From contig CAWBMP010000004.1 of NCBI GenBank assembly GCA_963790025.1, forward strand, positions 1,472,001 through 1,536,000: a stretch of DNA of 64,000 bases, read 5' to 3'. A model generated the notes under the pieces. That model was not told where the DNA came from, did not search any database, and saw only the letters and a program-made list of their open reading frames with translations. Position numbers and translations under genes: made by a program. Source of the DNA: Nitrospirota bacterium. GTDB taxonomy: Bacteria > Nitrospirota > Thermodesulfovibrionia > Thermodesulfovibrionales > Dissulfurispiraceae. This document shows positions 1 to 64,000 of this stretch, piece after piece (within the stretch, counting starts at the first letter, position 1; the number at the start of each line of letters is the position of its first letter).

Positions 1-1
1 A

Positions 2-712
2 AAGCTTAAAGGATATACCTGGAATTTGATAAGGGATTACCCGCTGAAAATAGAGGTGTTTGAAGTAAAAGGCCCTTTGCTGTCGCATGCGAGCTTTCAT
101 GCTGCGTGTTCATTCCAGAGAGTCGATAATCCCGACCGGGAATTTAACGGCACAGTCATGGAGGACCCGCTTTTTACCATAAAGGGAGTGGAACTGTCCC
201 ATCAGATACCTGTTATGGCCTATGCGCTTGAAGAGGCGTTTCACATTAACATCGATAAGGCGGCCCTGAGCGCACGGGGGCTGCCTGTGGGGGCCTGGCT
301 TTCCGCATTCAAAAAATCCATAAGGGCAGGATGTCCCGATGCCACGGTTTTCGAAGTGTCGGGGAAGTCTTACAGCATCGCTGAACTTATGCCGGTTGCC
401 CACATCACCAGGGGACAGAAGATTTCCTACGTGACGGATGTGGCGCCGGATGCCGAGAATATAGAAAAGACAGTGGCATTTGTCAGCGGTTCAGACGAGT
501 TTTTCTGCGAGGCATATTTTCTTGAAAAGGACGAGGCCCGGGCTCATGAGCGCCATCACCTTACAGCTGCATTGGCAGGCCGGATTGCCCGCGAAGCAGG
601 GGTGGGCAACCTCGAACTCATACATTTCTCACCGAAATATACCAAATGCATGGACGAGATTTACAGCGAAGCAATGCGTGAATTCAGGGGCGGCACTACC
701 ATGAAATACTGA
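2..712 (+). CDS. Ribonuclease Z-like MBL-fold metallo-hydrolase, 5'-partial
   Basis: Frame open from the window edge (KLKGYTWNLIRDYP...). C-terminal RNase Z motifs YVTD, CEAYF, HHLT, HFSPKY. Confidence 0.8.
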   Translation, partial: KLKGYTWNLIRDYPLKIEVFEVKGPLLSHASFHAACSFQRVDNPDREFNGTVMEDPLFTIKGVELSHQIPVMAYALEEAFHINIDKAALSARGLPVGAWLSAFKKSIRAGCPDATVFEVSGKSYSIAELMPVAHITRGQKISYVTDVAPDAENIEKTVAFVSGSDEFFCEAYFLEKDEARAHERHHLTAALAGRIAREAGVGNLELIHFSPKYTKCMDEIYSEAMREFRGGTTMKY

Positions 713-730
713 TTTGTTGTAGTATTTAAA

Positions 731-1498
731 ATGCACAAGACGCAGCCACTTATTCTTGTTACTAATGATGACGGAGTGCATTCCCCGGGTATCATCGCTT
801 TGTTTAAGGCAATGAAGGAACTGGGCCAAGCATACATTATTGCGCCTGACAGAGAGCGGAGCGCAGTGGGCCATGCGCTGACCTTGCACCGGCCGCTGAA
901 AGTGGAGGAACTGCGCGAAAATGTTTTTAGCGTAAACGGAACGCCGACTGATTGTGTTGCGCTAGCTGTCCATAAAATATTGTCCAGGAAACCTGACCTT
1001 ATCGCCTCGGGTATAAACAGAGGCGCTAATCTGGGTGACGACATCACCTATTCCGGTACTGTTTCGGCTGCTATGGAGGGAACTATTTTAGGGGTCTCCT
1101 CGTTTGCCATTTCAGTGGTAGGAGACAGGCCTTTTCATTTTGAGAGTGCTGTTTCCTACGCCATTGAAGTCGGAAGCTACATACTGGACAAGTCGCTGCC
1201 TTACGACACCTTCCTCAATGTTAATGTCCCCAATACTCCAAAGAAGGACGCCATCAGGGGGATCAGAATCACAAAGCAGGGCAAGCGGGTTTATGATAAT
1301 GCTATTCAGGAGGTCTTTTCACCATGGGGCGATAAGCATTACTGGATTGGCGGAGGAAAACCCTATTGGGAGCAAGGAGAGGATATGGACATACAGGCAG
1401 TACTTGATGGCTATGTGTCGGTTACACCTGTCCACCTCGATCTCACTAACTATACTGCACTGGAGTGCCTGAGAAAGAAATGGCAGACGCAAACGTAA
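731..1498 (+). CDS. surE: 5'/3'-nucleotidase SurE
   Basis: LVTNDDG, GTPTDCV, SGINRGANLG and YSGTVSAAMEG signatures; pcm nearby. Confidence 0.97.
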   Translation: MHKTQPLILVTNDDGVHSPGIIALFKAMKELGQAYIIAPDRERSAVGHALTLHRPLKVEELRENVFSVNGTPTDCVALAVHKILSRKPDLIASGINRGANLGDDITYSGTVSAAMEGTILGVSSFAISVVGDRPFHFESAVSYAIEVGSYILDKSLPYDTFLNVNVPNTPKKDAIRGIRITKQGKRVYDNAIQEVFSPWGDKHYWIGGGKPYWEQGEDMDIQAVLDGYVSVTPVHLDLTNYTALECLRKKWQTQT

Positions 1499-2880
1499 AG
1501 GATTATAACGTAATAATTGTCGGCGCAGGACCGGCAGGTATTTTTTGTTCGCTGGAACTTATCGCTCATGCGCAAACTCTTAAAGTCCTTATAATCGAAC
1601 AGGGCAAGGACATCGACCGTCGCAGCTGTCCCATGAATGCCGGACTAAAAACGTGCATGTCATGCCCGGAATGTGAACTGATAAGCGGATGGGGCGGTGC
1701 AGGGGCGTATAGCGATGGTAAGCTTACCCTTTCCCCGGAAATCGGCGGATTCCTCAACCGCTATATAAAGACAGATGCCCTCCAGTCCCTGATAGATTAT
1801 GTAGATGGTATTTATGTCAAATATGGTGCGCCCGACGAACTGCACGGCGGTGACGATAACGCAGTGAGGGGCATTAAAGATCTTGCAGCCGGAAATGACC
1901 TGACTTTTGTTCCCTCCAAGATACGGCATATAGGTACGGACAAGTGCAGGGACGTATTGACTGAAATGAGAAAGGCAATTGCTGGGAAAGTCGATACCAT
2001 TTTTGAGCAGGATGTGCAGCGCATAGTTATAGATAAAAGGAGAGCGGTTGGCGTAAGGCTCGGAGATGGCCGCGAAATAAGGGCTGACTATATAATTCTG
2101 GCGCCGGGCAGGGCGTCTTCCAAATGGCTTGAGACAGAATCAAAGAGGCTTAAACTTACCCTGCTCAAGAACCCTGTAGATATAGGCGTGCGCGTTGAGG
2201 TGCCTGCACCGGTGCTTGAACCTCTTACAAGGGTTACGTATGAACCCAAAATGATATTTTACTCAAAGAAATTTGATGATAAAGTCAGGACATTTTGCGT
2301 GAATCCCTATGGCGAAGTAGTTAAGGAGCATCTGAAGGGCTTATGGACTGTAAACGGCCACAGTTATTCCGACAAAAAAACAAACAACACTAATTTTGCC
2401 ATTCTTTCGAGCACTTTTTTCACAGAGCCCTTTAATGAGCCGATATCGTATGGCACGTATATAGCACGGCTTGCCAACTTTCTGGGCGGGGGAGTAATTG
2501 TCCAGCGATTAGGCGATCTTATAAAAGGCAGGCGCTCCACCTCTGAACGAATAGCGAAGGGAATTGTCGAACCCACATTGAGTGATGCGACCCCCGGGGA
2601 CTTGAGCTTTGTTCTGCCATATCGTTATCTGTCAAATATCCTGGAGATGCTCGAGGTTTTGGACAGGATAGCCCCGGGTATCAATTCCAGGCATACCCTG
2701 CTTTATGGTGTGGAAGTGAAGTTTTATTCCATGCAGATCAAGCTCACGAACAGTCTTGAGACCGAGGTGCAGGACCTGTTTGCAATCGGCGACGGCGCAG
2801 GTGTCAGCAGGGGGCTCATACAAGCGTCGGCCTCTGGAGTGATAGCGGCGCGGGAAGTGATAAAAAGGGCGATTTGTTGA
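1480..2880 (+). CDS. NAD(P)/FAD-dependent oxidoreductase (COG2509-like)
   Basis: N-terminal GAGPAG Rossmann motif, GGAGAYSDGKL, C-terminal GDGAGVSRG. ATG at 1480 preferred over GTG at 1465. Confidence 0.88.
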   Translation: MADANVKDYNVIIVGAGPAGIFCSLELIAHAQTLKVLIIEQGKDIDRRSCPMNAGLKTCMSCPECELISGWGGAGAYSDGKLTLSPEIGGFLNRYIKTDALQSLIDYVDGIYVKYGAPDELHGGDDNAVRGIKDLAAGNDLTFVPSKIRHIGTDKCRDVLTEMRKAIAGKVDTIFEQDVQRIVIDKRRAVGVRLGDGREIRADYIILAPGRASSKWLETESKRLKLTLLKNPVDIGVRVEVPAPVLEPLTRVTYEPKMIFYSKKFDDKVRTFCVNPYGEVVKEHLKGLWTVNGHSYSDKKTNNTNFAILSSTFFTEPFNEPISYGTYIARLANFLGGGVIVQRLGDLIKGRRSTSERIAKGIVEPTLSDATPGDLSFVLPYRYLSNILEMLEVLDRIAPGINSRHTLLYGVEVKFYSMQIKLTNSLETEVQDLFAIGDGAGVSRGLIQASASGVIAAREVIKRAIC

Positions 2881-2890
2881 GGTGTTATCT

Positions 2891-3532
2891 ATGGATTATG
2901 CGAAGCTCAGGGAGATGATGGTAAATACGCAGCTTATTCCGCGAGGGATTAAGGACATCAGGGTCCTTGATGCCATGAGAAAAGTCCCCCGCCATCTTTT
3001 CATGCCTGAGGTCATCCGTGAAAACGCTTATGAAGATAATGCACTCCCCATAGGCGAAGGGCAGACAATTTCCCAGCCCTATATGGTTGCCGTCATGACA
3101 GAACTTCTAGAACTCACTGGAGACCAAAAGGTGCTCGAAATCGGCACCGGTTCAGGCTACCAGGCGGCACTGCTGGCGGAGCTTGCACTGGAGGTATACA
3201 CGATAGAAAGAATTGGGCCCCTTGCCGATAGAGCGCGTGAGCTTCTTGCCGGACTCGGATATCGCAACGTAATTGTGTTGACGGGGGATGGTTCCAAAGG
3301 GATGGAGGAAAAGGCGCCGTTTGACAGAATAATTGTTACGGCTGCTGCACCTAAACTGCCTGAAATAATTCTAAAACAACTTAAAGAGGGCGGCATTATC
3401 GTTGCACCTGTGGGAGAAAGGTTTTCGCAAATTGTGGTCAAGGGACGCAAAAAAGAGGGGGCGCTTGTCGAGGAATTCCAGGTGCCCTGTGTTTTCGTCC
3501 CGCTTATCGGCGAGTTCGGATGGGAATCTTGA
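2891..3532 (+). CDS. pcm: Protein-L-isoaspartate O-methyltransferase
   Basis: GQTISQPYMVA, VLEIGTGSGYQAA, APFDRIIVTAA, FVPLIG. Confidence 0.97.
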   Translation: MDYAKLREMMVNTQLIPRGIKDIRVLDAMRKVPRHLFMPEVIRENAYEDNALPIGEGQTISQPYMVAVMTELLELTGDQKVLEIGTGSGYQAALLAELALEVYTIERIGPLADRARELLAGLGYRNVIVLTGDGSKGMEEKAPFDRIIVTAAAPKLPEIILKQLKEGGIIVAPVGERFSQIVVKGRKKEGALVEEFQVPCVFVPLIGEFGWES

Positions 3533-3619
3533 CCTCTGCCTCTTGACATATCCATTATTAACGTGATTTATTATAATTCGGCTTGAAATCTTAAAATAAT
3601 GTAAATGGAGGAGTTCTTT

Positions 3620-4927
3620 ATGTCGCTTGCAACTTTTATGGGAGGAATTCACCCGCCCGACAAGAAGGAGCTCTCCAAAGATAAGGCAATTTCTCCGGTA
3701 AAGCCGCCGAAAAAAGTTGTCATCCCTCTTTCACAGCACATCGGTGCGCCCTGCAAGCTGGCTGTTAAAATCGGCCAGGATATTAAAAAGGGTGAGATCA
3801 TCGGCACTCCGGAGGGTTTCGTGTCCGCTCCTGTCCATTCATCGGTGTCCGGAAAGGTCGTGTCTATCGGTGAGTTTCCCCTTCCTACCGGCAGAATGAT
3901 AACATCTGTCGTTATCGAAAATGACGGCAATGAGGAGTGGACATCGCTTAAAGACAATCCGGACTATTTTAAACTCACCCCTGAAGAATTGAAGGCCAAG
4001 GTAAAAGACGCCGGCATAGTAGGTATGGGAGGGGCTTCCTTCCCTGCCCATGTGAAGCTGTCTCCACCGAAAGAAAAGCCTATTGACGTTGTCATCCTGA
4101 ACGGAGCTGAATGTGAACCGTATCTTACGGCTGATTACAGGCTTATGATTGAGAGGCCCGGGGATGTGTTAGAGGGACTCAAAATCCTGATGAAAATAGT
4201 GAATGTCACCAAAGGCGTCATAGGAATAGAAAACAACAAGCCTGATGCCATTAAGTCAATGGAGCAGGCTGTATCCGGAGAGCCGAACATCACGGTATGC
4301 GCTCTCGAGGTGAAGTACCCGCAGGGAGCTGAAAAAATGCTCATCAAGGCCTCTGTCGACCGGGAGGTCCCTGCACGGGGCCTGCCCATGGATGTTGGGG
4401 TAATAGTGCATAACGTGGGCACTGCGATCGCTGTCTACGAGGCGGCACGATACGGGAAGCCTCTTATCGACCGTGTAGTGACCGTAACCGGAGAAGGGAT
4501 CAACGAGCCCAAGAATCTTATGGTTAAGGTAGGGACGCTGGTTTCAGATCTGATTGCCGAATGCGGCGGGCTGAAATCTGAAGCCGCCAAGGTTATTTCG
4601 GGGGGCCCTATGATGGGTTTCTCGATCTATTCACTTGATGTGCCGGTAACCAAGGGGACATCAGGCATTCTCGTCCTGCCTGAAGAGGGGGTCGTTCATG
4701 CAGAGGATTTCGGTCCCTGCATCCGGTGCGGCAGGTGCATCGACATTTGCCCGATGAGACTGATGCCTTCCATGTTGAGCGTCCTGGCTGAGAAGGGATT
4801 CTACGAGGAGTCAAAGGAATATGACCTCTTTGACTGTTTCGAATGTGGTTCGTGCACTTACGTGTGTCCGTCGAAGAGGCCGATTGTTCAGTTTGTGCGT
4901 CTCGCCAAATCACAGGTAAAACCATAA
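3620..4927 (+). CDS. rnfC: Rnf complex subunit C
   Basis: GGIHP start, GIVGMGGASFP, NGAECEPYLTAD, YPQGAEK, two C-terminal 4Fe-4S motifs. RBS GGAGG before 3620. Confidence 0.96.
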   Translation: MSLATFMGGIHPPDKKELSKDKAISPVKPPKKVVIPLSQHIGAPCKLAVKIGQDIKKGEIIGTPEGFVSAPVHSSVSGKVVSIGEFPLPTGRMITSVVIENDGNEEWTSLKDNPDYFKLTPEELKAKVKDAGIVGMGGASFPAHVKLSPPKEKPIDVVILNGAECEPYLTADYRLMIERPGDVLEGLKILMKIVNVTKGVIGIENNKPDAIKSMEQAVSGEPNITVCALEVKYPQGAEKMLIKASVDREVPARGLPMDVGVIVHNVGTAIAVYEAARYGKPLIDRVVTVTGEGINEPKNLMVKVGTLVSDLIAECGGLKSEAAKVISGGPMMGFSIYSLDVPVTKGTSGILVLPEEGVVHAEDFGPCIRCGRCIDICPMRLMPSMLSVLAEKGFYEESKEYDLFDCFECGSCTYVCPSKRPIVQFVRLAKSQVKP

Positions 4928-4965
4928 AGAGCAAAAAGCCTGATTTTAGTTTTAAGGGAGTTTGA

Positions 4966-5991
4966 ATGGAAACGCTTAAGAAAGAGCATCAACTCACTAT
5001 ATCGGTAAGTCCTCATGTAAAAAGCGAGGAAACCACCAGCAGGATTATGTGGAGCGTTTCCGCATCCTTGCTGCCTGCCGCGCTGATGGGAGTTTATTTT
5101 TTCGGTCCGCGCGCTGCTGTCACTCTGGCCCTTACAATTATTGCCGCACTGGCATCTGAGTTTGCTTATCAGAAACTGCTCAACAAGAAAATCGTACTGA
5201 ACGACGGGAGCGCTTTTCTCACAGGCCTGTTGCTCGGTATGAACCTGCCTGCGTCGGTACCCTTTTATGTGCCGGTCATAGGGTCCATCGTTGCAATAGT
5301 CATATGCAAGCAGCTTTTCGGAGGGCTGGGCTATAACGTCTTTAATCCTGCCTTGATCGGAAGGGCCTTTCTGCTTATATCGTTTCCAAAGCTTATGACT
5401 ATCTGGACAGAGCCAACAGCTGCTTTTATACGCCTTGATGCAAAGACAACGGCTACCCCGCTTGGTATCCTGAAAGAAGAGGGTGTTGCAAGACTAATGG
5501 AGGTTTTTGGAGATAAAATTAATCTTTACACCCAGCTTTTCGTAGGACACAGGGCAGGCTCAATAGGTGAAACATCGGCGATTGCCTTGCTCATAGGCGC
5601 CGCCTTTCTTCTTTACAGGGGATATATATCATGGGAGATCCCCGGTTCTTTCCTGGGTACAGCAGCACTCATTGCCTGGGTGTTTGGAACAAAAGGGGCG
5701 CTCTTTGCCGGAGATCCCCTGGTGCATCTTCTGAGCGGCGGTATGCTCCTGGGTGCCTTTTTCATGGCAACTGACTACGTTACTTGTCCTTCCATGAAAA
5801 GGGGGCAGATACTTTTCGGTATAGGCTGCGGCTTTCTTACTATGCTGATAAGGCTAAAGGGAGGGTACCCCGAAGGTGTAATGTTTGCCATCCTTATAAT
5901 GAACTGCTTCTCTCCCCTTATTGACCGGAAGTTTAGAAGCAAAGTCTTCGGGGCCCGGGAAGAAACAAAAGCTAAGGAGACCAAAAAATGA
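4966..5991 (+). CDS. rnfD: Rnf complex subunit D
   Basis: KQLFGGLGYNVFNPA, FMN-binding TTATPL, FFMATDYVT; polytopic membrane protein. Confidence 0.96.
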   Translation: METLKKEHQLTISVSPHVKSEETTSRIMWSVSASLLPAALMGVYFFGPRAAVTLALTIIAALASEFAYQKLLNKKIVLNDGSAFLTGLLLGMNLPASVPFYVPVIGSIVAIVICKQLFGGLGYNVFNPALIGRAFLLISFPKLMTIWTEPTAAFIRLDAKTTATPLGILKEEGVARLMEVFGDKINLYTQLFVGHRAGSIGETSAIALLIGAAFLLYRGYISWEIPGSFLGTAALIAWVFGTKGALFAGDPLVHLLSGGMLLGAFFMATDYVTCPSMKRGQILFGIGCGFLTMLIRLKGGYPEGVMFAILIMNCFSPLIDRKFRSKVFGAREETKAKETKK

Positions 5992-6605
5992 CTTTCAAGG
6001 ACATCATTAAAATAACCCTGAACCTTGTAGTCGTATATTTGATCGGAGGTCTTATTCTTGCAGCCGTATATGCCAAAACAGCGCCCATAATATTTAGAAA
6101 TGACGAGAATGCAAAGAAACAGGCCCTCAAGTCACTGATGCCCGAAGCTGATGATATAAAAAAAGCCGGCGAATGGACTATTCATGAGAAACATGCGGAA
6201 TATTATATTGCTAAAAAGGGGGACCATATAATCGGGTATGTTGTTCAATCTTTTGGTAAGGGATATTCCAGCTTTATCAATACGCTTATTGCCGTTGATA
6301 AGGATTTCAGGGTGCAGAAGATCAGCATCCTCAGTCATGGAGAGACCCCCGGTCTCGGCGATGAAATAATGTCGGACTCTTTTCAAAAGCAATTCAAAAG
6401 CAAGGATTTCGACCACCTGAAGGTCCTGAAGACAGAGACCACCGAATATGTGCAGGCCATATCGGGTGCTACCATCTCAAGCCGGGCAGTGACCGAGGAC
6501 GCGGTAAAAAACGGCGTTAACGAACTTATTGAAGTATTCAGAGACAAGAAAGCCGGCGAGGCAGTCACAAGGGAAGGAGGTGCTGCTCATGGCACAAGCA
6601 ACTGA
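5988..6605 (+). CDS. rnfG: Rnf complex subunit G
   Basis: N-terminal TM anchor, HGETPGLG, FMN-binding AISGATISS. Confidence 0.95.
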   Translation: MTFKDIIKITLNLVVVYLIGGLILAAVYAKTAPIIFRNDENAKKQALKSLMPEADDIKKAGEWTIHEKHAEYYIAKKGDHIIGYVVQSFGKGYSSFINTLIAVDKDFRVQKISILSHGETPGLGDEIMSDSFQKQFKSKDFDHLKVLKTETTEYVQAISGATISSRAVTEDAVKNGVNELIEVFRDKKAGEAVTREGGAAHGTSN

Positions 6606-7212
6606 TATCACTTTTTGGGAGGCGATAAAGAATGGGGTCATAAAGGACAACACCATTTTCAAGCTCGCTCTCAGCCTCTGCCCCTCCATCGCGGTGACGA
6701 ACAGTCTCAAGAACGGTGTTTATATGGGCGTTGCCGTGCTCTTTGTCCAGACAATGGTTAATATCACCATTTCAGCGATGCGGAAGGTTATCCACCCAAA
6801 AGTAAGATTGCCGATATTCATGCTGGTAATTTCCGGTTGGGTCACTGTTGTGAACATGGTCATGTCTGCAATGGTCCCTGACGTTTACAAAGAGGTGGGA
6901 CTCTATATACAGCTTATCGTAGCATTCGCCTCCATTCTTGCCAGGGCGGAAATGTTTGCCAGTAAAAACACTATAAAGCCTTCTATGTACGACGGCATAG
7001 GAATGGGCCTTGGCTTTCTCTTTGCTCTCACCGTCATCAGTTTTTTCCGGGAATTAATCGGCAGGGGTACGCTCTGGGGACATCCCATAATCAATGCCAA
7101 GCCTCTGCTTATCCTGGTCCTTCCAGCGGGCGGTTTTCTTTCAGTCGGTTTACTCATGGCCCTTTTCAACTGGATGGATGCGCGTTATTCAAAGGGCAAG
7201 AGCGGACACTAA
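6589..7212 (+). CDS. rnfE: Rnf complex subunit E
   Basis: LCPSIAVT, RELIGRG, LPAGGF. RBS AGGAGG before ATG 6589. Confidence 0.93.
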   Translation: MAQATDITFWEAIKNGVIKDNTIFKLALSLCPSIAVTNSLKNGVYMGVAVLFVQTMVNITISAMRKVIHPKVRLPIFMLVISGWVTVVNMVMSAMVPDVYKEVGLYIQLIVAFASILARAEMFASKNTIKPSMYDGIGMGLGFLFALTVISFFRELIGRGTLWGHPIINAKPLLILVLPAGGFLSVGLLMALFNWMDARYSKGKSGH

Positions 7213-7223
7213 AGGAGGAAAAA

Positions 7224-7817
7224 ATGCACAATGAATTCACAAAAATGTTTGAGCTTGTAATTGCCGCATCCCTGATAAATAATTTTGTGTTTACGAAATT
7301 CCTCGGTCTCTGTATATTCTTCGGTGTATCAAAAAAGATGGAGACTGCTGTTGGAATGAGTATCACCTTTACCGCTGTAATGATGCTCGGTGCGGCTGTA
7401 AACTGGCTTGTTTTTAATAAAATAATGGTCCCGCTTGATATTACCTTCCTGAAGATCATAGTCTTTATAGGAGTTATAGCCGGTCTGGTCCAGGCGTCCG
7501 ATACTATTATGAGAAAGATAGCCCCGGCACTCTATTATAAGCTTGGTATCTATCTTGCCCTTATTTCGACGAACTGCATTATTCTTGCTGTGCCGCTGGA
7601 AAACGCACAAGAGCACTTCAGCTTTGTCGAGAGCCTTGCTTTCGGTCTGGGCTCGGGTATCGGTTTTGGTCTTGCCCTGATTATAATGGCCAGCATTCGC
7701 GAGAAGCTAGAATTGGCTGATGTGCCGGCGCCGTTCAAGGGGCTGCCTATGGCGTTCATTGTCACGGGACTGATAGCCCTGGCATTTACCGGGTTCTCAG
7801 GGTTGATAACGATGTGA
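7224..7817 (+). CDS. rnfA: Rnf complex subunit A
   Basis: NNFVFTKFLGLC, LGIYLALISTNC, ASIREKLE. Confidence 0.95.
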   Translation: MHNEFTKMFELVIAASLINNFVFTKFLGLCIFFGVSKKMETAVGMSITFTAVMMLGAAVNWLVFNKIMVPLDITFLKIIVFIGVIAGLVQASDTIMRKIAPALYYKLGIYLALISTNCIILAVPLENAQEHFSFVESLAFGLGSGIGFGLALIIMASIREKLELADVPAPFKGLPMAFIVTGLIALAFTGFSGLITM

Positions 7818-7934
7818 TGAGATGTAATATATGTTAAGAATTCCGGGTGGCAGTTATTAATATATTATTGTTAAAATATTATATATGCTGCTCAACCAAC
7901 GCAGTACGCCGTGCCAATTTGGAGGTAATGTTGC

Positions 7935-9098
7935 ATGCATGATTTGCATAGAATAATAGCTGAGATTCTTGGTATGTTTCAGCTTGCGGATATCTATCAT
8001 TTCATTCTTCCCCATGTCGGAGTCGGCGGTGGAGTGGAGGGGCGCGAACATGTCGAAATTGTTCCACTGATAAAGTTCACGCTGATCTTTTTAGCCGGGG
8101 TCAGCGTCCTGTTCGGACTCGGCCTTGCCTTTGCTGCGAAGCGCTTTGAGGTTAAAATCGACCCGAGGGTTGAGAAAGTAAAAGATCTTCTCGCGCACGC
8201 GCATTGCGGCGCTTGCTCTTATGCAGGCTGCGAGCAGTACGCCGAGGCCGTCGTCAACAAGCCGGATGTTGCACCTAATCTTTGTATTCCGGCCGGTGCA
8301 AAGGCGGCAGAGGCGATAGCATTAATAACCGGGAAAAAGGCTGATATAAGAGAGCCCCAATTTGCCCGGATTATGTGCCAGGGGAGTTGGAGCAAAACGA
8401 CAAAAAGATTCAAATATGAAGGCGTTCAGGATTGCAGGGCCGCTGTTCTCGCCGGGAGCGGAGACAAGTCGTGCATTTACGGCTGCCTCGGTTACGGGAC
8501 CTGTTCCCGCGTATGTCCTTTCGGCGCCATAACAATGAATGAGGACCATATGCCTGTTGTTGATATGGCCAAATGCACCGGATGCCGGAAATGTGAGGCT
8601 GCATGCCCTAAAAGAGTCATTGAGGTGCTGCCGGCGTCAAAGGCCGTGCTGGTATCCTGTCATTCAATGGACAAAGGCGGAGTGGTACGGAAAAACTGCG
8701 AGGTTGGCTGTATCGCTTGCGGGAAATGCGTTAAGGTTTGTCCTTTTGATGCACCTGGGATCGGGAATAATCTCTCCCGGATAGATATAGGCAAGTGCAG
8801 GGTATGCGGTCTTTGTGCAGGGGTATGCCCCACCAATGCAATTGTTGATTTTATACCCCGCAGGCCCAAGGCAGTTGTAACCGATAAGTGCATAGGATGC
8901 CAGATATGTGCCAAAGTTTGCCCTGTGAATGCCGCAAGCGGCGAGCCGAAGAAAAAGTATGTAATTGCACAGGAAAAATGTATAGGTTGCGGCATGTGCA
9001 CGGCAAAATGCCCTGTGCAGGCCATTGACGGCACCTTTAATGCACAAGAGGTGTTTGCCGCAGCCGCAGCTAAAAAACAGAAGGCCACGGCAGCATAA
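7935..9098 (+). CDS. rnfB: Rnf complex subunit B, polyferredoxin type
   Basis: TM anchor, FeS motif CGACSYAGC, multiple CxxCxxCxxxCP motifs; ends the rnfCDGEAB cluster. Start uncertain. Confidence 0.93.
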   Translation: MHDLHRIIAEILGMFQLADIYHFILPHVGVGGGVEGREHVEIVPLIKFTLIFLAGVSVLFGLGLAFAAKRFEVKIDPRVEKVKDLLAHAHCGACSYAGCEQYAEAVVNKPDVAPNLCIPAGAKAAEAIALITGKKADIREPQFARIMCQGSWSKTTKRFKYEGVQDCRAAVLAGSGDKSCIYGCLGYGTCSRVCPFGAITMNEDHMPVVDMAKCTGCRKCEAACPKRVIEVLPASKAVLVSCHSMDKGGVVRKNCEVGCIACGKCVKVCPFDAPGIGNNLSRIDIGKCRVCGLCAGVCPTNAIVDFIPRRPKAVVTDKCIGCQICAKVCPVNAASGEPKKKYVIAQEKCIGCGMCTAKCPVQAIDGTFNAQEVFAAAAAKKQKATAA

Positions 9099-9195
9099 CT
9101 CCTTAAAGCCCTGTTATTACCTGCTACCAAACCGTTGACACAAATCGTTGAGGGTATTGACATTTATGTTTTAATTGAGTTACAAATATACGCAT

Positions 9196-10692
9196 ATGAA
9201 AAAATGTGGCCTTTTAGCCGGAAGTGCACTTCTTTTAACCATGGTTTTATTGACGGCTGCATCGGTAAATGCCGATGCGACAAAGGTCTGGCCGCCGGAT
9301 CCTGAGAATAATACCGTTAATATTGTTGATAAACCTCCGGCGCTTCCTGTTACACCTCCACCCTTCGCTCAGGCCGTTCCAAACAAGACGATAGTTGCAA
9401 ACGAAATCCCAACCGACAAAAATGAAGCCTCTTCTTCTGTAAGTCCGCCTGCCCCTGGCCAGGCGGGCAAAGAAGCTGCGACAACTGTTCCGTCAGCCGG
9501 AGGAGAAAAACAGGTTGCCGTTACCGTGCCTGAAAAAGGCAAGGACGATAAAAATAAAGCCCTGTTCAATGATGATTACGCATCAAACAAAACGGCGCTG
9601 AAGGCCATAGAAAAAAGTGTCGGGATCTTTTCAGACAGGATAAAAGAAAGGTTCTCCGTCTATCTTGAAAGATCGTCGCGGTATATAGACATCATGCAGG
9701 AAATACTGAAAGGAAAAAACCTTCCTGAAGACCTCGTGTTCTTGCCTATTGTTGAAAGCGGTTTCAATACGGATGCGTACTCCAGGGCGAAGGCAGTGGG
9801 CCCATGGCAGTTTATTGCTTCTACGGGAAAGCGTTACGGCCTTGTAATTGATTGGTGGCGTGATGAACGGAAGGACCCGGTAAAGTCAACTATGGCTGCT
9901 GCGGATTATTTGAAGGACCTTTACAAAATGTTCGGTTCATGGAACCTTGCGCTGGCCGCATATAATGCGGGAGAGGGAAAAATTTCAAAGGCACTCAGGA
10001 AAAGCGATTCGGGTGATTACTGGTCTCTTCTCTCCACAAAGCAGATAAAGAATGAAACGAAAGAGTATGTACCGAGTTATATAGCTGCCACAATGATCGC
10101 TACTAGCCCTGAGGAATACGGTTTTAATAATCTGGATTACAGAGAACCTTTGGAATATGACGAGCTGACTATCAGTTCACCGCTCGATATAGATGTTATC
10201 GCAAAATGTGCCGAGTGCACAGTAAAAGAAATCAGAGAAATGAACCCCGAACTCAGGAGATGGAGTACACCGCCTAACATCCGGAACTACACGATAAGAA
10301 TTCCGGAAGGGAGCAAGGATATTTTTCTGGACAACCTCGCGTCCATACCAAAAGAGGAGCGGTTTACCGTTGGGCAGTATACCCTGAAAAAAGGCGACAC
10401 TATAAAAAATATTGCCAGGAAGACAGGCATACCGGCTTCAACCATTCTCGCAATGAATTCCCTGAGTGGACTGGGACATTTGAAGGCAGGAGATACGATA
10501 ACGCTTCCGCCAAAAGATAAATTCAGCCCCGATCCCGATGATAGGGCATCAATTGTTCAGAAAGTCGCATACAAGAAAAAATCGTCCGGCAGGCGTTCCG
10601 GCAAGCGTTCAGGCAAAAAGGGCAAGAGGGGTTCGTCAGGAAAGTCTCATAAAGCAAGGGGCAAGAGCAGAGTCAGGACCAAAAGAGCCTAA
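9196..10692 (+). CDS. Lytic murein transglycosylase (MltD-like, SLT + LysM)
   Basis: Signal peptide, IVESGF, AVGPWQF, AAYNAGEG, ETKEYVP, LysM repeat, Lys/Arg-rich tail. Confidence 0.92.
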   Translation: MKKCGLLAGSALLLTMVLLTAASVNADATKVWPPDPENNTVNIVDKPPALPVTPPPFAQAVPNKTIVANEIPTDKNEASSSVSPPAPGQAGKEAATTVPSAGGEKQVAVTVPEKGKDDKNKALFNDDYASNKTALKAIEKSVGIFSDRIKERFSVYLERSSRYIDIMQEILKGKNLPEDLVFLPIVESGFNTDAYSRAKAVGPWQFIASTGKRYGLVIDWWRDERKDPVKSTMAAADYLKDLYKMFGSWNLALAAYNAGEGKISKALRKSDSGDYWSLLSTKQIKNETKEYVPSYIAATMIATSPEEYGFNNLDYREPLEYDELTISSPLDIDVIAKCAECTVKEIREMNPELRRWSTPPNIRNYTIRIPEGSKDIFLDNLASIPKEERFTVGQYTLKKGDTIKNIARKTGIPASTILAMNSLSGLGHLKAGDTITLPPKDKFSPDPDDRASIVQKVAYKKKSSGRRSGKRSGKKGKRGSSGKSHKARGKSRVRTKRA

Positions 10693-10734
10693 GTGCTGAT
10701 GTCCCAAATTGTCTGTTTTAAGTTATAGTAATAC

Positions 10735-12024
10735 ATGCTGTTCAATGAGCTGGACATTCCTGAGGCTGTTCTTAAAGGTATTAAAGCTGCCCGGTTCTAT
10801 GAGTGCACTCCGGTACAGGCCGCAACACTTCCCGATGCGTTAAGAGGAAAAGATATAGCCGCCCAATCCCAGACAGGCACAGGGAAGACCGCTGCCTTTC
10901 TGATTGCTATTTTTTCTCGTATGCTTAAGGAGCCGCCTGGACCTGGCACGTCGCCGCGTGCCCTCGTTATCGCCCCGACACGTGAACTTGTAGCGCAGAT
11001 ACATGCCGAAGCCCTCATCCTCGGCCAGTTCACCGGCTTCAGGATCATCCCCATATTTGGAGGGATCGACTACAATAAACAACGCGATTCCCTCAGGGCA
11101 GGGGCCGACATTGTAATCGGGACTCCGGGCCGTCTTATTGATTATCTTAAACAAAATGTCTACAGCCTTAAAAAAACCGAATTTCTCGTGATAGACGAAG
11201 CCGACCGCATGTTCGACATGGGTTTCATCAAAGACCTGCGTTTCCTGCTGCGAAGGATGTCATCCTATAACAAGCGACAATCCATGCTTTTTTCCGCTAC
11301 GCTGTCCTACCGTGTCATGGAGCTATGCTACGAACACATGAACCTCCCTGAGAGGGTCTCCATCACTCCTGAACAGGTCACAGTTAAGAAGGTCGAGCAG
11401 GAACTCTACCACGTGGGAATGTCGGAAAAGCCTGGCCTCCTTCTGGGCATATTGCGGCGCGATGGGGCCGACCGCGTCCTGATCTTTACAAATATGAAAA
11501 TTACTGCTGAGCGGCTGGAAAGACTGCTCAAGGCAAACGATATAAAAGCTGCCGTTATAACCGGTGATATACCTCAGGCGAAGCGCACTGATATCCTTTC
11601 CCGCTTCAAGGAAGGGAAGATTCCCGTGCTGGTAGCATCGGACGTGGCGAGCCGAGGGCTCCATATAGAGGGGGTCACGCATGTAATCAACTATGACTTG
11701 CCCCAGGACAGTGAAGACTACGTACACCGGATCGGCAGGACCGCCAGGGCAGGAGCTGAGGGCAAGGCAATAAGCTTCGCATGTGAGGAATATGTCTATG
11801 CCCTTGAGGACATAGAAAAATATATCAAAGAGAAGATACCTGTAGTTCCGATTGAAGACCACCTTATTGTAAAAAACTACAAGCGGCCCGCAGCGGTCTC
11901 CGGCGGGAAAAAATATTTCGCGTCCTCTTCAAAACGACCCCGCAAACAATCCTTAGGGGAAGGCCCGCGGCCAGGCAAAAGGGAACATGCCGTCAGGAAT
12001 CAACGCTCTAAAAAAGGCGTCTAG
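10735..12024 (+). CDS. DEAD-box RNA helicase (RhlB-like)
   Basis: Q motif, SQTGTGKT, PTREL, DEAD, SAT, HRIGRTAR. Confidence 0.95.
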   Translation: MLFNELDIPEAVLKGIKAARFYECTPVQAATLPDALRGKDIAAQSQTGTGKTAAFLIAIFSRMLKEPPGPGTSPRALVIAPTRELVAQIHAEALILGQFTGFRIIPIFGGIDYNKQRDSLRAGADIVIGTPGRLIDYLKQNVYSLKKTEFLVIDEADRMFDMGFIKDLRFLLRRMSSYNKRQSMLFSATLSYRVMELCYEHMNLPERVSITPEQVTVKKVEQELYHVGMSEKPGLLLGILRRDGADRVLIFTNMKITAERLERLLKANDIKAAVITGDIPQAKRTDILSRFKEGKIPVLVASDVASRGLHIEGVTHVINYDLPQDSEDYVHRIGRTARAGAEGKAISFACEEYVYALEDIEKYIKEKIPVVPIEDHLIVKNYKRPAAVSGGKKYFASSSKRPRKQSLGEGPRPGKREHAVRNQRSKKGV

Positions 12025-12027
12025 ACG

Positions 12028-12702
12028 TTACAGCCGTGCTTTTGCGTCATTGAACAGGGGGGATTTCGGGAACCTGGTAACGAGTTCTTTATATTTGCCT
12101 TTAGCCTCGTTGGTCTTGCCCATTGATTCCAGTATCTTGCCGCTTTCAAGCAGCGCCATGTCCTGCAAAGGGGCATCCTTGATCTTTGAAAGATTGCCAA
12201 AGGTTTTCAAGGCGTTATCCATATCCCCCTTTCTTACGTAACCCATCGCCATCTTATAATAGGCCAGAGAGATAATTTTTTCATTTGAGTACTGGCTTGT
12301 AAGCTCGCTTAGCGCCTTGAATCCCTCGTCGAAATTGCCAAGTTCATAGCAGCAGCTCGCTATATACAGAAGGACAGATGGGTTCTTTTTTGCCGCGTAG
12401 GAAGCCTTGAATTTTTCCAGCGCATTTTTAAAACGGTCCTGCGGGGAAGCATATGCCGCAGTGCTTGACCCGCTCAATATTTTATATCCCTCATATTCCA
12501 TCTCCTCTGCTTTGGCGGACTGTGCACGATTGTAAATAAAAAATGAACCGACTGATATTATTATCAGGCCACATATGATAAAGCCAAAAACGAGAGTGCG
12601 CTGCCGTTCTTTAAGCTTCTTGCGTATATCGGTAACGCTTTCGGCGATGGTGCTTTCATTTTCAGTTTTTTTGCTCACTCTCTTCTTAATGGGTTTGGGC
12701 AT
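12028..12702 (-). CDS. Membrane-anchored TPR protein (YfgM-like)
   Basis: Basic N-terminus, single TM helix, TPR-like helical repeats. Confidence 0.75.
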   Translation of the reverse strand: MPKPIKKRVSKKTENESTIAESVTDIRKKLKERQRTLVFGFIICGLIIISVGSFFIYNRAQSAKAEEMEYEGYKILSGSSTAAYASPQDRFKNALEKFKASYAAKKNPSVLLYIASCCYELGNFDEGFKALSELTSQYSNEKIISLAYYKMAMGYVRKGDMDNALKTFGNLSKIKDAPLQDMALLESGKILESMGKTNEAKGKYKELVTRFPKSPLFNDAKARL

Positions 12703-13365
12703 CTATTTCCCTCCTGGTTTTAGCGCCTTTTCAACAAGTGTGCGTGCATGGTGAAAAATATTCTCAACTGCCTGAGCATCTATCCCGGCAGCAAGAAGAA
12801 CACGTTCTGCAAAATCCTTTGTGATGAGGTCTGACGGAGAATGGGCATCGGTATTTACAGTTAACGGAATCCCCAGTTCCATCGCCCGCCGCGCCACATG
12901 TCCGTTTGAGAGACTGTGTCCTTTTCTGGCTGTTATCTCCAGGGTTATTCCCTTATTTCGGGCAAGCAACAGGTCCTCGTGAGATATTAGGCCCGGATGG
13001 GCGAGAATATCAGCTCCTCCCTCAATAGCCGCCCTGTTTGTGCCTTCAGCCACCGGCTCCACTATTGTCTCTCCGTGGACAACTATTATTTTTGCTCCGA
13101 GTCTTCGGGCTTCTTTTATCATGTCCGGTATAAGAGGCGGCGGCACATGAGTAATTTCAGCTCCTGCAAGCACCGGAATAGGGAGATAGGAACGCAGGCT
13201 TTCGATTAGCTTTACGATCCGCGGAATGATCAGGTCAACATTCGACTGGTCCATGTGGTCGGTAATAGCAATGGCGCTGTACCCCTTTGCAGCGGCCCGG
13301 CGGATAAGTTCAGCCGGAATAAGTTCTCCGTCGCTGAACAAACTATGGGTATGCAAATCTATCAT
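12703..13365 (-). CDS. PHP-domain protein (histidinol phosphate phosphatase-like)
   Basis: DLHTHS, ITDH, GAEITH, VVHGE, LAHPG, TDAHS motifs. Start MIDLHTH at 13365. Confidence 0.88.
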   Translation of the reverse strand: MIDLHTHSLFSDGELIPAELIRRAAAKGYSAIAITDHMDQSNVDLIIPRIVKLIESLRSYLPIPVLAGAEITHVPPPLIPDMIKEARRLGAKIIVVHGETIVEPVAEGTNRAAIEGGADILAHPGLISHEDLLLARNKGITLEITARKGHSLSNGHVARRAMELGIPLTVNTDAHSPSDLITKDFAERVLLAAGIDAQAVENIFHHARTLVEKALKPGGK

Positions 13366-13487
13366 TGTACAGTGTAAAACATTCAGGGGAAATGAGGCAA
13401 ATGTAAAAAATTGCATATTGGTGTACTTTGTAATAAAATGATTATTACCGATGCGGGGACTGAAATAATATCACGGAGGTTTGAAAA

Positions 13488-13832
13488 ATGCCCATTATTG
13501 AGTACGCAGGATTAAAAATTACTATCGATGATGAGGGTTATCTTCTCAACAGCAAGGACTGGAATGATACAGTCGCGCACGCCTTGGCTGCTCACGAGGG
13601 TGTTGATGAACTGACAAAAGACAGGCTGGACATTATACGGTTTATGCGCGAGTATTATGAGAAATATAACTTTTTCCCAATTACACGCGCCGTTTGCAAG
13701 AACGTTCATCTCTCGAAGGATTGTTTCAGCGAGAAATTTCTCGATCCACTCAAGGCATGGAAAATAGCTGGACTTCCTAAACCCGATGAGCATGTAATAG
13801 CCGATTTGCGGGGAGAGGGCGGGGTAGTCTAG
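13488..13832 (+). CDS. TusE/DsrC/DsvC-family protein lacking the C-terminal cysteines
   Basis: DDEGYL..W, IIRFMREYY, KIAGLPKP. RBS GGAGG. Confidence 0.85.
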   Translation: MPIIEYAGLKITIDDEGYLLNSKDWNDTVAHALAAHEGVDELTKDRLDIIRFMREYYEKYNFFPITRAVCKNVHLSKDCFSEKFLDPLKAWKIAGLPKPDEHVIADLRGEGGVV

Positions 13833-13897
13833 GCGCATTGTTCAGAGCGTCAAAACCACGACACTCGCAGTGCCCGTTGTTCTGCAGGCATTATGAC

Positions 13898-13927
13898 TTG
13901 AAAACATTGCGTTCCAATTGGTATATT
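13898..13927 (+). promoter_or_regulatory. Putative sigma70 promoter of tRNA-Leu
   Basis: TTGAAA-18 bp-TATATT ending 10 nt before the tRNA. Confidence 0.5.
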
Positions 13928-13937
13928 TAATATTGTC

Positions 13938-14019
13938 GCCGAAGTGGTGGAACTGGTAGACACGCACGTTTGAGGGGCGTGTGGGGCAACCTATGCGGGT
14001 TCGAGTCCCGCCTTCGGCA
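13938..14019 (+). tRNA. tRNA-Leu(GAG), CCA not encoded
   Basis: Acceptor GCCGAAG/CTTCGGC, anticodon arm CACGT-TTGAGGG-GCGTG, long variable arm, T-loop GGTTCGAGTCC. Confidence 0.97.
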
Positions 14020-14050
14020 TTTTTCTTTTCTTGCATATTCATATGCGTAC

Positions 14051-14110
14051 ACAATTAAGTTCTTACTTAAACAATAAAGTCTTTACTTAACCAATTAAGT
14101 TCTTACATTT
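14051..14110 (+). repeat. Three tandem 20-bp TnsB-type binding sites
   Basis: acaattaagttcttacttaa / acaataaagtctttacttaa / ccaattaagttcttacattt. Confidence 0.85.
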
Positions 14111-14232
14111 CGCATCGTAAATTTCACCTCGGATTGTTTGCAAGTTCCGGAGCAAACCTGCTACTCGGTGATGTATTAACCTGAAACCGAGAGGAGAGCC
14201 CTTTCTGGTAAGGATGCGTCCACCCTGCTATA

Positions 14233-14349
14233 CGCGCGGCTGACATCCTGTCAAAGACGTTGAATGCCGATCGTAACATCTATTTGTGGCGATTTTGGGG
14301 TGAAGGGAAATGTAAACAATATAGACCTGACCCTCAGTTCTCTCTCACG
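14233..14349 (+). repeat. 117-bp inverted repeat, left copy
   Basis: Reverse complement of 19116-19232 with one mismatch. Confidence 0.95.
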
Positions 14350-14362
14350 CAGGAGCAACAGC

Positions 14363-15085
14363 CTATGGTTTCGGAGTAAAAGAGTATAGCGTATATGCAC
14401 ACGGTATCACGCCAGTATCCAGTCGAAGATCAATTTCCGGCAGTTTGTCAATATCAGAAAGTTGGCCGTTTGGTTCTGCATAGATCTCCGAAGCAAAAAC
14501 ATCCTGCCTCCGGAATGCCGAAAATCGCAGGTAAAGGAGATTCTCCAACTCATTATTTCTCGTATCAAATACCCTTAACCCTTTGGCTTTAACATGTTCA
14601 TTCGTTGCAAAGACTGTCTCAAAATGTTTGTTAATATCCAAAACAAACAAGGCGCCATTAAATTTTATAACTCTCCATAGCTCATCGGAAATCTTTAGCA
14701 GGTCAGCATCGCTGGAAAAGCAGTCAAAAACATTGGAACAAAGAACAATATCAAACATACTATTTTCAAAAGGTATTTCCAGAATTGATGCTACTTGAAA
14801 GTTCATGCTTTGGGGAGACATTCTTTTGCAGATGTCAATTGCTTTCTCGCTTATATCAAAACCATAACAATTCTCGGGCCTTGTGCGGAGTTCGGAAAAA
14901 AATCTCAGCTTTTCACCACCGGCGCACCCGGCTTCGAGTATTTTATATGTTGAAAGCTCGGTTTTACCCAGCATTATCATCATTCCTATCATGTATTTCC
15001 ATACCCGGTAGTTATTAAAAAGTCTGTAGAGATCCGCTAATCCCACCGGTAGTGAGCCATCCTGCCCGTATTCGAAAGTCGCCAT
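14363..15085 (-). CDS. Class I SAM-dependent methyltransferase
   Basis: ILEAGCAGG motif I, GFDIS, IPFENSMFDIV. Confidence 0.85.
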   Translation of the reverse strand: MATFEYGQDGSLPVGLADLYRLFNNYRVWKYMIGMMIMLGKTELSTYKILEAGCAGGEKLRFFSELRTRPENCYGFDISEKAIDICKRMSPQSMNFQVASILEIPFENSMFDIVLCSNVFDCFSSDADLLKISDELWRVIKFNGALFVLDINKHFETVFATNEHVKAKGLRVFDTRNNELENLLYLRFSAFRRQDVFASEIYAEPNGQLSDIDKLPEIDLRLDTGVIPCAYTLYSFTPKP

Positions 15086-15283
15086 TTTAAAATACCTCTC
15101 TTGTAGATTTTAGATTGACCATGCAGTCCTTTTTTTATCTTTCCTGCTACTTAAAATAAGTTACTTTCAACAAAGCTGTATGCTTATGGTTACAGCATGT
15201 ATTATACCAGACAATTTGTGGCAGCTTTCAGAAGGGAGGGCAGTGGGCTACTTTGAATTAAGAAGCTATGATATACTGTGGGT

Positions 15284-16252
15284 ATGACAACATTGGCAGC
15301 CTTATTAACAAAGGATGCGCTGATAATGGGCTGTGATAGCTTAGGGTCTGTAACTAGGCCATTCGTTGATCCTCTTGACTTGATGGATTACTTTGAAAGA
15401 ACCGCCCATGGCTTTGAGCAGAAAGTAGATAGCAATAATAAACCTATAATGAGTATTGACGATATCTTTAACAAAACTCGCGATATCCCTTATAATCATA
15501 TGACTTATGTCGATAAGCTGTTTTCGTTAGAGCCTTTACCTATGGGTATTATGATTACTGGTATCGCATCTATTGGAGACTATACAATTAAAAATTTGAT
15601 AAATCAGTTTATGGGTAAGGAGCCCATCTTTAAAAATAAAGGCAAATCAAAGAATTATACAGTTAGTTCGATAGCGAATAAGATATTGAAATTTATGAAA
15701 ACACATTACGATGCTGAGTACGGAAGTGGCCAAACCAAACAATCACTGGAAATGATGATAGGTGGTTATGATCTACAAAAACATATTCCAACTGTACTTA
15801 GAATACATGTGCATGAAAATAAAGTAGAAAAAACCTTAAAAGATTTTGGTATAGTATTTGGCGGACAAATGACTGAGATTCAGAGAATCGTGTTTGGCAC
15901 AGATGATTTCAACAGATTGAAGCTAATGGTAAGAAGTGATAAAATTTTGAACACATATTATGATGAAGTTACAACTTTTTTGAGGAACAACAACATTAGC
16001 ATTGATATTCCAAAACCGGACACAAAAAACAAACATAATTTTTTCCAAGGATGGGATATCAATGGATTTGACGCTTTTTGGGGTGATTTTTCAGAAAAAA
16101 ATGCCATTGAATGCGTTAAATTCTTTATAGATGTCATGGTTAAGACACAATTATTTAGTGATACAATGCCTACAGTCGGTGGGGATATTCATTTGGCAAA
16201 AATTACTAAAGCTGAAGGATTCAAGTTTTGTTATCAAGAAAAGGAGGGATAG
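15284..16252 (+). CDS. Proteasome-type Ntn-hydrolase-like protein
   Basis: Starts M-T-T (N-terminal Thr), MGCDS, downstream K (VDKLF), ITGIA, C-terminal PTVGGDIHLAKIT. Confidence 0.7.
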   Translation: MTTLAALLTKDALIMGCDSLGSVTRPFVDPLDLMDYFERTAHGFEQKVDSNNKPIMSIDDIFNKTRDIPYNHMTYVDKLFSLEPLPMGIMITGIASIGDYTIKNLINQFMGKEPIFKNKGKSKNYTVSSIANKILKFMKTHYDAEYGSGQTKQSLEMMIGGYDLQKHIPTVLRIHVHENKVEKTLKDFGIVFGGQMTEIQRIVFGTDDFNRLKLMVRSDKILNTYYDEVTTFLRNNNISIDIPKPDTKNKHNFFQGWDINGFDAFWGDFSEKNAIECVKFFIDVMVKTQLFSDTMPTVGGDIHLAKITKAEGFKFCYQEKEG

Positions 16253-16254
16253 AC

Positions 16255-16434
16255 ATGCAAAAAAGCTTGAAATACATAACTGCCGAAGAAATGAATATGT
16301 ACATTAAATATGCAGAGTATTTTAATGTTAAGGGTTTTTGTGCATCGACTTTAAATCGGTCAAATATACAGATTGATAAATTATTACAGCCGATGAATAA
16401 AGCTATTAGTAAGAAAAAAGTTACAAAGAAATAA
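16255..16434 (+). CDS. Small basic hypothetical protein (59 aa)
   Basis: AGGAGG RBS; starts 2 nt after the Ntn-hydrolase stop. Confidence 0.5.
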   Translation: MQKSLKYITAEEMNMYIKYAEYFNVKGFCASTLNRSNIQIDKLLQPMNKAISKKKVTKK

Positions 16435-16448
16435 GAGTCAATAAAGGA

Positions 16449-17273
16449 TTATAGTAAATTTATAATTTCTTCAATCTCCCAAACATGATCTGATATTCCT
16501 GCCTCCATGGCTGGGGTAACTCTCAATGTTTGGTGAATCCGGCAAAAGTTGTAATGCATGAAATGCAGAGCCACAGCACATTCAAGGTTCTCGACCTTCT
16601 TTGAAAAAGCGTTTGTCAATCTGGTAAACCTTCTCATGCTCATGCGCATTGTGAGGTTCTGCCGTTCCACATAGCTTGTAGAAATGTGTTTCTTATCGGG
16701 ATTGCCTTTTATATTTGCTGTTCGTGTTCCAGTGCAAATGGCGGGGCTGTACTTCTTTTGATTGTCAGGACTGTCATTGCCATATAGTTTAACGAGCATG
16801 GCATAATCAATATCACTGCCGAATGCATTTTCAACGGCATCGACATATACCCTGTAACCATCTGTAGTTAATTGGACACGGTGTTTTAATCTGCTTGCAA
16901 GGTCATTTATAAATGCCTTTGCCGCCTGTACGCTACGATCTCCGACATACCAGTTAGCTATAAGCGTTGAATCAGCGCATAAGGCTGTCCACGTCCACAC
17001 GTCACCGTAACCAAACTGCCCTTCAAATTCGGGTGGCACATTCTTATCCTTTGCATAACAGAAAGACCATATTTCGTCACACTGGATACGCTTGCAGGTA
17101 ATTTGACGGACGAACCTATTGTGATACTCCTTACAGACTTTGCCGAGATCAACAAGAAGCTTCAATACCGTCTTCTTTGCAGCGCCAGTCATTCTACAAG
17201 TGGCACGGATAGAATTGCCTTCAACTAAGCAGCTTACTAGTTGCGCTCTTTTCCTTGTATCTAACTGGCTCAT
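16449..17273 (-). CDS. IS1-family DDE transposase
   Basis: N-terminal HTH (EGNSIRATCRMTG), QCDEIW, TTDG, YVERQNLTMR, RRFTRLTNAFSKK. Confidence 0.92.
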   Translation of the reverse strand: MSQLDTRKRAQLVSCLVEGNSIRATCRMTGAAKKTVLKLLVDLGKVCKEYHNRFVRQITCKRIQCDEIWSFCYAKDKNVPPEFEGQFGYGDVWTWTALCADSTLIANWYVGDRSVQAAKAFINDLASRLKHRVQLTTDGYRVYVDAVENAFGSDIDYAMLVKLYGNDSPDNQKKYSPAICTGTRTANIKGNPDKKHISTSYVERQNLTMRMSMRRFTRLTNAFSKKVENLECAVALHFMHYNFCRIHQTLRVTPAMEAGISDHVWEIEEIINLL

Positions 17274-17279
17274 GATTTT

Positions 17280-17308
17280 ATTATACTTGACCGCTCAAGC
17301 ATTGTCAA
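17280..17308 (-). promoter_or_regulatory. Consensus sigma70 leaderless promoter of the transposase, with operator palindrome
   Basis: TTGACA-17-TATAAT, 6 nt before ATG. Spacer holds CTTGA-gcgg-TCAAG. Confidence 0.8.
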
Positions 17309-17422
17309 GTAAAAAATGTCGACATGAGACACCTTCGTAAGCATTACTTGACAAACTGCATGGTCAACTTGATAAGATAGCTAGTAAACTTGACGATATA
17401 ATGTCGTTATGGAGGCCATCGT

Positions 17423-18655
17423 ATGACAGATCAAGATTGGGATCAATTAGCTATTGATGCCGGGAAAGTTTTTACCCCTGCGGCACCTATAGATGAAGAG
17501 CGTTTATTCGCAGGTCGACTTGAACAACTACGACAGGTTATTGATGCAATAAATCAGAAAGGACAACATGCAATTGTTTTCGGGGAAAGAGGCGTTGGAA
17601 AAACTTCTCTAGCGAATATTATCGCTACAAAAATAAGTGGTGCCTTAATCATAGCTCCTCGTATTAATTGCGACAGCACTGATACTTATTCAAGTCTTTG
17701 GAAAAAGATATTTGACCGTATTAATTTGACAAAGGAAGTTCACAAAATCGGGTTTACTAATGGTAGCAACATTGAACCCATAAATATTTGTGAACAATTT
17801 GCTGAGAGTGATATTTCTACTGATAACGTTCGTTCATTACTTACTTATCTATCTGAACATTTTTTGATTATCCTTATCATTGATGAATTTGATCGTATTG
17901 CTAAGCCCGAAGTAAGAGCAGCAGTTGCTGATACTATCAAAACATTATCAGATCATTCCATTGCGGCTACGATTGTCCTTGTTGGTGTCGCTGACAGCGT
18001 GAACGATCTAGTAAGTGAACATCAATCAATTGAACGAGCTTTAGTTCAGATTAGAATGCCCCGCATGTCCAATGATGAGCTTTATAAAATAGTAGACAAT
18101 GGATTGAACATATTAAAAATGTCAATTGATGATGACGCAAAAAGAGAAATAGTTTTATTGTCCAGAGGATTGCCACATTATACTCACCTTCTATCTTTAT
18201 ATTCAGCAAGAGAGGCTCTTGATGGAAGGTCATTGAATATCAATATTGGACATGTGGAATCTGCTATTTCCGAAGCACTGCAAAAAGCCCAACAAACGAC
18301 TCAGACTGCATATCATAAGGCAACAATGAGTGCAAGAAGAGACAATTTATTTTCCCAGGTTTTGCTTGCATGTGGCCTTGCAAAGACTGATGATTTAGGT
18401 TATTTCTCTGCTGGCGATATTAGAATCCCTTTATGTGAAATCATGGGAAAGTCATATGATATTGCTAGTTATTCTAGACATTTATATGAATTTTGTGAAC
18501 CAGCGCGCGGTCCAATATTACAAAGAACTGGAGTCAAACATCGATACAAATTCCGTTTTATTAATCCTTTGATGCAACCGTTTATTATTATGCAAGGTCG
18601 GGTAACAAATCTTATTGATAGACAGAAGTTAGAATCTATAAAAAATAAGTACTAA
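17423..18655 (+). CDS. AAA+ ATPase (Cdc6/Orc1- or STAND-like) with C-terminal helical/wHTH region
   Basis: FAGR, Walker A GERGVGKT, Walker B IIDEFD, SRGLPHY. RBS GGAGG. Confidence 0.85.
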   Translation: MTDQDWDQLAIDAGKVFTPAAPIDEERLFAGRLEQLRQVIDAINQKGQHAIVFGERGVGKTSLANIIATKISGALIIAPRINCDSTDTYSSLWKKIFDRINLTKEVHKIGFTNGSNIEPINICEQFAESDISTDNVRSLLTYLSEHFLIILIIDEFDRIAKPEVRAAVADTIKTLSDHSIAATIVLVGVADSVNDLVSEHQSIERALVQIRMPRMSNDELYKIVDNGLNILKMSIDDDAKREIVLLSRGLPHYTHLLSLYSAREALDGRSLNINIGHVESAISEALQKAQQTTQTAYHKATMSARRDNLFSQVLLACGLAKTDDLGYFSAGDIRIPLCEIMGKSYDIASYSRHLYEFCEPARGPILQRTGVKHRYKFRFINPLMQPFIIMQGRVTNLIDRQKLESIKNKY

Positions 18656-18900
18656 GATTTAGGGATTTTAGCCCATCTTGTATGAGCAGCTTTAATAGCA
18701 ATATGCTTTCTCGATTCCGCAGATAGCTTCTCAGCGCGCGCTTTGCCGCCTTTCAACCCTCCAAGTCTGCCAAGGGCAACTGCGGCAGGATTCTTTTCTT
18801 TGGCAGGCTGTTCCGGTCGGGAACGGTCAGAAGTTACAGCTTCAACTATTGATGCGGCGATCTGGTTTACATCTTCGGTTTTCTTTCTCTTTCTTTCCAT
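18652..18900 (-). CDS. Small basic IS1-associated protein (KNPAAVALGRLGGLKGGKARA family)
   Basis: Characteristic GRLGGLKGGKARAEKLS...AAHTRW motif; lies inside the TIRs. Confidence 0.8.
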   Translation of the reverse strand: MERKRKKTEDVNQIAASIVEAVTSDRSRPEQPAKEKNPAAVALGRLGGLKGGKARAEKLSAESRKHIAIKAAHTRWAKIPKS

Positions 18901-18905
18901 GCTTT

Positions 18906-18934
18906 AGTGTAGCATGACCGTTCAAGCATATCAA
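18906..18934 (-). promoter_or_regulatory. Leaderless promoter of the small basic gene, with the same operator
   Basis: TTGATA-17-TACACT, 5 nt before ATG. Spacer tgcttgaacggtcatgc matches the transposase promoter spacer. Confidence 0.7.
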
Positions 18935-19115
18935 GATACCGGAAATTCAAAGTAGCCAACTACCGAAGGGAGTTACATTACGGAAACACTTTTTAACAAA
19001 TTTCTGTGTAAATCATACTCATTTTCCTTTTTCAAGCCCTCTGGATTCGGAGATGCAACTAATAAACCACTTCCGAGGATTACGGGCTTTAGGAGGTGAT
19101 GTCTGTTTCAGCGAA

Positions 19116-19232
19116 CGTGAGAGAGAACTGAGGGTCAGGTCTATATTGTTTGCATTTCCCTTCACCCCAAAATCGCCACAAATAGATGTTACGATCGGCA
19201 TTCAACGTCTTTGACAGGATGTCAGCCGCGCG
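19116..19232 (-). repeat. 117-bp inverted repeat, right copy
   Basis: Reverse complement of 14233-14349. Confidence 0.95.
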
Positions 19233-19270
19233 GGTTATCAGGGTGTACTCGGGGGAAATTCGGCCCTAAA

Positions 19271-19412
19271 AAGTATGAACTTTATTGTTTGCTGTTTTAA
19301 GAGCTTTATTGTTTTCCTCTGAAAAAAAGTAAGAACTTTGATGTCTTGGGCTTTTTTGTCGTATTATATGAATCAACAGGTTAGGTTGTCATTTTGTAGA
19401 GACTTTATTGTC
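19271..19412 (-). repeat. Four spaced TnsB-type sites (distal Tn7-like end)
   Basis: rc sites aacaataaagttcatactt (19271-89), aacaataaagctcttaaaa (19295-313), gacatcaaagttcttactt (19327-45), gacaataaagtctctacaa (19394-412). Confidence 0.8.
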
Positions 19413-19710
19413 TACAGATAATTAAATAAGTTACATACCTGAAACTCTCATTATTACCGTGAACAAAATAATCCCTTCGCTATTAAGAAAAAGTTCTGAT
19501 TTGCGAGAGCAGAAAGCGACAGTTTTTATGATAAAAACGGTCGCTGTCCCTATTTGTTCTTTTACCGGCATGACAGCGTAACACCCGCCGCGACTCCAGG
19601 GAATAGGCCTGATGCGTTTTTTATTTTGTTTTTTATTGACATAATATTTTTATGGGTTTAACATAGATCAGTAGTTCATAACTTTTTTGAGCTAAAAGGA
19701 GGTGAAGTCA

Positions 19711-19818
19711 ATGGATGATGGCCCTGGAAACAGTAGTAACATAACATCGGCCGTGCGGATGTCTGCGCGAAGGGGGACCTTCTGTTCATTGCTCGCCTCT
19801 ATGTCAACTCTTCTCTAA
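19711..19818 (+). CDS. Possible 35-aa small ORF
   Basis: Strong RBS AAGGAGGTGA ahead of ATG; no recognisable homology. Confidence 0.3.
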   Translation: MDDGPGNSSNITSAVRMSARRGTFCSLLASMSTLL

Positions 19819-19907
19819 TCCCGTCCGCTTTCTTCTTCACAAGACTTCGCCGGCCAAAACACGTAGCGGTTTTCGCTGTTGCTATTGAATAATGGAGGTG
19901 AAGTGTC

Positions 19908-20228
19908 ATGATCTACATCCACAGTGTACCCGGAAGGGTAAGGATCAAAAATGATGTATTGAAAGGGAATTCCGGAGTCGCTGATGAAATTCGGAAAGCG
20001 CTGAGCACCATCAGGGGCATCGGTACGGTGGATATTAATCTTACTACCGGCAGCATACTTATCTACTATAACCCTAAAGTTACGAATTGTGAGGAAATCA
20101 CGGTGTTCCTGGAGAAAAGCGGAGTCTTTGACCGCTCCAGGGCCATCACTAACGATGAGTATTTCAGGGGTAAGGTCTCTAAAGTGGTGGAGACAGTGTT
20201 CATGTCGGTAGCAGGAGTGCTTGTTTAA
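19908..20228 (+). CDS. HMA2 (heavy-metal-associated domain 2) protein
   Basis: IHSVPGRVRIK and NLTTGSILIYY motifs; RBS GGAGGTGA. Confidence 0.85.
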   Translation: MIYIHSVPGRVRIKNDVLKGNSGVADEIRKALSTIRGIGTVDINLTTGSILIYYNPKVTNCEEITVFLEKSGVFDRSRAITNDEYFRGKVSKVVETVFMSVAGVLV

Positions 20229-20294
20229 AAAGAGCTGTGTAAAGCTTCACTTGGGCCGCGCACAAATAGCTCAGGCAATTATTCGAAGCTATTT

Positions 20295-20651
20295 GTGCGC
20301 AGTTCCTTAAGGCCTAAAGTATTGACAGGTTTAAAGCAAAACATTATTATTTGGTTTGAATATAAGAGGAAAGAGTTGATTTATGACACTATCCTGCGAA
20401 TCGTCTGCCGGAGCAACTCTGAACAGCAAATCAGAACACTCTTCGTTCAGGAGGTCCTCAAAGAATCGTTTTTGCTGCAGTCCATAGAGAGCGAGGACAT
20501 CCAGGGGACCGATACGGTGGAAGTCAAAGCATTCATTCTTGCGAACGGGCAACAGGATGCGATGATGGAAAAAATAGTCGGCATGCTGAGCCTGCACCAG
20601 GCTGTCAGCGCGGCAAGCTGGAAGCATGTTTCACAGGCTATGGAAGAATAA
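20295..20651 (+). pseudogene. C-terminal ACT-like fragment of MgtC/SapB
   Basis: LRIVCRSNSEQQIRTL...LQSIESED...EKIVGMLSL..AVSAASW resembles the MgtC C-domain. TM domain absent; next to mgtA. Confidence 0.6.
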
Positions 20652-20663
20652 CTGACCCGGACC

Positions 20664-21455
20664 TCATGCGGAGGATTTCGGGGCGGCTTTTATCGCCAGG
20701 CAATCATAAACGACACGATCGCCGTGATAGGTTACCACGCCTCGTTTTACAACCCTCCATCCGCCATTATGGAAAATACCGCGGGCAGAGATGTCCTCAA
20801 TAAGGCCTGATGCGGAATCCAGGTATTCCACAAGGCTGATATTTTGAGCAAGCACAACAGTCTTCATGTTTGGACCTGTGACTAACATCAAAGGTTCAAC
20901 TATGAGGTTTGACAGGTCCGGAGCGGGCATCTCGACGCTGGGCCTGGCCTGAAGCTGGATCATCCTGGCCCGCGTATCGGGCGCGACAGTTTCTTTTGTT
21001 GTGCTGATCAGATCCAGCAGGTAGTCACGGACATCATTCAACTCTTTCAGAAGGCGCAACTTTTCTATTTCGGGATAGGTGGTCAGGGCCCTTGCGAGAA
21101 TGGAAACCTCCCTGATGTAATGATTGCGCTGGTTTGACGGTACGAGGTACATTACAACGACCGATACGGGTATTCCGTCCGGTGCCCCGTAGTTTATGCC
21201 CTCAGGACTCCACCCTATGACGCACGAGAGATCTTCCTCAAAAGGTACCCGCACATGTAGGCAGGCCCATCCTTTTCCCAGGGCCGTGTTGGTGGACGTC
21301 TCTTTTGCCATGGCCGGCCCGACCACATCTGTGCCGGTCGGGATCGAGGGAATGGCTTCCAATATATGCGCCAGGAACTCCAGTGCATCATCCTTATTAT
21401 TGTCGGGCAGTTCGATCAATCTCCCTTCTTGCAGGGCATCCAACAGGGTGTCCAT
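20664..21455 (-). CDS. PTS EIIA-domain protein with C-terminal extension
   Basis: KETSTNTALGKGWACLH (phospho-His position kept), GINYGAPDG. Starts immediately after the mgtA stop. Confidence 0.85.
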   Translation of the reverse strand: MDTLLDALQEGRLIELPDNNKDDALEFLAHILEAIPSIPTGTDVVGPAMAKETSTNTALGKGWACLHVRVPFEEDLSCVIGWSPEGINYGAPDGIPVSVVVMYLVPSNQRNHYIREVSILARALTTYPEIEKLRLLKELNDVRDYLLDLISTTKETVAPDTRARMIQLQARPSVEMPAPDLSNLIVEPLMLVTGPNMKTVVLAQNISLVEYLDSASGLIEDISARGIFHNGGWRVVKRGVVTYHGDRVVYDCLAIKAAPKSSA

Positions 21456-21457
21456 AA

Positions 21458-24121
21458 TCAATCACCTCCAAAACGATTAAAGAACCAGGTCTTTATGAAA
21501 TGCGTAAGAACGGAATAGGAAACAAGGAATGAAGCAATCCATGCCCAGTAGATAGGGGGCAACGGTAACATTCCGAGCGGTTTTGCGAATGGTGAATACG
21601 GCAGCCAGGCGCCGATTGCCATGACAGTCAGTGTAGTCAATGTCATATGAACAGACGCGCGACTCCCGAAGAATGGGACCCGTCTGGTCCTGATGATATG
21701 CACGATCAATGTCTGGGTCAGGAGCGACTCCACAAACCATCCGGTCTGAAAAAGCTGTTCAAGCCCAACTTTTTGTTGTGCGGCAGCAGCCTGATTGACA
21801 AAGAAACTGCAATGGAAAAAGAACCACATCAACGCGAAGGTGGCGTAGTCGAAGATAGAACTTACCGGTCCGATGAAGACCATGAAGCGCTTGATATTGT
21901 CGATGTTCCATTTAAGAGGTTTGGCTATAAGTTCCTCATCCACGTTGTCGGTGGGGATGCCGGTCTGGGATAAGTCGTAGAGAAGGTTGTTCAGCAGAAC
22001 CTGGACAGGACGCATGGGCAGGAATGGCAACAAATAGCTTGCACCGACCACGCTGAACATATTGCCGAAATTGGAACTGGCTCCCATGCGGATATATTTG
22101 ACAATATTGGCAAAGACCTTTCGGCCCTCGATGATCCCCTCTTCAAGTACCAACAGGCTTTTCTCCAGCAGTACTATGTCTGATGACTCTTTGGCAACGT
22201 CTACCCCGGAGTCTACGGATATCCCCACGTCGGCGGCCTTGAGGGCCGTTGCATCGTTGATGCCGTCTCCCATAAACCCTACCACGTGCCCTTTGCTCCG
22301 CAAGTCACGTACGATTTGCTCCTTCTGCGCCGGAGTCAGCTTGACAAAGGCATCCGTATCCTGGACCACCTGTGAGAATTCCTCAGGGGAAAGCCGCGAC
22401 AGTTCCACGCCCGAGACTGTCCGGTCCGCAGCAAGCCCCACGTCCCGGCAGACTTTTTGTGTAACCAGTGCGTTGTCGCCGGTCAGAACTTTGAGTTTGA
22501 CGCCGGCATTCTTAAGAAGCTTCAGCGCCTCGGTCGCTGAATCTTTTGGCGGGTCGTAGAAAGTTATATACCCCAGAAGAACAAGTCCTTCTTCATCGCT
22601 GACAGTGAAGGAGGTTTTTTGGCGGGGGAACTCACGGTAAGCGATACCGAGCACACGGAAACCATCTTTATTGAGCCGATCGACCTCTTCGAAAAGGTCT
22701 TGCCGGATCAGATCAATAAGAGGGTAGACCTCATCGTCCATCTGGTACTGGCTGCAGCAGGAGTAGATCTCTTCCACAGCCCCTTTGCAGATCAGAACAT
22801 GGTCACCCTCATAATCCACAACAACAGACATGCGGCGACGCTGAAAATCAAAGGGCAGCTCGTCAACCAGCTTGCAGTTGCCTACATATAGGTCGGAATG
22901 TTCGAGTACCGCGCGGTCAATCAGGTTGCGGAGACCGGTCTGATAATAGCTGTTCAGATAGGCGTAGTTCAGAACGTCTCCGCTCGGTTCGCCGGTTATA
23001 TCCAGGTGTTGTTTCATCACAACTTTGTCCTGGGTAAGGGTACCGGTCTTGTCTGTACACAGTATGTCGATGGCCCCCAGGTTCTGGATTGATGGAAGGC
23101 GTTTTACGATTACCTTTTTTTTGGACATGGTAAGGGCGCCCTTCGCAAGATTCACAGTGACGATCATAGGAAGCATCTCCGGAGTAAGGCCAACCGCCAC
23201 TGACAGACCGAACAGAAAGGCTTCAACCCAGTTCCCCTTGGTCATGCCGACAATAAGGAATACAGCAGAGACCATGACCACCATGAACCGGATCATGAGC
23301 CACGTGAAAGACCGGACCCCTATGTCGAAGCTCGTTTCTTCCGGGCGCGTTGCCAGGCGCTCGGAAATGGACCCGAAGATGGTCCGCGCCCCTGTGTTTA
23401 CAATTACACCGCGGGCTGTTCCGCTGGTTACCGTGCTTCCGAGAAAGCATGCGTTTGCCAGGTCCAATACAGTATGCTCTGGAGATGCGGAGGCATCAGG
23501 CGATTTTTCAACAGCCATAGCTTCACCTGTAAGAGCAGACTGGCTGATGAAGAAATCCTTGGCAGTAATCAGACGAAGGTCCGCGGGAATCATGGAGCCT
23601 GCATAGAGCAGTACAATATCTCCAGGAACTACCTTGGAAACCCTTACCTCGGTTTCCTTCCCGTCACGCAAGACCAGGGTTCGCGACTGCACGCGTTTCC
23701 CAAGGGCCTCGACAGCGAGATTTGATCTTCGATCAAGAATATAAGACAGCCCGACGCTTAGAACAACCATCGCACCGACAATGCACGCCGATACGATATC
23801 GTCCATGATACCGGAGATTATGGCGATCACAAGTAGCTGGACGACCAGCGGGCTTTTGCACCGTCGGAAAATATCACCCCAGAAGCCGACGCGTTTGGCC
23901 CTGGGCATTTCATTAGGACCATACTTTTCAAGGCGATGCTGGGCCTCCTCCGTGGTCAGACCGAGGGATGTAATGCCGAGTTCGGTCAGCACCTCTTGCG
24001 CAGGAAGCAAGCCGATTTTAATCAACAGGCGCTCGTGCTCCGTCATGGTACGGGGCGTCCTTAATTTCTGGGTTTCATCGATAGAGTCTTTTATCTTGGC
24101 GGGCAGGATACCATTTTTCAT
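21458..24121 (-). CDS. mgtA: Magnesium-translocating P-type ATPase
   Basis: TGEA, GLTPEMLPM, DKTGTLT, KGAVEE, GDGIND, KYIRMGASSNFGN, FQTGWFVES. Confidence 0.96.
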   Translation of the reverse strand: MKNGILPAKIKDSIDETQKLRTPRTMTEHERLLIKIGLLPAQEVLTELGITSLGLTTEEAQHRLEKYGPNEMPRAKRVGFWGDIFRRCKSPLVVQLLVIAIISGIMDDIVSACIVGAMVVLSVGLSYILDRRSNLAVEALGKRVQSRTLVLRDGKETEVRVSKVVPGDIVLLYAGSMIPADLRLITAKDFFISQSALTGEAMAVEKSPDASASPEHTVLDLANACFLGSTVTSGTARGVIVNTGARTIFGSISERLATRPEETSFDIGVRSFTWLMIRFMVVMVSAVFLIVGMTKGNWVEAFLFGLSVAVGLTPEMLPMIVTVNLAKGALTMSKKKVIVKRLPSIQNLGAIDILCTDKTGTLTQDKVVMKQHLDITGEPSGDVLNYAYLNSYYQTGLRNLIDRAVLEHSDLYVGNCKLVDELPFDFQRRRMSVVVDYEGDHVLICKGAVEEIYSCCSQYQMDDEVYPLIDLIRQDLFEEVDRLNKDGFRVLGIAYREFPRQKTSFTVSDEEGLVLLGYITFYDPPKDSATEALKLLKNAGVKLKVLTGDNALVTQKVCRDVGLAADRTVSGVELSRLSPEEFSQVVQDTDAFVKLTPAQKEQIVRDLRSKGHVVGFMGDGINDATALKAADVGISVDSGVDVAKESSDIVLLEKSLLVLEEGIIEGRKVFANIVKYIRMGASSNFGNMFSVVGASYLLPFLPMRPVQVLLNNLLYDLSQTGIPTDNVDEELIAKPLKWNIDNIKRFMVFIGPVSSIFDYATFALMWFFFHCSFFVNQAAAAQQKVGLEQLFQTGWFVESLLTQTLIVHIIRTRRVPFFGSRASVHMTLTTLTVMAIGAWLPYSPFAKPLGMLPLPPIYWAWIASFLVSYSVLTHFIKTWFFNRFGGD

Positions 24122-24234
24122 CACGCAGCCTCCCATTCAGGCTGGAAACAATAGAGACCCATGATGTCAAAACTATCGTAAGTATAATTGGAACCTAAGA
24201 TTTGGTTTGAACTGAATTTAAGTGAATATTTCAC
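24121..24234 (-). CDS. Putative 37-aa uORF coupled to mgtA
   Basis: GGAGG RBS, GTG start, MKYSLKFSSNQILGSNYTYDSFDIMGLYCFQPEWEAA; stop overlaps the mgtA ATG (TGATG). Confidence 0.45.
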   Translation of the reverse strand: MKYSLKFSSNQILGSNYTYDSFDIMGLYCFQPEWEAA

Positions 24235-24238
24235 GGGT

Positions 24239-24355
24239 CGCCTCCATAATTAGACCGCGGCTGGAGGCAAACCGGCGGTCTACGCCCTGATAGAGCGCAG
24301 ACCGTTCACTTCGGGTGCCGCCGGACGCAACCGCCAAGGTCCAGGGTCGTCAAAC
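24239..24355 (-). promoter_or_regulatory. Structured GC-rich 5' leader of the mgtA operon (candidate cis-regulatory RNA)
   Basis: Several hairpins, including GCCTCCA/TGGAGGC covering the RBS. TATAAT at 24388-24393 upstream. Confidence 0.55.
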
Positions 24356-24678
24356 TCATATTTTGATGTTTGCTTCAAGTGTCGTTCATTATACCTCCGC
24401 TGTACACCCAAAGTCCACCATGAAGAGGTAATGAATGAAATAATGAACTGGACCGCCAAACAGGAGGAATACCCTCAAAAAGAACGCATGTCAAGATGAT
24501 ATTGATTACCAAAAAGAGAAGCATACGACTTAAATCCCGGAGTGAGCACGGACAAGGGAAAATTCCACAAGTCACGCGCAGTAGAATTGGCGGGGCCGCA
24601 ACGGTTATAATGATTGTGCCTGGCGTGATGTTTGTCGTGATGCTTTTTTTATGAAATAAACTATATGGGAGATTTGAT

Positions 24679-25746
24679 ATGATCAGCACGATAGAATGGA
24701 AAGATAATAAGGTGCTTATGCTTGACCAGAGCAGGCTGCCCCTTGAAGTGAACTATATAGAGTGCACTGACTATCTAAAGGTGGCGGAAGGTATTAAGAA
24801 GCTCTGGATCAGGGGAGCGCCTGCAATCGGTATCGCGGCCGCCATGGGGATAGCGCTCGGCGCACAGGACATACAGGCAGGCACTGTTGAAGATTTTACC
24901 AGGAAGCTGGAACCGGTTATGGACACTTTGCTTGCCACAAGGCCTACTGCTGTGAATATAAAATGGGCGGTCGAGAGGATAAAGCGATTACTCTCCGATA
25001 AGAAAGAGTGGCTGGTAACCGACTTAAAGCAACTGCTCATCGATGAGGCAAAGAGGATACTCTCAGAAGATGTAGAGATCAATAAGGCGATCGGGAGATG
25101 GGGGGCCGCGTTTATCAGGGACGGCGATACTATCCTTACCCATTGCAATGCCGGCAGCCTTGCCACCGGCGGATACGGCACAGCAACGGCCTCCATGATG
25201 ATTGCAAAGGAACAAGGCAAACACATACGGGTGATTGCCGACGAGACACGACCGGTATTGCAGGGTGCGCGGTTGACGGCATGGGAACTGATGCAGGCTG
25301 ACATACCGGTAACCCTTATAACCGATAACACCGCAGGTGCACTTATGAAGAAAGGCATGATTAATCTCACAATTGTCGGCACCGACCGGACGACGAGGAA
25401 CGGGGATGTTGCAAATAAGATCGGTACATATACTGTTGCGGTATTGTGCAGGGAGCACCGTATACCATTCTATGTGGCGGCGCCGTTAAGCAGCATTGAC
25501 TTTACTATGAAGTCGGGGGACCTGATACCTATCGAGGAACGCCACGCTGATGAGGTGACCTACATCCGGGGACAAAAAGTTGCGCCGGAGGGCGTGAATG
25601 TAATAAACTTGGCTTTCGATGTCACGCCGGCCAAATATGTTACTTGCTTTTTTACCGAAAAGGGTGCATTCAGACCTCGCGATATTAAGAAACTGATGAA
25701 AGAGAATGTTGATGTAGAATCCATACGTATGAATCCGGGGTTATGA
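24679..25746 (+). CDS. mtnA: Methylthioribose-1-phosphate isomerase
   Basis: RGAPAIG, RPTAVN, THCNAGSLATGGYGTA, ETRPVLQGARLT, NKIGTY. Confidence 0.96.
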   Translation: MISTIEWKDNKVLMLDQSRLPLEVNYIECTDYLKVAEGIKKLWIRGAPAIGIAAAMGIALGAQDIQAGTVEDFTRKLEPVMDTLLATRPTAVNIKWAVERIKRLLSDKKEWLVTDLKQLLIDEAKRILSEDVEINKAIGRWGAAFIRDGDTILTHCNAGSLATGGYGTATASMMIAKEQGKHIRVIADETRPVLQGARLTAWELMQADIPVTLITDNTAGALMKKGMINLTIVGTDRTTRNGDVANKIGTYTVAVLCREHRIPFYVAAPLSSIDFTMKSGDLIPIEERHADEVTYIRGQKVAPEGVNVINLAFDVTPAKYVTCFFTEKGAFRPRDIKKLMKENVDVESIRMNPGL

Positions 25747-26732
25747 TACATAACACAATAAACGTCCAGGACATATTTTCCAGCTATGCAGAAGAGCTGA
25801 AAGCTGTTGAGGAGCGGCTCCTCGGTATCTTCAGCAGCAACGTCTTCCTGATTCCGATGGTGGGACAGCATATCATCAGCGGCGGAGGGAAGCGGATGCG
25901 GCCGTTATTTCTTCTGCTCAGTGCCGACCTTTGCGGGTATAAGGAGTCTAACCGTGCTATGCTTGGGGCGATTATTGAGGCAATACATACCGCATCTTTG
26001 CTGCATGACGATGTTATAGACGGTGCCGAGACCAGAAGAGGAAAGCCGGCCTCACAAGCGCTCTGGGGAAACCAGGTCGTTATACTGGTTGGAGACTTCC
26101 TGTATTCGAAGGCACTGAAGATCGCAGTGGACCAGAAAAATCAAAAGATTATGGAGGCGCTTTCAGATGCCACGACTAAAATGACCGAGGGTGAAATTCT
26201 ACAGCTTAACAAAGTCGGTGATCCTGAAATAACCAGAGAGGAATATTTCGATATTATAGCGGCTAAAACAGGTGTCCTGATATCAGCGGCATGCAGGATC
26301 GGAGGAATTCTGGCAAACCAGTCTGCAGAAAATGAAATGGCGCTTGCGCGCTTCGGGATGAAGACCGGTATAGCCTTCCAACTTGCCGATGACATCCTGG
26401 ATTATGTTGCTGATGAACAAAATCTCGGCAAAAAGCTCGGCAAGGACCTGGAAGAAGGCAAGATCACCATGCCTCTTATTTATCTTCTTAAGAACGCATC
26501 CGATGCCGAGCGGGACGAAATCAGGGACATTATAAAGGAGATGGCTGAAAGCGAAGAGGGTCTCCGGCGGATAATAGCGCTGTTTGCACAATACCATGCA
26601 ATAGACGAGTCCCTCAAAATAGCTAAGGACCTTATTGAGGAGGCGAAAGCTGAACTTGATGTCTTTCCCGATTCTCTTAGAAAGGAAGCACTCCTGATAA
26701 TGGCCGAATACGCAATGCATCGAAAGGAGTAG
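25743..26732 (+). CDS. ispB: Polyprenyl diphosphate synthase (IspB-like)
   Basis: [22 protein letters not shown]. Confidence 0.88.
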
Positions 26733-26734
26733 AC

Positions 26735-27244
26735 ATGCACCCTTATGTCGAACTCGCCAAGAAGGTCATAGAGGACTATATAACCCGCAGAGAAGTGCCG
26801 CCACCTCCCGAAGAAGTTCCTGCCGACATGAAGAAACAAGCCGGAGTTTTTGTCTGCCTTAAGATCGGAGACAATCTCCGCGGGTGTATCGGAACGTTCC
26901 TTCCGACGTATGCGAACCTTTATGAGGAAATCGTAAGGAACGCGCTCGCAGCCGCTACAGAAGACCCCCGGTTTCATCCGCTGCTGGAAACCGAGTTGAA
27001 AGCGCTCCGGTATTCAGTCGACGTTCTGTCTGAGCCCGAAAAAATAAAAGACATTTTGGAACTGGATCCCAAAAAGTATGGAATCATTGTGATAAAAGGT
27101 GCAAAAAAGGGCCTATTGCTTCCCGACCTTGAAGGAGTAGATACAGTTGAAGATCAACTGAGAATAACAAAAATGAAGGCCGGAATAGATCCCCTTGATA
27201 AAAATGTCGAAATATTCAAATTCAGCGTAGAAAGATACAAATAG
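26735..27244 (+). CDS. amrA: AmmeMemoRadiSam system protein A (AMMECR1 domain)
   Basis: [27 protein letters not shown]. Confidence 0.9.
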
Positions 27245-27248
27245 AGAA

Positions 27249-27340
27249 GTAAGCAGCAGGCAGTAAGAAGCAGGCAGCAATAGCAAACCAGGATTTTTTC
27301 GGACTTTTCTGTTGTTTGCTGCTTACTGCCTACTGCTTAC
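27249..27340. repeat. Inverted heptamer-repeat hairpin between convergent genes (possible bidirectional terminator)
   Basis: gtaagcagcaggcagtaagaagca (27249-72) vs rc of 27317-40, 22/24 identical. Confidence 0.7.
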
Positions 27341-27353
27341 CGGTTCCCGTCTT

Positions 27354-28709
27354 TTAATGCGAATGGTTTTTGTTCGCAAGCCGGTCATGGACGAAACTGA
27401 TGTCAACGCGAAGGCCGTAGAATTGATCGGCAAACGATGCCGGCACCTTCATTTTATTGACTTCCCTGTCGAGATCATGAAGACGGGCTAACAGTTCTTC
27501 ACGCTTCCCGGGTGCCATTTCCACCATCATATCCCGTTCGAGGAGCATCAACTCACGGTACCACCGGTAGAAGCGCAGCATGACTCGCCATCGCAATATT
27601 GCCGGGATAATTCGCAGTCCCGGGACCAAAACCACAACTATCGGCACAAATACCACTATGATACGGTTCGCCAGACTTGCCATCCAGAACGGAAGATAAC
27701 GATAGAGGAAAGTCTTGCCTGTTTTATAATAACGGATTGCATCGGAGCTTATGCTGAATTCATGCTGCAGCGGAACCGGGAATTCGCCCGCACGACGGAG
27801 CAGACCGGCAGTTCCGTGGACTTCACGGGCCGCATCGAGCAATAAATCGGACAGCGCCGGATGCAGCCCGGCACGCGCGATGAGTTCGACCGCGGGACCG
27901 ATCAGATGGATATCATGGTCGGGTATGTCTTTGCCGAAATCTACAGAACCCTCTGGAAGATCCATCTTGTTCAGATAGGTGATGCGGCGTGTATAACCAT
28001 CCGCCTGTGTAAAATCAAAAAGCCGGATTCCCGGTGTGCGAAGGAGCAACCGCATGTTCTGCACTGACGCCGATTCTCCCATCATAAACGCGGCATCAAC
28101 ACTGCCTTTGATCAGGGCTTTAGCCTCGTCGTCACCGTCCAGGCCAACCAGCACGGTCTCGCCATTCTGTTCTAAGCCGTTTTCTGCAAGCAGTGCCAAA
28201 GCCAGAGTCCGGGTACCGCTGCCTACAGTGCCTATAGCGAGCCGTTTGCCTTTCAATTGGGAAAGGAGGACGACATGTTCATTGCTGCGGTAGAAAATCA
28301 GGAGCGGTGAGTAGTACATGCTCCCGAGCGATATCAGCTTATCTATTTTGGTCCCGTTGGTTATCCCACCCTGAACTAACCCGACGTCGACCTGGAATGA
28401 AGGATCTGCAAGCCGCCTGAGATTTTCGAGAGCGCCCTCGGATGGCAGTATCTTCAGCTTTACGCCGTTGCGTGCCAGAATCTTGGCGTATTTCTCGGCA
28501 TTCATTTGGTAGATGCTGCCCTTGGGACCGGTAGTGATGATAATGGTGTTGGGAGGAGCCGAATGAAAGAACCAGAAACCACCGATGAGCGTAACCAAAA
28601 CGATCAAAATAGTGGCACTGAGCGCTGCAGCGCGACCGAGCCCGAAAGTCTCGGTGAATATTGTCTGGACCTTATTGAACCCGATTTTGTGGTATGGCTC
28701 CAACTTCAT
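27354..28709 (-). CDS. TAXI-family TRAP solute-binding protein with TM anchors
   Basis: TTGPKGS, SEGALENL, KRLAIGTVGSGT, YLPFWMA. Start MKLEP at 28709. Confidence 0.88.
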   Translation of the reverse strand: MKLEPYHKIGFNKVQTIFTETFGLGRAAALSATILIVLVTLIGGFWFFHSAPPNTIIITTGPKGSIYQMNAEKYAKILARNGVKLKILPSEGALENLRRLADPSFQVDVGLVQGGITNGTKIDKLISLGSMYYSPLLIFYRSNEHVVLLSQLKGKRLAIGTVGSGTRTLALALLAENGLEQNGETVLVGLDGDDEAKALIKGSVDAAFMMGESASVQNMRLLLRTPGIRLFDFTQADGYTRRITYLNKMDLPEGSVDFGKDIPDHDIHLIGPAVELIARAGLHPALSDLLLDAAREVHGTAGLLRRAGEFPVPLQHEFSISSDAIRYYKTGKTFLYRYLPFWMASLANRIIVVFVPIVVVLVPGLRIIPAILRWRVMLRFYRWYRELMLLERDMMVEMAPGKREELLARLHDLDREVNKMKVPASFADQFYGLRVDISFVHDRLANKNHSH

Positions 28710-28713
28710 TCTT

Positions 28714-29187
28714 TTACCTTCTTTTGAACTCCCCGCTTTTGCCGCCGCGTTTTTCGAGCAGCATGATATCTGATATAACCATTTCCTTGTCCCCTGATTT
28801 GCACATATCGTAAATAGTGAGTGCCGCCGCAGACACAGCAACAAGCGACTCCATTTCTACCCCTGTCTGGCCGGTTATCTTTACCGTGCTCCTGATGTCA
28901 ATCCTCCTCTGGTCTTCGTCAAAAGAAAAATCTACGGTTACCGAAGCTATGTTCAGGGGATGGCACATAGGGATCAATTCAGGGGTTTTTTTGGCTGCCA
29001 TGATGCCTGCAATCCTTGCTACGCCGAGCACATCGCCTTTTTGAATGGAACCCTCTTTTATGAGTTGCATTGTTTCAGGCTTCATATATACAGAACCTGC
29101 AGCGACAGCCTCGCGGGTGGTCGGAGTTTTTCCGGAAACGTCAACCATGCGCGCCTTTCCCTCTTCGTCAAAATGGCTAAATTTCAT
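28714..29187 (-). CDS. moaC: Cyclic pyranopterin monophosphate synthase
   Basis: ARMVDV, LIPMCHP, TGVEMES, YDMCK, KRGGKSG. Confidence 0.97.
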   Translation of the reverse strand: MKFSHFDEEGKARMVDVSGKTPTTREAVAAGSVYMKPETMQLIKEGSIQKGDVLGVARIAGIMAAKKTPELIPMCHPLNIASVTVDFSFDEDQRRIDIRSTVKITGQTGVEMESLVAVSAAALTIYDMCKSGDKEMVISDIMLLEKRGGKSGEFKRR

Positions 29188-29251
29188 AACGCACCTCAAA
29201 TTAAGGCTAACGGCTAAGGGGTTAATAGGGCCTTTCGCCTGCTATTGTATG

Positions 29252-30598
29252 TTATAACGGAGACCAGCCCGGGTTGAGCGCCTTTATGCTCTTCGGTGTT
29301 ATCCTCATGCGTCCCTCTCCGCTAATCCGTATAATATAAACCGCTTTTTGGCCTTCCACATTCGATGTAAAAGTCAGGTATCTGCCGTCAGGTGAGAAAG
29401 AGGGGCTTTCGTTGTTTCCTTTATCGGTAACCTGGATAATGCCGGTGCCGTCAGCCTTAATGACAAACAGCTGGTTTTTCCCTCCTATCATGCTGGTGAA
29501 TGCAATTTTATCTCCTTGCGGAGACCATACAGGAGAGGTGTTGTAGTTGCCCTGAAAGGTCAGCCTTCGTATGTCATAACCGTCCGGGTCTGCAATGTAT
29601 ATTTGAGGACTGCCTGACCTGTTTGAGACAAAGACGATAGATTTCCCATCAGGAGAAACCGAGGGTGAAACATCTATCCAGGGTGAGGAAATAATTTTCC
29701 TGCCTCTTGTATTTCCCAGGTCGGCGACATAGATGCCGGGCTTGCCGTCTTTTGTAGAGCTGAAAAGAAAATTATAATTATTGGGGAAAAAGTTGCCTGC
29801 TATATTCAAGCCGGTCATCAGCCCAAGGTTGCGCTCCTTCATGGTATTCATATCGAGCAGGTATATTCCCCATTGGCGCTGCCGCTCGGCAGAATAAAGA
29901 AGTTTCGACTTGTCCGATGCCCAACGGGGCGCCAGCAAAATATCACTGCTTAACCCGATGCCCTGCATTCTTTGGCCGTCCCAGTCCATAAGCTGCAGTT
30001 CCTTTTTTCCCCCCTTGTCGCTGACGAACACAATTCTTGTTTTGAATATACCCTGCTGTCCGGTAAGGATAGTATAAACATCGTTTGCAATGGAATGGGC
30101 GAGCGGCCGCACTAGGTCAGTAGTCGCAGCATAGTCTTTTTTCAGCACCTCTCTCCCTTCAGATACATCATAGGCGGATACATTTACGACAAATTTGTCC
30201 GGCGCAAAGACTGAAACCCTGCCTTTAACCACAAGCGCAACGCCGAGTCCCTGCCAGCTTGCGGTATTAAAGGGCTGATCAGGATGTTCGATTTGTGCAG
30301 CATCGTCAATACAGTCGAAAAGACCGGTAAAAGCAAGGTCATCTTTTACAATATCGGAAATCTGGTTGTTGCCTGTAAAACTCTGAACAGCGATTGGCAA
30401 TTTCTTAAAGGTGGGCGAAGTAATATCGATGTAAATTTTATCTGCGGAAGCCGGGGACTCAGGACTGAGGACTGAGGTAGGAGTTTGGAGATAAAAAAAT
30501 GGCGGACAAAGGATGAAAAAAAGCAAAGAACAAAGAAAAACTAAATGCCTTGTAACAATTATTCTGAATTTTATTGCATGCCTGGCCTTTTCTTTCAT
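29252..30598 (-). CDS. tolB: Tol-Pal beta-propeller protein TolB
   Basis: TolB N-domain plus PD40 repeats (SPSVSPDG, SPVWSPQG, SPSFSPDG); in the tol operon. Confidence 0.93.
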   Translation of the reverse strand: MKEKARHAIKFRIIVTRHLVFLCSLLFFILCPPFFYLQTPTSVLSPESPASADKIYIDITSPTFKKLPIAVQSFTGNNQISDIVKDDLAFTGLFDCIDDAAQIEHPDQPFNTASWQGLGVALVVKGRVSVFAPDKFVVNVSAYDVSEGREVLKKDYAATTDLVRPLAHSIANDVYTILTGQQGIFKTRIVFVSDKGGKKELQLMDWDGQRMQGIGLSSDILLAPRWASDKSKLLYSAERQRQWGIYLLDMNTMKERNLGLMTGLNIAGNFFPNNYNFLFSSTKDGKPGIYVADLGNTRGRKIISSPWIDVSPSVSPDGKSIVFVSNRSGSPQIYIADPDGYDIRRLTFQGNYNTSPVWSPQGDKIAFTSMIGGKNQLFVIKADGTGIIQVTDKGNNESPSFSPDGRYLTFTSNVEGQKAVYIIRISGEGRMRITPKSIKALNPGWSPL

Positions 30599-30632
30599 TC
30601 TTTTACCTCTAACCTCTGTCCTCCAATTTTTG

Positions 30633-31346
30633 TTATGGCCTGAATCTTACTCCTAATTCCATTTCATGCAGCGGTTTCGGCAGAGGGCTCGCCATCGTTA
30701 TGGCCCTCAGGACAGAACGGTCGAAAAGTGAATTTCCCGAGCCCTTTTCCATCTTTTCTACTGTAACGGTGCCGTCCCCTGCAATTTTAATTGAAACAAT
30801 AGTTTCCAAATCCCTATCAAGTGTATCAGGAAATATCCACTGTTGCCGGATCTTTCCCACAACCAGCGAATAATAATCATTGCCGCCCCCATTAGGACCG
30901 CCACTGCCGCTTTCGTTATTACCCGGTCCGGCACCGGAAAAGTTTTTCGAGTGCGTTAAACTCCGGCTGGAGCCTACATCTACGATTTTTCTGAGCGCTG
31001 CCATTTTTTCCAGCCTTTTTATGGCCTGGAGCGCCCTTATCTTTTCTTCCGGGCTGACTGTATAAGTTCTTTTTTTCTCCGGTATCGTCATCGGCGGTTT
31101 CACCACAGGTTTTTGTGCCGGTTTGACAATCTCCTGCTTTTCCTGCACCGGGGCCGGCGCCTCCGGAGCGACAGCCGGCTGACCGCCGCCTTCATGCCCT
31201 GTCTCTTCGTCCGTGAGAGATACCATGTAAGGCGTGACGTGATGTTGCGTGTAGAATTCACGTGCTGCGAAAAATGAGAGGGCTACAATTAAAGCATGCA
31301 GAAACAGGGAAAGAGTGAGGGCGCCGTATATGCCGGGGACCTTCAT
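30633..31346 (-). CDS. tolA: TolA/TonB-family protein
   Basis: SLFLH TM motif, Pro-rich linker, C-domain SGNSLFDRS..RA; between tolR and tolB. Confidence 0.82.
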   Translation of the reverse strand: MKVPGIYGALTLSLFLHALIVALSFFAAREFYTQHHVTPYMVSLTDEETGHEGGGQPAVAPEAPAPVQEKQEIVKPAQKPVVKPPMTIPEKKRTYTVSPEEKIRALQAIKRLEKMAALRKIVDVGSSRSLTHSKNFSGAGPGNNESGSGGPNGGGNDYYSLVVGKIRQQWIFPDTLDRDLETIVSIKIAGDGTVTVEKMEKGSGNSLFDRSVLRAITMASPLPKPLHEMELGVRFRP

Positions 31347-31744
31347 TTAAGCGAAATTTTGGGCTCGGTTATCATACCGAGCTTTTCTATGCCTGCCTCC
31401 TTTACCTCTCCCATGACTTGAACAACCAGACCGTATGGGACATCCTTGTCCGCCTTAAGAAACACGTTCGGATTGAGCTTGCTTACAGAGGCAAGCTTCT
31501 TTGTCAGTTCTTCCATTGATATGTGGTTATCGTTCAGGTAAATATCGCCGCCTTTTTTAATGACGATTGACAGCCTTTCCTCCGGAGGCAGGTCCTTGCC
31601 CTTTGCCTGCGGCAAATTTACATCGATTCCCTGCTGAAGCAGCGGTGCAGTAACCATAAAGATTATGAGAAGCACAAGCATGACATCGACAAGCGGGGTT
31701 ACGTTTATCTCCGACATGACGGCCCTATTTCTGGCAGGTTTCAT
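31343..31744 (-). CDS. tolR: TolR
   Basis: EINVTPLVDVMLVLLIIFMVTAP, ADKDVPYG. Confidence 0.93.
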   Translation of the reverse strand: MKPARNRAVMSEINVTPLVDVMLVLLIIFMVTAPLLQQGIDVNLPQAKGKDLPPEERLSIVIKKGGDIYLNDNHISMEELTKKLASVSKLNPNVFLKADKDVPYGLVVQVMGEVKEAGIEKLGMITEPKISLK

Positions 31745-31753
31745 TTTGGACGG

Positions 31754-32374
31754 TTATTTGAGAATATAGTCAAAAAGCTCTTCGGAGAAATCTTCCATTT
31801 CAATGATCATGCGATTTGCCTTGCTCAAATAGAAGTTGTAGCCAACTACTGCAGGGATAGCTGCAGCAAGGCCCATGGCAGTAGTAATGAGCGCCTCGGC
31901 AATCCCAGGCGCCACAACAGCAAGAGACGCTGACCCTGCGCTGCCGATCCCCCTGAAGGCATTCATTATGCCCCAGACGGTCCCGAACAATCCGATAAAC
32001 GGTGAAGTCGATCCGGTTGTGGCCAGAAAGTTCAGATAGCGCTGAAGCTTGGTCGCTTCAAGAGTGGAATATCTTCTGAGCATCCTCTTGAGTTCGTCTT
32101 TTTCAGTATAGGTTTTTTCGGAATACACGGACCTGAACAAACTGGCAAGAGGGCTTATCACATATTTTTTGGATAACGAAAAAAGGTCCTTGGGAGAGCC
32201 CGATGCCTCGTATGCTCTCAAAAAAGCATAAGTCTCTTTATCCGCCTTTGCGAAATGGCGCCATTTCTGAAACATTATGGTCCACGATATAATGGAGAAA
32301 AAGAGAAGAATAGCAAGGACAGCTTTGACTACGTATCCCGCTTCTAATATTAATTGTAAAGCCGATTGCTGCAT
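31754..32374 (-). CDS. tolQ: TolQ
   Basis: PFIGLFGTVWGIM, VAPGIAEALITTAMGL. Confidence 0.93.
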   Translation of the reverse strand: MQQSALQLILEAGYVVKAVLAILLFFSIISWTIMFQKWRHFAKADKETYAFLRAYEASGSPKDLFSLSKKYVISPLASLFRSVYSEKTYTEKDELKRMLRRYSTLEATKLQRYLNFLATTGSTSPFIGLFGTVWGIMNAFRGIGSAGSASLAVVAPGIAEALITTAMGLAAAIPAVVGYNFYLSKANRMIIEMEDFSEELFDYILK

Positions 32375-32481
32375 AACCTTAAAATGTTATCTAATTTTGA
32401 ACTTAAAAGTCAAATAACATAAAAACCGGGAAGAGGCAAAGGTAACTTGCAAGGGGCCGGAGAAATAAGTTATTTTTAATA

Positions 32482-33471
32482 ATGGGTTTTGGCAGCATCG
32501 TCAATTCATTTAAGCACAAGAAGATACTTATTATCGGTGATTTGATCCTTGACCGTTATATCTTCGGCAAGGTAAGCAGGATTTCTCCTGAGGCCCCGGT
32601 ACCGGTGGTCGATGTGGTAAGCGAGTCGTTCCTTCTCGGAGGCGCGGCAAATGTCGCCAACAACATAATAGCCCTCGGGGGCAATGTGTCAGTCGCCGGT
32701 ATTGTAGGCAGGGATAGTGCCGGTAAATATTTGAGGGACCTGCTTGGGCAAAAGAATGTCGGCACCGAAGGAATCATCGAAGACAAAAGACCGACCACGG
32801 TGAAAACCCGCGTTGTTGCCCATAACCAGCAGGTAGTCCGGTTCGACAGGGAAGACCGCAAGAAGCTTGAAGGAAAAAATCTCTCCCTCCTGCTGGATTA
32901 CTTGAAAAGGTCGATTGCCGGACATGATGCTGTCATAGTTTCCGACTATAAGAAAGGCATTGTCTCGGCGCCGCTTATAAAGGCGCTGGTCAAATATGCA
33001 AAAAAGAACGATACGTTTATTGCCGTAGACCCGAAAGTGGGGCACTTTCACTTTTACAAGGAGGTCTCGCTCATAACTCCCAACCTCATGGAAGCATCGC
33101 AAGGCTCCGGTGTCGAGATCAGAGATGAAAAAAGCCTCATGAAGGCAGGGAAGACGCTTATGAACAGACTATCATGCAAATCGCTGCTGGTTACGCGGGG
33201 AGAGGACGGCATGAGTCTGTTCGCGCGACGCAGCTCCAGAGAGATCTCGGCAATACATATTCCAACAGTCGCACAGAAAGTTTTTGATGTCACGGGTGCC
33301 GGTGATACTGTTATTGCCACTTTTGCACTTGCGTATGCGGCTGGGGCTTCACTGGAAGATGCCGCAGTTATCGCCAACCATGCTGCAGGCATTGTTGTAG
33401 GGGAGGTCGGGACCGCGGTGGCAACCCCGGAGTCTCTGCTCATATCTCTGCGATCAGGAAGAAGGCACTAA
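32482..33471 (+). CDS. rfaE1: D-glycero-beta-D-manno-heptose-7-phosphate kinase
   Basis: RISPEAPVPV, GGAANVA, SDYKKG, FDVTGAGDTV. Confidence 0.93.
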   Translation: MGFGSIVNSFKHKKILIIGDLILDRYIFGKVSRISPEAPVPVVDVVSESFLLGGAANVANNIIALGGNVSVAGIVGRDSAGKYLRDLLGQKNVGTEGIIEDKRPTTVKTRVVAHNQQVVRFDREDRKKLEGKNLSLLLDYLKRSIAGHDAVIVSDYKKGIVSAPLIKALVKYAKKNDTFIAVDPKVGHFHFYKEVSLITPNLMEASQGSGVEIRDEKSLMKAGKTLMNRLSCKSLLVTRGEDGMSLFARRSSREISAIHIPTVAQKVFDVTGAGDTVIATFALAYAAGASLEDAAVIANHAAGIVVGEVGTAVATPESLLISLRSGRRH

Positions 33472-33528
33472 CAAGTAGGCATTATGGAGTAAGCAGTAGG
33501 CATCTTACTTTCTTTACTGTTTTTAATT

Positions 33529-34557
33529 ATGCCAAAAGCCATAGCATTATACTCAGGCGGTCTCGACAGCACTCTGGCAATCCTGGTTGCGATGAAGCAG
33601 GGGATAGAGGTAACTGCGGTGACCTTTGTCACGCATTTTGGCTGCAATATCTCGGACAAATCATCCTGCTCCAAAGACCCCTTTGCCGCTGCCGCTCAAT
33701 TCGGCTTTGAGGTGAAGCTTTGCCATCTTGCAGACCGGTTTATCGAAATTGTAAAAAAACCGAAGTTCGGCCACGGAAAAAACATGAATCCCTGTATCGA
33801 TTGCAGGATATTGATGCTGAAAGAAGCCAAAGAACTTATGGCTATGCGCGGTGCTGACTTCATTATAACGGGAGAGGTGCTGGGTCAGCGGCCTATGAGC
33901 CAGCGCAGGGATACATTCCCGAAGATCGACAGGGAGGCGGAGCTGGCAGGATACATTGTGCGTCCTCTGAGCGCAAAACTGCTGAAACCGACAATTCCCG
34001 AACAAGCGGGTATTATTGACAGGGAGAGGTTGTACGCGTTTAACGGCAGGTCGAGAAAACCGCAAATTGCCCTTGCAAGCGAGCTCGGCCTCACCAGTTA
34101 TCCTGCTCCTGCAGGGGGGTGTCTATTGACAGACCCGATTTATTCACACCGCCTGAGGGACCTGCTGGAATATACTCCCGATCCGGGTTTGAAAGATATA
34201 CAACTCCTGCGGACAGGCCGACATTTCAGAATATCCCAAAACGAAAAAATAATTGTGGGGAGGCATGAGGAAGACAACGTAATAATTGATTCACTGGCTG
34301 ACAGCGGCGATTACCTTTTGTGGGTTGAGGGACACGGAAGTCCTCTTGCAATTGCGAACGGCAGAATAACCGAAGATGCGCTGGGCATAGCTGCCGCTCT
34401 CTGCGCGCGGTATTCCGATGCAAAAACACTTCCTGTGGTCGATGTTACTGTAAAAAAGAACGGTTCCTGCTCCATAATGCAGGTGCGTCCGGCTTCGGCT
34501 GAAATGCTTATTAACTATATGGTCCGGGTATCCGGGACAAAAGAAAAGGAGTGTTAA
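33529..34557 (+). CDS. PP-loop tRNA thiolation enzyme (ThiI/MnmA-like, DUF814-type C-terminus)
   Basis: SGGLDS, NPCIDC, GEVLGQRPMSQ, PAGGCLLT, GRHFR. Confidence 0.85.
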   Translation: MPKAIALYSGGLDSTLAILVAMKQGIEVTAVTFVTHFGCNISDKSSCSKDPFAAAAQFGFEVKLCHLADRFIEIVKKPKFGHGKNMNPCIDCRILMLKEAKELMAMRGADFIITGEVLGQRPMSQRRDTFPKIDREAELAGYIVRPLSAKLLKPTIPEQAGIIDRERLYAFNGRSRKPQIALASELGLTSYPAPAGGCLLTDPIYSHRLRDLLEYTPDPGLKDIQLLRTGRHFRISQNEKIIVGRHEEDNVIIDSLADSGDYLLWVEGHGSPLAIANGRITEDALGIAAALCARYSDAKTLPVVDVTVKKNGSCSIMQVRPASAEMLINYMVRVSGTKEKEC

Positions 34558-34558
34558 A

Positions 34559-35191
34559 GTGAACAGATCGGCAATAACCGTATTTCTTTTTCTGGCATTT
34601 TGCCTGGCCTCTTGTGCAAGCACTACCAATTATCCCATAACGCTCTCTTACCAACCGGTTACCCCGCAATACGAAAAAGCAGGGGGCGCATCGATTGCAG
34701 TTGCCACTCTCGCCGATAGAAGGCCTGTGACTAATAAGAGAATTCTCGGAACAAAAGAGGATGGGGTCCAGTTTATAGCTCTTATTGACGATCCGGCGGC
34801 GGCGCTCTCAAAAGGTTTTGCCGTCTACCTTGTGAACAGGGGTTTCATGGTCAACAGAACAGATGAAGTATGGGATGGAGATGTGAAGTCCATAAGTCAG
34901 AGTCAGGGCAATTTCATCATCGGGGGCACATTGGATGATCTTGCCATCAATGTCAAAGGAAATCTTTTGAAGACGGAGTATGACTGCTCGGTGAAATTCA
35001 CTCTTTCAGTTGCCGATATAAAGACAAAGGAACTGCTGCACAGGGAAAAATTCGATGTTTCGACTTCATATGTCACGCTGCCGTTCAGCAGGGAAAAGGC
35101 GGAGGAGCTTATAAACAAGGCACTGTCCGAATCAGTTGAAAAGTCCCTTGCAGGCATAAATTCATATCTCCCGGGGCATACAAGAAATTGA
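34559..35191 (+). CDS. Lipoprotein (YajG-like)
   Basis: Lipobox LASC and D.RP motif. Confidence 0.65.
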   Translation: MNRSAITVFLFLAFCLASCASTTNYPITLSYQPVTPQYEKAGGASIAVATLADRRPVTNKRILGTKEDGVQFIALIDDPAAALSKGFAVYLVNRGFMVNRTDEVWDGDVKSISQSQGNFIIGGTLDDLAINVKGNLLKTEYDCSVKFTLSVADIKTKELLHREKFDVSTSYVTLPFSREKAEELINKALSESVEKSLAGINSYLPGHTRN

Positions 35192-35226
35192 CATTGGGAG
35201 CAGACAAGCTGATTGCCCGACGTTGC

Positions 35227-36066
35227 TTAAAGCCTGACAGGCACGCCTTTTGATTTCAGGAATTCCTTTGCCTCTTTGATCGTGTATTCTCTATAGTGAA
35301 AGATCGATGCGGCGAGCACCGCATCTGCTTTGCCTTGAACAACGCCCTCATAGAGGTGCTCCAGGTTGCCGACACCACCGGATGCAATGACCGGGATCGT
35401 CACTCCCTCTGAAACAGCCCTTGTTAACTCAAGGTCATATCCGTCCTTTGTGCCGTCCCTGTCCATGCTGGTCAGGAGGATTTCGCCGGCACCGAGTTCC
35501 TCCACCTTTGCCGCCCATTTGACAGCATCGATACCCTTCATCTTTCTGCCGCCATGTGTTGAGAGCGCCCAGACAGATTTCCCGGCAGACATCTTTAGGC
35601 AGACATCCTTTAAGCTCTGATCCGAGAACCAGTCTTCACCCGTTGCATCGGTCAAACTACGCGTCACCCTTTTTGCATCGATAGCAACAACTATGCATTG
35701 GCTCCCGAATTTCTCGGCAGCCCGGTTGATGAAATAAGGGTCCTTTACCGCAGCAGTGTTAATTGAGACCTTGTCGCATCCGGCATTAAGCAAATCCCTG
35801 ATATCCTCAAGCGTCCGTATGCCGCCGCCTACTGTCAGCGGCATGAAGACGTCGTCGGCAGTCTTTTCCACGACATGGAGTATGATCTTCCTTTTCTCGT
35901 GAGAGGCGGTTATATCGAGAAAAACAAGTTCATCGGCGCCCTGCTCATCATAATAAATCGCATTCTCCACCGGATCGCCCGCATCCCTGATGTTGACGAA
36001 ATTGACCCCCTTCACAACTCGCCCGTCCCTGACGTCAAGACATGGTATTATTCGTTTAGCCAACAT
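35227..36066 (-). CDS. hisF: Imidazole glycerol phosphate synthase cyclase subunit
   Basis: [41 protein letters not shown]. Confidence 0.97.
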
Positions 36067-36071
36067 ATTTT

Positions 36072-36792
36072 CTAGCTCCCCACGGTCTGAATTGCTATTT
36101 TTAAATCAATGGAACCTGAATAAAGGGCCTTGCCGGTAATGGCGCCCCACAACTTTTTTATCCCAAGCAAACTTTTAATATCGTCCAGCGAGGAAATCCC
36201 TCCTGATGCTATAACTGGTATATCAAGCGACTCCGCCATGTCCCGCATGGCTTCAATATTGGGACCGGTCATCATCCCGTCCCTGGAAATATCAGTATAG
36301 ATAATCCCTGCAACGCCATAGTCCTGCATCATTAATGCCAGGTCTTTGGCTTTCACCGTGGTCACTTCTACCCAGCCTTTTACAGCAACGAGACCGTCTT
36401 TTGCATCAATGCCGACCAGGACATTGCCGGGGTATTTCCCCGCTGCTTTTTTTACGAGTTCCGGCTTTTCAACGGCAACTGTGCCCAGGATGACCCTGTT
36501 TATCCCATATGCAATGAGTTGATCGATCCTGTTTAAGTCCCTTATGCCGCCGCCAACCTCGATATCCATTTTCACAGCAGCCCTTATTTTACGTATGCTG
36601 TCGAGATTTTTTCTGGCTGCCTGTAAAAGCGCCGTCAAGATCAACTACGTGTAAAAGCCGCGCCCCGCAGGATTCCCATTTTTGGGCAACAGCTGCGGGA
36701 TCGTTTGAGTATTCTGTTACATCCTCTTTCCTCCCCTGCAGGAGCCGCACACATAGTCCGTCCTTTAAATCTATTGCAGGAATTACTATCAT
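36072..36792 (-). CDS. hisA: ProFAR isomerase with a +1 frameshift in a homopolymer (36607-36612)
   Basis: N-part [14 protein letters not shown] and C-part [14 protein letters not shown] join as QKNLDS if one A is removed from the A6 run. Confidence 0.92.
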
Positions 36793-36815
36793 TCAGTAAT
36801 ATAACATAGTAACAG

Positions 36816-37778
36816 ATGACAGAGGACAGAAGACAGGGCAGCAATTCAGATAATAAGTGTAATGACGGATGTGTCTATTACGCTCAGGCGCTCCGTCTTG
36901 ACAGTTCTAACGGCCCGTTCGCTGCAGTCGCAAAATTCAGCCCTTCGGACTTCAGTTTCTCGCCTGCTTTACGCTCACTCTCCGAGAACTGTTACCAAAA
37001 CTCCGCGATTCGCTCCAGAGACACATCCGTCATTACACTGTCTGCTGTGCTTGTTTTTCTGATTATTCAACTCTCGGCAGTATTGTCTCCGGCATGGTCT
37101 TTTTCCATACCCGAAAAACTGCACTATGACCTCACCTGGGTAGGAATAAAGACCGGCGAGGCAGAGCTGGAGGTGAGAGAGACCGCCAAGGATATTCAGA
37201 TCATATCCAAAGCCAATTCGTCAGATTGGGCCTCAATATTCCATCGCGTAGACGACATCGTTGTCAGTACGATAAGAAAGGGTGAGAATAAGGGATATTG
37301 CGAGGGGTTCATCGGTGTGCCGCATAATTACCGGATAAAAATACACGAAGGCAGGTATCAGCGGGACAAGGAATTTCTCATGGACCACGTCGCAAAAAAA
37401 GTGACCTACACAAACTATCTCGCCAAGGAAAAGAAAGAGTTCGTTATCAATGAATCTACGCTCGATCCGCTTTCAAGTTTCTATTATGTCAGGATGCTCC
37501 CTCTTGAGGTGGGGAAATCCGTGTTTCTCGATGTATTTGACAGCAAGAAATTATACAAAGCAGAGGTCCAGGTGTTAAAAAGAGAAGTATTAGAGACCCC
37601 GGCAGGGACCTTTAAAACAGTGCTTATCAAGCCAATACTCAGATCGGAAGGCATCTTCTTTAAAAAGGGAGATATACTTATATGGCTCACTGATGACAGC
37701 AGGAAAATTCCGGTTATGGTTAAGACGAAGGTTGGTGTCGGCTCGGTGAAGGCGATACTTGTGGGCGGCCCGCAATGA
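36816..37778 (+). CDS. DUF3108-domain protein (start uncertain)
   Basis: EKLHYDLTW.GI..G, DPLS, TPAGTF, IWLTDDSRKIPV. Confidence 0.8.
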   Translation: MTEDRRQGSNSDNKCNDGCVYYAQALRLDSSNGPFAAVAKFSPSDFSFSPALRSLSENCYQNSAIRSRDTSVITLSAVLVFLIIQLSAVLSPAWSFSIPEKLHYDLTWVGIKTGEAELEVRETAKDIQIISKANSSDWASIFHRVDDIVVSTIRKGENKGYCEGFIGVPHNYRIKIHEGRYQRDKEFLMDHVAKKVTYTNYLAKEKKEFVINESTLDPLSSFYYVRMLPLEVGKSVFLDVFDSKKLYKAEVQVLKREVLETPAGTFKTVLIKPILRSEGIFFKKGDILIWLTDDSRKIPVMVKTKVGVGSVKAILVGGPQ

Positions 37779-38521
37779 TACCTGTATCAGTCGTCATAGC
37801 GGCAAAGAACGAAGAACGGAATATAGAAGACGCGCTTCAAAGCGTCAGCCGATTCGGAGAAATAATCATAATCGACGACTTCAGCTCAGACAGTACGATA
37901 TCTATCGCTAAAAAATATACCGACAAAATTTCTCAGGTAGCATGGCAGGGCTACGCAAGGCAGAAGCAGACAGGCATAGACAAGGCATCGATGCCCTGGG
38001 TTTTAGTGCTCGATGCGGATGAGCGGGTTACAGATGCCCTTGCTGATGAAATCAGGACGGCCATTGAAAGCTCCACGTATAATGCCTACTACATCGCACG
38101 GAAAAATTTTTTTCTCGGCAGGTGGATACGTCATGGAGGCTGGTGGCCCGATTATACATTGAGGCTGTTCAAGAAAGACACCGCCAGAATGGAACAGCGG
38201 GAAGTGCATGAAAAGATAGTAGCCGATGGAAAGACAGCCTATTGCAAAAATCCCATGGAGCATTACACGTACAGGCAGATTTCGGATTACATCAAAAAGA
38301 TGAATACCTACTCCGCGCTGGCAGCAAAAGAACTGCATCAAAAGGGGACCCCGTCCAGATTTTATCAACTTATCGTCAAACCGCCCGCCACCTTTTTGAG
38401 GATGTACATTTTACAGCAGGGTTGCAGAGACGGCTTTCACGGGTTCGTGCTTGGAGTGCTTTACAGTTTCTATACATTTCTAAAATACCTGAAGCTGTGG
38501 GAGATTGAAAAATTGCCATAA
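37775..38521 (+). CDS. Glycosyltransferase family 2 (LPS core WaaE/KdtX-like)
   Basis: KNEE, LDADE, WWPDY.LRLF, VHE, DGFHG. Confidence 0.9.
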   Translation: MIPVSVVIAAKNEERNIEDALQSVSRFGEIIIIDDFSSDSTISIAKKYTDKISQVAWQGYARQKQTGIDKASMPWVLVLDADERVTDALADEIRTAIESSTYNAYYIARKNFFLGRWIRHGGWWPDYTLRLFKKDTARMEQREVHEKIVADGKTAYCKNPMEHYTYRQISDYIKKMNTYSALAAKELHQKGTPSRFYQLIVKPPATFLRMYILQQGCRDGFHGFVLGVLYSFYTFLKYLKLWEIEKLP

Positions 38522-38542
38522 AATTTGGCTGTTTGGTATAAT
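38513..38542 (+). promoter_or_regulatory. Putative sigma70 promoter of tRNA-Met
   Basis: TTGCCA-18-TATAAT with extended TG. Confidence 0.55.
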
Positions 38543-38555
38543 AATAAGTTCTAAA

Positions 38556-38629
38556 GGCGGTGTAGCTCAGCTGGTTAGAGCATGCGACTCATATTCGCAG
38601 TGTCCGGGGTTCGATTCCCTGCACCGCCA
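38556..38629 (+). tRNA. tRNA-Met(CAT), elongator type, CCA not encoded
   Basis: Acceptor GGCGGTG/CACCGCC (paired 1:72), anticodon arm TGCGA-CTCATAT-TCGCA, T-loop GGTTCGATTCC. Confidence 0.93.
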
Positions 38630-38899
38630 CTACCTTTTTGTTATGTCCGTGACCCCATAATTTGGCCGTTGCAAGTGTGGGGTTATTTATATAATAATTT
38701 AATATTTATAAAGTTATATCAATAAGATATAGACCTAATTAAATTGTTATATATAATAGCTCCCCGAACTTTACGGAACAAGCCGACGAAGCTATTTTCT
38801 TCAGACCGAAGCAATACCCGCGTTCTGCATTATTTTCACGCTTTTGGATTCCGAGGCTTGCCCTTTTAAATCCAACCGTACTAAGATTCTTACAACCCT

Positions 38900-39187
38900 A
38901 TGGGCGAATCAAATAATAAGGGCTGGTGTGTATACGTGCTCAAGTGCCGGAATAATTATCTGTACATTGGGATAACTAATGATCTTGCTGCCCGTATGAA
39001 AGCCCATGCAAATGGTACTGGCAGCAAGTTTGTGAGGGCTTGGAAGCCGTTTGAGCTTGTAAAGGTGCTATCATGTAGGGATGGCAGAGAGGCACGCAGT
39101 TTGGAGTACCAGTTAAAGAAGTTGAAGCGGATTAAAAAAATGTCGACTCTGGGCTTGACGGATAAGGAACAGCTGCATAAAGTTTAA
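38900..39187 (+). CDS. GIY-YIG nuclease (UPF0213/YhbQ-like)
   Basis: VYVLKC...YIGITNDL.AR..H..G.GSKF, E.QLK. Confidence 0.9.
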   Translation: MGESNNKGWCVYVLKCRNNYLYIGITNDLAARMKAHANGTGSKFVRAWKPFELVKVLSCRDGREARSLEYQLKKLKRIKKMSTLGLTDKEQLHKV

Positions 39188-39310
39188 CTCATCGTGCAAT
39201 AATAGGCAGTATGGGAACAGAAAAAATACTCGATTATTTGCCGGAATTTAATGATTAAATGCACATATGCAAGCCTGAACATCCCGCTGGAATTTTCAAT
39301 ATATTTTTTC

Positions 39311-40509
39311 TTATTTAGATAAGATGTACCCTCTGTTCTCCTTCAGCATCTTGAAAATAACACGGCAAAGATGACGACCAAGCGCACGTAGTGCCTGGTT
39401 ATGTTTCTTGCCTTCAGCTCTTTTTTTCTCATAATATTGTTGAGACTGCGGAACTTGTTTTCGGTGCCGATCTACGGCAACCATCATTGCGGCCTTAGCC
39501 CGAGTATTAACCTGCGTTGGTGGTTTTGATCCTTTTTGCTTGCCTGAACTATTGTCAAGATTCGCCATCCCAATATACAGAGCCAGACTTGCTTCGCTGC
39601 CAAAGCGCTCGATAGTTCCAATCTCTCCGGCGAGTTCAGATGTACAAATGGAACCGAATCCTGGAATGGTTGCGAGCGTTTGCGCAATATCCGAGCCGTG
39701 TGCAACACCCTCCATCTTTGCTTCAAGTGATTTTATCTTGGCATGGAGTTCCATCACGCGGATTGCATCTTCCTGGATCATTTCACCGACCCACTCGACG
39801 TCGTGACTAAACTGTGCTGTTTTCTGCCATTCAACAATAACAGAGGCATATTTCTTACCAATGCCCGGATCTTGCGGATAGTTGTTTCCCGCATGCGTGC
39901 AAGCGTGCGAAGGTCATCCGTGCTGGTCAGAAATCCAAGAAACCACATATTGTCGGCCTCACCGGTAATCTCCAGAAGTCCCGGACATACAGCGTGAAGA
40001 TCGGCCTGTAGGTTGTTTACTACCCGTACTCGCTCATCGACCAAACGACGCCGGCGCCGTGATAGCCGCTTTAGAATGTCGTTGTCCCGCGGCGTTTTGC
40101 GTACCTCCTGCAGCACATCCTTGGCTATCGGCAGATGATCTCGAAGCTGAAAAAGCTCCAGTCCTTTCCTTGCGTCGATTGCATCGGTCTTCGCGGCACC
40201 GGGGAATATCTCCTTGAATCGAGCAAGCTTGAGATTGTTGATATTGAAGAGGCGATAATTGCGGGCTCGAACGAGCGTGTCCAGCGGACGTGCGTAGCCG
40301 TTGAAGCCCTCCATTGCTACGGCAACGGGACAACTAAACCTTTGCTCCTGCTTCTCGATGCGACAGAAGAATTGCCGGAACCCTTCAGGTTCATGCACGA
40401 TTGAGAATTCATCGAGGACTTCACCGCTGGATAGGCCGATTGCAACGTTGTGACTGCGGCAGCCAATATCGACGCTTACACGCAGTTCGAGGGGATCATC
40501 TTTTTTCAT
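39311..40509 (-). pseudogene. IS110 recombinase with a one-base frameshift near 39865
   Basis: DEDD domain (VDIG, AMEG, KTDAIDA) and Tnp20 domain (TIPGFG, SSGK). Adding one C restores KIPGIG. Confidence 0.9.
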
Positions 40510-40519
40510 GTAGTCTCCT

Positions 40520-40725
40520 TTGCAGACAAGATTATCATCCTCAGGTCTCGTCTACTTACAGAGCCACATTTGGCACCATCCCGGTCGACCCTTTTGAGGA
40601 TGATGCAGATGACGGAGGCGGCATTTCAGACTCAAGTGAGCCTGAATGAACAGGCCACTGACCCCACAAGCCACACCCCCGTTAAGCATATCTTACATGA
40701 ATAAAGCTGCCATAGTCATCTGCAT
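40520..40725 (-). ncRNA. Putative IS110 bridge RNA
   Basis: About 230-nt non-coding end with two guide loops matching donor junction and target flank. Limits approximate. Confidence 0.7.
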
Positions 40726-40749
40726 AAATCCTATGGTAGACCCCCATGA

Positions 40750-41718
40750 ACCCTGCAAGGAGTCCGCAAACTTGTTTCGCTGTGGTTTTTTTATGAGGAC
40801 GTTCTCCGGCAGGTTGCTTCTATTAATTGCGGGGGCAACAAGACATTGCCGGCATATGGAGCGACGTGCAAACTTTGTCAGTGGCGGACTGTCTGCATCG
40901 ATGAGGTGAGCAAGGCAGAGGACCTGACGTTAATCCCGGAGCTGGGGCGGTCGAAACAGGATGACATGTTGCCATACATAAAAAACCTTTCGGACTTGGC
41001 TGATATCAATGTAGATTCTCTCGTTCAAGGTAAGAAAACCGTTATCCCTGGTGTCGGCCCGGCGACTTTGACAAAATTTCAGACCAGTGCCCGGCTGCAG
41101 TTGAACGGGTCCAGGCCATTTATCACGGAGCCGATAAGCTTCCTAAAAACCGAAAAGCAGCTTTTTTTTGATATCGAAACCGACCCTATGCGGGATATTT
41201 GTTATCTTCATGGGTTTACAGAGCGAAACAATGGGGATAGCAGCAAGGAAAAGTATTTTGCTTTCTTTGCTCTTGAGCCTACGCCGATGGAAGAAGAAAA
41301 GGCTTTTGCCGAGGCCTGGGAATATATCCGGGCTTCGCGGCCATGTTCTATTTATTATTATTCAAAATATGAGCGGACGATATGGAGGAAGCTTCAGAAA
41401 AAATATCCGCAGGTTGCAACGGAAGAAGAAGTAGAGGAGTTATTTTCTCAGGAACAGTCTGTTGATCTTTATTATGATGTTGTAAAGCCGAAAACTGAGT
41501 GGCCGACGCGGGATTATTCTATAAAAACTCTTGCAAAATATCTCGGGTTCTCATGGCGGGATGCGGACCCCTCCGGGGCCTCGTCGATAGAGTGGTATCA
41601 TAGGTGGGTAGAGTCCAAGGATGATTCTATTCGCAGGCGGATATTGGAATACAATGAGGATGACTGTATCGCCACGCGGGTTTTGCTGGATGGGATTATT
41701 GAGATGACGATGCGGTAA
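40750..41718 (+). pseudogene. TM0106-family RecB-like nuclease, 5'-truncated (HhH + RNase H-like domain remain)
   Basis: CKLCQWRTVC, IPGVGPAT, FFDIETDP, YSIKTLA, YNEDDC. Frame open to 40750 next to the IS110; N-terminal nuclease domain missing. Confidence 0.75.
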
Positions 41719-41931
41719 AACCGTGAAGGCACACAATACCCAATATCTGCGCAAGTCGCATCTTACGTGTAAATCAAGCATTGTTTGTCTCGTGGAACAG
41801 TTCGTAGCCTGCCTCCCTCTGCCGTTGGAAGAGTGGGCTCGGCTATATGTAACGACCAAAAACAGTATTTTTCTAAAGACTTGGTGAATATGCTATCATC
41901 CAAAGTAAAATCAAAGGAAGGCTAAGCTGAC

Positions 41932-44274
41932 GTGGATCAGGCAACGCACAATAAGATAGTTTCCTTTATCTGGGGCATCGCCGACGATGTTCTACGCGAC
42001 CTGTTCAAGCGTGGTAAATACCCCGATGTTATTTTGCCGATGTGCGTATTGCGCCGGCTCGATGCAGTGCTGGAGCCAACAAAGAAAGCTGTGATAGAAA
42101 CGAAGGAGATGCTCGATAAGGCCGGTATCACTGAGCAACGCGCTGCGCTTTGTCAGGCCGCTGAGCAGGCTTTTTACAATACCTCGAAGTTTACACTTCG
42201 CGATCTGAAATCCCGGGGTAGCCAACAGCAGCTGAAGGCCGACTTTGAAGCCTATCTCGATGGCTTCTCGCCCAACATTCAGGACATCCTAGAAAACTTC
42301 AAGTTTCGTAATCAGATTTCCACACTTTCGAAGTCCGACTCCCTCGGCACATTGATAGAAAAGTTTCTCGACACTGAAATCAACCTCAGTCCTAATCCTG
42401 TGCTCAATAGCGACGGTTCGGTGAAACACCCGGGTATGGACAACCACTCCATGGGTACCGTATTCGAGGAACTTGTCCGGAAGTTTAATGAGGAGAACAA
42501 CGAGGAGGCTGGCGAGCACTGGACCCCACGTGATGCCGTAAAGCTGATGGCCAACCTCATTTTTCTGCCTATTGCCGATGTTATACAGTCCGGCTCTTAT
42601 CTGCTCTACGACGGCGCACTCGGTACTGGTGGCATGCTCACTGTAGCGGAAGAAACACTGAGAGGTATTGCTTCTAAAAGCGGCAAGCAGGTAACCACGC
42701 ATCTCTATGGCCAGGAAATCAACCCTGAGACCTATGCTATCTGCAAGGCTGACATTATTTTGAAGGGCGAAGGTGAAAACGCCGACCACATCGTCGGCGG
42801 CGCTGAATGGTCCACGCTTTCGCATGATGCCTTCCCGGCTCGTGAGTTCGACTTTATGCTCTCCAACCCGCCTTACGGCAAGAGCTGGAAGAAAGACCTC
42901 GAAAATATGGGTGGCAAGGATAGTATGCGCGATCCTCGCTTCAAGATCACTCATGCAGATGACCCCGACTATTCCCTTGTTACCCGCTCCAGTGACGGCC
43001 AGATGCTGTTCCTGGCAAACATGGCTGCTAAGATGAATCACAAAACACCGCTGGGCAGCCGTATTGCCGAGGTTCATAACGGTTCGTCTCTTTTTACCGG
43101 AGACGCCGGACAAGGAGAGAGCAACATCCGGCGTTGGCTTATCGAAAACGATTGGCTTGAGGCTATTGTCGCCCTTCCGCTCAATCTTTTCTACAACACC
43201 GGCATTGCCACCTATATCTGGGTGCTTACCAATCGCAAGCCCGAGCATCGCAAGGGCAAGGTGCAGCTAATCGACTCAACTCAATGGTTCAAACCCCTGC
43301 GTAAGAATCTCGGTAAAAAGAACTGTGAACTCTCCGAGGAAGACATTCGCCTAATCTGTGACACCTATATAGCTTTCAAGGCAAACGAACAGTCAAAAAT
43401 ATTCCCCAACGAGCACTTCGGCTATTGGAAGGTCATTGTTGAGCGTCCGCTTCGCCTGCACAGTCAGCTTACAGTAAAATCCATCGAATCGCTACGCTTT
43501 GCCTCTGGTGACGAAGATATCCGCTCACAGCTCTACGATGAGTTTGGCGAGGCCCTGTTCGATAACTTCGTCAGTGTTGAGAAGTCGTTGGAAAAACGGC
43601 TGGCCGACTGGGGCGCGGGTGACGAAGAGGACGATGCCGAAGATGGCGCAACCGCGAAGAGGGGACTTCCGGAAAAGAAAAAGAAGAGGCTCCTCGATTC
43701 CAGGACTTGGGAGCGTGATGCCCGGTTCATGGAAACTGCTAATGTCCTGCGACAGGAAATCGGAGGTGATCTCTTTGAGGACCACAACATCTTTCGCAAG
43801 GTTGTTGAAACTGCGCTTGAAAAACTCGGACGCAAAGTCTCCCCTGCTGATTCGAAGCTTGTCCTCCGCGCTGTAAGTTGGAGGGTTGAAACTGCCCCCC
43901 CTGTTATAGCTAAGGTGCACAAACCGAGCAAGACCACACCCGACCCACTGCATGGGCGATATGAGGCCAAATTAGACGGCAAGCAATGCGTGATCGAATA
44001 CGAGCCTGACATCGACCTGCGTGACACGGAACAGATACCGCTTCTTGAACCCGGTGGTATCGAAGCATTCATCCGCTGTGAAGTGTTGCCATACACACCC
44101 GATGCATGGATAAAGAAAGACGCCACCAAGGTTGGCTACGAGATCAGTTTTACGCGGCACTTCTACAAGCCCCAGCCGCTACGCACGCTGAAAGAAATCC
44201 ACGCTGATATTCTCATAGTAGAAAAAGAGGCGGAAGGATTGCTGGACGAACTGCTCAAGGACGGGACGAAGTGA
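41932..44274 (+). CDS. hsdM: Type I R-M methyltransferase subunit
   Basis: IWGIAD, AGEHWTPR, GTGGML, GQEIN, NPPY. Confidence 0.96.
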   Translation: MDQATHNKIVSFIWGIADDVLRDLFKRGKYPDVILPMCVLRRLDAVLEPTKKAVIETKEMLDKAGITEQRAALCQAAEQAFYNTSKFTLRDLKSRGSQQQLKADFEAYLDGFSPNIQDILENFKFRNQISTLSKSDSLGTLIEKFLDTEINLSPNPVLNSDGSVKHPGMDNHSMGTVFEELVRKFNEENNEEAGEHWTPRDAVKLMANLIFLPIADVIQSGSYLLYDGALGTGGMLTVAEETLRGIASKSGKQVTTHLYGQEINPETYAICKADIILKGEGENADHIVGGAEWSTLSHDAFPAREFDFMLSNPPYGKSWKKDLENMGGKDSMRDPRFKITHADDPDYSLVTRSSDGQMLFLANMAAKMNHKTPLGSRIAEVHNGSSLFTGDAGQGESNIRRWLIENDWLEAIVALPLNLFYNTGIATYIWVLTNRKPEHRKGKVQLIDSTQWFKPLRKNLGKKNCELSEEDIRLICDTYIAFKANEQSKIFPNEHFGYWKVIVERPLRLHSQLTVKSIESLRFASGDEDIRSQLYDEFGEALFDNFVSVEKSLEKRLADWGAGDEEDDAEDGATAKRGLPEKKKKRLLDSRTWERDARFMETANVLRQEIGGDLFEDHNIFRKVVETALEKLGRKVSPADSKLVLRAVSWRVETAPPVIAKVHKPSKTTPDPLHGRYEAKLDGKQCVIEYEPDIDLRDTEQIPLLEPGGIEAFIRCEVLPYTPDAWIKKDATKVGYEISFTRHFYKPQPLRTLKEIHADILIVEKEAEGLLDELLKDGTK

Positions 44275-45713
44275 TCGCCGACCTTGAGCCCTATCCGGAA
44301 TATAAGGAGTCGGGTCAGACGTGGCTTGGCTCGGTGCCGAAGCATTGGGAAGTCGCTCGTCTTGGCTCTATCGGTGTTTTTTCAGCGAGTGGCATAGACA
44401 AGAAAACAGTGCGGGGCCAGCCGCTAGTTCGAATGATTAATTACTTAGATATTTATAAGAACGCCTTCCATGAATTGCGAGCGAGCAGAGTCTACATGCA
44501 AGTAAGTTGCCCAGAATGGAAACGACGCGCCCATTCCGTCAGTGTTGGAGACATTTTTTTCACACCTAGCTCCGAAACCGAAGATGAAATCGGCTATTCT
44601 GCTGTTGCTGTAGAAGAGCTGCCGAACACTGTCTATAGCTATCACGTGATACGCTTCCAACCAAAACTTAATATAGACCTGAATTTTCGAAAATACTTCT
44701 GTAATAACCATAGAGTTCTTTCTCAGTTTTCTGTTGCATGTACGGGAACCACGCGCAAGATTCTTTCACGAGACGACTTCCGGAACATTATTATCACACT
44801 CCCCCCGTCAGACGAGCAATCCGCTATTGGCCGGTTTCTCGATCATGCAACCCGACGGATAGAGCGAGCTATGCGAGTTAAACAAGAGGTGATCGCGCTG
44901 CTGAACGAGCAGAAGCAGGTCATCATCCAACGCGCAGTCACCCGTGGACTCGATCCCAATGTGCCCTGTAGACCCTCTGGCAGTTCATGGATCAAGGATA
45001 TTCCAACGCATTGGAAGGTGTTACGGGCGAAATATGTCTTTCGCGAGATTGATGAGCGCTCAATCACCGGATCGGAGGAATTGTTATCTGTTTCCCACAT
45101 CACCGGGGTCACACCACGAAGTGAGAAAAACATCACTATGTTTAAGGCATCATCCTACATTGGCCACAAGCTCTGTCGTCCCGGGGATCTGGTAATCAAC
45201 ACGATGTGGGCATGGATGTCAGCGCTTGGTGTTTCAAAACTCATTGGTATTGTCAGTCCCTCCTACGCAGTCTACCGTCCGCGCAATCCCGAAAAGCTCG
45301 TCGACGAATACCTCGATCATCTTCTACGGACACGCTTATACGTATCTGAATATATATGCCGTTCAACCGGAATCAGATCGTCGCGGTTGAGGCTTTATCC
45401 AGAGGAATTCTTTAAGATTCCTATTCTTCTACCGCCTGTTGAGGAGCAGAAGAGAATAGTTCATCAAATATCTTCGAAGACTGCTGACATGAGTACTGCT
45501 ATCCACCGCACCGAGCGCGAAATCACCCTGCTTCGCGAATACCGCACCCGCTTGATCGCCGATGTAGTCACGGGCAAGCTTGATGTGCGCAAGGCGGCGA
45601 AGAATCTGCCGGATGAGGCGGCTGAATCGGGTATAATGATGGATGAGGATGAAATACCGGCTGGGGATGATGAGATGGGGGACGGAATGAGCGCTGAGGA
45701 TGGAGAGTTATGA
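44271..45713 (+). CDS. hsdS: Type I R-M specificity subunit
   Basis: Two TRDs with LPP.DEQ / LPPVEEQ helices, LIADVVTGKLDVR; overlaps the hsdM stop. Confidence 0.95.
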   Translation: MIADLEPYPEYKESGQTWLGSVPKHWEVARLGSIGVFSASGIDKKTVRGQPLVRMINYLDIYKNAFHELRASRVYMQVSCPEWKRRAHSVSVGDIFFTPSSETEDEIGYSAVAVEELPNTVYSYHVIRFQPKLNIDLNFRKYFCNNHRVLSQFSVACTGTTRKILSRDDFRNIIITLPPSDEQSAIGRFLDHATRRIERAMRVKQEVIALLNEQKQVIIQRAVTRGLDPNVPCRPSGSSWIKDIPTHWKVLRAKYVFREIDERSITGSEELLSVSHITGVTPRSEKNITMFKASSYIGHKLCRPGDLVINTMWAWMSALGVSKLIGIVSPSYAVYRPRNPEKLVDEYLDHLLRTRLYVSEYICRSTGIRSSRLRLYPEEFFKIPILLPPVEEQKRIVHQISSKTADMSTAIHRTEREITLLREYRTRLIADVVTGKLDVRKAAKNLPDEAAESGIMMDEDEIPAGDDEMGDGMSAEDGEL

Positions 45714-46367
45714 GCCCTGTCCCTGCAGACCCCAAAATCTACCACATCACCCACCTGCGCAATTTGCCGGAGATTATTCAATCCGGCTGCCTTTGGTCTG
45801 ATGCCAAGCGCCTTGAGTTATGCCTTGACTGCGAAATCGTTGGCATGTCCGCGATCAAGCAGCGGCGACTAAAAGAAATTGAAGTCGATTGCAATTCGGG
45901 TACTAAAGTCGGTGAATACGTGCCCTTCTATTTTTGCCCTCGCTCGATAATGCTTTATATACTGCACATGGGCAACCATCCAGGATCTTAATTATCGGGA
46001 AGGGCAACACCCCATCGTGCATCTCCAGGCCGACCTGATGGCGACTATTCGATGGGCGAAGGATCATGGTGTCCTATGGGCCTTTTCTGATTGCAATGCT
46101 GGTACATACTACACCAATTTTTATAACCGAAGAAGAGATTTGGACAAGGTGAATTGGGCCGCTGTTCACTCGAGTGATTTCAGAGATATGCTTGTCAAAG
46201 AAGGCAAACAGGCCGAGTTTCTGGTCTATGAGTCCTTTCCCTGGCATCTGATAGAAAAAATCGGGGTTTGCGATACTCATATTGCTGATAAGGTGAATAT
46301 AATTTTGGATCGTGCCGGCATCACCCATCATCCGGCTATTCTTAAGAAGCCGTCATGGTATTATTAA
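45710..46367 (+). pseudogene. darT: DarT DNA ADP-ribosyltransferase toxin (DUF4433) with +1 frameshift at 45983-45984
   Basis: YHITHLRNL, YVPFYFCPRS, SDCNA, KQAEFLV. Removing one G gives HPDLNYREGQHPIVHL. Confidence 0.9.
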
Positions 46368-46382
46368 AGTAGGGGGGAAGTT

Positions 46383-47429
46383 ATGATAAAATTGCATCGC
46401 GGAGACATTCTAAAAGCTGATGCCGAGGCTCTGGTCAATACAGTAAACTGCGTTGGTGTTATGGGACGTGGTATTGCGCTGCAATTCCGCAAGAAATTCC
46501 CCGGGAATTACGAGGAATATCGGCAGATGTGCGACAAGGGCAAGCTCATGATTGGAATGATGATGGTCCACGATCTCCATAGTCTGATGAACCCTCGATT
46601 TATTATTAACTTTCCAACCAAGCGCCATTGGAAGGGGAAGAGCCGCATTGAGGATATTAAGGCGGGGCTAAAAGCTTTAGTCGAGGAAGTGCGTGCTTAT
46701 GGTATTCGCTCAATCGCGATTCCACCTCTCGGATGCGGACTGGGAGGGCTGGACTGGAATGATGTGCATCGGTTAATTGAAAAGGCTTTTAGTGAGCTTC
46801 CTGAAGTCCAGGTGTTTCTCTACGAACCTTCTGGAGCACCACCTGCCGAGGAGATGCCCAAAGAAAGGCGAATACCTCCGATGACCAGCGGGCGTGCTGC
46901 GCTACTGGGTCTGATGCAGCGTTATTTGCAAGCGGTTCTGGATCCATTTGTCTCGCTGTTGGAGATCCACAAACTGATGTATTTCATGCAGGAGAGCGGC
47001 GAAAATCTCAAACTGCGTTTTCAGAAGGGAACATACGGTCCTTATGCCGAGAACCTACGACATGTTTTAAGCGCTATCGAAGGGCATTTTATCAGCGGTT
47101 ATGGCGATGCCGAAGACCGTCCCGACAAGCAGATCGAGTTAATATCTGATGCTGTCGAGCATGCAGAATCGGTCTTGAGAGATAATCCTCAAACCATGGT
47201 TCGCTTTGATCGAGTAGTTGACCTGATCAAGGGTTTCGAAACTCCTTATGGAATGGAACTCTTATCAACCGTACATTGGGTTATTACACGAGATGACGCC
47301 GCAACAAGTGACGAGGCTATTTCCAAAACATACGCATGGAACGATAGAAAACGAATGTTTGCAGAGACACATATTCGACTGGCCCTGGATGTTTTACAGC
47401 GCAAGGGTTGGTTGAAGTTAGGCACATGA
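46383..47429 (+). CDS. darG: DarG macrodomain antitoxin
   Basis: VNTVNCVGVMGRGIALQF, INFPTKRHW, PPLGCGLGGL, YGPY, MELLSTVHW. Confidence 0.95.
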   Translation: MIKLHRGDILKADAEALVNTVNCVGVMGRGIALQFRKKFPGNYEEYRQMCDKGKLMIGMMMVHDLHSLMNPRFIINFPTKRHWKGKSRIEDIKAGLKALVEEVRAYGIRSIAIPPLGCGLGGLDWNDVHRLIEKAFSELPEVQVFLYEPSGAPPAEEMPKERRIPPMTSGRAALLGLMQRYLQAVLDPFVSLLEIHKLMYFMQESGENLKLRFQKGTYGPYAENLRHVLSAIEGHFISGYGDAEDRPDKQIELISDAVEHAESVLRDNPQTMVRFDRVVDLIKGFETPYGMELLSTVHWVITRDDAATSDEAISKTYAWNDRKRMFAETHIRLALDVLQRKGWLKLGT

Positions 47430-50400
47430 CTTCAGATACCAGTGAAAAAGGCCTCGAAGACCTGATCATGCGCTACATGACTGGCAAAGATGGTCTCGCG
47501 CCGGTCTCTACTGAAGGTGTGGCGGAAGAGACTGAGTCTATTGGCGGTAGCGGTTGGATCGCAGGGCATGCGGTCTTCTACGATCGGGGTCACGCACTGG
47601 ATTCAGCAGAGCTCTTTTCCTTCCTCCAGGCCACCCAGCCGGAAGAGTTCAAAAAACTCGGTATTGGAAACTACAAAGACACGAAGGATATCGCACGTCT
47701 GAAGTTTTTCGCTCGATTAAGCAGCGATATCGCCAAGCGCGGTGTGATTGACGTGCTCCGGCACGGCATCAAACATGGGGCGCTTTCTTTCGACCTGTTT
47801 TATGGCACGCCCTCACCTGGCAACGACAAGGCGACACGGTTATTCTCTGCCAACCGGTTCAGCGTTACCCGTCAGCTTCGATACAGCCTAGATGAGACAC
47901 GCCGGGCACTGGATCTGTGCTTGTTTATCAACGGCCTGCCCTTTGCGACTTTCGAATTGAAGAATAGCCTGACAAAGCAGACAGTTGAGGATGCCATGGA
48001 GCAATACAGACGCGACCGAGACCCAAGGGAGACGCTGTTTCAGTTCGGGCGCTGCATGGTCCATTTCGCTATGGATGACCACGAGGTGCGGATGTGCACC
48101 GCATTGAAGGGCTCAAAGGCGCCAAGGATTCATGGTTTCTCCCCTTCAACCAGGGCTGGAACGAAGGTGCGGGCAATCCGCCCAACCCGGCGGCGTTAAA
48201 GACCGATTATCTATGGAAGAAGCATTCTGATTCCTCGGGGAATCACCGACATCATGGAAAACTATGCCCAGATCGTAGAGGAGAAGAACGAGAAGACGGG
48301 GAAGAAGAGGCGAGAGCAGATTTTCCCCCGCTATCACCAGCTCGACGTGGTGCGCAAACTTCTCGCCGATGTGGCGTGAAATGGCGCCGGGCAAACGGTA
48401 TCTCATCCAGCACTCTGCTGGCAGCGGCAAGTCGAACTCCATCGCCTGGCTGGCGCACCAGTTATCGGGCTGCGCAAGGACGATGAGGAGGTTTTCGACT
48501 CAATCATCGTCATCACCGACCGACGTATCCTCGATAGGCAAATTCGAGGCGACAATCAAGCAGTTTCGCCCAGGTTTGCGCGATTATCGGGCGTGCAAAA
48601 GCGACGCCAGTCGAAACCTGCAGCTTGCAAGTTCATAGAGAGCGGCAAGAAGATAATCATCACCACAGTGCAGACGTTCCCCTTCATCCTTGACGAGATC
48701 GGAGAGGAGCATCGGGGCAGGAAGTTCGCCATCATCATTGACGAAGCCCATTCCAGCCAGGGCGGCCGTACAGCTGCCGCAATGAGCATGGCATTGTCCG
48801 AGCCGGGAAGACAGGATAAACGAAACGACCGAGGACAAATCAACCGCATCATCGAGTCGCGGAAGATGCTGACCAACGCCAGCTACTTCGCCTTCACAGC
48901 CACGCCGAAGAACAAGACCCTGGAGATGTTCGGCAGCCATATCCGGGTGAGGACGAGGTGAAGCACCGTCCTTTCCACAGCTACACGATGAAGCAGGCAA
49001 TACAGGAGGGTTTCATTCTCGACGTGCTCAAGAGCTACACGCCAGTGGACAGCTACTACAGCCTCGTCAAGACCATCGAGGGCGATCCGGAATTCGACAT
49101 GAAGAAGGCGCAAGAAGAAACTGCGACAGCTACGTCGAGAGTCACGACAAGGCCATCCGGCGAAAGGCCGAGATCATGGTAGACCACTTCCATGAGCAGG
49201 TAATCGGTCAGAACAAGATCGGCGGGCAGGCGCGGGCGATGGTCGTCATGCGGCGGATCAACGGGCGATCCAGTATTTCTCATGCTTTCCGCGAGTACCT
49301 CGAGAAGACGGAAAAGCCCGTACAAGGCCATCGTCGCCTTCTCCGGCGAGCAGGAATACAGGCGGCGAGAAGGTCAGCGAGGCAAAGCTAAACGGGTTCC
49401 CGAGCAACGACATCGCGGACAAGATTCAGGAAGACCCATATCGCTTCCTCATCTGCGCCGACAAGTTCCAGACTGGCTACGACGAGCCGCTGCTGCACAC
49501 GATGTATGTGGACAAGCCGCTGTCCGGCATAAAAGCCGTGCAGACGCTCTCTCGCCTGAACCGGGCGCACCCCAAGAAACACGACGTGTTCGTGCTCGAC
49601 TTCCAGAACAACACAGAGACAATCAAGTATGCGTTTGCGGACTATTACCGCACCACCATCCTCAGCAAGGAGACGGATCCGAACAAACTCCACGATCTAA
49701 AAGAGGCATTGGACAGGTATCAGGTGTATGCGCCGGAGCAGGTTGAGACCCTGGTGAAGCCTCTATCTGGATGGTGCGGAGCGCGACAAACTCGATCCGA
49801 TTCTCGACACATGTGTGGCGGTGTATGATGAACGAGCTTGACGAAGACGGGCAGGTGGATTTCAAGGGCAAGGCCAAGGCGTTCACCCGCACATATGACT
49901 TCCTCGCGACAATTCTCCCATACGGCAACGCGGAGTGGGAAAAACTCTCGATTTTCCTGAAGTTTCTCATGCCGAAGTTGCCCGCACCCAAGGAAGAAGA
50001 CCTCGCAAAAGGAATCCTCGAAGCCATCGACATGGACAGCTATCGGGCTGAGAAGAAGGCTGCCATGAAAATTATGCTTTCTGACGAGAACGCAGAGATC
50101 AATCCCATGCCGGTTGACGATGGTCACAGAAAAGCGGAGCCAGAAATGGATAGGCTCAGCAACATTCTGAAGATGTTCAATGAACAGTTCGGGACCCTCT
50201 TTACCGACGGCGACCGTATTATCCGTCGGATCACCGAAGACATCGCCCCGAAGGTTGCCGAGGACCAACCCTATCAAAACGCCAAGAAAAACACTCCGGA
50301 TACGGCGCGTATTGAACTGGACGCTGCGCTAATGCGTGTGGTCGGTCCTTTGCTGAAGGACGACACCGAATTCTACAAGCAGTTCGTTCAGAACGAGTCG

Positions 50401-50463
50401 TTCAAACGATTTGTGACAGACATGGTTGTCAAACTCACAGGCGGATCGAACGTTTACAGGTAG
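47426..50463 (+). pseudogene. hsdR: Type I R-M restriction subunit, fragmented by many frameshifts (about 48100-49830)
   Basis: ELKN nuclease motif, HSAGSGKS, IIDEAH, FTATPK, QTGYDEP, VQTLSRLNR spread across different frames. ATGA-coupled to darG. Confidence 0.92.
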
Positions 50464-50688
50464 CCTTTATTAATTAGATGTGAGACATTTAGGCGGCGCA
50501 TAACACCTGATTCTGAACAGTCCCGACATCTCAGGAACACCGTTGATTTCCGGGTATAACCTTGCGTCGCGCATGTAGCTTGGTCATTTGGACGCACTGA
50601 CTGAAAGCAAGTAGTGATAAGATAGAATGGATAGGTCCGCGAAGATTGGCCCCGTAGGCATTTGACCAGCATGATCTTGTAATAATAA

Positions 50689-52020
50689 TTAAGAAGTAAG
50701 TAAGAGATTCAAAGATGCGATTTTTGTATTGTAAAACTCCCTAAAGACATCATCAACATTCTTTTTATTTTGAAACGTGTACATGTGCTCTATGCGGAAT
50801 GCATCTAAGGCTTTTGTAAGAACAAAATCAGCAATCTCCTTTCGTCCGATTACAGCAAGAGAGGGAGACAAAGACGAGAATTCGGCAACTATTTCTCTTT
50901 CGTAGTAATCAGTAATCAAATGTGCAGGATTTAAATCAAATATGAATAAGAAATCTGACATAGTTTTAAGAGTTAAATATTTTTGATCGCTCAATAATTT
51001 AGAGATAACAATGTTATATCTTTGAGACTCACCTAATAAAAGGGCAGCGCCGCGCTGCAGGATTCCAAGTGGCATTTTATATTGTAAGCCAAATGCATCT
51101 AAGTCAGTCCATGGTAACCTATCTAATACCGAAAAGCCAGACTGACTGATAAAATCTAAGAATAAAGACGATACATCATTTGATGACAAATCTTGAACAG
51201 CTTGTGATATGGCTTCCTCCAACTCAGATAAGTTACTGTTCAACTGATCGGGATTGTAAATCGGTCCTTTATTCCAATAATGCGAAAACTTACTAGCAAA
51301 TGATTCACAAGTTATATCTTTATTAAACTCGAAGATATGCTGCTCTTCATCTACCGGTAGATATTTCTGAACAGTCAGCCAATCCGGCGAATTCTCAACA
51401 AGAACATCAATGATTTTGTCTATTACCGCAGTCATGGTACCGTCTGCCTGTACCTCAATGACTTTTTCACCGAGGTTTCTAAGATACTCGATAGCTTCAG
51501 CATACTTCTTCTTTGTCTGGTTAAGATTCCTTTCGAAGAGCTCCTTTGTTTCTTGGCGATTCCTCATTCGATCATAACAGGTAGAACTACTCGCGTTTAA
51601 AAAAATGGTCAAGTCTGGTTTTAGAACACCTGAATTAAGGTTCATTATATTATCAAAAGAGAGGTCGCCATTACTCTGATAAACTAATGATGATAGATAA
51701 TAGCGATCACAAACAACAAGGCGCGGCGTTCCGTTTGCCTGATTGAGAAAAGGAATAATTTCCCTATCACAGTGATCAGCTCGATTGACCGCAAAGGCAA
51801 GAGCCAGTGTTCGGTGAGGAACATCTTTAAGTTTGCGCATTAATATTTGTCGGATAAATAGGCCAGCACAAGAAGGATCATGAGGTTCAAATGTCAACTT
51901 GACATTCTTGCCCAAGGTGGACTGAAGTATCTTAACCAACCGACGGGTTATTGAGCTTTTTCCTGACCCATCGACTCCTTCAATAACCACAAAAAAACCA
52001 TTAGTATTATTACTTTCCAT
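50689..52020 (-). CDS. Thymidylate kinase domain fused to about 230 aa of unknown C-terminal domain
   Basis: IEGVDGSGKS, TFEP, DRYYLSSLVYQ, PDLTIFL in the first ~210 aa. Confidence 0.88.
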   Translation of the reverse strand: MESNNTNGFFVVIEGVDGSGKSSITRRLVKILQSTLGKNVKLTFEPHDPSCAGLFIRQILMRKLKDVPHRTLALAFAVNRADHCDREIIPFLNQANGTPRLVVCDRYYLSSLVYQSNGDLSFDNIMNLNSGVLKPDLTIFLNASSSTCYDRMRNRQETKELFERNLNQTKKKYAEAIEYLRNLGEKVIEVQADGTMTAVIDKIIDVLVENSPDWLTVQKYLPVDEEQHIFEFNKDITCESFASKFSHYWNKGPIYNPDQLNSNLSELEEAISQAVQDLSSNDVSSLFLDFISQSGFSVLDRLPWTDLDAFGLQYKMPLGILQRGAALLLGESQRYNIVISKLLSDQKYLTLKTMSDFLFIFDLNPAHLITDYYEREIVAEFSSLSPSLAVIGRKEIADFVLTKALDAFRIEHMYTFQNKKNVDDVFREFYNTKIASLNLLLTS

Positions 52021-52143
52021 ATATTATATTAACTCTTTTATAATGTAGAACATCAAAATTAAATATTAGTAGATCTTATCCAATTATACAATCACTTTGT
52101 CAATTTAGAATATGATGCAGTCGGATCATATTCTATCAGTTCA

Positions 52144-53307
52144 TTAAGAAGATATGCTTTCAACCAGTTTAAGAAAAGCTGCTACCCAAGGTCCCGCAGC
52201 CAAATTTGTTAGTAACCCAGTGATTACAGTTCTGTTTTCAGAAGGCAGCTGGGCTATGGTCTCAGCTAAATGATTAATATTTTCCTGGGTTACTTTATGG
52301 GTGTCAGTTAAATCTTGTACTTGTCGAAGCATGTCCGATAAGCTCCCAGATAGTTCCTCATTCTTATTGGATATGAGAACCTTCAATTCATTTGTCAAAT
52401 TCTGAATTTCACTCATCAATAGTGTGTCAACCCTATATTCCTTATCGCCAAGCACTATTTTACGACCACTCATTTCAAATAGAGCTATAGCTTTATCGAT
52501 TGTCAAGAGAGCACCTCCATCAGAAAACGATGCTCTATTTGCAGGTACCTCATGAGCAATTCTACCCAAAGTGTTTCCTAAAACCGGAGGGCAAGTACAC
52601 ACAGGATTGTTACATTCTTTGCATTTATCAGGATACTCTTCCTTAAATGCTTTTGACAGAGGCTTGCCTCTGTCAGAATAGTGGACTTGGTTTTTCATGT
52701 CAATAAGATTTTGTAAATGCATTAGCCATGCAAAAACATCTGCTGCTTCACTTAAAAAATACCCTGGTGCAACATTAAATACCCGTAATGCCTCTGCGAG
52801 TTCCCCCAATTCTTCAGTAAACCTTGCGAAAGTTGCTGGGTAGTCCTCGACAGCTGACACCGTATAGATTTTTCCGAACATTTGTTGCCATTCTTTCAAA
52901 TTCTTCGGTTTATCTTTTATGTTTGTGTTGCCCAATTCTTGCAATCTATCCCAATCTGGACTGATGGGCAGTTTCTTCATTTCAATGCACTGATCATTAT
53001 CGTGAGGTTTTCGAAGACAGTAAGTACATGCATTTGGGAATTTCCACCATATCATATTCTCTACGCTCTGAACACCGACCTTTCCACAGAGTGTCATCCA
53101 CCATGCTATTGCTTTGGCGACAAATTGTTGAGGGTCAACATTTGCTTTCTTCTTCGAACTTGCTAAAAGACTTAGCGCGCCCATTACCTCAACAAGATGC
53201 GCAAATATCGAGAATTGATCACGGTAAAAATTTCTGTCCAAATAAATAGAATTAACCATACGATATAATTCGTCTAACCCTCTAACTTCCCAATCTTGAC
53301 TTTTCAC
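52144..53307 (-). CDS. Tandem MazG-like nucleotide pyrophosphohydrolase with Cys/Zn motifs
   Basis: Repeat 2 has EELGELAE...EAADVFAW + YPDKCKECNNPVCTC. Repeat 1 is degenerate with FPNACTYC. RBS GGAG and GTG start. Confidence 0.85.
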   Translation of the reverse strand: MKSQDWEVRGLDELYRMVNSIYLDRNFYRDQFSIFAHLVEVMGALSLLASSKKKANVDPQQFVAKAIAWWMTLCGKVGVQSVENMIWWKFPNACTYCLRKPHDNDQCIEMKKLPISPDWDRLQELGNTNIKDKPKNLKEWQQMFGKIYTVSAVEDYPATFARFTEELGELAEALRVFNVAPGYFLSEAADVFAWLMHLQNLIDMKNQVHYSDRGKPLSKAFKEEYPDKCKECNNPVCTCPPVLGNTLGRIAHEVPANRASFSDGGALLTIDKAIALFEMSGRKIVLGDKEYRVDTLLMSEIQNLTNELKVLISNKNEELSGSLSDMLRQVQDLTDTHKVTQENINHLAETIAQLPSENRTVITGLLTNLAAGPWVAAFLKLVESISS

Positions 53308-53534
53308 GCAATTTCTCCGAAAACGATGCCTGATATCTGATCAGATATCGTATGAACCTATATCAGAATTAAAGTAGTATAAGATAGCATATTTGCACTA
53401 TCATGGGAAATTATTTCGAAAGGCTCGATATTCAAGCGGACTCGTAAGGTAAATCTTCCATGATAAAATACCTCTATGGAATACCACACCGGTACAAGTA
53501 GGAAAACAGTAGGCGCCCTTGAGATGGGCACAGT

Positions 53535-54580
53535 AGGGGTCAATTCTTTATTATTGACAAATAATTGCAAAATTTGGCAATATTTTTCGTGGCGAGACTA
53601 TTAAGAATTCAGTATCCGGGTGCCCTTTATCACGTAACGAGCAGGGGGAACGAGCGCAGGGAAATATTCAGCAACGATGATGATCGAGAGCACTTTCTGC
53701 AAATTCTTTGCAACTCACTGACCATCTACTCTGTAAAACTATATAGCTATGTACTGATGACGAACCATTTTCATTTATTAGCTGACACGCCCTTGGGCAA
53801 TCTCGGGGAATTCATGAGGCATTTTAATATTACGTATACTGGTTTTTATAACCGTAAATATAATAGGACTGGACATCTTTATCAGGGCAGGTACAAGAGC
53901 ATCCTTGTTGAGAAGGATGAATATCTGTCCATCGTAAGCCGGTATATACATCTCAATCCGGTAAGAACCAAGTCAATGAGGGAAAAGACTGCCGAAGAAA
54001 AAATAAATGACCTATTACAGTACAGATGGAGCAGCCTGTCAGGTTATATTGGTGGGAGAAAAGATCAAATGGTGCAATACGGCTTGGTTTTAGGGGAGTA
54101 TGGGGGAGATAATTATCATGGCCGGCAGGCATACAAAAAAAGGATTCAAAAGGATATAGCAGAGGGGCTGGAAATAAACTCAGGCATACTTGCACAGAGC
54201 GTGCTGGGCGGCCCTGAATTCATCAATATTATTAAAGAGAAATTCATCAAGGGGAAGAAAGACAGAGAAAGTCCGGCCCACAGAGAACTGAAGCGATACA
54301 AGGCTGAAGAAGAAATCATGAAGGTTATTGAGCGGGAAACGGGAATAAGTTTTAAGGAGATCGCTAAATCCAGGGGCGTTATAAGACAAATTGCTATGGA
54401 CATTTTATACCGTATCGGAGGATTGAAAGGGAATGAGATTGGCGAGATATTCAAAGTGGACTACAGCACTGTAAGTCAGGGGAGGAAACGTTTGCGGGAA
54501 CAAATGGAGAAAGATATAAAACTGAAGAATCTTGTTCGGTCTATCGAAGAACAATTGTCAAAATAAAAGAATTGACCCCT
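53535..54580 (+). mobile_element. TIR-bounded RAYT-like (HUH Y1) element
   Basis: 26-bp IRs AGGGGTCAATTCTTTATTATTGACAA (53535-60) and rc of 54555-80, 23/26 identical. Confidence 0.82.
53589..54566 (+). CDS. REP-associated tyrosine transposase-like protein with C-terminal HTH
   Basis: YHVTSRGN, LMTNHFHLL (HUH), GHLYQGRY, YIHLNPV, YRWSS, C-terminal DYSTVS HTH. Confidence 0.92.
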   Translation: MARLLRIQYPGALYHVTSRGNERREIFSNDDDREHFLQILCNSLTIYSVKLYSYVLMTNHFHLLADTPLGNLGEFMRHFNITYTGFYNRKYNRTGHLYQGRYKSILVEKDEYLSIVSRYIHLNPVRTKSMREKTAEEKINDLLQYRWSSLSGYIGGRKDQMVQYGLVLGEYGGDNYHGRQAYKKRIQKDIAEGLEINSGILAQSVLGGPEFINIIKEKFIKGKKDRESPAHRELKRYKAEEEIMKVIERETGISFKEIAKSRGVIRQIAMDILYRIGGLKGNEIGEIFKVDYSTVSQGRKRLREQMEKDIKLKNLVRSIEEQLSK

Positions 54581-54778
54581 TTGAATCGCGTGAGCAGGTC
54601 GCGCCGACATTCTCAAAAACCCGCTTGCATTTTGAGATTCCAATAGTTAATATTTAAAGGACTTAGATCAGATGATTTTACTGTCTCTAAATCTGGTATT
54701 TTGTAGACAACGAAAATTTGAGAACATCTAATATCTGAGAACGATCAAAACTGCAGGTCAACAGGAGCATGTGCTCAC

Positions 54779-55321
54779 ATGAAAAAAATGCAGCTCAGTA
54801 AAGCGTTCACGCTGATAGAATCTGGTCCGGTTGTTCTTGTTACGACAAGTAACGGAAAGAAAGACAATATAATGACGATCTCGTGGACCATGGTGATGGA
54901 CTTTACGCCGATCTTTGCCATAACCACTGGGCCATGGAACTACTCGTATGCCGCACTTCGGAAATTTAAGGAATGTGTAATTTCAATTCCCACTGTTGAC
55001 CTTCTTGATAAGGTCGTTGGTGTGGGAACATGTTCCGGCGTTGACACGGACAAATTTGAAAAGTTCCGGCTGACTCCTGTGAAGGGAAAGTATGTTAGGT
55101 CGCCCTTGATTAAGGAATGCCTGGCGAATATCGAATGTAAAGTTATCGACATCGTCCAAAGGCACAATATCGTTGTCCTCGAAGGTGTCGCTGCTTACTT
55201 TGACAGTTCGCGAAAAGAGAAGCGAACCGTTCACGCAATTGGCGATGGAACCTTTATAGTGGATGGGCGCAGGTTAGACCGAAAGAAAATGATGCAGACA
55301 AAGATTCCAGCTGGGCTTTAG
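54779..55321 (+). CDS. Flavin reductase-like protein
   Basis: PVVLVTT, NIMTISW, GTCSG...DKF, ECLANIEC. Confidence 0.9.
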   Translation: MKKMQLSKAFTLIESGPVVLVTTSNGKKDNIMTISWTMVMDFTPIFAITTGPWNYSYAALRKFKECVISIPTVDLLDKVVGVGTCSGVDTDKFEKFRLTPVKGKYVRSPLIKECLANIECKVIDIVQRHNIVVLEGVAAYFDSSRKEKRTVHAIGDGTFIVDGRRLDRKKMMQTKIPAGL

Positions 55322-55487
55322 TTCCGTGCCGAATTTTGGGGATTCTATTGTTACTCCCCTATAACAGGATCGATCTCGTGGGTGTGGTGGTGGGACAAGT
55401 CTGACCCCATTTGCATCAAACGGCAAAATATCGAGTGCAACCTGTGCCATCTTGCTCCTGTTTGGGTGCATAATATCCATATCAAAA

Positions 55488-55646
55488 TCATATAATGCAA
55501 CACGCGCGACCACACATACCAGCGGGCTCTGGGGTTCTGGCTGTTAGTACATAGCTTTCGTCAATCTTACATCGCGCTGAACCTGGACAGATTCCAGATT
55601 CTGTGCGAACGTCAACAGCCACGCATTTTATTGTGTAGTTTGCCAT
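55488..55646 (-). pseudogene. TIGR04076-like Cys-motif protein, 3'-truncated
   Basis: AGGAGG RBS, GICPG..., TPEPAGMCGRA, then premature end. Confidence 0.45.
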
Positions 55647-55687
55647 CTCACTTTCCTCCTTATGACGGTAATAAATGATTATAAGAA

Positions 55688-55799
55688 TCCTAACCTCGAC
55701 AGAGCCGCTTTGGCAATATGTTTCACTAATTCCCGTAGAAACTGTTAGTGAAGGCCGTCTACTCAAGTACGCGGACTGCTGTGAGCAGCCGAGTTAGCA
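55688..55799. repeat. attC-like imperfect palindrome
   Basis: CCTAAC ... GTTAGCA ends, inner GCCGC/GCGG and TTCACTAA/TTAGTGAA stems; lies between two cassette-like ORFs. Confidence 0.4.
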
Positions 55800-55843
55800 G
55801 ATGTCATGTCCGGAAGCTGCCGCGCCTGCATGCAATAAAGAAT

Positions 55844-56320
<477 letters not shown>

Positions 56321-56505
56321 TCACAGCAGTAATGTTTGCGACGACTGCCTGTTATTGTGAGGAAGCATTTCTGCAGGCTTGCTTGAATGGGCTATTGATA
56401 CGTTTTCAGGCTTATACCTGTCAGGCCGGAATTGCCTTTCTCTTTGCCGTGCACTATAGTAGTTATGAAAACCATAATGTCGAAAATTATGAAAGAAGGA
56501 GAGTT

Positions 56506-57081
56506 ATGGAATCCAAGAAGTTTGACCCGAAGAAACTCGAAAAGCTCAATGATCCTCAAAGACTTACCTACATGAATCCTGATGTCGTGTGGAATGCCTT
56601 GAATTTGATGAATCCTCAGGTATTGGTGGACATTGGGGCAGGTACCGGCTTTTTTTCAGTGCTCTTCAGTGATCGCATTAGGGACGGCAAAGTATATTCC
56701 TGTGATATCTCGGATGTCATGATCGAATGGATGAAAGAAAACCTCCCGCAGAAGTACGGAGATAAGATAATCCCCCTCAAAATAGAAGAAAGCGCTGTTC
56801 CTCTGCCCGATGCTATGGCCGATCTGGTGTATATGATCAATCTCCACCATGAGCTTGAAGAGCCTGAAAGGATAATTTCGGAATCCTTTCGTCTTCTGCG
56901 ACACGGCGGCAAACTGATGATCATAGATTGGAAAAAAGAAGAGACACCTCAAGGGCCGCCGCTTTCGATACGGGTGGAAGAGGAGACGATTATATCCCAG
57001 ATGAAGCAGGGCCGATTCTCAAGCATTGCCAGCCATAAAATGCTGCCATATCATAATTTTGTTGTGGGAGAGAAATTATAG
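56506..57081 (+). CDS. Class I SAM-dependent methyltransferase
   Basis: VDIGAGTG, HHE, IIDWKK..GPP. RBS AAGGAG before 56506. Confidence 0.9.
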   Translation: MESKKFDPKKLEKLNDPQRLTYMNPDVVWNALNLMNPQVLVDIGAGTGFFSVLFSDRIRDGKVYSCDISDVMIEWMKENLPQKYGDKIIPLKIEESAVPLPDAMADLVYMINLHHELEEPERIISESFRLLRHGGKLMIIDWKKEETPQGPPLSIRVEEETIISQMKQGRFSSIASHKMLPYHNFVVGEKL

Positions 57082-57245
57082 ACTTAATCAATTTGTGACA
57101 AGCTTTAAGAAATTCGAGGGTCATGTCTACACATTTCACAAATTAACTCCCTGTTCTGTAAAATTTTTAGATCTCATCCTTTGTAACTCAAGCAATCATT
57201 TTGATCGTAAGACGTTTTTTCAATTGGTAGTGCGGAGCAATTATA

Positions 57246-57596
57246 CTATAACTCGGGAGCGAATGAAGGCACCAGACAAACAATTACCAGCGGTTCGGTG
57301 CCGGTGTTGCGGATCTGATGCTCCACTTTGCCGGGAATGAACACAACGCTGCCGGCTCTGACCGGATTCCATTTTCCGTCGCATAATACTTCGCCCTGCC
57401 CGGCGTGGTAGAACATCTCATGCTCCCAATCATGGCTGTGTTTCGGTGTGTGACCACCAGTGGTAATCTCGAAGACTCGCATGCAAAAATTGGTGGCTCC
57501 GTCAGCTTTGCCGATCACAACACGGGCTGCGATACTTTTCGCCTTGTCATTATTGAACAGGGTTGGTGTGATCTCGGAATATTGTATAGTCTTCAT
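57246..57596 (-). CDS. Cupin domain protein
   Basis: GGHTPKHSHDWEHE...IPGKVEHQ. Confidence 0.9.
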   Translation of the reverse strand: MKTIQYSEITPTLFNNDKAKSIAARVVIGKADGATNFCMRVFEITTGGHTPKHSHDWEHEMFYHAGQGEVLCDGKWNPVRAGSVVFIPGKVEHQIRNTGTEPLVIVCLVPSFAPEL

Positions 57597-57707
57597 AAAG
57601 TGCCCTCCTACGTTATGAAAAAATTTAAACATATTATAGCAAATAATAAAAAGGCTGAAATCGTGGTAAATGGGTGGATGGTGAACTGAGAGTCTGTCGA
57701 TCCGCAG

Positions 57708-58055
57708 CTACCAGTTCCTGGCTGTTTTCCTGAACTTATCTATAAAGTGATACAACGCAAGGATGGGATGCCTGTAAGTCATGTGAGGGCCTGAAAACCG
57801 CATAACATCTTTCACTTTGTCACGCATGGCAGGTTTATAGCAGTGCACAGGACATTTTGCACATGTGGTCTTTTTTTCCTGAAAAGGACAGGTTGCAAGA
57901 CGGGTCCTCGCATATTTCATCAATTCTTCGCAGTCGGAACAAAGTGAATCTCTCGTCTCGTGTTTAAGGCTGCAATAAATCGTTACCATCGCAAAGAATG
58001 TCTTTTCTTCTCGCGCCATTCTCGGATGATATTGAGACATCGATGCTATTTTCAT
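57708..58055 (-). CDS. YgbA-like (nitrous oxide-stimulated promoter family) protein
   Basis: REEKT..MVTIYC, LCSDC, CPF..K..CAKCPVHCY, MRFSGP. Confidence 0.88.
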   Translation of the reverse strand: MKIASMSQYHPRMAREEKTFFAMVTIYCSLKHETRDSLCSDCEELMKYARTRLATCPFQEKKTTCAKCPVHCYKPAMRDKVKDVMRFSGPHMTYRHPILALYHFIDKFRKTARNW

Positions 58056-58230
58056 GCTTTATTCTAACACTCTAATAACCCGTTCCGAAATCTTCGGCCT
58101 CCACCCATTCGCCTCATTCAGCTTATAAGTCTATAATGAAACTGTCCCGTCGGTGAAAGGCGGAATATAAAACTGACAGAATGTGAATTTTACCTTGACC
58201 TACGAGTATTATATGTAGTATTTTCCTCAC

Positions 58231-59166
58231 ATGAGCAGATGTCGTATCATTTTATCTTTATTCATTGTTCTTTCAATGCTTGCTGTTAGTCCTGCTTTTG
58301 CGGAAGTTGTTGCCTTCACAAAAGAATACACATATCAGGCAAGTGAATTTGACAGTAAGGCATCGTCTCGCACAATTGCAATAGAGCAGGTTAAGCGACT
58401 TTTGTTGGAAGAGTTGGGCACGTATCTGGAGGGGCAGACTGAAGTTAGGAATTTTGAAATGTCCAAAGATAAAATCACTGCTCTTACGGCTGGTATTGTT
58501 AAAGCCGAGATTATCGATGAAAAATGGGACGGAAAGAATTACTGGTTGAAAGCAGTGGTGAAAGCCGATCCAGTTAGTGTGGCGCGGTCTCTTGATGACC
58601 TGAGAAAAAATAAAAGCAAAATGGCTGATATGGAAGAAGTACAGGCAAAGCAAGATGCAGCATTAAAAGAAATAGAGCGGCTGAAAAGCGAGATGGCATC
58701 ATTAAAAAAAGATATTAAAGACCAGGAAAGATTTAACAGATCCATAGCAGTTCTGGATAGGGGGGGCGGGCCTAATCAAAGCCTTTCTTCATCGAGGATT
58801 GGCCAAGTTCCCCCGGCTCAAAAACGTCCGGATCCATGCAAAGAGGATGTGCGGGAGTTTTGTTCTGACGTTACCCGTGGAGGCGGAAAGATCGTCAAAT
58901 GTTTGAAAGAGCACAGGCAGGAGTTGAGCCAGGCATGTAGGAATGCACTCGAACACGGGATGAAACCACGTAGAACAGAAGCAGCTCAGGTGGGGCAGGC
59001 AGGCGGATCCCACTTTGGACCTCCTCCGGAAGCTTATGAGGCATGCGAAGGCAAGAGTGAGGGAAGTCCGGCAAAGTTTGTAAATCCACGCGGAGAGACG
59101 GTGAAGGGAACCTGCGAAGAAGAAGACGGAAAACTGGTACTCCGACCGAATAATCGCAATCGGTAG
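58231..59166 (+). CDS. Exported mosaic protein (N-domain, coiled coil, Cys-rich repeat, C-terminal PPPEA domain)
   Basis: Signal peptide AFA, CKEDVREFC...GGKIVKCL...LSQAC, GPPPEAYEAC...GTC. Confidence 0.7.
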   Translation: MSRCRIILSLFIVLSMLAVSPAFAEVVAFTKEYTYQASEFDSKASSRTIAIEQVKRLLLEELGTYLEGQTEVRNFEMSKDKITALTAGIVKAEIIDEKWDGKNYWLKAVVKADPVSVARSLDDLRKNKSKMADMEEVQAKQDAALKEIERLKSEMASLKKDIKDQERFNRSIAVLDRGGGPNQSLSSSRIGQVPPAQKRPDPCKEDVREFCSDVTRGGGKIVKCLKEHRQELSQACRNALEHGMKPRRTEAAQVGQAGGSHFGPPPEAYEACEGKSEGSPAKFVNPRGETVKGTCEEEDGKLVLRPNNRNR

Positions 59167-59297
59167 AAACAGGTAAATGACATTGCCATCAACGCCTTTT
59201 GCCGGCCTCAACTTTATTCATCCCTTCGAAATTGACAACTAGACGCTGCTCTGTGACTAAGATAGGTACAAACAACACGATATAAGCTGCAAATACC

Positions 59298-59651
59298 ATG
59301 TTTTACAAAGTTCTTGCAGATATAGTTGTTCTGACCCATTTCCTGTGGATAGTATTTCTGATTTTTGGCGCTTTTTTAGGAGTGCGAAACAGATTGATTA
59401 AGATCGTCCATATCTCTGGACTCGTTCTTGCCTTTATCGTTGAGTTGTTTGATTTGTACTGCCCCCTTACCTACATCGAGATATGGTTAAAGTCAAGATA
59501 TGAACCAACCGTGGCTTATACGGGTTCGTTTATCATCCACTACATTGAAAAGATCATATATTGTGAGACTCCCCCGCATCTGATCATTATAGCCACTGTT
59601 TTGCTGTGTGCGTTTAACTCATGGGCATACTACAGAAAAAGGGACGGATGA
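59298..59651 (+). CDS. DUF2784 membrane protein
   Basis: LADIVVLTH, CPLTYIE, FIIHY. Confidence 0.85.
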   Translation: MFYKVLADIVVLTHFLWIVFLIFGAFLGVRNRLIKIVHISGLVLAFIVELFDLYCPLTYIEIWLKSRYEPTVAYTGSFIIHYIEKIIYCETPPHLIIIATVLLCAFNSWAYYRKRDG

Positions 59652-59654
59652 AGC

Positions 59655-60344
59655 ATGAAAGGCTTTTTTTACAATCTGTCCAAAAATATAATGAAATGCT
59701 TTGGAGGTTATTATCTCCTCTGGCATCTCCTGGCGATTATCCTTACATACATTATAGTAACTTCAGGCTTTGACTGGCTTTACTTCGAATCTTCCAGAAG
59801 TTCTCTTTTGCGATCGCTTCTCTTTCCTGCTGTCAGGCTTGGTGGTCGTCTGCCGATTATTGTACCGCTTGTTCTCTATGCCAGCGGCAAACTTGGCGGG
59901 AATATGAAAGCCATTAATACAGCCTTGGCCTTGGGCCAATCAGTTGTCAGCGGTTTGCTCATTGCTTCTTTTTACAAAGCATTTACAGGAAGGGTGCATC
60001 CGCCGCGATTGCTCACACCAGTTACGATCGATATCAGCCATGAGTTCAGGTTCGGATTTCTGCGTGGTGGAGTATTCTGGGGCTGGCCATCTTCTCACAC
60101 CACGATTGCCTTTGCTATGGCTGTAACGCTATTAATGTTGTATCCGGAAAATAAGGTTGTAAGATATCTTTCACTTTTTTATGCGTTCTACGTAGGATTA
60201 GCAGTATCTATAAGCATTCATTGGTTTTCCGATTTTCTTGCCGGTGCCATTATTGGTTCGGTAATTGGAGTCGTTGTGGGAAAATGTTTTCGTGAATACA
60301 CCGAAGATACAACGTTATTTTCTAAAAGAAACCTTTGGTCTTGA
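59655..60344 (+). CDS. PAP2-family phosphatase
   Basis: K.FTGRVHP, PSSH, HWFSD. Confidence 0.88.
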   Translation: MKGFFYNLSKNIMKCFGGYYLLWHLLAIILTYIIVTSGFDWLYFESSRSSLLRSLLFPAVRLGGRLPIIVPLVLYASGKLGGNMKAINTALALGQSVVSGLLIASFYKAFTGRVHPPRLLTPVTIDISHEFRFGFLRGGVFWGWPSSHTTIAFAMAVTLLMLYPENKVVRYLSLFYAFYVGLAVSISIHWFSDFLAGAIIGSVIGVVVGKCFREYTEDTTLFSKRNLWS

Positions 60345-60406
60345 GTTACAACTCTCTTGTGAGTATAACTGAGCATCTGTTATAGGCTTGCTCATTGCGA
60401 AAACGT

Positions 60407-62599
60407 TCATTCCCGGCGCTTACGCAGAAGCAGTGCCCTTGACAGGCGTGCCTCTTCATAACTTACCGTACCGGTAAAATGATCCACAACTGCATTAAGG
60501 CCCCATGAGTTGCGGGACAGCAGGAATTTCTCGATCATAAGCCGCTTAGAAGGATTCACGACACAGTCTATATCGATATCGCGGCCTTCCATAATAAGCT
60601 GCTCCATGTGGGCCGCTATAGTCGAAGGTGCGAGATTGCGTATTTTGGAAATGTCGTCAAGAGACATCCCTTTCCTGAAAAACATGTAGGTCTCATCTAT
60701 CGATTCCCCCTTTTTCTTCTTATGCTGAAGTGCTGAGCCGCCAGAACCATCTGCATCCGGCAGGAGAATAGATATGCCGGGGTTTTCGTCGATATATCGA
60801 CTGATCTCGCTGATAAAATCCTCACCATAACGTTCCAGCTTCATATCGCCGACACCGCCGATCTTTCGCATATCGGACGTAGTAGAAGGAAAGCTCTTGC
60901 ACATCTCCTGCAGTGTCTTATCGGAAAATATTATATACGGCGGGACCTTCTGCACGTCAGCCAGCCTCTTCCTGACACTGCGAAGCCTTTCGAAGAGTGC
61001 TTCGTCATATTCCCCGGAATCTCCTCTCTTTTCCCGCCGGGTCTTAGACTTTGCCTCTTGCTTTCTCAAAGCAGTGATAGTTTCTTTGCTGAAGAGGATA
61101 TCGAAACCTTTTTTTGAAATCTTCAGTACAGGGTAGGGATCGCCTTCGGGCATCACCGCCTCTTGTGCAATGAGTTCATCAATAACAGAACGCCAGTAAG
61201 TTTTTTCCTTCCCTTTGCCCGCGCCATAAGTCTTGATTTCGTTATGCCCGAGTTGCCGGACACGCTTCGTGTCAGCACCGGTCACGATATCGACGATATG
61301 GCCTGCACCAAACCGCTGCCCTGTCCTCGAGATGGCCGACATCACAATCTGCGCCTCAACACTTATGTCTACCTCTTCGACTGACCCTGAACAGATATCG
61401 CAGGCAGAGCAATTATCAACAGGATAGTCCTCCCCAAAAAATGCGAGGAGTTGCTTTCTTCTGCATACGTTGTGCGATGCATATCCCACCATCTTGTTCA
61501 GCTTCCCTATCGCTATAAATCGCTCCCCGTCATCGTTTATCCTGTCGATGAAATAACGGATTTTAGGTACATCACCCCTGCCGAAGAAAAGCAGACAGCG
61601 CGCCGCGCTTCCGTCCCTTCCGGCCCGTCCCGTCTCCTGGTAATAGCCTTCGATATTTTTTGGGAGGTCGGCATGGACCACAAAACGCACATTGGATTTG
61701 TCTATGCCCATGCCGAAGGCGATGGTAGCGACTATAACCTGGACCTCATCCCTGTTGAAGGCCTCCTGGTTCTTTTTGCGTTCGTCAGAGGACAGGCCTG
61801 CATGGTAAGGCAGGGCGGCGATTCCCTTTGATTTCAGAAGATCTGCTGTCTCCATGACCGAATCGCGTGTTGTCCTGTAGATGATGCCGGATTCCCCCGG
61901 ATGGTCCCTGAGAAACTCGATTAGCTGCAATCCCACCTTGGTTTTTAACTTTACCTCATAGAAGAGGTTCGGACGGTTAAAGGATGCACGAACAACATGA
62001 GGACTTCTGAGACCGATTTTATTGATTATATCATCCTGCACCTTTTGGGTCGCGGTAGCGGTAAAAGCAGCAACCGGCACATCATGAAACATCTCCGGGA
62101 TGAGAGAAAGACCGAGATAGTCCGGACGGAAATCATGGCCCCACTCGGATATGCAATGGGCCTCGTCTATGGCAAAAAAAGAGACCGTGAAAGTCTTCAG
62201 CCTCTCAAGGAAGTGGCGCATGGCAAATCTCTCGGGGGCGATATAGAGCAGCTTCAGCTTATTGTATTGTAACCGGCGATAGACATCGGCAACCTCGTCG
62301 GCAGTCATCGAGCTATTCATGAAAGCAGCGGATATCCCGCTGTCAACCGCCGCATCAACCTGGTCTTTCATCAAAGAAATAAGCGGGCTGATAACGACCG
62401 CGGTACCCGGCATCATAGTTGCCGGCAACTGGTAGCACAACGATTTTCCGCCGCCTGTAGGCATTACCGCAAATACATCTATGCCGTTGAGAATATTTCT
62501 GATAATGGCTTCCTGGTTCGGACGAAACGCCTGAAAGCCGAAAACGGTCTTCAGATTATCGAATATCCGGGATTCATGGTGTCTGCTGCTAACAGGCAT
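60407..62599 (-). CDS. recQ: DNA helicase RecQ
   Basis: MPTGGGKSLCYQ, DEAHC, WGHDFRP, QETGRAGRDG, RQC, HRDC and HTH_40-type tail. Confidence 0.97.
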   Translation of the reverse strand: MPVSSRHHESRIFDNLKTVFGFQAFRPNQEAIIRNILNGIDVFAVMPTGGGKSLCYQLPATMMPGTAVVISPLISLMKDQVDAAVDSGISAAFMNSSMTADEVADVYRRLQYNKLKLLYIAPERFAMRHFLERLKTFTVSFFAIDEAHCISEWGHDFRPDYLGLSLIPEMFHDVPVAAFTATATQKVQDDIINKIGLRSPHVVRASFNRPNLFYEVKLKTKVGLQLIEFLRDHPGESGIIYRTTRDSVMETADLLKSKGIAALPYHAGLSSDERKKNQEAFNRDEVQVIVATIAFGMGIDKSNVRFVVHADLPKNIEGYYQETGRAGRDGSAARCLLFFGRGDVPKIRYFIDRINDDGERFIAIGKLNKMVGYASHNVCRRKQLLAFFGEDYPVDNCSACDICSGSVEEVDISVEAQIVMSAISRTGQRFGAGHIVDIVTGADTKRVRQLGHNEIKTYGAGKGKEKTYWRSVIDELIAQEAVMPEGDPYPVLKISKKGFDILFSKETITALRKQEAKSKTRREKRGDSGEYDEALFERLRSVRKRLADVQKVPPYIIFSDKTLQEMCKSFPSTTSDMRKIGGVGDMKLERYGEDFISEISRYIDENPGISILLPDADGSGGSALQHKKKKGESIDETYMFFRKGMSLDDISKIRNLAPSTIAAHMEQLIMEGRDIDIDCVVNPSKRLMIEKFLLSRNSWGLNAVVDHFTGTVSYEEARLSRALLLRKRRE

Positions 62600-62616
62600 A
62601 TGCTGCTATTGTAACA

Positions 62617-64000
62617 TTAACTATTATTCTTTGATTTCCGGGGTTTTCGGTCAAGGGGGAAGTAGAGAGTAAAGGCAGTGCCTGTGCCGACTGTGCTTTC
62701 CACCGTGATAAAGCCCTCATGGTCTTCCATTATCTTCTTGCAGATGGACAGCCCCAGCCCCACTCCTCTGGTGGATATTTTTGTTGTGTAAAAAGGCTCA
62801 AAAATTTTATCTGCTTTTTCGGGCGGGATGCCTTCGCCGGTGTCACTGATTTTAACCGTTACGTAAGGTATTCCATCAACCGTCTTTTGGGCCGTGGCGA
62901 CTTTCAGCGTTCCTTTATCAGCCATCGCGTCAAGGGCATTAGACACAAGGTTGACTATAACCTCACGCACGCGGTTCTTGTCGACAGCGATCTCCGAGGT
63001 GTAATCGTAAGACTTCTGAATCGTTATCGAGCGCTCGAGGCAAGATGGTGCATATACCTTTACTACTTCATCGACGATTTCGTGAATATAATGGCGCTCC
63101 AGCTCCAAAGCCGCCTCCCTGGCAAAATTGAGAATACTCTTCAGAACCACCTCCAGCTGGCCCACCTCTGAAACTATGAACTCTACGTACTCTCTTTTCA
63201 TAGCTTCATCCGCCGCCATTTTCTGCAATCTCCGCGCGAATCCTCCGACAACTGTAAGCGGATTCCGGATCTCGTGCGCAATATTTGCGGTAATTCTGCC
63301 AAGCGCTGCAAGCTTTTCCGATTGGGCAAGTTGTTCGAGAAGTTTATGTTTTTCCGCCTCGATCCGGTAACGCTGAATTACAAAGGCAAGTGTTTTGGAA
63401 ACGGCACTGAGGAATGCCTTTCCCTGTGGGTCCTCTCTGTGCCCTTTCTTGGCAAATACGTTTATTAGTCCGAATGCTTTTTCGCCGTCGGAAATAGGTA
63501 TGCAGTAACCGACATGGGGGCCGTCGGCCTCGAGAATCTCACGCGGCGTATTGATGCACTCGGTGAATGCGATCTCACAGTTCTCGGCTGCTCCGGTATC
63601 CGGTTTGTGACCCATAGGCAACTCGGCACAAGTGTCGGCCTGGATATCGGAAAGGCCGCGCTGGGCCTTAAGGACAAGTGATTCGGAAGTCTCATCGACA
63701 AGATAAATCGAGCCGATGGACTGGAGTGCAAGCTGTGAAATAGAGAGGATCAGGTCCAGGCCATGGGCAAGCTGCTCATCGAGGGAGGTTGGCTCATGCG
63801 CGATTTTAAGAAGGGTGTTGATTGCCCTCTGTATCTGGTAGTCGAATTCTATCTGATCCTCTGCCTTCACACGCTCGGTAATGTCCCTGACAGCTGCTGT
63901 AACGAATGTCTCCCCATCGCTTTTTAGCGGGCTCAGGCTTATATCGGCACTGAACTCAGTGCCATCATTCTTTCGCCCGTAAATTTTAATGCCGGAACCC
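62617..64000 (-). CDS. PAS-GAF sensor histidine kinase, 5'-partial
   Basis: Frame open to the window edge (PAS end RKNDGTEF..SLSP..RDITER), GAF, AHEIRNPL, N, G1, F and G2 boxes. Confidence 0.93.
   Translation of the reverse strand, partial: GSGIKIYGRKNDGTEFSADISLSPLKSDGETFVTAAVRDITERVKAEDQIEFDYQIQRAINTLLKIAHEPTSLDEQLAHGLDLILSISQLALQSIGSIYLVDETSESLVLKAQRGLSDIQADTCAELPMGHKPDTGAAENCEIAFTECINTPREILEADGPHVGYCIPISDGEKAFGLINVFAKKGHREDPQGKAFLSAVSKTLAFVIQRYRIEAEKHKLLEQLAQSEKLAALGRITANIAHEIRNPLTVVGGFARRLQKMAADEAMKREYVEFIVSEVGQLEVVLKSILNFAREAALELERHYIHEIVDEVVKVYAPSCLERSITIQKSYDYTSEIAVDKNRVREVIVNLVSNALDAMADKGTLKVATAQKTVDGIPYVTVKISDTGEGIPPEKADKIFEPFYTTKISTRGVGLGLSICKKIMEDHEGFITVESTVGTGTAFTLYFPLDRKPRKSKNNS

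Follow-up and report, generated by a model that had tools for sequence, protein, structure and literature searches.

The window, a 64,000-nt stretch of DNA from a Nitrospirota genome, very probably contains at positions 14042-19420 a non-autonomous member of the prototypic Tn7 clade, most probably moved by the proteins of a related element. The element is ~5.4 kb in length, is bounded by inverted TAT...ATA ends, and is separated from a tRNA-Leu(GAG) gene by a 22-nt spacer (14020-14041). A first-pass annotation of the sequence had proposed a Tn7-family element without transposition genes at tRNA-Leu, and this is supported, the insertion having a fixed orientation and lying at a fixed distance from the tRNA. 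It had further proposed a natural mini-Tn7 mobilised in trans; the non-autonomous Tn7 element stands, whereas movement in trans is likely rather than established, no helper having been found in the genome.

Elements of the Tn7 family are under study as tools for precise DNA insertion. Surveys of these elements usually begin with transposase genes, so that elements lacking such genes go unseen. Among published work on Tn7-like non-autonomous elements, judged by title and opening of the abstract, none was found on natural ends-only Tn7 elements, and the word "nonautonomous" does not occur in PMC8649781 (0 occurrences). The findings reported here mean that there are natural, cargo-carrying Tn7 derivatives of the ends-only kind. 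In at least one phylum such derivatives are common, and they use several attachment sites, at tRNA genes as well as protein genes. The findings also define a coherent lineage with TAT/ATA replacing the near-universal TGT/ACA tip, which constitutes a natural test of the importance of the penultimate C to TnsB chemistry. The features of the region are listed in order of position.

13938..14019, plus strand: tRNA-Leu gene (anticodon GAG), presumed attachment-site gene (ARAGORN; Rfam RF00005, 51.3 bits)
14037..14041: target-site duplication, left copy ATTCA, the last 5 nt of the spacer
14042..14106, plus strand: proximal (packed) end, 8-bp tip TATGCGTA and three abutting 20-bp TnsB-type sites
14233..14349, plus strand: left arm of a 117-nt inverted repeat (99% identity between arms), containing the site-like AAACAATATAGAC
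14363..15085, minus strand: cargo class I SAM-dependent methyltransferase, 240 aa (Pfam Methyltransf_11, 3.8e-15; PADLOC mad2, 4.3e-11)
15278..16252, plus strand: cargo ORF, 324 aa, without family match
16449..17273, minus strand: IS1-family transposase ORF, 274 aa (NCBIfam transpos_IS1, 2.9e-15, below cut-off; Pfam DDE_Tnp_IS1, weak)
17423..18655, plus strand: cargo AAA+/STAND-like ATPase, 410 aa (AAA_22, 1e-10; TniB, 30.4 bits; PADLOC mad8, 1.2e-8)
18652..18900, minus strand: ORF, 82 aa, without family
19116..19232, minus strand: right arm of the 117-nt inverted repeat (99% identity between arms)
19273..19420, minus strand: distal (spaced) end with four sites, tip ...AGATA at 19420
19421..19425: target-site duplication, right copy ATTAA, 4/5 match to ATTCA

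Ends and boundaries of the element

Direct reading of the two ends agrees with what the first-pass annotation had reported of them. The proximal end reads TATGCGTACACAATTAAGTTCTTAC from 14042, and the distal end stops at 19420, its reverse complement being TATCTGTAGACAATAAAGTCTCTAC; both begin with TAT, and in both ACAATWAAGT begins at nt 10. The three abutting proximal and four spaced distal sites could be given coordinates, the former at 14051-14066, 14071-14086 and 14091-14106 (spacing 20/20), and the latter at 19396-19411, 19329-19344, 19297-19312 and 19273-19288, starting 10, 77, 109 and 133 nt from the tip. The distal end also carries a conserved CCTAACCTGTTGATT motif at 19371-19385. The flanking pentamers, ATTCA and ATTAA (4/5), and the insertion 22 nt past the tRNA were likewise read as first described. 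The position of the left copy is matched by a 5-bp duplication in a sister element and by an empty site, and the sequence 3' of ATTAA, ATAAGTTA..., is homologous to that beyond the empty sites of relatives.

ACAATWAAGT occurs 4 times in the window (0.21 expected; 0/100 shuffles reach 4) and 25 times in the whole 3.45-Mb genome, which by estimate is roughly chance level, and of 4 genomic copies of the 15-mer CAATWAAGTYYTTAC, 3 lie within the proximal end. The motif is therefore not spread over the genome in the manner of a transcription-factor site, an explanation that the earlier reading had itself raised against a Tn7 origin. Over 71 nt the proximal end shares 94% identity with an end at a different target in a same-genus genome, and the distal-end architecture is common to the window, five other transposase-less ends and a tns-bearing region. 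Most relatives have an extra inner site ~25-30 nt past the packed sites, which the proximal end of the window is without. Of the traits regarded as Tn7-like, asymmetric multi-site ends with the packed end nearest the attachment gene are present, and so is a 5-bp duplication, though the window copy is imperfect (4/5); TGT...ACA tips are absent, both tips being TAT/ATA.

Related elements and attachment sites

In a genome of the same genus, a sister element of 1.09 kb (L022, 11136-12222) has TATCA on both sides, a perfect duplication. The paralogous empty site after the intact tRNA in that locus reads ...TATCAATA(A/G)G..., with a single TATCA, and the site in another locus (L027) likewise reads ...TATCAATA(A/G)G... 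once. Comparison with an empty site had been suggested as a check on the boundaries, and in these relatives the single pentamer (TATCA) stands exactly at the one proposed. A 5.0-kb element (L055, 1587-6552) is flanked by a perfect CTACT and has its packed end 20 nt after tRNA-Ser. Ends lie head to tail, 4-5 bp apart, in L170 and L050; L048 has a pair of ends 3.7 kb apart without a matching duplication, and solo ends are present in the host genome of the window. A conserved stretch of ~36 nt was also seen inside the packed ends of L039 and L170, with no other occurrence in the data examined.

Of 10 genus genomes, 6 have a TAT end 22-23 nt after tRNA-Leu, as does a genome from one further genus, and in all 7 the end nearest the tRNA is the packed one; site- and orientation-specific insertion past a conserved gene, another Tn7-like trait, is present. 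At most of 29 public loci the packed end is turned to the 3' end of a gene, and a tRNA or ORF end lies 3-30 nt from the packed tip in 17/29. More widely, TAT ends recur ~11-28 nt after tRNA-Leu/Ser/Asp/Glu, glmS and other genes, the distances being 19-23 nt for the four tRNAs, 24-25 nt for glmS and 11-15 nt for a TPP-enzyme gene. Within the genus, two targets are used, tRNA-Leu and the TPP-enzyme gene at its 3' end.

Transposition genes in the element, its host and its relatives

The claim that no tns genes lie inside the element holds, but an IS1-family transposase ORF and an AAA+ ATPase are inside it. Nothing Tn7-specific was found for its five large ORFs in Pfam, NCBIfam or PADLOC, or for the element by phmmer with 21 Tns proteins or by tblastn at E<=1. 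Because no TnsB, TnsC or TniQ-TnsD is encoded, the element counts only as a non-autonomous derivative. Neither were tnsA, tnsB, tnsC or tniQ found in the host genome (98.8% complete), where there were 0 matches to Mu-transpos_C, TniQ and TnsA_N, matches to rve were below cut-off only, and five Tns proteins gave no tblastn match at 1e-3.

A search for tns loci with TAT ends, also suggested at the outset, yielded two relatives. In an Acidobacteriota MAG (L036), a TAT-frame end 25 nt past glmS is directly followed, on its inner side, by tnsA, tnsB, tnsC and tnsD. In a Nitrospirota MAG, a single contig (L244 + L058) has tnsA, tnsB, tnsC and two tnsD over 23.4 kb, enclosed by a packed TAT end and a distal-type end; its TnsB shares 38% identity with L036 TnsB but only 20-29% with the other TnsBs from Nitrospirota in the comparison. 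This 23.4-kb region may be composite, because a matching duplication is lacking (AGAAC vs GAAGG) and the distal tip is off register by one base. As a test of membership in the Tn7 clade, the same site sequence is present on elements encoding TnsABCD, in L036, in L244/L058 and in metagenome loci, ten of which have tnsA and/or tnsB beside ACAATAAAGT pairs.

The 10 genus genomes yielded no helper with these sites. tnsB and tniQ are present in 3 of them, with no ACAATAAAGT-like site cluster within 12-19 kb around these genes, and the one end read at such loci is of a different, TGT-tipped type. With L036 TnsB as the query, 201 genomes of the order gave 2 matches, both weak. Across the phylum, none of 20 Mu-transpos_C loci had clustered ACAATAAAGT-like sites, by a cluster filter that was too strict for L244, where a single distal site was recognised on later reading. 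The scattered single ACAATAAAGT-like matches at other Mu-transpos_C loci look like chance; in L232, which carries one of them, the Mu-transpos_C protein matched none of the Tns query proteins. A Mu-transpos_C protein is absent from 12 of 15 host genomes with TAT ends, most of these genomes being MAGs and possibly incomplete. Family annotation at the loci covered 70 of 99 interior ORFs, those nearest the ends, and phmmer with Tns queries was run on every one of the 2991 ORFs in the loci that reach 100 aa. Outside these genomes, tblastn of L036 TnsB against plasmids matched 3700 records, with 52% identity at best, and a scan of viral contigs returned 9 loci, none TGT- or TAT-tipped and none resembling a Tn7-type end.

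The TAT tips

TAT was found on all ~12 genus ends from BLAST or tRNA-anchored searches, neither of which imposed TAT, and complete elements whose 5-bp duplication is perfect carry it at each tip. TAT is a trait of the lineage and not decay, as the first-pass annotation had argued from the window. Its accompanying suggestion, a TnsB family with altered terminal specificity, is weakened. Near-identical ends differ at their tips (TGT in TGTCCGCACACAATTAAGT of L060 versus TATCCGCACACAATAAAGT in L021), and non-TGT ends have already been published, so that changed specificity is not required, and tolerance explains the tips as well. In PMC9881144, McCAST is described as bounded by TAC/GTA, with a modest effect of switching its ends to TGT, and almost 20% of cyanobacterial tnsAB-fusion elements as having non-TGT tips. 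Since TGT tips are called typical, not universal, in Tn7-like transposons (PMC11406308 and PMC9881144), they are not strictly defining. TAT may already be among the non-TGT tips in supplementary figure S5B of PMC9881144.

Interior of the element

G+C content is 38.7% in the element and 47.2% in the genome, and a Tn7-type element with foreign cargo explains this 5.4-kb low-GC island after tRNA-Leu. The 324-aa ORF matched nothing in Pfam, even at E<=1, or in NCBIfam or PADLOC. The IS1-family ORF is a separate mobile gene and not a tns gene; flanking inverted repeats were not obvious on reading. The 410-aa ATPase aligned with one TnsC across 184 aa at 24% identity (tblastn, E 2e-5) and was not matched by any of 6 TnsC queries at 1e-4 (phmmer); its likeness to TniB/TnsC is generic only.

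The arms of the 117-nt inverted repeat, overlooked previously, lie ~190 nt inward of each tip, and a third copy is found elsewhere in the genome. The repeat points to later rearrangement of the window copy; on both strands its predicted folding is at the level of shuffled sequence (z 0.07, -0.03). Rfam at E<=1 over 13500-20000 gave the tRNA and no other structured RNA, and scans for promoters (25 vs 17.6 +/- 4.2) and terminators (4 vs 4.4) were at shuffle level. No cas families occur among the element ORFs (Pfam, NCBIfam) and no short-period repeat array among the repeats detected in 13800-19700; by these features, the element is not a CRISPR-associated transposon.

Alternative explanations

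A possible, though rather unlikely, history is that the element arrived as an autonomous transposon and had tnsABCD deleted in place, leaving a decaying remnant that never moved in trans. The existence of tns-bearing relatives would fit such a history, as would the rearranged state of the window copy (117-nt inverted duplication, IS1-family gene), its missing inner proximal site and 4/5 duplication, and the solo ends in the host genome. However, at least two other tns-less complete elements (1.09 kb and 5.0 kb) have both ends and perfect duplications, and four elements, including L048, contain no tns fragments beyond generic AAA+ similarity (tblastn, E<=1); repeated clean deletions sparing both ends are less economical than movement in trans. 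It is very improbable indeed that the repeats instead belong to a tyrosine-integrase island at tRNA-Leu as its arm-type sites, or that they form a transcription-factor array. Integrase islands do use tRNA-Leu in the genus and duplicate the tRNA 3' end, as in L022 with its Phage_integrase ORF (9758-11053) and tRNA 3' remnants, but the window element has no integrase, no tRNA 3' repeat at its far side within window 12001-22000, and a boundary 22 nt past the tRNA with a 5-bp duplication, and integrase-island identity is rejected for it on these grounds. Against either version, the two tips carry the repeats in inverted orientation and the motif is not spread genome-wide.

It is also quite improbable that the TAT tips are inactivating G-to-A mutations, which would make these elements frozen fossils of TGT elements and hence rarely accompanied by tns genes. 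In a metagenome scan with unconstrained tips TGT was indeed commonest (47/118 loci) and TAT rare (7/118), and an Oxalobacteraceae-type TAT end (L054/L150) has the TGT look-alikes L119, L164 and L186. Of the TGT packed ends in metagenomes whose interior extends to 2.5 kb or more, 7/14 adjoin tnsA/tnsB, versus 1/23 and 0/2 TAT ends; the flanks examined reached 10 kb and the tns-bearing region has tnsA 11 kb from its packed end, so that 1/23 understates autonomy. Random decay nevertheless predicts varied tips, and none such occur in the lineage, where the same change stands at both tips of complete elements and on every genus end recovered without imposing it; the tandem insertions, moreover, amount to repeated activity.

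Proposed mechanism

For a non-autonomous Tn7 element moved in trans, the reading preferred here, a TnsD-type selector would bind the tRNA-Leu gene and TnsC would link this selector to the TnsA/TnsB transposase, with insertion 22 bp downstream of tRNA-Leu. The packed end would be set towards the tRNA and the 5-bp duplication made in the process. The transposition proteins would most probably come from a related autonomous element; we infer both their identity and their action in trans. Two TnsD paralogues, as in the tns-bearing relative, would fit the two targets of the genus (tRNA-Leu and the TPP-enzyme gene). Because the helper is absent from this genome, the element would now be stranded; TAT/ATA are the normal tips of its lineage. 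A bolder proposal, considered unlikely, is that TAT elements are parasitic, cargo-carrying Tn7 satellites that far outnumber rare masters in Nitrospirota and some Proteobacteria, spread to a number of attachment sites by borrowing multi-TnsD masters, and have ATA-3' instead of ACA-3' as an adaptive feature. The change of penultimate base might then alter donor processing by TnsA/TnsB, for instance in a way that makes the donor copy likelier to be retained.

Comparison with known systems

Defective derivatives of Tn402/Tn5053 (class 1 integrons), of the TnsB/TniA family, have kept their ends, lost transposition genes and are helped in trans. They differ from the window element in belonging to another subfamily, in their res-site targets and in their 25-bp simple inverted repeats. 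In Tn7 itself, the right-end sites are 22 bp and overlapping, unlike those of the window, which abut at 20-bp intervals. Otherwise the arrangement is that of Tn7, with packed sites nearest the target gene, spaced sites at the other end, a 5-bp duplication, and insertion ~20-25 bp beyond a conserved gene's 3' end. The attTn7 site lies after glmS, and relatives that share the sites of the window are found 24-25 nt past this gene. Tn7 has TnsABCDE and TGT/ACA tips, whereas the window element is without tns genes, has TAT/ATA tips and targets tRNA-Leu.

The Tn7 right-end primer is given as tgtgggcggacaataaagtcttaaactgaa in PMC1475584, and the window agrees with it in frame and core: an 8-bp tip comes first, then a TnsB site whose core, ACAATAAAGT, is at nt 10. 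Laboratory mini-Tn7, as described in PMC1475584, likewise consists of two ends around cargo and needs proteins in trans; the window element differs in being natural, in its lineage-specific TAT tips and in having no helper in the cell. The tRNA-targeting I-B2 PmcCAST and I-D McCAST are likewise TnsD-directed and insert at a fixed distance past tRNA-Leu, which for McCAST is 29 +/- 1 bp as against 22-23 nt in the relatives described here, and non-TGT tips are tolerated (PMC9881144 and PMC11406308). In PmcCAST and McCAST, TnsA is fused to TnsB, CRISPR modules are present and the tips are TAC/GTA, whereas in the relatives of the window element tnsA and tnsB are separate genes and belong to the Tn7 clade.

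Ends and boundaries of the element

The tRNA-Leu(GAG) gene ends at 14019 and, 22 nt further, the element starts at 14042 with TATGCGTACACAATTAAGTTCTTAC; its far tip is at 19420 and reads TATCTGTAGACAATAAAGTCTCTAC on the reverse strand. ACAATWAAGT begins at nt 10 in each of the two ends, the packed, tRNA-side end having three sites at exact 20-bp intervals and the distal end four sites that start 10, 77, 109 and 133 nt from the tip. The element comprises 5379 bp, is flanked by ATTCA and ATTAA, and has a G+C content of 38.7% versus 47.2% for the genome. Four copies of ACAATWAAGT occur in the window versus 0.21 expected, a number reached in none of 100 shuffles. In the whole genome (3.45 Mb) this 10-mer occurs 25 times and the 15-mer only 4 times, with 3 of these in the tRNA-side end, so that the motif is not a genome-wide one, the case that the first-pass annotation had named as telling against a transposon.

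A search of 40 relatives and a tRNA-anchored read-out located TAT-tipped packed ends 22-23 nt past tRNA-Leu in 6 of the 10 genomes of the genus (the window's genome and those behind loci L019, L020, L021, L022 and L023), and in one further genus (L024) such an end likewise follows tRNA-Leu. These are separate elements, since their interiors are unrelated. The L022 element (11136-12222; 1.09 kb, one 277-aa ORF) has TATCA on each side, and the paralogous site after the locus's intact tRNA (...GTAATATCAATAGG...) has TATCA once. L027 provides an empty site (...TATCAATAAG...), and the window's right flank, ATTAA followed by ATAAGTTACA, is homologous to post-site sequences in L022 and L027. The comparison with empty sites proposed in the first-pass annotation thus bears out the boundaries of the element, which are real. 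A 5.0-kb element in L055, with its packed end 20 nt past tRNA-Ser, has a perfect CTACT duplication. Distal and proximal tips are separated by 5 bp in L170 and by 4-5 bp in L050, an arrangement that successive insertions at a single fixed position would give.

Partial tRNA 3' copies in L022 and L023 were assigned to tyrosine-integrase islands using the same tRNA, not to TAT-ended elements. In L022 (5256-15300) these islands are in tandem at the same tRNA-Leu, with an Mrr-type endonuclease, an aspartyl protease and an integrase; every island has left behind a tRNA 3' remnant of 23-27 nt, and the site copy of one island is the empty site used for the boundaries.

Cargo and internal repeat

Five ORFs lie inside the element:
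14363-15085, cargo ORF, methyltransferase
324-aa ORF, no family
IS1-family transposase ORF
17423-18655, cargo ORF, AAA+ ATPase of 410 aa
82-aa ORF

At domain level only, the methyltransferase (mad2, 4.3e-11) and the ATPase (mad8, 1.2e-8) match PADLOC models, both belonging to a single candidate defence system. Two genus genomes have genes with 79-83% DNA identity to the methyltransferase gene, the similarity starting exactly at the inner edge of a 117-nt repeat.

This repeat, not noted in the first-pass annotation, is inverted, 99% identical, and positioned 191 and 188 nt inside the two tips (14233-14349 and 19116-19232). A third copy in the same genome (C4:1206370-1206490; 98-100% identical) lies about 170 nt inside a different packed end, C4:1206207-1206270 (L031, about 10207-10270), which begins TGTAGGAT about 20 nt past a PIN/PhoH gene and has three GCARTAARGTTTT sites at 21-22-bp spacing; no partner end was found within 1195000-1260000. 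AbiU2-like, Schlafen/AlbA_2 and IS200-like genes are downstream of it. The outer parts of the three repeat-bearing ends are mutually unalignable. The repeat is absent from all 40 relatives searched, gives no RNA-structure (fold) signal, and includes AAACAATATAG, a variant core that L018, a locus of the same genus, has at its fourth site. It is a candidate inner binding site, recombination module or recent gene-conversion tract.

Tip sequences

When the same two-site pattern was searched in metagenomes without a tip constraint (at least 118 loci), in-register tips among the matches listed were TGT in at least 47, TGA in at least 8 and TAT in at least 7, the rest being scattered and mostly simple repeats; among these matches, TGT is the usual tip of this site type and TAT a minority one. 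The Nitrospirota flavour (AAGTTCTTAC or AAGTTTCGC) has TAT on all of about 12 genus ends in searches that did not impose it, and TAT is a lineage trait. Near-identical TGT versions are TGTCCGCACACAATTAAGT in L060 and TGTCTGGAAACAATAAAGTTTCGC in L188. The first-pass annotation took the TAT tips to suggest a TnsB family of altered terminal specificity. Changed specificity is not needed to explain them, because close relatives alternate between TGT and TAT and because non-TGT tips were tolerated in experiments described in PMC11406308 and PMC9881144.

L060 (9793-10040) has two packed ends in the same orientation, 208 bp apart and about 105 and 313 nt past tRNA-Asp, the first TGT-tipped and the second TAT-tipped. 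Another set of ends reads TGATAGGAAACAATTAAGTCTGTCGG and has TGA at the tip register (metagenome loci L118, L126, L144, L178 and L184, and also L142 and L093); it fits published TGA/TCA-tipped elements.

Transposition genes

As the first-pass annotation had stated, the element contains no tns genes, here by Pfam, NCBIfam, phmmer and tblastn. Mu-transpos_C, TniQ and TnsA_N each had 0 matches in the 98.8%-complete genome; the Mu-transpos_C and TnsA_N models also had no match in control genomes, with matches in relatives as positive controls. In the window's genome rve matched below cut-off only, TniB gave generic AAA+ matches only (the model matched in 14 of 14 control genomes), and tblastn with five Tns proteins gave no match at 1e-3. 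The 58 ORFs adjacent to genus ends include no tns gene. Tn7-like genes are present in 3 of the 10 genus genomes, some as TnsA-TnsB fusions. The 12-19 kb of sequence retrieved around these genes has no clusters of ACAATAAAGT-like sites; the single end read at those loci is of a different type, TGTGGAATTAAGCATAACATTGCG after tRNA-Ser. At least five other Tn7-like loci of the genus (L074-L079) include TnsA-TnsB fusions (890 and 919 aa), a TniQ-HTH_17 fusion and IS-interrupted copies.

Among loci whose interior spans 2.5 kb or more, tnsA/tnsB was found beside the end in 7 of 14 with TGT ends, and in 1 of 23 genome loci and 0 of 2 metagenome loci with TAT ends (flanks up to 10 kb; related genomes are non-independent samples). 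Any Mu-transpos_C protein occurs in 3 of 15 host genomes with TAT ends. The tns genes of the window copy could have been lost in place; movement in trans is the more economical explanation, because several small elements are complete without any tns remnant.

Tn7-family relatives and target genes

When one genome of each prokaryotic species was scanned, two abutting sites with TAT were found at 29 loci, in Nitrospirota, Acidobacteriota, Alpha-, Beta- and Gammaproteobacteria, Geobacter, Desulfuromonadaceae and one Christensenella. At 17 of these 29 loci the 3' end of a gene is 3-30 nt away from the packed end.

Genes preceding the packed end, and distance from gene to end
tRNA-Leu, Ser, Asp or Glu: 19-23 nt
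glmS: 24-25 nt
TPP-enzyme gene: 11-15 nt
several other protein genes: also among the 17 loci (3-30 nt)

In L018 (about 3090-3165) the packed end 15 nt past a TPP-enzyme gene shares 94% identity over 71 nt with that of the window element, and a solo distal-type TAT end (C4:1243983; L033:7983, minus strand) lies 640 bp past the orthologous gene in the window's genome. The L018 end adjoins an IS21 (IstA/IstB).

Two relatives carry tns genes. In an Acidobacteriota MAG contig (L036), tnsA, tnsB, tnsC, one unassigned ORF and tnsD are directly inside TATGTACGGACAATAAAGTC, 25 nt past glmS; this tip may alternatively be an out-of-register TGT, two bases in. The second is one Nitrospirota MAG contig (L244 and L058; overlap checked, same gene found from either locus), with packed end TATAAAGAAACAATTAAGTC 11 nt past a TPP-enzyme gene and, 11-19 kb inward, tnsA (277 aa), tnsB (651 aa), tnsC (516 aa) and two tnsD (489 and 580 aa, 33% mutual identity), then a distal-type end, with no further end within 23.4 kb. 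The TnsB of this contig shares 38% identity with its L036 counterpart and 20-29% with the other Nitrospirota TnsBs in the comparison. The distal end is alignable with that of the window element, and the alignment takes in a conserved CCTAAC..TTGATT block that separates the first site from the second. The 23.4-kb region may be composite, because its flanking pentamers differ (AGAAC versus GAAGG) and the distal tip is out of register by one base.

The block CCTAACnnnTTGATT in the interval between first and second distal sites is conserved in 7 of 7 aligned ends (window 19371-19385). Its reverse complement in the window, AATCAACAGGTTA, fits the IHF consensus, WATCAANNNNTTR; the fit is poorer in the others.

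In summary, the element derives from the Tn7 clade and consists of ends plus cargo, and insertion after tRNA-Leu was targeted, because distance and orientation are fixed across independent elements. A TnsD-type protein probably picked the site, judging from the tns-bearing relatives and the tRNA-Leu-targeting TnsD proteins described in PMC9881144. No description of natural ends-only Tn7-clade elements was found in the literature covered; the term "nonautonomous" is absent from PMC8649781. Non-TGT tips, tRNA attachment sites and multiple TniQ/TnsD selectors are already described in PMC11406308 and PMC9881144. With Tn7 itself, as represented by the right-end primer printed in PMC1475584, tgtgggcggacaataaagtcttaaactgaa, the window ends share the 8-bp tip, the core and the register.

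Follow-up and report, generated by a model that had tools for sequence, protein, structure and literature searches.

A predicted bridge RNA and a putative TC core in an IS110-group element inserted in REP-like repeats of a Nitrospirota bacterium

Bridge recombinases are under development as programmable genome-rearrangement tools. To our knowledge, nearly all mechanistic work on them concerns IS621 and ISCro4 and a CT core. In the portions of the source papers available to us, IS621 and ISCro4 (IS622) are described as encoding a DEDD plus serine recombinase aimed at REP-type targets, together with a left-end RNA that has a 5′ target-binding loop and a 3′ donor-binding loop (PMC11208160, PMC11208158, 10.1101/2025.05.14.653916). 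Left guides have the sense of the top strand and right guides pair with that strand, discontiguously in the case of the right donor guide; a 2-nt core stands at both junctions, and the promoter is divided between a -35 in the right end and a -10 in the left end. For IS621, the two bases that follow each right-hand guide are reported to mismatch their cognate DNA and to pair with the other substrate after top-strand exchange (PMC11208158). Homing to REP sequences has been described both for IS621 (PMC11208160) and for ISPpu9 and ISPpu10 of Pseudomonas putida, which are IS110-family, multicopy and found at one position in REP or stem-loop sequence; for ISPpu10, a hairpin adjoining the target is reported to matter (PMC12288879, 10.64898/2026.03.19.712850). 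Other DEDD-family elements take as their target the inverted terminal repeats of a different mobile or repeat unit; such elements have the guide RNA in the right end and subterminal inverted repeats.

The element described here lies on the minus strand of a 64,000-nucleotide stretch of Nitrospirota DNA (the window, meaning the whole stretch that was analysed). From its sequence, it is predicted to share the traits of IS621 and ISCro4 listed above, including a handshake-type base after each right guide, and appears to behave like an IS621-type bridge system in every feature that can be tested on sequence. Very probably, this is an IS110-group element whose bridge RNA of ~195 nt, derived from a 229-nt left end, directs a circular form into REP-like heads of the type NNTGGGG-TC-AGGCTTG, with the crossover at TC. 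It is reminiscent of ISPpu9 and ISPpu10 in being multicopy and confined to one position of a repeat, although host, repeat and RNA are different; it also resembles the DEDD-family elements that home into the repeats of another unit, whereas its RNA lies in the left end. Since bridge RNAs of diverse structure have been predicted in 85.7% of IS110 elements (Durrant 2024, PMC11208160, in the portion available to us), we regard the element as a distant addition to the IS110 group and not as a new kind. The two outermost features are the following.

39277..40740, minus strand: whole element, including the TC at both junctions (six copies, junction alignment, empty sites)
39311..40509, minus strand: recombinase gene, split here into ORFs of 243 and 156 aa

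The 3.45-Mb genome (5 contigs) contained six full-length copies of this IS110-family insertion sequence, with 99-100% identity and only three variable columns within the element in the six-copy alignment. Two of these are substitutions that both set L005 and L006 apart from the remaining four copies; the third is a 1-nt indel near 39868. The base is missing from the window copy and from L003, leaving the window copy 1 nt shorter than the four intact copies (L002, L004, L005 and L006), all of which have an intact 399-aa ORF. In the window copy, one C has been lost from a C-run near 39866-39868; the ORF of L003 is likewise split into 243 and 156 aa. A public metagenome contig from run X1 (covering 39270-40743) carried the intact allele, with an additional base after 39866. 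Because of the frameshift, the window copy is predicted to be unable to make recombinase; its RNA and both ends are intact, so that mobilisation in trans by the four intact copies would be possible. The left end (40738-40510) is 229 nt long and the right end (39310-39279) 32 nt, and inspection of the six-copy junction alignment revealed no evident terminal inverted repeat in the aligned ends.

The preliminary description of this DNA had recognised an IS110 element with a frameshift. Both points were borne out by protein family matches and the split ORFs, the frameshift lying near 39866-39868. The window gene matched Pfam PF01548 (DEDD_Tnp_IS110) and PF02371 (Transposase_20), with E-values of 7.2e-21 and 1.2e-16 for an intact copy, which also scored 164.6 bits with NCBIfam NF033542 ("IS110 family RNA-guided transposase"), where the cut-off is 140. 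All 23 aligned relatives retain residues D14, E67, D109, D112 and S322, and the KTDxxDA and SG motifs align with those of IS621 and ISCro4, pointing to a RuvC-like DEDD domain and a Tnp domain with a catalytic serine. A phmmer search against PDB gave no match at E<=0.001, and at E<=10 only weak C-terminal matches to ISCro4 and IS621 (E=0.0034 and 0.0026). Relative to these two proteins the recombinase is thus distant (phmmer E=0.003, C-terminal domain only), and its 399 aa compare with chains of 328-341 aa. The same description had proposed an IS621 orthologue with a GT core; an IS110-group bridge system is what our data support, but the similarity to IS621 is distant and the core reads TC, as judged from the junctions and target halves below.

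40739..40740, minus strand: left copy of the TC core, at the LT-core-RD junction (empty sites, L007)
39277..39278, minus strand: right copy of the TC core, at the LD-core-RT junction (empty sites, L007)
40741..40753, minus strand: left half of the target, GGTTCATGGGGG (copy flanks, L007)
39256..39276, minus strand: right half of the REP-like target head, AGGCTTGCATATGTGCATTTA (empty sites, L007)

All six copies read ...GGG-TC-TACCAT at the left junction and ...GGGATGT-TC-AG(G/A)CTT at the right junction, the occupied site of the window being ...GGGGG-TC-TACCAT...GGGATGT-TC-AGGCTTG. The genome contained 16 empty sites with GGGTCAGGCTTG and none with GGGTTCAGGCTTG, while the looser pattern GGGTTCAG[AG]CTT occurred once, in a context unlike the repeat. 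An empty paralogue of the window's own site, L007 (36 nt), was found as a 27-nt match to the right flank; its first 15 nt, ending in TC, and the 21 nt that follow are identical to the left and right flanks of the window copy, respectively. In other genomes, the 1.2-kb flanks of related loci held seven empty heads that fit GGG-TC-A(A/G)G.C.T but no head with TTC. Subtracting the empty from the occupied site leaves the element plus one TC, and the shared dinucleotide is therefore TC. As judged from these comparisons, the crossover core is TC and insertion is site-specific, with a 2-nt core repeated at both junctions. This differs from IS621, whose core is CT and among whose close orthologues the T is described as almost invariant (PMC11208158, in the portion available to us).

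In the preliminary description, the core had been placed at GT, with joined ends CGGGAT-GT-CTACCAT and with ACGGGGGT (40682-40675) and CTGTTC as target guides. GT does occur at both junctions when the window copy is taken alone, and the window flank ATGGGGGT matches ACGGGGGT at 7 of 8 positions. However, this register needs an empty site GGGGGTTCAGG, which was found in none of the 16 REP-type heads of the genome and none of the seven in the flanks of relatives, and L007, the empty paralogue of the window's own site, has a single T. The other copies, against which the earlier boundaries were to be checked, agree with the empty sites on TC. We therefore consider the GT register almost certainly wrong, also in view of its proposed guides (see below). 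With TC as the core, the earlier boundaries are one base off.

The targets appear to be REP-like heads, GGGG-TC-AGGCTTGC..TGCATTTA, located beside a RAYT-like Y1 transposase gene. Empty heads occur in inverted pairs 560-2400 bp apart that flank a gene, and units of ~975 bp encode a protein of ~306-316 aa. This protein scored 59 bits with Pfam Y1_Tnp (PF01797; cut-off 23) and 76.9 bits with NF047646 REP_Tyr_transpos ("REP-associated tyrosine transposase"), the latter just below the cut-off of 80. At least two full copies of the Y1 transposase gene are present in the genome; more than one full gene copy is atypical for RAYTs. The insertion point falls between the G-run and the hairpin-forming part of the head, and all six copies occupy exactly this one position. 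Tandem duplications of the left half-site were observed beside many copies.

It could be argued that the element is immobile in this genome, that duplication or gene conversion of REP/RAYT-containing segments produced its six copies and that the RNA features are relics. Such a history would agree with the frameshift in two of the six copies and with the right flank of more than 60 nt that is identical in L003 and L004, which we ascribe to both copies occupying the same repeat type. Against it, the left flanks differ among the six copies and are distinct in five of them, those of L002 and L004 having only ~14 nt of repeat sequence in common, adjoining the junction. The three variable columns, the four intact ORFs and the shared position in the repeat head in six of six copies likewise speak against duplication, which we hold to be very unlikely, and we favour RNA-directed insertion into the heads.

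The ends of the element also suggest how the RNA would be expressed. A circle would read the right end (...CGGGATGT), then TC, then the left end (TACCAT...), and circularisation would set TTGAAA 17 nt upstream of TACCAT, switching on both the RNA and the recombinase gene from a promoter composed of two halves.

39294..39299, minus strand: TTGAAA, -35 half of the predicted junction promoter, 15 nt before the core (conserved at a fixed distance)
40733..40738, minus strand: TACCAT, right donor (RD) and -10 half of the predicted junction promoter (near-invariant)

Both hexamers are present on the minus strand as first reported (TTGAAA at 39299-39294, TACCAT at 40738-40733), and joining the ends would assemble the pair, but with the TC core the spacer would be 17 nt and not 16. 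TACCAT is invariant in 35 relatives except for C/T at one position. The right end is readable in 36 relatives, and in all of these but L053 a -35 of the form TTGNAA stands at exactly this distance (35 of 36, comprising 25 TTGAAA, 5 TTGCAA, 4 TTGTAA and 1 TTGATA). In the linear copy, a consensus scan found no promoter-like site upstream of the RNA. Circle-junction strings numbered 0 for the TC reading and 0 for the GT reading in the assembly, where circles are not expected. Assembled contigs of four public DNA runs (X1, X2, X3 and X5) likewise contained no joints.

The bridge RNA itself was examined through related loci. We fetched 71 of these, with protein identities of 49-91%, from metagenome-assembled genomes (MAGs) of many phyla, labelled Nitrospirota, Binatia, delta-, beta- and gamma-proteobacteria, Verrucomicrobiia and Acidobacteriota. 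After 30 truncated or very distant rows had been dropped, 41 near-full-length loci were kept, and the alignment was built from 35 distinct left ends. The stretch of 219 nt that follows the -10 had a fold z-score of -3.9. We propose a structure consisting of an outer helix, a small variable hairpin, a target module (basal helix, internal loop and apical hairpin) and a donor module (outer helix, GGUC/GACC helix, internal loop and apical hairpin), with the following predicted parts.

40530..40726, minus strand: predicted bridge RNA of ~195 nt, both ends putative (fold z-score, covariation)
40715..40723, minus strand: outer helix of the target module, 5′ strand GCAGAUGAC, partner 40605-40613 (helix 3, 5 of 5 pairs compensatory)
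40674..40682, minus strand: basal helix of the target loop, 5′ strand ACGGGGGUG, partner 40612-40620 (helix 5, 99% paired)
40640..40655, minus strand: apical hairpin of the target loop, GCCUG-UUCAUU-CAGGC (helix 6, 6 of 8 pairs compensatory)
40595..40604, minus strand: outer helix of the donor module, 5′ strand, partner 40534-40543 (helix 7)
40563..40574, minus strand: apical hairpin of the donor loop, GCCA-AAUG-UGGC, longer in some relatives (helix 9)

The 47 proposed pairs were 97.2% paired, compared with 91.9% in shuffled alignments (0 of 500 as high), and sliding the 3′ partners by 1 to 3 columns lowered this to 32-48%. Two-sided changes affected 23 pairs, against 10.7 expected (0 of 500 shuffles), and in helix 9 a C-G pair is replaced by U-A in three sequences. 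These compensatory changes in 35 relatives substantiate the earlier proposal of a bipartite bridge RNA in the long left end of an IS110-group element. The pairing of the donor outer helix with the downstream GGAUGAUG is the minimum-free-energy fold of the window's own sequence and was 94.7% paired in the alignment. RNAalifold, applied to the raw alignment, instead used the 5′ strand of the donor outer helix as the partner of the left donor guide, a pairing that we rejected for the two-module fold; its pairing of the left with the right target guide was also rejected, as it displayed no two-sided change. A scan of 39000-41000 against Rfam 15 (E<=1) matched no family. In contrast to IS621, the outer helix here is predicted to enclose the small variable hairpin as well as the target loop, forming a three-way junction.

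The donor loop contains two segments that would read the ends of the element.

40577..40583, minus strand: left donor guide CGGGAUG, same sense as the right-end CGGGATG at 39286-39280 (L053 covariation)
40550..40560, minus strand: right donor guide, UG, 3-nt bulge, GUAGA (40555-40551), followed by handshake C at 40550 (covariation)

In this arrangement, CGGGAUG would read the right end of the element and UG-bulge-GUAGA would read TC-TAC-CA of the left end. GUAGA is complementary to TC-TAC and, taken with UG, to TC-TAC-CA. Covariation of this guide is clean: in the 42 rows where both parts are readable, TCTAT is accompanied by AUAGA (5 rows) and TCTAC by GUAGA (37 rows) with 0 exceptions; the TCTAT/AUAGA lineages are L020, L021, L026, L033 and L053. 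RNAalifold independently paired the right-donor-guide columns (CG in 30 sequences, UA in 5). The invariant UG, separated from GUAGA by three variable bases, can pair with the CA after TAC to make the guide discontiguous; as both sides are invariant, this pairing is one that we infer. The bulge of 3 nt compares with 2 nt in IS621. The left donor guide varies in one lineage only, L053, where GGAAUG accompanies GGAATG. This guide fails to match two donor bases, the one preceding the core (a difference from IS621) and the second base of the core.

Most of the donor loop had been read correctly from the single copy. The strings CGGGATG (40583-40577), the hairpin (40574-40563) and GTAGAC (40555-40550) are all present on the minus strand, as is the GGTC/GACC stem (40590-40587 with 40547-40544), and the assignment of CGGGAUG and GUAGA as left and right donor guides is upheld by the matching guide change in five of five lineages with a changed donor. 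GTAGAC had been taken as the complement of the right donor GTCTAC. Its GUAGA does pair, but its terminal C stays unpaired, as the donor reads T-TC-TAC; GTAGAC was seen as a complement because GTCTAC is the left junction (target G, TC and TAC) and not the donor.

The target guides were assigned from covariation with the flanks, and appear to occupy the two strands of an internal loop.

40660..40666, minus strand: left target guide UGGGGUC, same sense as TGGGG-TC (flank covariation)
40625..40632, minus strand: right target guide AGUCUGA (40632-40626), then handshake A at 40625 (flank covariation)

UGGGGUC would read the left target in the same sense, while AGUCUGA would read the top strand of the core and the right target. 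AGUCUGA is complementary to TC-AGGCT with one G.U pair, while copy L006 and a 91%-identical relative, L008, have a flank, TC-AGACT, to which its complementarity is complete. We compared guides with flanks in 32 distinct guide/flank pairs from 40 loci. Over positions 3-8 of the right target guide, own pairs scored 3.97 and permuted pairs 3.11, and 0 of 10000 permutations were as high, bearing in mind that the permutations ignore the shared ancestry of elements and hosts. At positions 4-7, the own and cross values were 0.90/0.76, 0.77/0.50, 0.64/0.48 and 0.67/0.30. The difference vanishes beyond position 7, which gives a right target guide of 7 nt when the core is counted, compared with 4 in IS621. 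In several relatives (L010, L023, L036), this guide mismatches the actual flank at two or more positions. For the left target guide the own score was 5.11 and the permuted score 4.68 (1 of 10000 permutations, which again ignore shared ancestry), with a signal only at -7 and -8 (0.78 vs 0.58 and 0.38 vs 0.25). This signal is weak because GGGG-TC is nearly invariant in both the RNA and the target.

The target guides proposed with the GT register fared differently. ACGGGGGT is present at 40682-40675 but corresponds to the basal-helix strand ACGGGGGU, which pairs with CGCCUCCGU (40620-40612) at 99%, 6 of its 12 pairs being compensatory. Its match to the flank holds for the window copy, but the left flanks of the other five copies differ. 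When its covariation with the flanks was examined in 32 relatives, as the preliminary description had suggested, the own score was 4.88 against 4.89 for permuted pairs (6332 of 10000 as high), and at the 26 positions where relatives differ from ACGGGGGT the target shares the base in only 3. CTGTTC lies within the covarying apical hairpin (40655-40640). Covariation between guides and the DNA they would read thus upholds the donor guides (the left one in a single lineage), but moves both target guides to other segments, 40666-40660 and 40632-40626.

The bases that follow the right guides are suggestive of the handshake described for IS621. After the right target guide stands an invariant A, which mismatches the G before the target core. 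The donor core is preceded by a T, its pairing partner, in 37 of 42 rows and by an A in the other 5, with no compensating change at the handshake A, and hence there is no handshake covariation in these five relatives. After the right donor guide stands an invariant C, which mismatches the donor T and finds its partner in the G that all tabulated left flanks have just before the target core. The handshake A and C would each match the other substrate and not their own, and we infer that the arrangement is that of IS621.

Structured RNA upstream of a gene may also have a simpler role. The left end might be only a 5′ leader that regulates translation of the recombinase or the stability of its mRNA, with the protein itself picking the target. 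The structure does adjoin the Shine-Dalgarno sequence and start codon (40520-40507), and GGGG-TC is so conserved that recognition by protein is possible for that part. A leader, however, would not need a right donor guide that covaries with the element's own left tip in five of five lineages, nor a right target guide that covaries with the host flank (0 of 10000 permutations, shared ancestry ignored). Moreover, the protein family has been shown experimentally to be RNA-guided (PMC11208160, PMC11208158). We judge a leader function alone to be highly improbable, and a bridge RNA with guides for donor and target to be the better reading. The geometry with which we assigned these guides follows Durrant 2024 (PMC11208160) and Hiraizumi 2024 (PMC11208158), in the portions available to us.

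With its TC core and no clear similarity to the IS621 recombinase or RNA, the element would fall outside the narrow IS621 subgroup. A literature search for "IS110" together with "TC core" found no paper. In the supplementary files of Durrant 2024 available to us, the 12-nt donor-loop motif occurred once, in a seemingly unrelated sequence; the element may nevertheless have been tabulated before.

These findings carry a lesson for annotation: the guides of bridge RNAs are unreliable when read from a single copy, and here the empty sites and relatives corrected the core and both target guides. If our reading is true, the element would be a natural distant orthologue with a readable guide code, comprising a right target guide of 7 nt, a TC core and handshake bases A and C. 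It would widen the range of usable cores and provide a test of core recognition, with four intact copies and many natural targets in one genome. Tentatively, and as a possibility that we rate at somewhat below even, these loci may represent a widespread, so far undescribed clade of TC-core IS110 elements, in which the recombinase reads out the core differently and the tandem duplications of the left half-site could be scars of recombination. The different read-out would follow from a C at the core position where IS621-like elements have the near-invariant T. Homing to the boundary between GGGG-TC and the hairpin, such a clade would live as a specialised parasite on REP/RAYT systems in many phyla.

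The element in the window, at 39277..40740 on the minus strand, lies between a 95-aa ORF (38900-39187) and a 290-aa ORF at 40846-41718. Two features sit just beside the insertion:

38556-38630, plus strand: tRNA-Met gene with a CAT anticodon
38900-39187, plus strand: the 95-aa ORF, whose N-terminus we take, by eye, to be GIY-YIG-like

The left-end RNA region, predicted to encode the bridge RNA, shares 14 of its 93 short words with a stretch of Geotalea daltonii annotated as an integron cassette array. This stretch may hold a relative of the window's IS110 element.

Five related elements (right junctions of loci L016, L024, L028, L059 and L062) displayed an A in place of the T directly 5′ of the donor core, so that the junction reads GGGATGA-TC. 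Three of the five also differ on the target side: 3′ of the core, L016, L024 and L062 carry G or T (TC-GG.., TC-TG..), not A. The RNA shows no visible matching change.

The left half-site of the target (NNNN-GGGG-TC, or the bases just 5′ of it) was often found in tandem duplicate, directly upstream of occupied or empty heads:

L010, L023, L024, L028, L036, L039 and L041: left flanks of the elements
C5 near 56776: the window's own genome
L007:1460-1500: empty paralogue of the window's site, own genome

The left flank of L023, for example, contains two copies of GAAAGCTGGGGTC, and that of L028 two copies of a 15-nt unit. These duplications could be products of RAYT or IS110 strand-transfer chemistry; alternatively, they could simply reflect how repeat arrays are built.

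The window's genome encodes a second, different IS110-like ORF of 394 aa (N-terminus MIEVFVGIDVAKD...) on the minus strand of contig C2, at about 338600-339800; a REP-like head at C2:337735 lies within about 1 kb of it.

Inverted REP-like heads also occur in this genome on both sides of a RAYT-like Y1 transposase gene of about 306-316 aa. Units of this kind, counting an interrupted one and a deletion derivative, occupy four intervals:

C4:1215133-1216108 (L079): RAYT-like unit
C5:55801-56776: RAYT-like unit
C4:1209020-1211456 (L080): RAYT-like unit
C5:494855-495415: RAYT-like unit

One unit is split by a 432-aa ORF, and a single deletion derivative measures 560 bp. At least two full copies of the gene are present, near-identical to each other. 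Several copies per genome are unusual among RAYTs; this multiplicity suggests that the RAYT-like unit is itself mobile.

What the first reader, a model, noticed from the sequence alone, without database searches (positions are those of the whole stretch)
50689..53307. Candidate new nucleotide-pool antiphage system: tandem MazG plus thymidylate kinase fused to an unknown domain
Seen: two co-oriented, visibly AT-rich genes directly after a type I R-M/darTG cluster, between hsdR and a RAYT element. Gene 1 has two MazG repeats. The first lacks the acidic catalytic set (HLVEVMGAL), the second keeps it (EELGELAE..EAAD), each is followed by a Cys motif, and a helical tail follows. Gene 2 is an intact-looking Tmk plus about 230 aa. 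Its segments LSSNDVSSLFLDFISQSGFSV and VIGRKEIADFV echo an Mrr-like REase fold, but no clear catalytic motif is visible. Established: dCTP deaminase and dGTPase defences act by dNTP depletion, and MazG converts NTP to NMP + PPi. Inference: the kinase/pyrophosphatase pair depletes or sanitises dNTPs (e.g. phage-modified thymidine), or acts as toxin plus counter-enzyme. I recognise no named system with this pairing.
Basis: partly seen in the sequence, partly recalled or inferred. Interest (0 to 1): 0.8.

Follow-up and report, generated by a model that had tools for sequence, protein, structure and literature searches.

The report
Accessory nucleotide pyrophosphatase plus extra thymidylate kinase
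Two surplus nucleotide-metabolism genes, a zinc-bearing MazG/dUTPase-like pyrophosphatase and a second thymidylate kinase carrying an unknown extra domain, sit at the edge of a restriction/toxin island and may be an undescribed anti-virus module, but the link to defence is suggestive rather than shown.

Summary
Window 53307..52144 (-) encodes a 387-aa double MazG-like protein, and 52020..50689 (-) encodes a 443-aa thymidylate kinase (Tmk) with a roughly 230-aa extra domain. Both are low-GC and lie between a decayed type I R-M/DarTG cluster and a RAYT unit.

Both genes are surplus. The genome has a canonical tmk-holB, a Dut and a tandem MazG elsewhere. Gene 1 was not found in 60 relatives.

Gene 1 folds like dimeric dUTPases/MazG and keeps the ExxE...ExxD metal site and two Cys knuckles. 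Its core is a rare, cross-phylum family, usually fused to a dCMP-type deaminase. 10 of 26 such genome loci have a Tmk gene within 2.6 kb.

The exact pairing recurs in several lineages but is facultative: 3 of 43 metagenomic long-Tmk loci have it. All linked kinases fall in one clade, where the long Tmk is always a second copy. In other clades the long Tmk looks housekeeping.

My defence-neighbour count (8 of 26 loci) was matched by a control (9 of 25), so enrichment is not shown. No named system matched in PADLOC v2.

Best reading (0.4): an accessory pyrimidine-dNTP-pool module, probably antiviral, and a deaminase-less relative of kinase/deaminase dCTP-depletion systems.

The parts
52144..53307 (-). 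Gene 1: 387-aa all-alpha NTP pyrophosphatase-like protein. It has a double MazG / dimeric-dUTPase-like core, two Zn knuckles and a helical tail.
53032..53289 (-). Repeat 1 (residues 7-92): degenerate MazG-like four-helix module. It keeps only E40 of the acidic set (HLVEVMG).
52987..53028 (-). Cys/His knuckle 1 (C94, C97, H102, C107).
   Evidence: C94 is invariant. C97, H102 and C107 are invariant in 25 sequences and at least 90% conserved in 78.
52627..52920 (-). Repeat 2 (residues 130-227): catalytic MazG-like module. It carries E165/E166-x-x-E169...E172 and E187-x-x-D190.
52591..52623 (-). Cys knuckle 2 (C229, C232, C237, C239).
   Evidence: Invariant in 78 sequences.
52147..52470 (-). Helical tail (residues 280-387). 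It is present in deaminase-less family members and a few triple forms, and absent from most deaminase fusions.
52021..52143 (-). 123-nt intergenic spacer between the two genes.
   Evidence: Sequence read. No consensus promoter or terminator was called inside it.
50689..52020 (-). Gene 2: 443-aa second thymidylate kinase with a family-specific C-terminal domain.
   Evidence: ORF and translation. Pfam and NCBIfam above cut-off. 274 homologues. AF2 model pLDDT 89.4.
51382..51999 (-). Tmk domain (residues 8-213). Motifs: P-loop GxDGSGKS, TFEPHDPS, F76/R80, D105-R106-Y107, Y114-Q115, LID R151/R155.
50695..51252 (-). C-terminal domain (residues 257-442) of unknown function, with alpha/beta topology. 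Conserved motifs: LFLD, PWTDLDA, QRGxALLL, SDF, YERD, SP.
   Evidence: Alignments. DSSP. No PDB sequence match at E up to 10. The profile found 75 clusters among 1.84 billion representatives, mostly at residues ~230-420 of ~350-530-aa proteins; about 30 shorter rows (77-333 aa) carry it nearer their start.
41932..50463 (+). Context: type I R-M (hsdM, hsdS, fragmented hsdR) with an embedded DarT (split) and DarG.
   Evidence: Pfam. ORF frames.
53535..54580 (+). Context: RAYT/IS200-like Y1 transposase gene (53565-54566), bracketed by 26-nt inverted repeats.
   Evidence: Pfam Y1_Tnp + Bac_DnaA_C. Inverted repeat I1, 88% complementary. Similarity to same-genus genomes resumes at 54590.

Best explanation
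The two genes form an accessory, horizontally acquired module that acts on pyrimidine deoxynucleotides. In this island it most likely serves against phages by disturbing the dNTP pool.

Gene 1 is a zinc-stabilised all-alpha NTP pyrophosphatase (dNTP to dNMP + PPi). One polypeptide supplies both halves of the MazG/dimeric-dUTPase pseudo-dimer. Only the second half is catalytic.

Gene 2 is a catalytically competent second dTMP (possibly dUMP) kinase. Its appended domain is probably regulatory.

Across relatives, the same pyrophosphatase core is usually fused to a dCMP-type deaminase and is repeatedly joined to an extra Tmk. That gives the same activities as the kinase-deaminase dCTP-depletion enzymes plus a dUTPase step. 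The window carries the deaminase-less arrangement.

Shown: the folds, the intact motifs, the surplus status of both genes, and the recurrent linkage.

Inferred: the substrate (dCTP, dUTP or dTTP), activation by infection, and any antiviral effect.
For: 1. Enzyme identity.
- The ExxE...ExxD acids are invariant in 78 sequences.

2. Surplus and accessory status.
- The genome also has a canonical tmk next to holB, a Dut and a tandem MazG.
- Gene 1 was found in 0 of 60 relatives.
- The pair has low GC.
- The region 38.65-54.59 kb has no match at the flanks in same-genus genomes.
- It sits beside type I R-M and DarTG genes.

3. Linkage.
- Of 26 MazG-like genome loci, 10 have a Tmk-family gene within 2.6 kb: L092, L093, L095, L097, L099, L101, L103, L104, L105, L108.
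- The pyrophosphatase lies directly upstream of this Tmk type in L104, L112/L113 and L140.
- All 6 linked kinases fall in one 17-row clade of a 77-row tree (SH-aLRT 95; label clustering was reached by 7 of 500 shuffles).
- In that clade the long Tmk is a second copy in 5 of 5 genomes tested.
- In 5 of 10 genomes with a MazG-like-adjacent Tmk, a better canonical tmk lies elsewhere.

4. Other dNTP hydrolases beside the long Tmk.
- A PADLOC dGTPase (E 3e-56) lies directly upstream in L126.
- Weak HD/dGTPase-like proteins lie beside it in L127 and L205.

5. Precedent.
- The defensive dCTP deaminase needs both its kinase and its deaminase domains (10.1101/2021.04.26.441389, passages).
- NMP kinases are facultative partners of viperins (10.1101/2023.09.13.557418, passages).
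- MazG, dUTPase and a nucleotide kinase are listed as predicted, unvalidated defence domains (PMC13092281, passages).

6. Hallmark defence genes beside some family members: AbiU (L084), type III R-M on both sides (L086), CARF (L088), a SIR2-STAND protein (L096), the PDC-M30/M41 pair (L098), QatC (L100) and AbiEi/Eii (L106).
Against: - The pairing is facultative. Only 3 of 43 metagenomic long-Tmk loci (2 independent sequences) carry a MazG-like gene. None of 8 genomic long-Tmk loci outside L104 does.
- 16 of 26 MazG-like loci have no Tmk nearby.
- In Bacteroidota and Phototrophicaceae the long Tmk is the best or only Tmk in the genome. Many long-Tmk loci have housekeeping neighbours such as rplS, cysS, polA and RNase Y.
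- In Chloroflexota the MazG-like gene sits next to the best-scoring tmk (L101, L093). That fits ordinary pyrimidine metabolism.
- My defence-neighbour criterion (PADLOC E <= 1e-12) was met at 8 of 26 MazG-like loci and at 9 of 25 control Tmk loci. The control hits were mad3/AriA/mad8, mad2 and QatD cross-hits. Enrichment is therefore not shown.
- No fusion of the two proteins was found (the tool itself rates this as weak evidence).
- No experiment exists.
- A kinase that makes dTDP has no obvious role in depletion.
Confidence: 0.4

Rival explanations
1. Non-immune accessory pyrimidine metabolism or house-cleaning. The pyrophosphatase removes dUTP, dCTP or a damaged or modified pyrimidine dNTP. 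The extra Tmk boosts the dTDP supply. The cassette merely rides in a genomic island.
For: - In Chloroflexota the MazG-like gene lies directly beside the best-scoring tmk (L101, L103, L093) and near gmk (L101).
- The long Tmk is the best or only Tmk in G001-G005 and often has housekeeping neighbours.
- The deaminase + pyrophosphatase + Tmk set is the ordinary route from dC nucleotides to dT nucleotides (established pathway knowledge).
- Earlier scan notes judged similar clusters housekeeping in small-genome bacteria.
- The control showed no measurable excess of defence-model neighbours.
Against: - The genome already has tmk, dut and mazG.
- Gene 1 was not found in 60 relatives.
- The family is very rare and patchy: 27 loci in the genome collection of 185,579 species, spread over at least 10 phyla at 42-57% identity.
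- Several copies are broken: L104, L105, L106, L107, L109.
- Some neighbours are hallmark defence genes.
- In the window's clade the long Tmk is always a second copy.
Confidence: 0.3
2. The two genes are functionally independent and only happen to be neighbours here. Each is a stand-alone accessory enzyme.
For: - Most members of each family occur without the other.
- The helical tail and the Tmk C-domain do not co-vary. Tail-bearing L084-L086 have no Tmk, and most long Tmks have no MazG-like gene.
- There is a 123-nt gap between the genes.
Against: - The same order and orientation recur with 46-59% identical kinases and 47-57% identical pyrophosphatase cores in L104, L112/L113 and L140.
- Both families are rare, so repeated chance adjacency is very unlikely.
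- 10 of 26 MazG-like loci have some Tmk within 2.6 kb.
Confidence: 0.12
3. Cargo that benefits a mobile element or phage, such as a nucleotide-supply or counter-defence module left behind by a mobile element, rather than host immunity.
For: - Low GC.
- IS110, a RAYT unit and decayed neighbouring genes.
- Integrase, relaxase or transposases near some homologues: L109, L085, L121, L131, L136.
- Phages commonly carry Tmk, MazG and dCMP deaminase. The Tmk domain matches PHROG 761.
Against: - No relative of the MazG-like core in IMG/VR viral contigs.
- No PHROG for gene 1 beyond a 0.0027 tail hit.
- No phage structural or replication genes in the island.
Confidence: 0.1

Closest known systems
Defensive dCTP deaminase / AvcD (kinase-like domain + dCMP-type deaminase; Tal et al. 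preprint 10.1101/2021.04.26.441389, passages read; AvcID, PMC10511110, passages read)
   Same: It combines a nucleotide-kinase-fold module with pyrimidine-deoxynucleotide chemistry. Relatives of gene 1 carry a dCMP_cyt_deam_1 domain and sit next to extra Tmk genes. Depletion there ends in dUMP through a dUTPase step.
   Different: The window has no deaminase. The kinase is a separate, full Tmk with an extra domain. An all-alpha pyrophosphatase is built in. No PADLOC dCTP-deaminase model matched either window protein or three fusion proteins. No antitoxin-like RNA or tandem repeat was found.
Dimeric (all-alpha) dUTPases, e.g. staphylococcal phage Dut 5myd and Campylobacter jejuni 1w2y, and MazG proteins (1vmg, 7yh5)
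   Different: - Sequence similarity is marginal. Pfam MazG scores 13.1 bits, below the cut-off of 22.
- Two invariant Cys knuckles and a 108-residue helical tail are additions.
- One chain provides both halves, with the first half degenerate.
- The substrate is unknown.
Canonical thymidylate kinase (TIGR00041; 4dwj, 2wwf, 4tmk)
   Same: Fold, score above the curated cut-off and the catalytic motifs.
   Different: It is a second copy in this genome. It has TFEPHDPS in place of the TREPGGT-type segment (comparison; the name of that segment is recalled). Its ~190-residue C-domain turned up only in proteins whose lengths and match positions fit this Tmk type.
Viperin with its neighbouring NMP kinase (CMPK2 family) (10.1101/2023.09.13.557418, passages read)
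   Same: An NMP kinase is a facultative, genetically linked partner of a nucleotide-modifying immune enzyme. 12% of bacterial viperins have one. Here 10 of 26 MazG-like loci have a Tmk.
   Different: The viperin kinase supplies substrate for a synthase of chain terminators. Here the partner is a hydrolase, so substrate supply would create a cycle rather than a product.
Predicted, unvalidated MazG / MazG-C (nucleotide kinase) and dUTPase defence domains of DefensePredictor (PMC13092281, passages read)
   Same: The idea of an NTP pyrophosphohydrolase coupled to a nucleotide kinase in predicted defence systems.
   Different: Gene 1 has no Pfam MazG-C hit at E up to 1. The kinase here is a separate Tmk. 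I could not see that paper's figures or supplementary tables, so an overlap with one of its clusters cannot be excluded.

Membership tests
All-alpha NTP pyrophosphatase superfamily (MazG / dimeric dUTPase) | Four-helix-bundle all-alpha fold of the catalytic module | tested here: met
All-alpha NTP pyrophosphatase superfamily (MazG / dimeric dUTPase) | Metal-binding acidic set ExxE ... ExxD | tested here: met
   E166, E169, E172, E187 and D190 are invariant in 78 sequences. They align to the EExGE...ExxD of 1vmg.
All-alpha NTP pyrophosphatase superfamily (MazG / dimeric dUTPase) | Pfam MazG (PF03819) score above the gathering cut-off | tested here: not met
   13.1 bits against a cut-off of 22, E 0.12, residues 159-207. 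The profile against PDB reaches E 1.7e-4.
All-alpha NTP pyrophosphatase superfamily (MazG / dimeric dUTPase) | Hydrolysis of (d)NTP to (d)NMP + PPi | not testable with these tools
   Needs an enzyme assay.
Thymidylate kinase (TIGR00041 / PF02223) | Curated score cut-off and Tmk fold | tested here: met
Thymidylate kinase (TIGR00041 / PF02223) | P-loop Lys, DR(Y/H/F) motif, LID arginines, base-stacking Phe and Arg | tested here: met
   G15-x-D17-G18-x-G20-K21, F76, R80, D105-R106-Y107, Y114-Q115, R151 and R155 are conserved in the family and shared with canonical Tmks. The roles of these residues are recalled from Tmk structures.
Thymidylate kinase (TIGR00041 / PF02223) | Being the genome's housekeeping copy | tested here: not met
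   A better-scoring tmk (194 bits) lies next to holB at G000:C4:929995-930564.
PD-(D/E)xK / Mrr-like nuclease (for the Tmk C-domain) | Restriction-endonuclease-like alpha-beta-beta-beta-alpha-beta core | tested here: inconclusive
   DSSP order H257-277, H280-293, E297-302, E308-315, E321-329, H335-354, E357-362 fits. hhalign against one Mrr_cat protein gave probability 0.3%.
PD-(D/E)xK / Mrr-like nuclease (for the Tmk C-domain) | Conserved D ... (D/E)xK catalytic residues | tested here: inconclusive
   In 29 C-domains only a Pro, a Gly and a Gln are invariant. The TDLDA acids vary, and D356 and R375 are about 90% conserved. No standard motif is evident, but without a superposition I cannot place residues on strands.
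Defensive dCTP deaminase (AvcD / DCD type) | Kinase-like domain and zinc deaminase domain in one protein | tested here: not met
   Neither window protein has a deaminase domain. Neither has a PADLOC dCTP-deaminase hit. Relatives of gene 1 do carry PF00383.
PADLOC candidate PDC-M51 (two genes, A + B) | Specific match to both component models | tested here: not met
   Gene 2 hits PDC-M51B at 8.4e-18 on residues 100-204 only. Ordinary-looking Tmks score the same, 49-69 bits. Gene 1 has no PDC-M51A hit. No paper mentions PDC-M51.
MazG + MazG-C predicted conflict/defence proteins | MazG-C (predicted kinase) domain fused to MazG | tested here: not met
   No such Pfam hit at E up to 1 in gene 1. The tail gives only generic helical matches.

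The most novel reading that the evidence does not exclude
The pair is a two-enzyme abortive-infection device that burns ATP in a futile cycle. The extra Tmk phosphorylates dTMP/dUMP. The dimeric-dUTPase-like enzyme hydrolyses the di- or triphosphate straight back to the monophosphate. The Tmk C-domain and the pyrophosphatase tail would keep the cycle switched off until infection.

More broadly, kinase, deaminase and all-alpha pyrophosphatase (or HD dNTPase) modules would be interchangeable parts of one pyrimidine-dNTP immune toolkit. The known kinase-deaminase enzymes would then be a single arrangement of it.
Probability: 0.1. Interest if true: 0.85.

Novelty: new variant of a known kind. Interest (0 to 1): 0.55.

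Why it matters
If the pair defends against phages, it would add a pyrophosphatase-based route to the dNTP-pool immune strategies. Those known so far are a dCTP deaminase and a dGTPase. It would also reveal a rare cross-phylum family in which one zinc-knuckled MazG/dUTPase-like core is combined with deaminase, Tmk or protein-kinase modules.

It would give a function to an appended Tmk domain that has no relatives. Finally, it offers a test of why nucleotide kinases so often accompany nucleotide-directed immune enzymes.

If it proves metabolic, it is still a useful caution. Surplus nucleotide enzymes in a defence island, even with exotic domains, need a measured background before being called immune.

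Tried and rejected
- **Named systems.** PADLOC v2.0 gave no system-level match. PDC-M51B and VakA hit any Tmk. DefenseFinder was not available.
- **Literature.** Seven searches found no paper describing a MazG/dUTPase-like + Tmk defence pair or PDC-M51.
- **Earlier scan notes.** No look-alike of either protein.
- **C-domain identity.** All of the following were uninformative:
  - PDB profile search, 0 hits at E up to 10.
  - Atlas features, best score 0.79 with no family.
  - hhalign against an Mrr_cat protein.
  - pdb_via_wide and BFVD, with lists filled by kinases.
- **Gene 1 by Foldseek/PDB.** Nothing at E <= 0.001.
- **Fusions.** A fused MazG-Tmk 'Rosetta stone' was not found among longer proteins. 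The only hit was a protein-kinase + deaminase + core fusion.
- **Viral origin.** No relatives in IMG/VR. No PHROG for the core.
- **Type III TA-like RNA.** No Rfam hit, no meaningful tandem repeats.
- **Possible third gene.** The 72-aa ORF at 50454-50672 (-) has odd composition and no counterpart downstream in L112 or L120. I dropped it.
- **Defence enrichment.** The raw criterion failed against the control: 8 of 26 against 9 of 25. Counting only hits that cover at least 80% of a model gives about 4 of 26 against 1 of 25, which is not significant.
- **Clean insertion site.** The flanks are not contiguous in same-genus genomes.
- **Complex prediction.** It was unavailable, so binding of the two proteins is untested.
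- **Tree.** Only the quick tree finished; the careful search did not.
Full report
**What is there**

Two minus-strand ORFs occupy the stated coordinates.
- Gene 1 is 53307..52144 (387 aa, GTG start preceded by GGAG).
- Gene 2 is 52020..50689 (443 aa).
- They are 123 nt apart.
- GC is 0.34-0.41 across them, against 0.50-0.57 in the preceding hsdR region.

Pfam on the neighbours gives the following:
- an IS110 transposase split in two;
- an RNase_H_2 protein;
- hsdM and hsdS;
- DarT split into two frames, then DarG;
- an hsdR broken into at least five ORF pieces in different frames;
- the pair itself;
- a Y1_Tnp + DnaA_C-like (RAYT-type) gene.

The RAYT-type gene is bracketed by 26-nt inverted repeats. 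Similarity to same-genus genomes stops at about 38,645 and resumes at 54,590. The two flanks are not adjacent in those genomes. The roughly 16-kb stretch is therefore strain-specific, but a clean insertion site cannot be drawn.

**Gene 1**

Pfam sees only a sub-threshold MazG match (13.1 bits, residues 159-207). The protein nonetheless has 511 homologues, 42-57% identical across many phyla.

The alignments (25 and 78 sequences) show two modules.
- The first is degenerate. H37 and E40 are conserved, and the rest of the acidic set is missing.
- The second keeps E165/E166-x-x-E169, E172 and E187-x-x-D190.
- Each module is followed by a conserved Cys/His knuckle: C94, C97, H102, C107, and then C229, C232, C237, C239.

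The AlphaFold model (pLDDT 88.5) is all-alpha.
- Foldseek against the PDB found nothing at E <= 0.001.
- A sequence profile hits 1vmg at E 1.7e-4 on 132-200.

I would add that the whole core looks like a single-chain version of the dimeric dUTPase/MazG pseudo-dimer.

**Gene 2**

The N-terminal 213 residues are a thymidylate kinase by every test:
- PF02223 at E 6e-33;
- TIGR00041 at 115.8 bits against a cut-off of 83.25;
- PDB profile at E 6e-26;

The P-loop, F76/R80, DRY, YQ and LID arginines are shared with canonical Tmks.

The C-terminal domain has conserved LFLD, PWTDLDA, QRGxALLL, SDF, YERD and SP motifs. Its predicted order of helices and strands would fit a restriction-endonuclease-like core.

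The profile found 75 clusters at E <= 0.001 among 1.84 billion representative proteins. Most sit at residues ~230-420 of ~350-530-aa proteins. About 30 shorter rows (77-333 aa) carry it nearer their start. I did not check these proteins for a Tmk domain. No new fusion partner was evident from lengths and positions alone.

**Surplus and accessory status**

The genome has a better-scoring tmk (194 bits) in the classical position beside holB. It also has a Dut-type dUTPase and a tandem MazG. Gene 1 was not found in any of 60 relatives searched, including 9 same-genus species.

**Is the pairing real?**

*From the pyrophosphatase side.*
- A scan of one genome per species found 27 loci, one of them a 41-residue fragment.
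- Most copies carry an N-terminal dCMP_cyt_deam_1 domain and lack the tail. Five intact copies (L084, L085, L086, L101, L103) and the broken L106 are deaminase-less with the tail, like the window. L102 has all three parts.
- 10 of the 26 substantial loci have a Tmk-family gene within 2.6 kb: L092, L093, L095, L097, L099, L101, L103, L104, L105, L108.
- In L101, L103, L104 and L108 the Tmk lies immediately downstream.
- In five of these ten genomes a better canonical tmk lies elsewhere, so the adjacent one is extra. In four it is the best or only copy.
- G075, the fifth genome, belongs to L107. L107 has no confirmed adjacent Tmk, so it is not counted. L103's genome was not searched.

*From the kinase side.*
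- A metagenome scan returned 80 loci.
- 43 of them carry the long form: 42 by tblastn, plus L149 by HMM.
- Only L112, L113 (the same sequence) and L140 have a MazG-like gene upstream. In each it is a deaminase fusion.
- Eight genomic long-form loci (L004, L005, L007, L010, L014, L204-L206) have none.
- P0003/P0124 and P0016/P0172 share contig lengths of 32,687 and 7,170. They are probably further pairs, but I could not fetch those contigs.

*The tree.* A quick maximum-likelihood tree of 77 kinase domains puts all six MazG-linked kinases in one 17-row clade (SH-aLRT 95). Four label changes are needed, and 7 of 500 shuffles clustered as well (the careful search did not finish).
- In that clade the long Tmk is a second copy in 5 of 5 genomes tested: G000, G073, G076, G077, G078.
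- In the Bacteroidota and Phototrophicaceae clades it is the best or only Tmk. Neighbours there include rplS, cysS, polA and RNase Y, which looks like a housekeeping role.

So the link between the two families is real and clade-specific, but facultative.

**Defence context**

Some family members sit next to hallmark defence genes:

| Locus | Neighbour |
|---|---|
| L084 | AbiU, full length |
| L086 | type III methylase and restriction enzyme on either side |
| L088 | CARF |
| L096 | SIR2-STAND |
| L098 | PDC-M30/M41 pair |
| L100 | QatC |
| L106 | AbiEi/AbiEii |
| L109 | PDC-S34 |

That is 8 of 26 loci by the criterion PADLOC E <= 1e-12. One search scanned 81 of the 147 neighbour ORFs. I left out the focal genes, the Tmks, the transposases and the ORFs with plain metabolic Pfam hits. 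L086 was scanned.

I then ran the same criterion on all 149 neighbour ORFs of 25 ordinary Tmk loci, and 9 of 25 also scored.
- Seven were mad3/AriA/mad8 cross-hits. Six of these fall on a ~214-323-aa protein in related Bathyarchaeota, and one on a 1021-aa protein (L058).
- One was mad2, and one was QatD (a TatD-like protein).

The control hits look like cross-matches to housekeeping families, and the test hits do not. By count, however, enrichment is not shown, and I did not run a proper background.

Separately, the long Tmk lies directly after a PADLOC dGTPase (E 3e-56) in L126. It lies beside weak HD/dGTPase-like proteins in L127 and L205. This hints that this kinase tends to accompany dNTP hydrolases of more than one fold.

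**Mechanism**

Shown:
- an intact all-alpha pyrophosphatase site;
- an intact Tmk site;
- surplus status of both genes;
- recurrent linkage, including to a dCMP-type deaminase.

Inferred: gene 1 hydrolyses a pyrimidine dNTP. The deaminase fusions point to dC/dU nucleotides, and the best fold match is to dUTPases. The pair would then reshape pyrimidine dNTP pools.

The defensive dCTP deaminase needs both a kinase-like and a deaminase domain and ends in dUMP through host dUTPase (Tal et al. preprint, passages). AvcD deaminates dCTP and dCMP (PMC10511110, passages). The family described here carries the same three activities in another arrangement, and the window has the deaminase-less form.

Why a true dTMP kinase should help is open. 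It may supply or sense substrate, as with viperin-linked NMP kinases. It may act as a counter-enzyme. Or it may form an ATP-consuming cycle with a hydrolase that returns dNDP/dNTP to dNMP.

**Novelty**

- PADLOC v2.0 has no model for gene 1 or for three deaminase fusions.
- Seven literature searches found no description of this pair.
- DefensePredictor lists MazG, a MazG-C kinase and dUTPase among predicted, unvalidated defence domains. It also validated systems with thymidylate-synthase and dNMP-kinase domains (PMC13092281, passages only). Its figures and supplementary tables were not seen and could overlap with this family.

I rate this a new variant of a known kind (nucleotide-pool systems), with the defence role itself unproven.

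Noticed in passing
window 47408-50463 (+), 45710-46367 (+), 39311-40509 (-): hsdR is broken into at least five ORF pieces in different frames. DarT is split in two and the IS110 transposase in two, while the pair under study is intact. This is either real decay of the island or indel errors in the assembly.
   Followed up: partly
window 53535-54580: The RAYT/IS200-like gene is bracketed by 26-nt inverted repeats (88% complementary). It ends 10 nt before similarity to same-genus genomes resumes (54590), so it marks the right edge of the strain-specific stretch.
   Followed up: partly
window about 36840-37045: A repeat of about 190 nt is present in many copies in this genome and in same-genus genomes. 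It is MITE- or REP-like and overlaps the start of the predicted ORF 36816-37778.
   Followed up: no
window 54590-55365: The flavin-reductase gene region is 92-94% identical in same-genus genomes, while the left flank of the island is only 76-84% identical. The conservation is unusually high, or the region was transferred recently.
   Followed up: no
P0302 (750 aa, metagenomic): One relative fuses a Ser/Thr protein-kinase domain to the deaminase + MazG-like core. This suggests regulated or signalling versions of the family.
   Followed up: partly
L126:266-1513, L127:5384-7186, L205:4199-5953: Long-form Tmk genes lie next to HD-domain proteins. One is a strong PADLOC dGTPase match (E 3e-56). Two are weak HD/dGTPase-like matches.
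   Followed up: partly
G068:C4:44636-45941, G069:C21:108507-109674, G073:C69:54203-55326, G075:C93:66907-68221: Four genomes that carry the MazG-like family also have a tandem pair of weak-scoring Tmk-like genes (about 64-83 bits) elsewhere. This may be another kinase-based cassette.
   Followed up: no
L093:2259-6768: An Anaerolinea locus strings together two to three Tmk-family genes, a DCD-fold dCTP-deaminase-like gene and the deaminase-MazG fusion. It includes the genome's best-scoring tmk.
   Followed up: partly
L086:2624-10323: A tail-bearing MazG-like gene sits between a type III methylase (PADLOC E 4e-166) and a type III restriction-enzyme-like gene, as if it were part of the R-M operon.
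   Followed up: no
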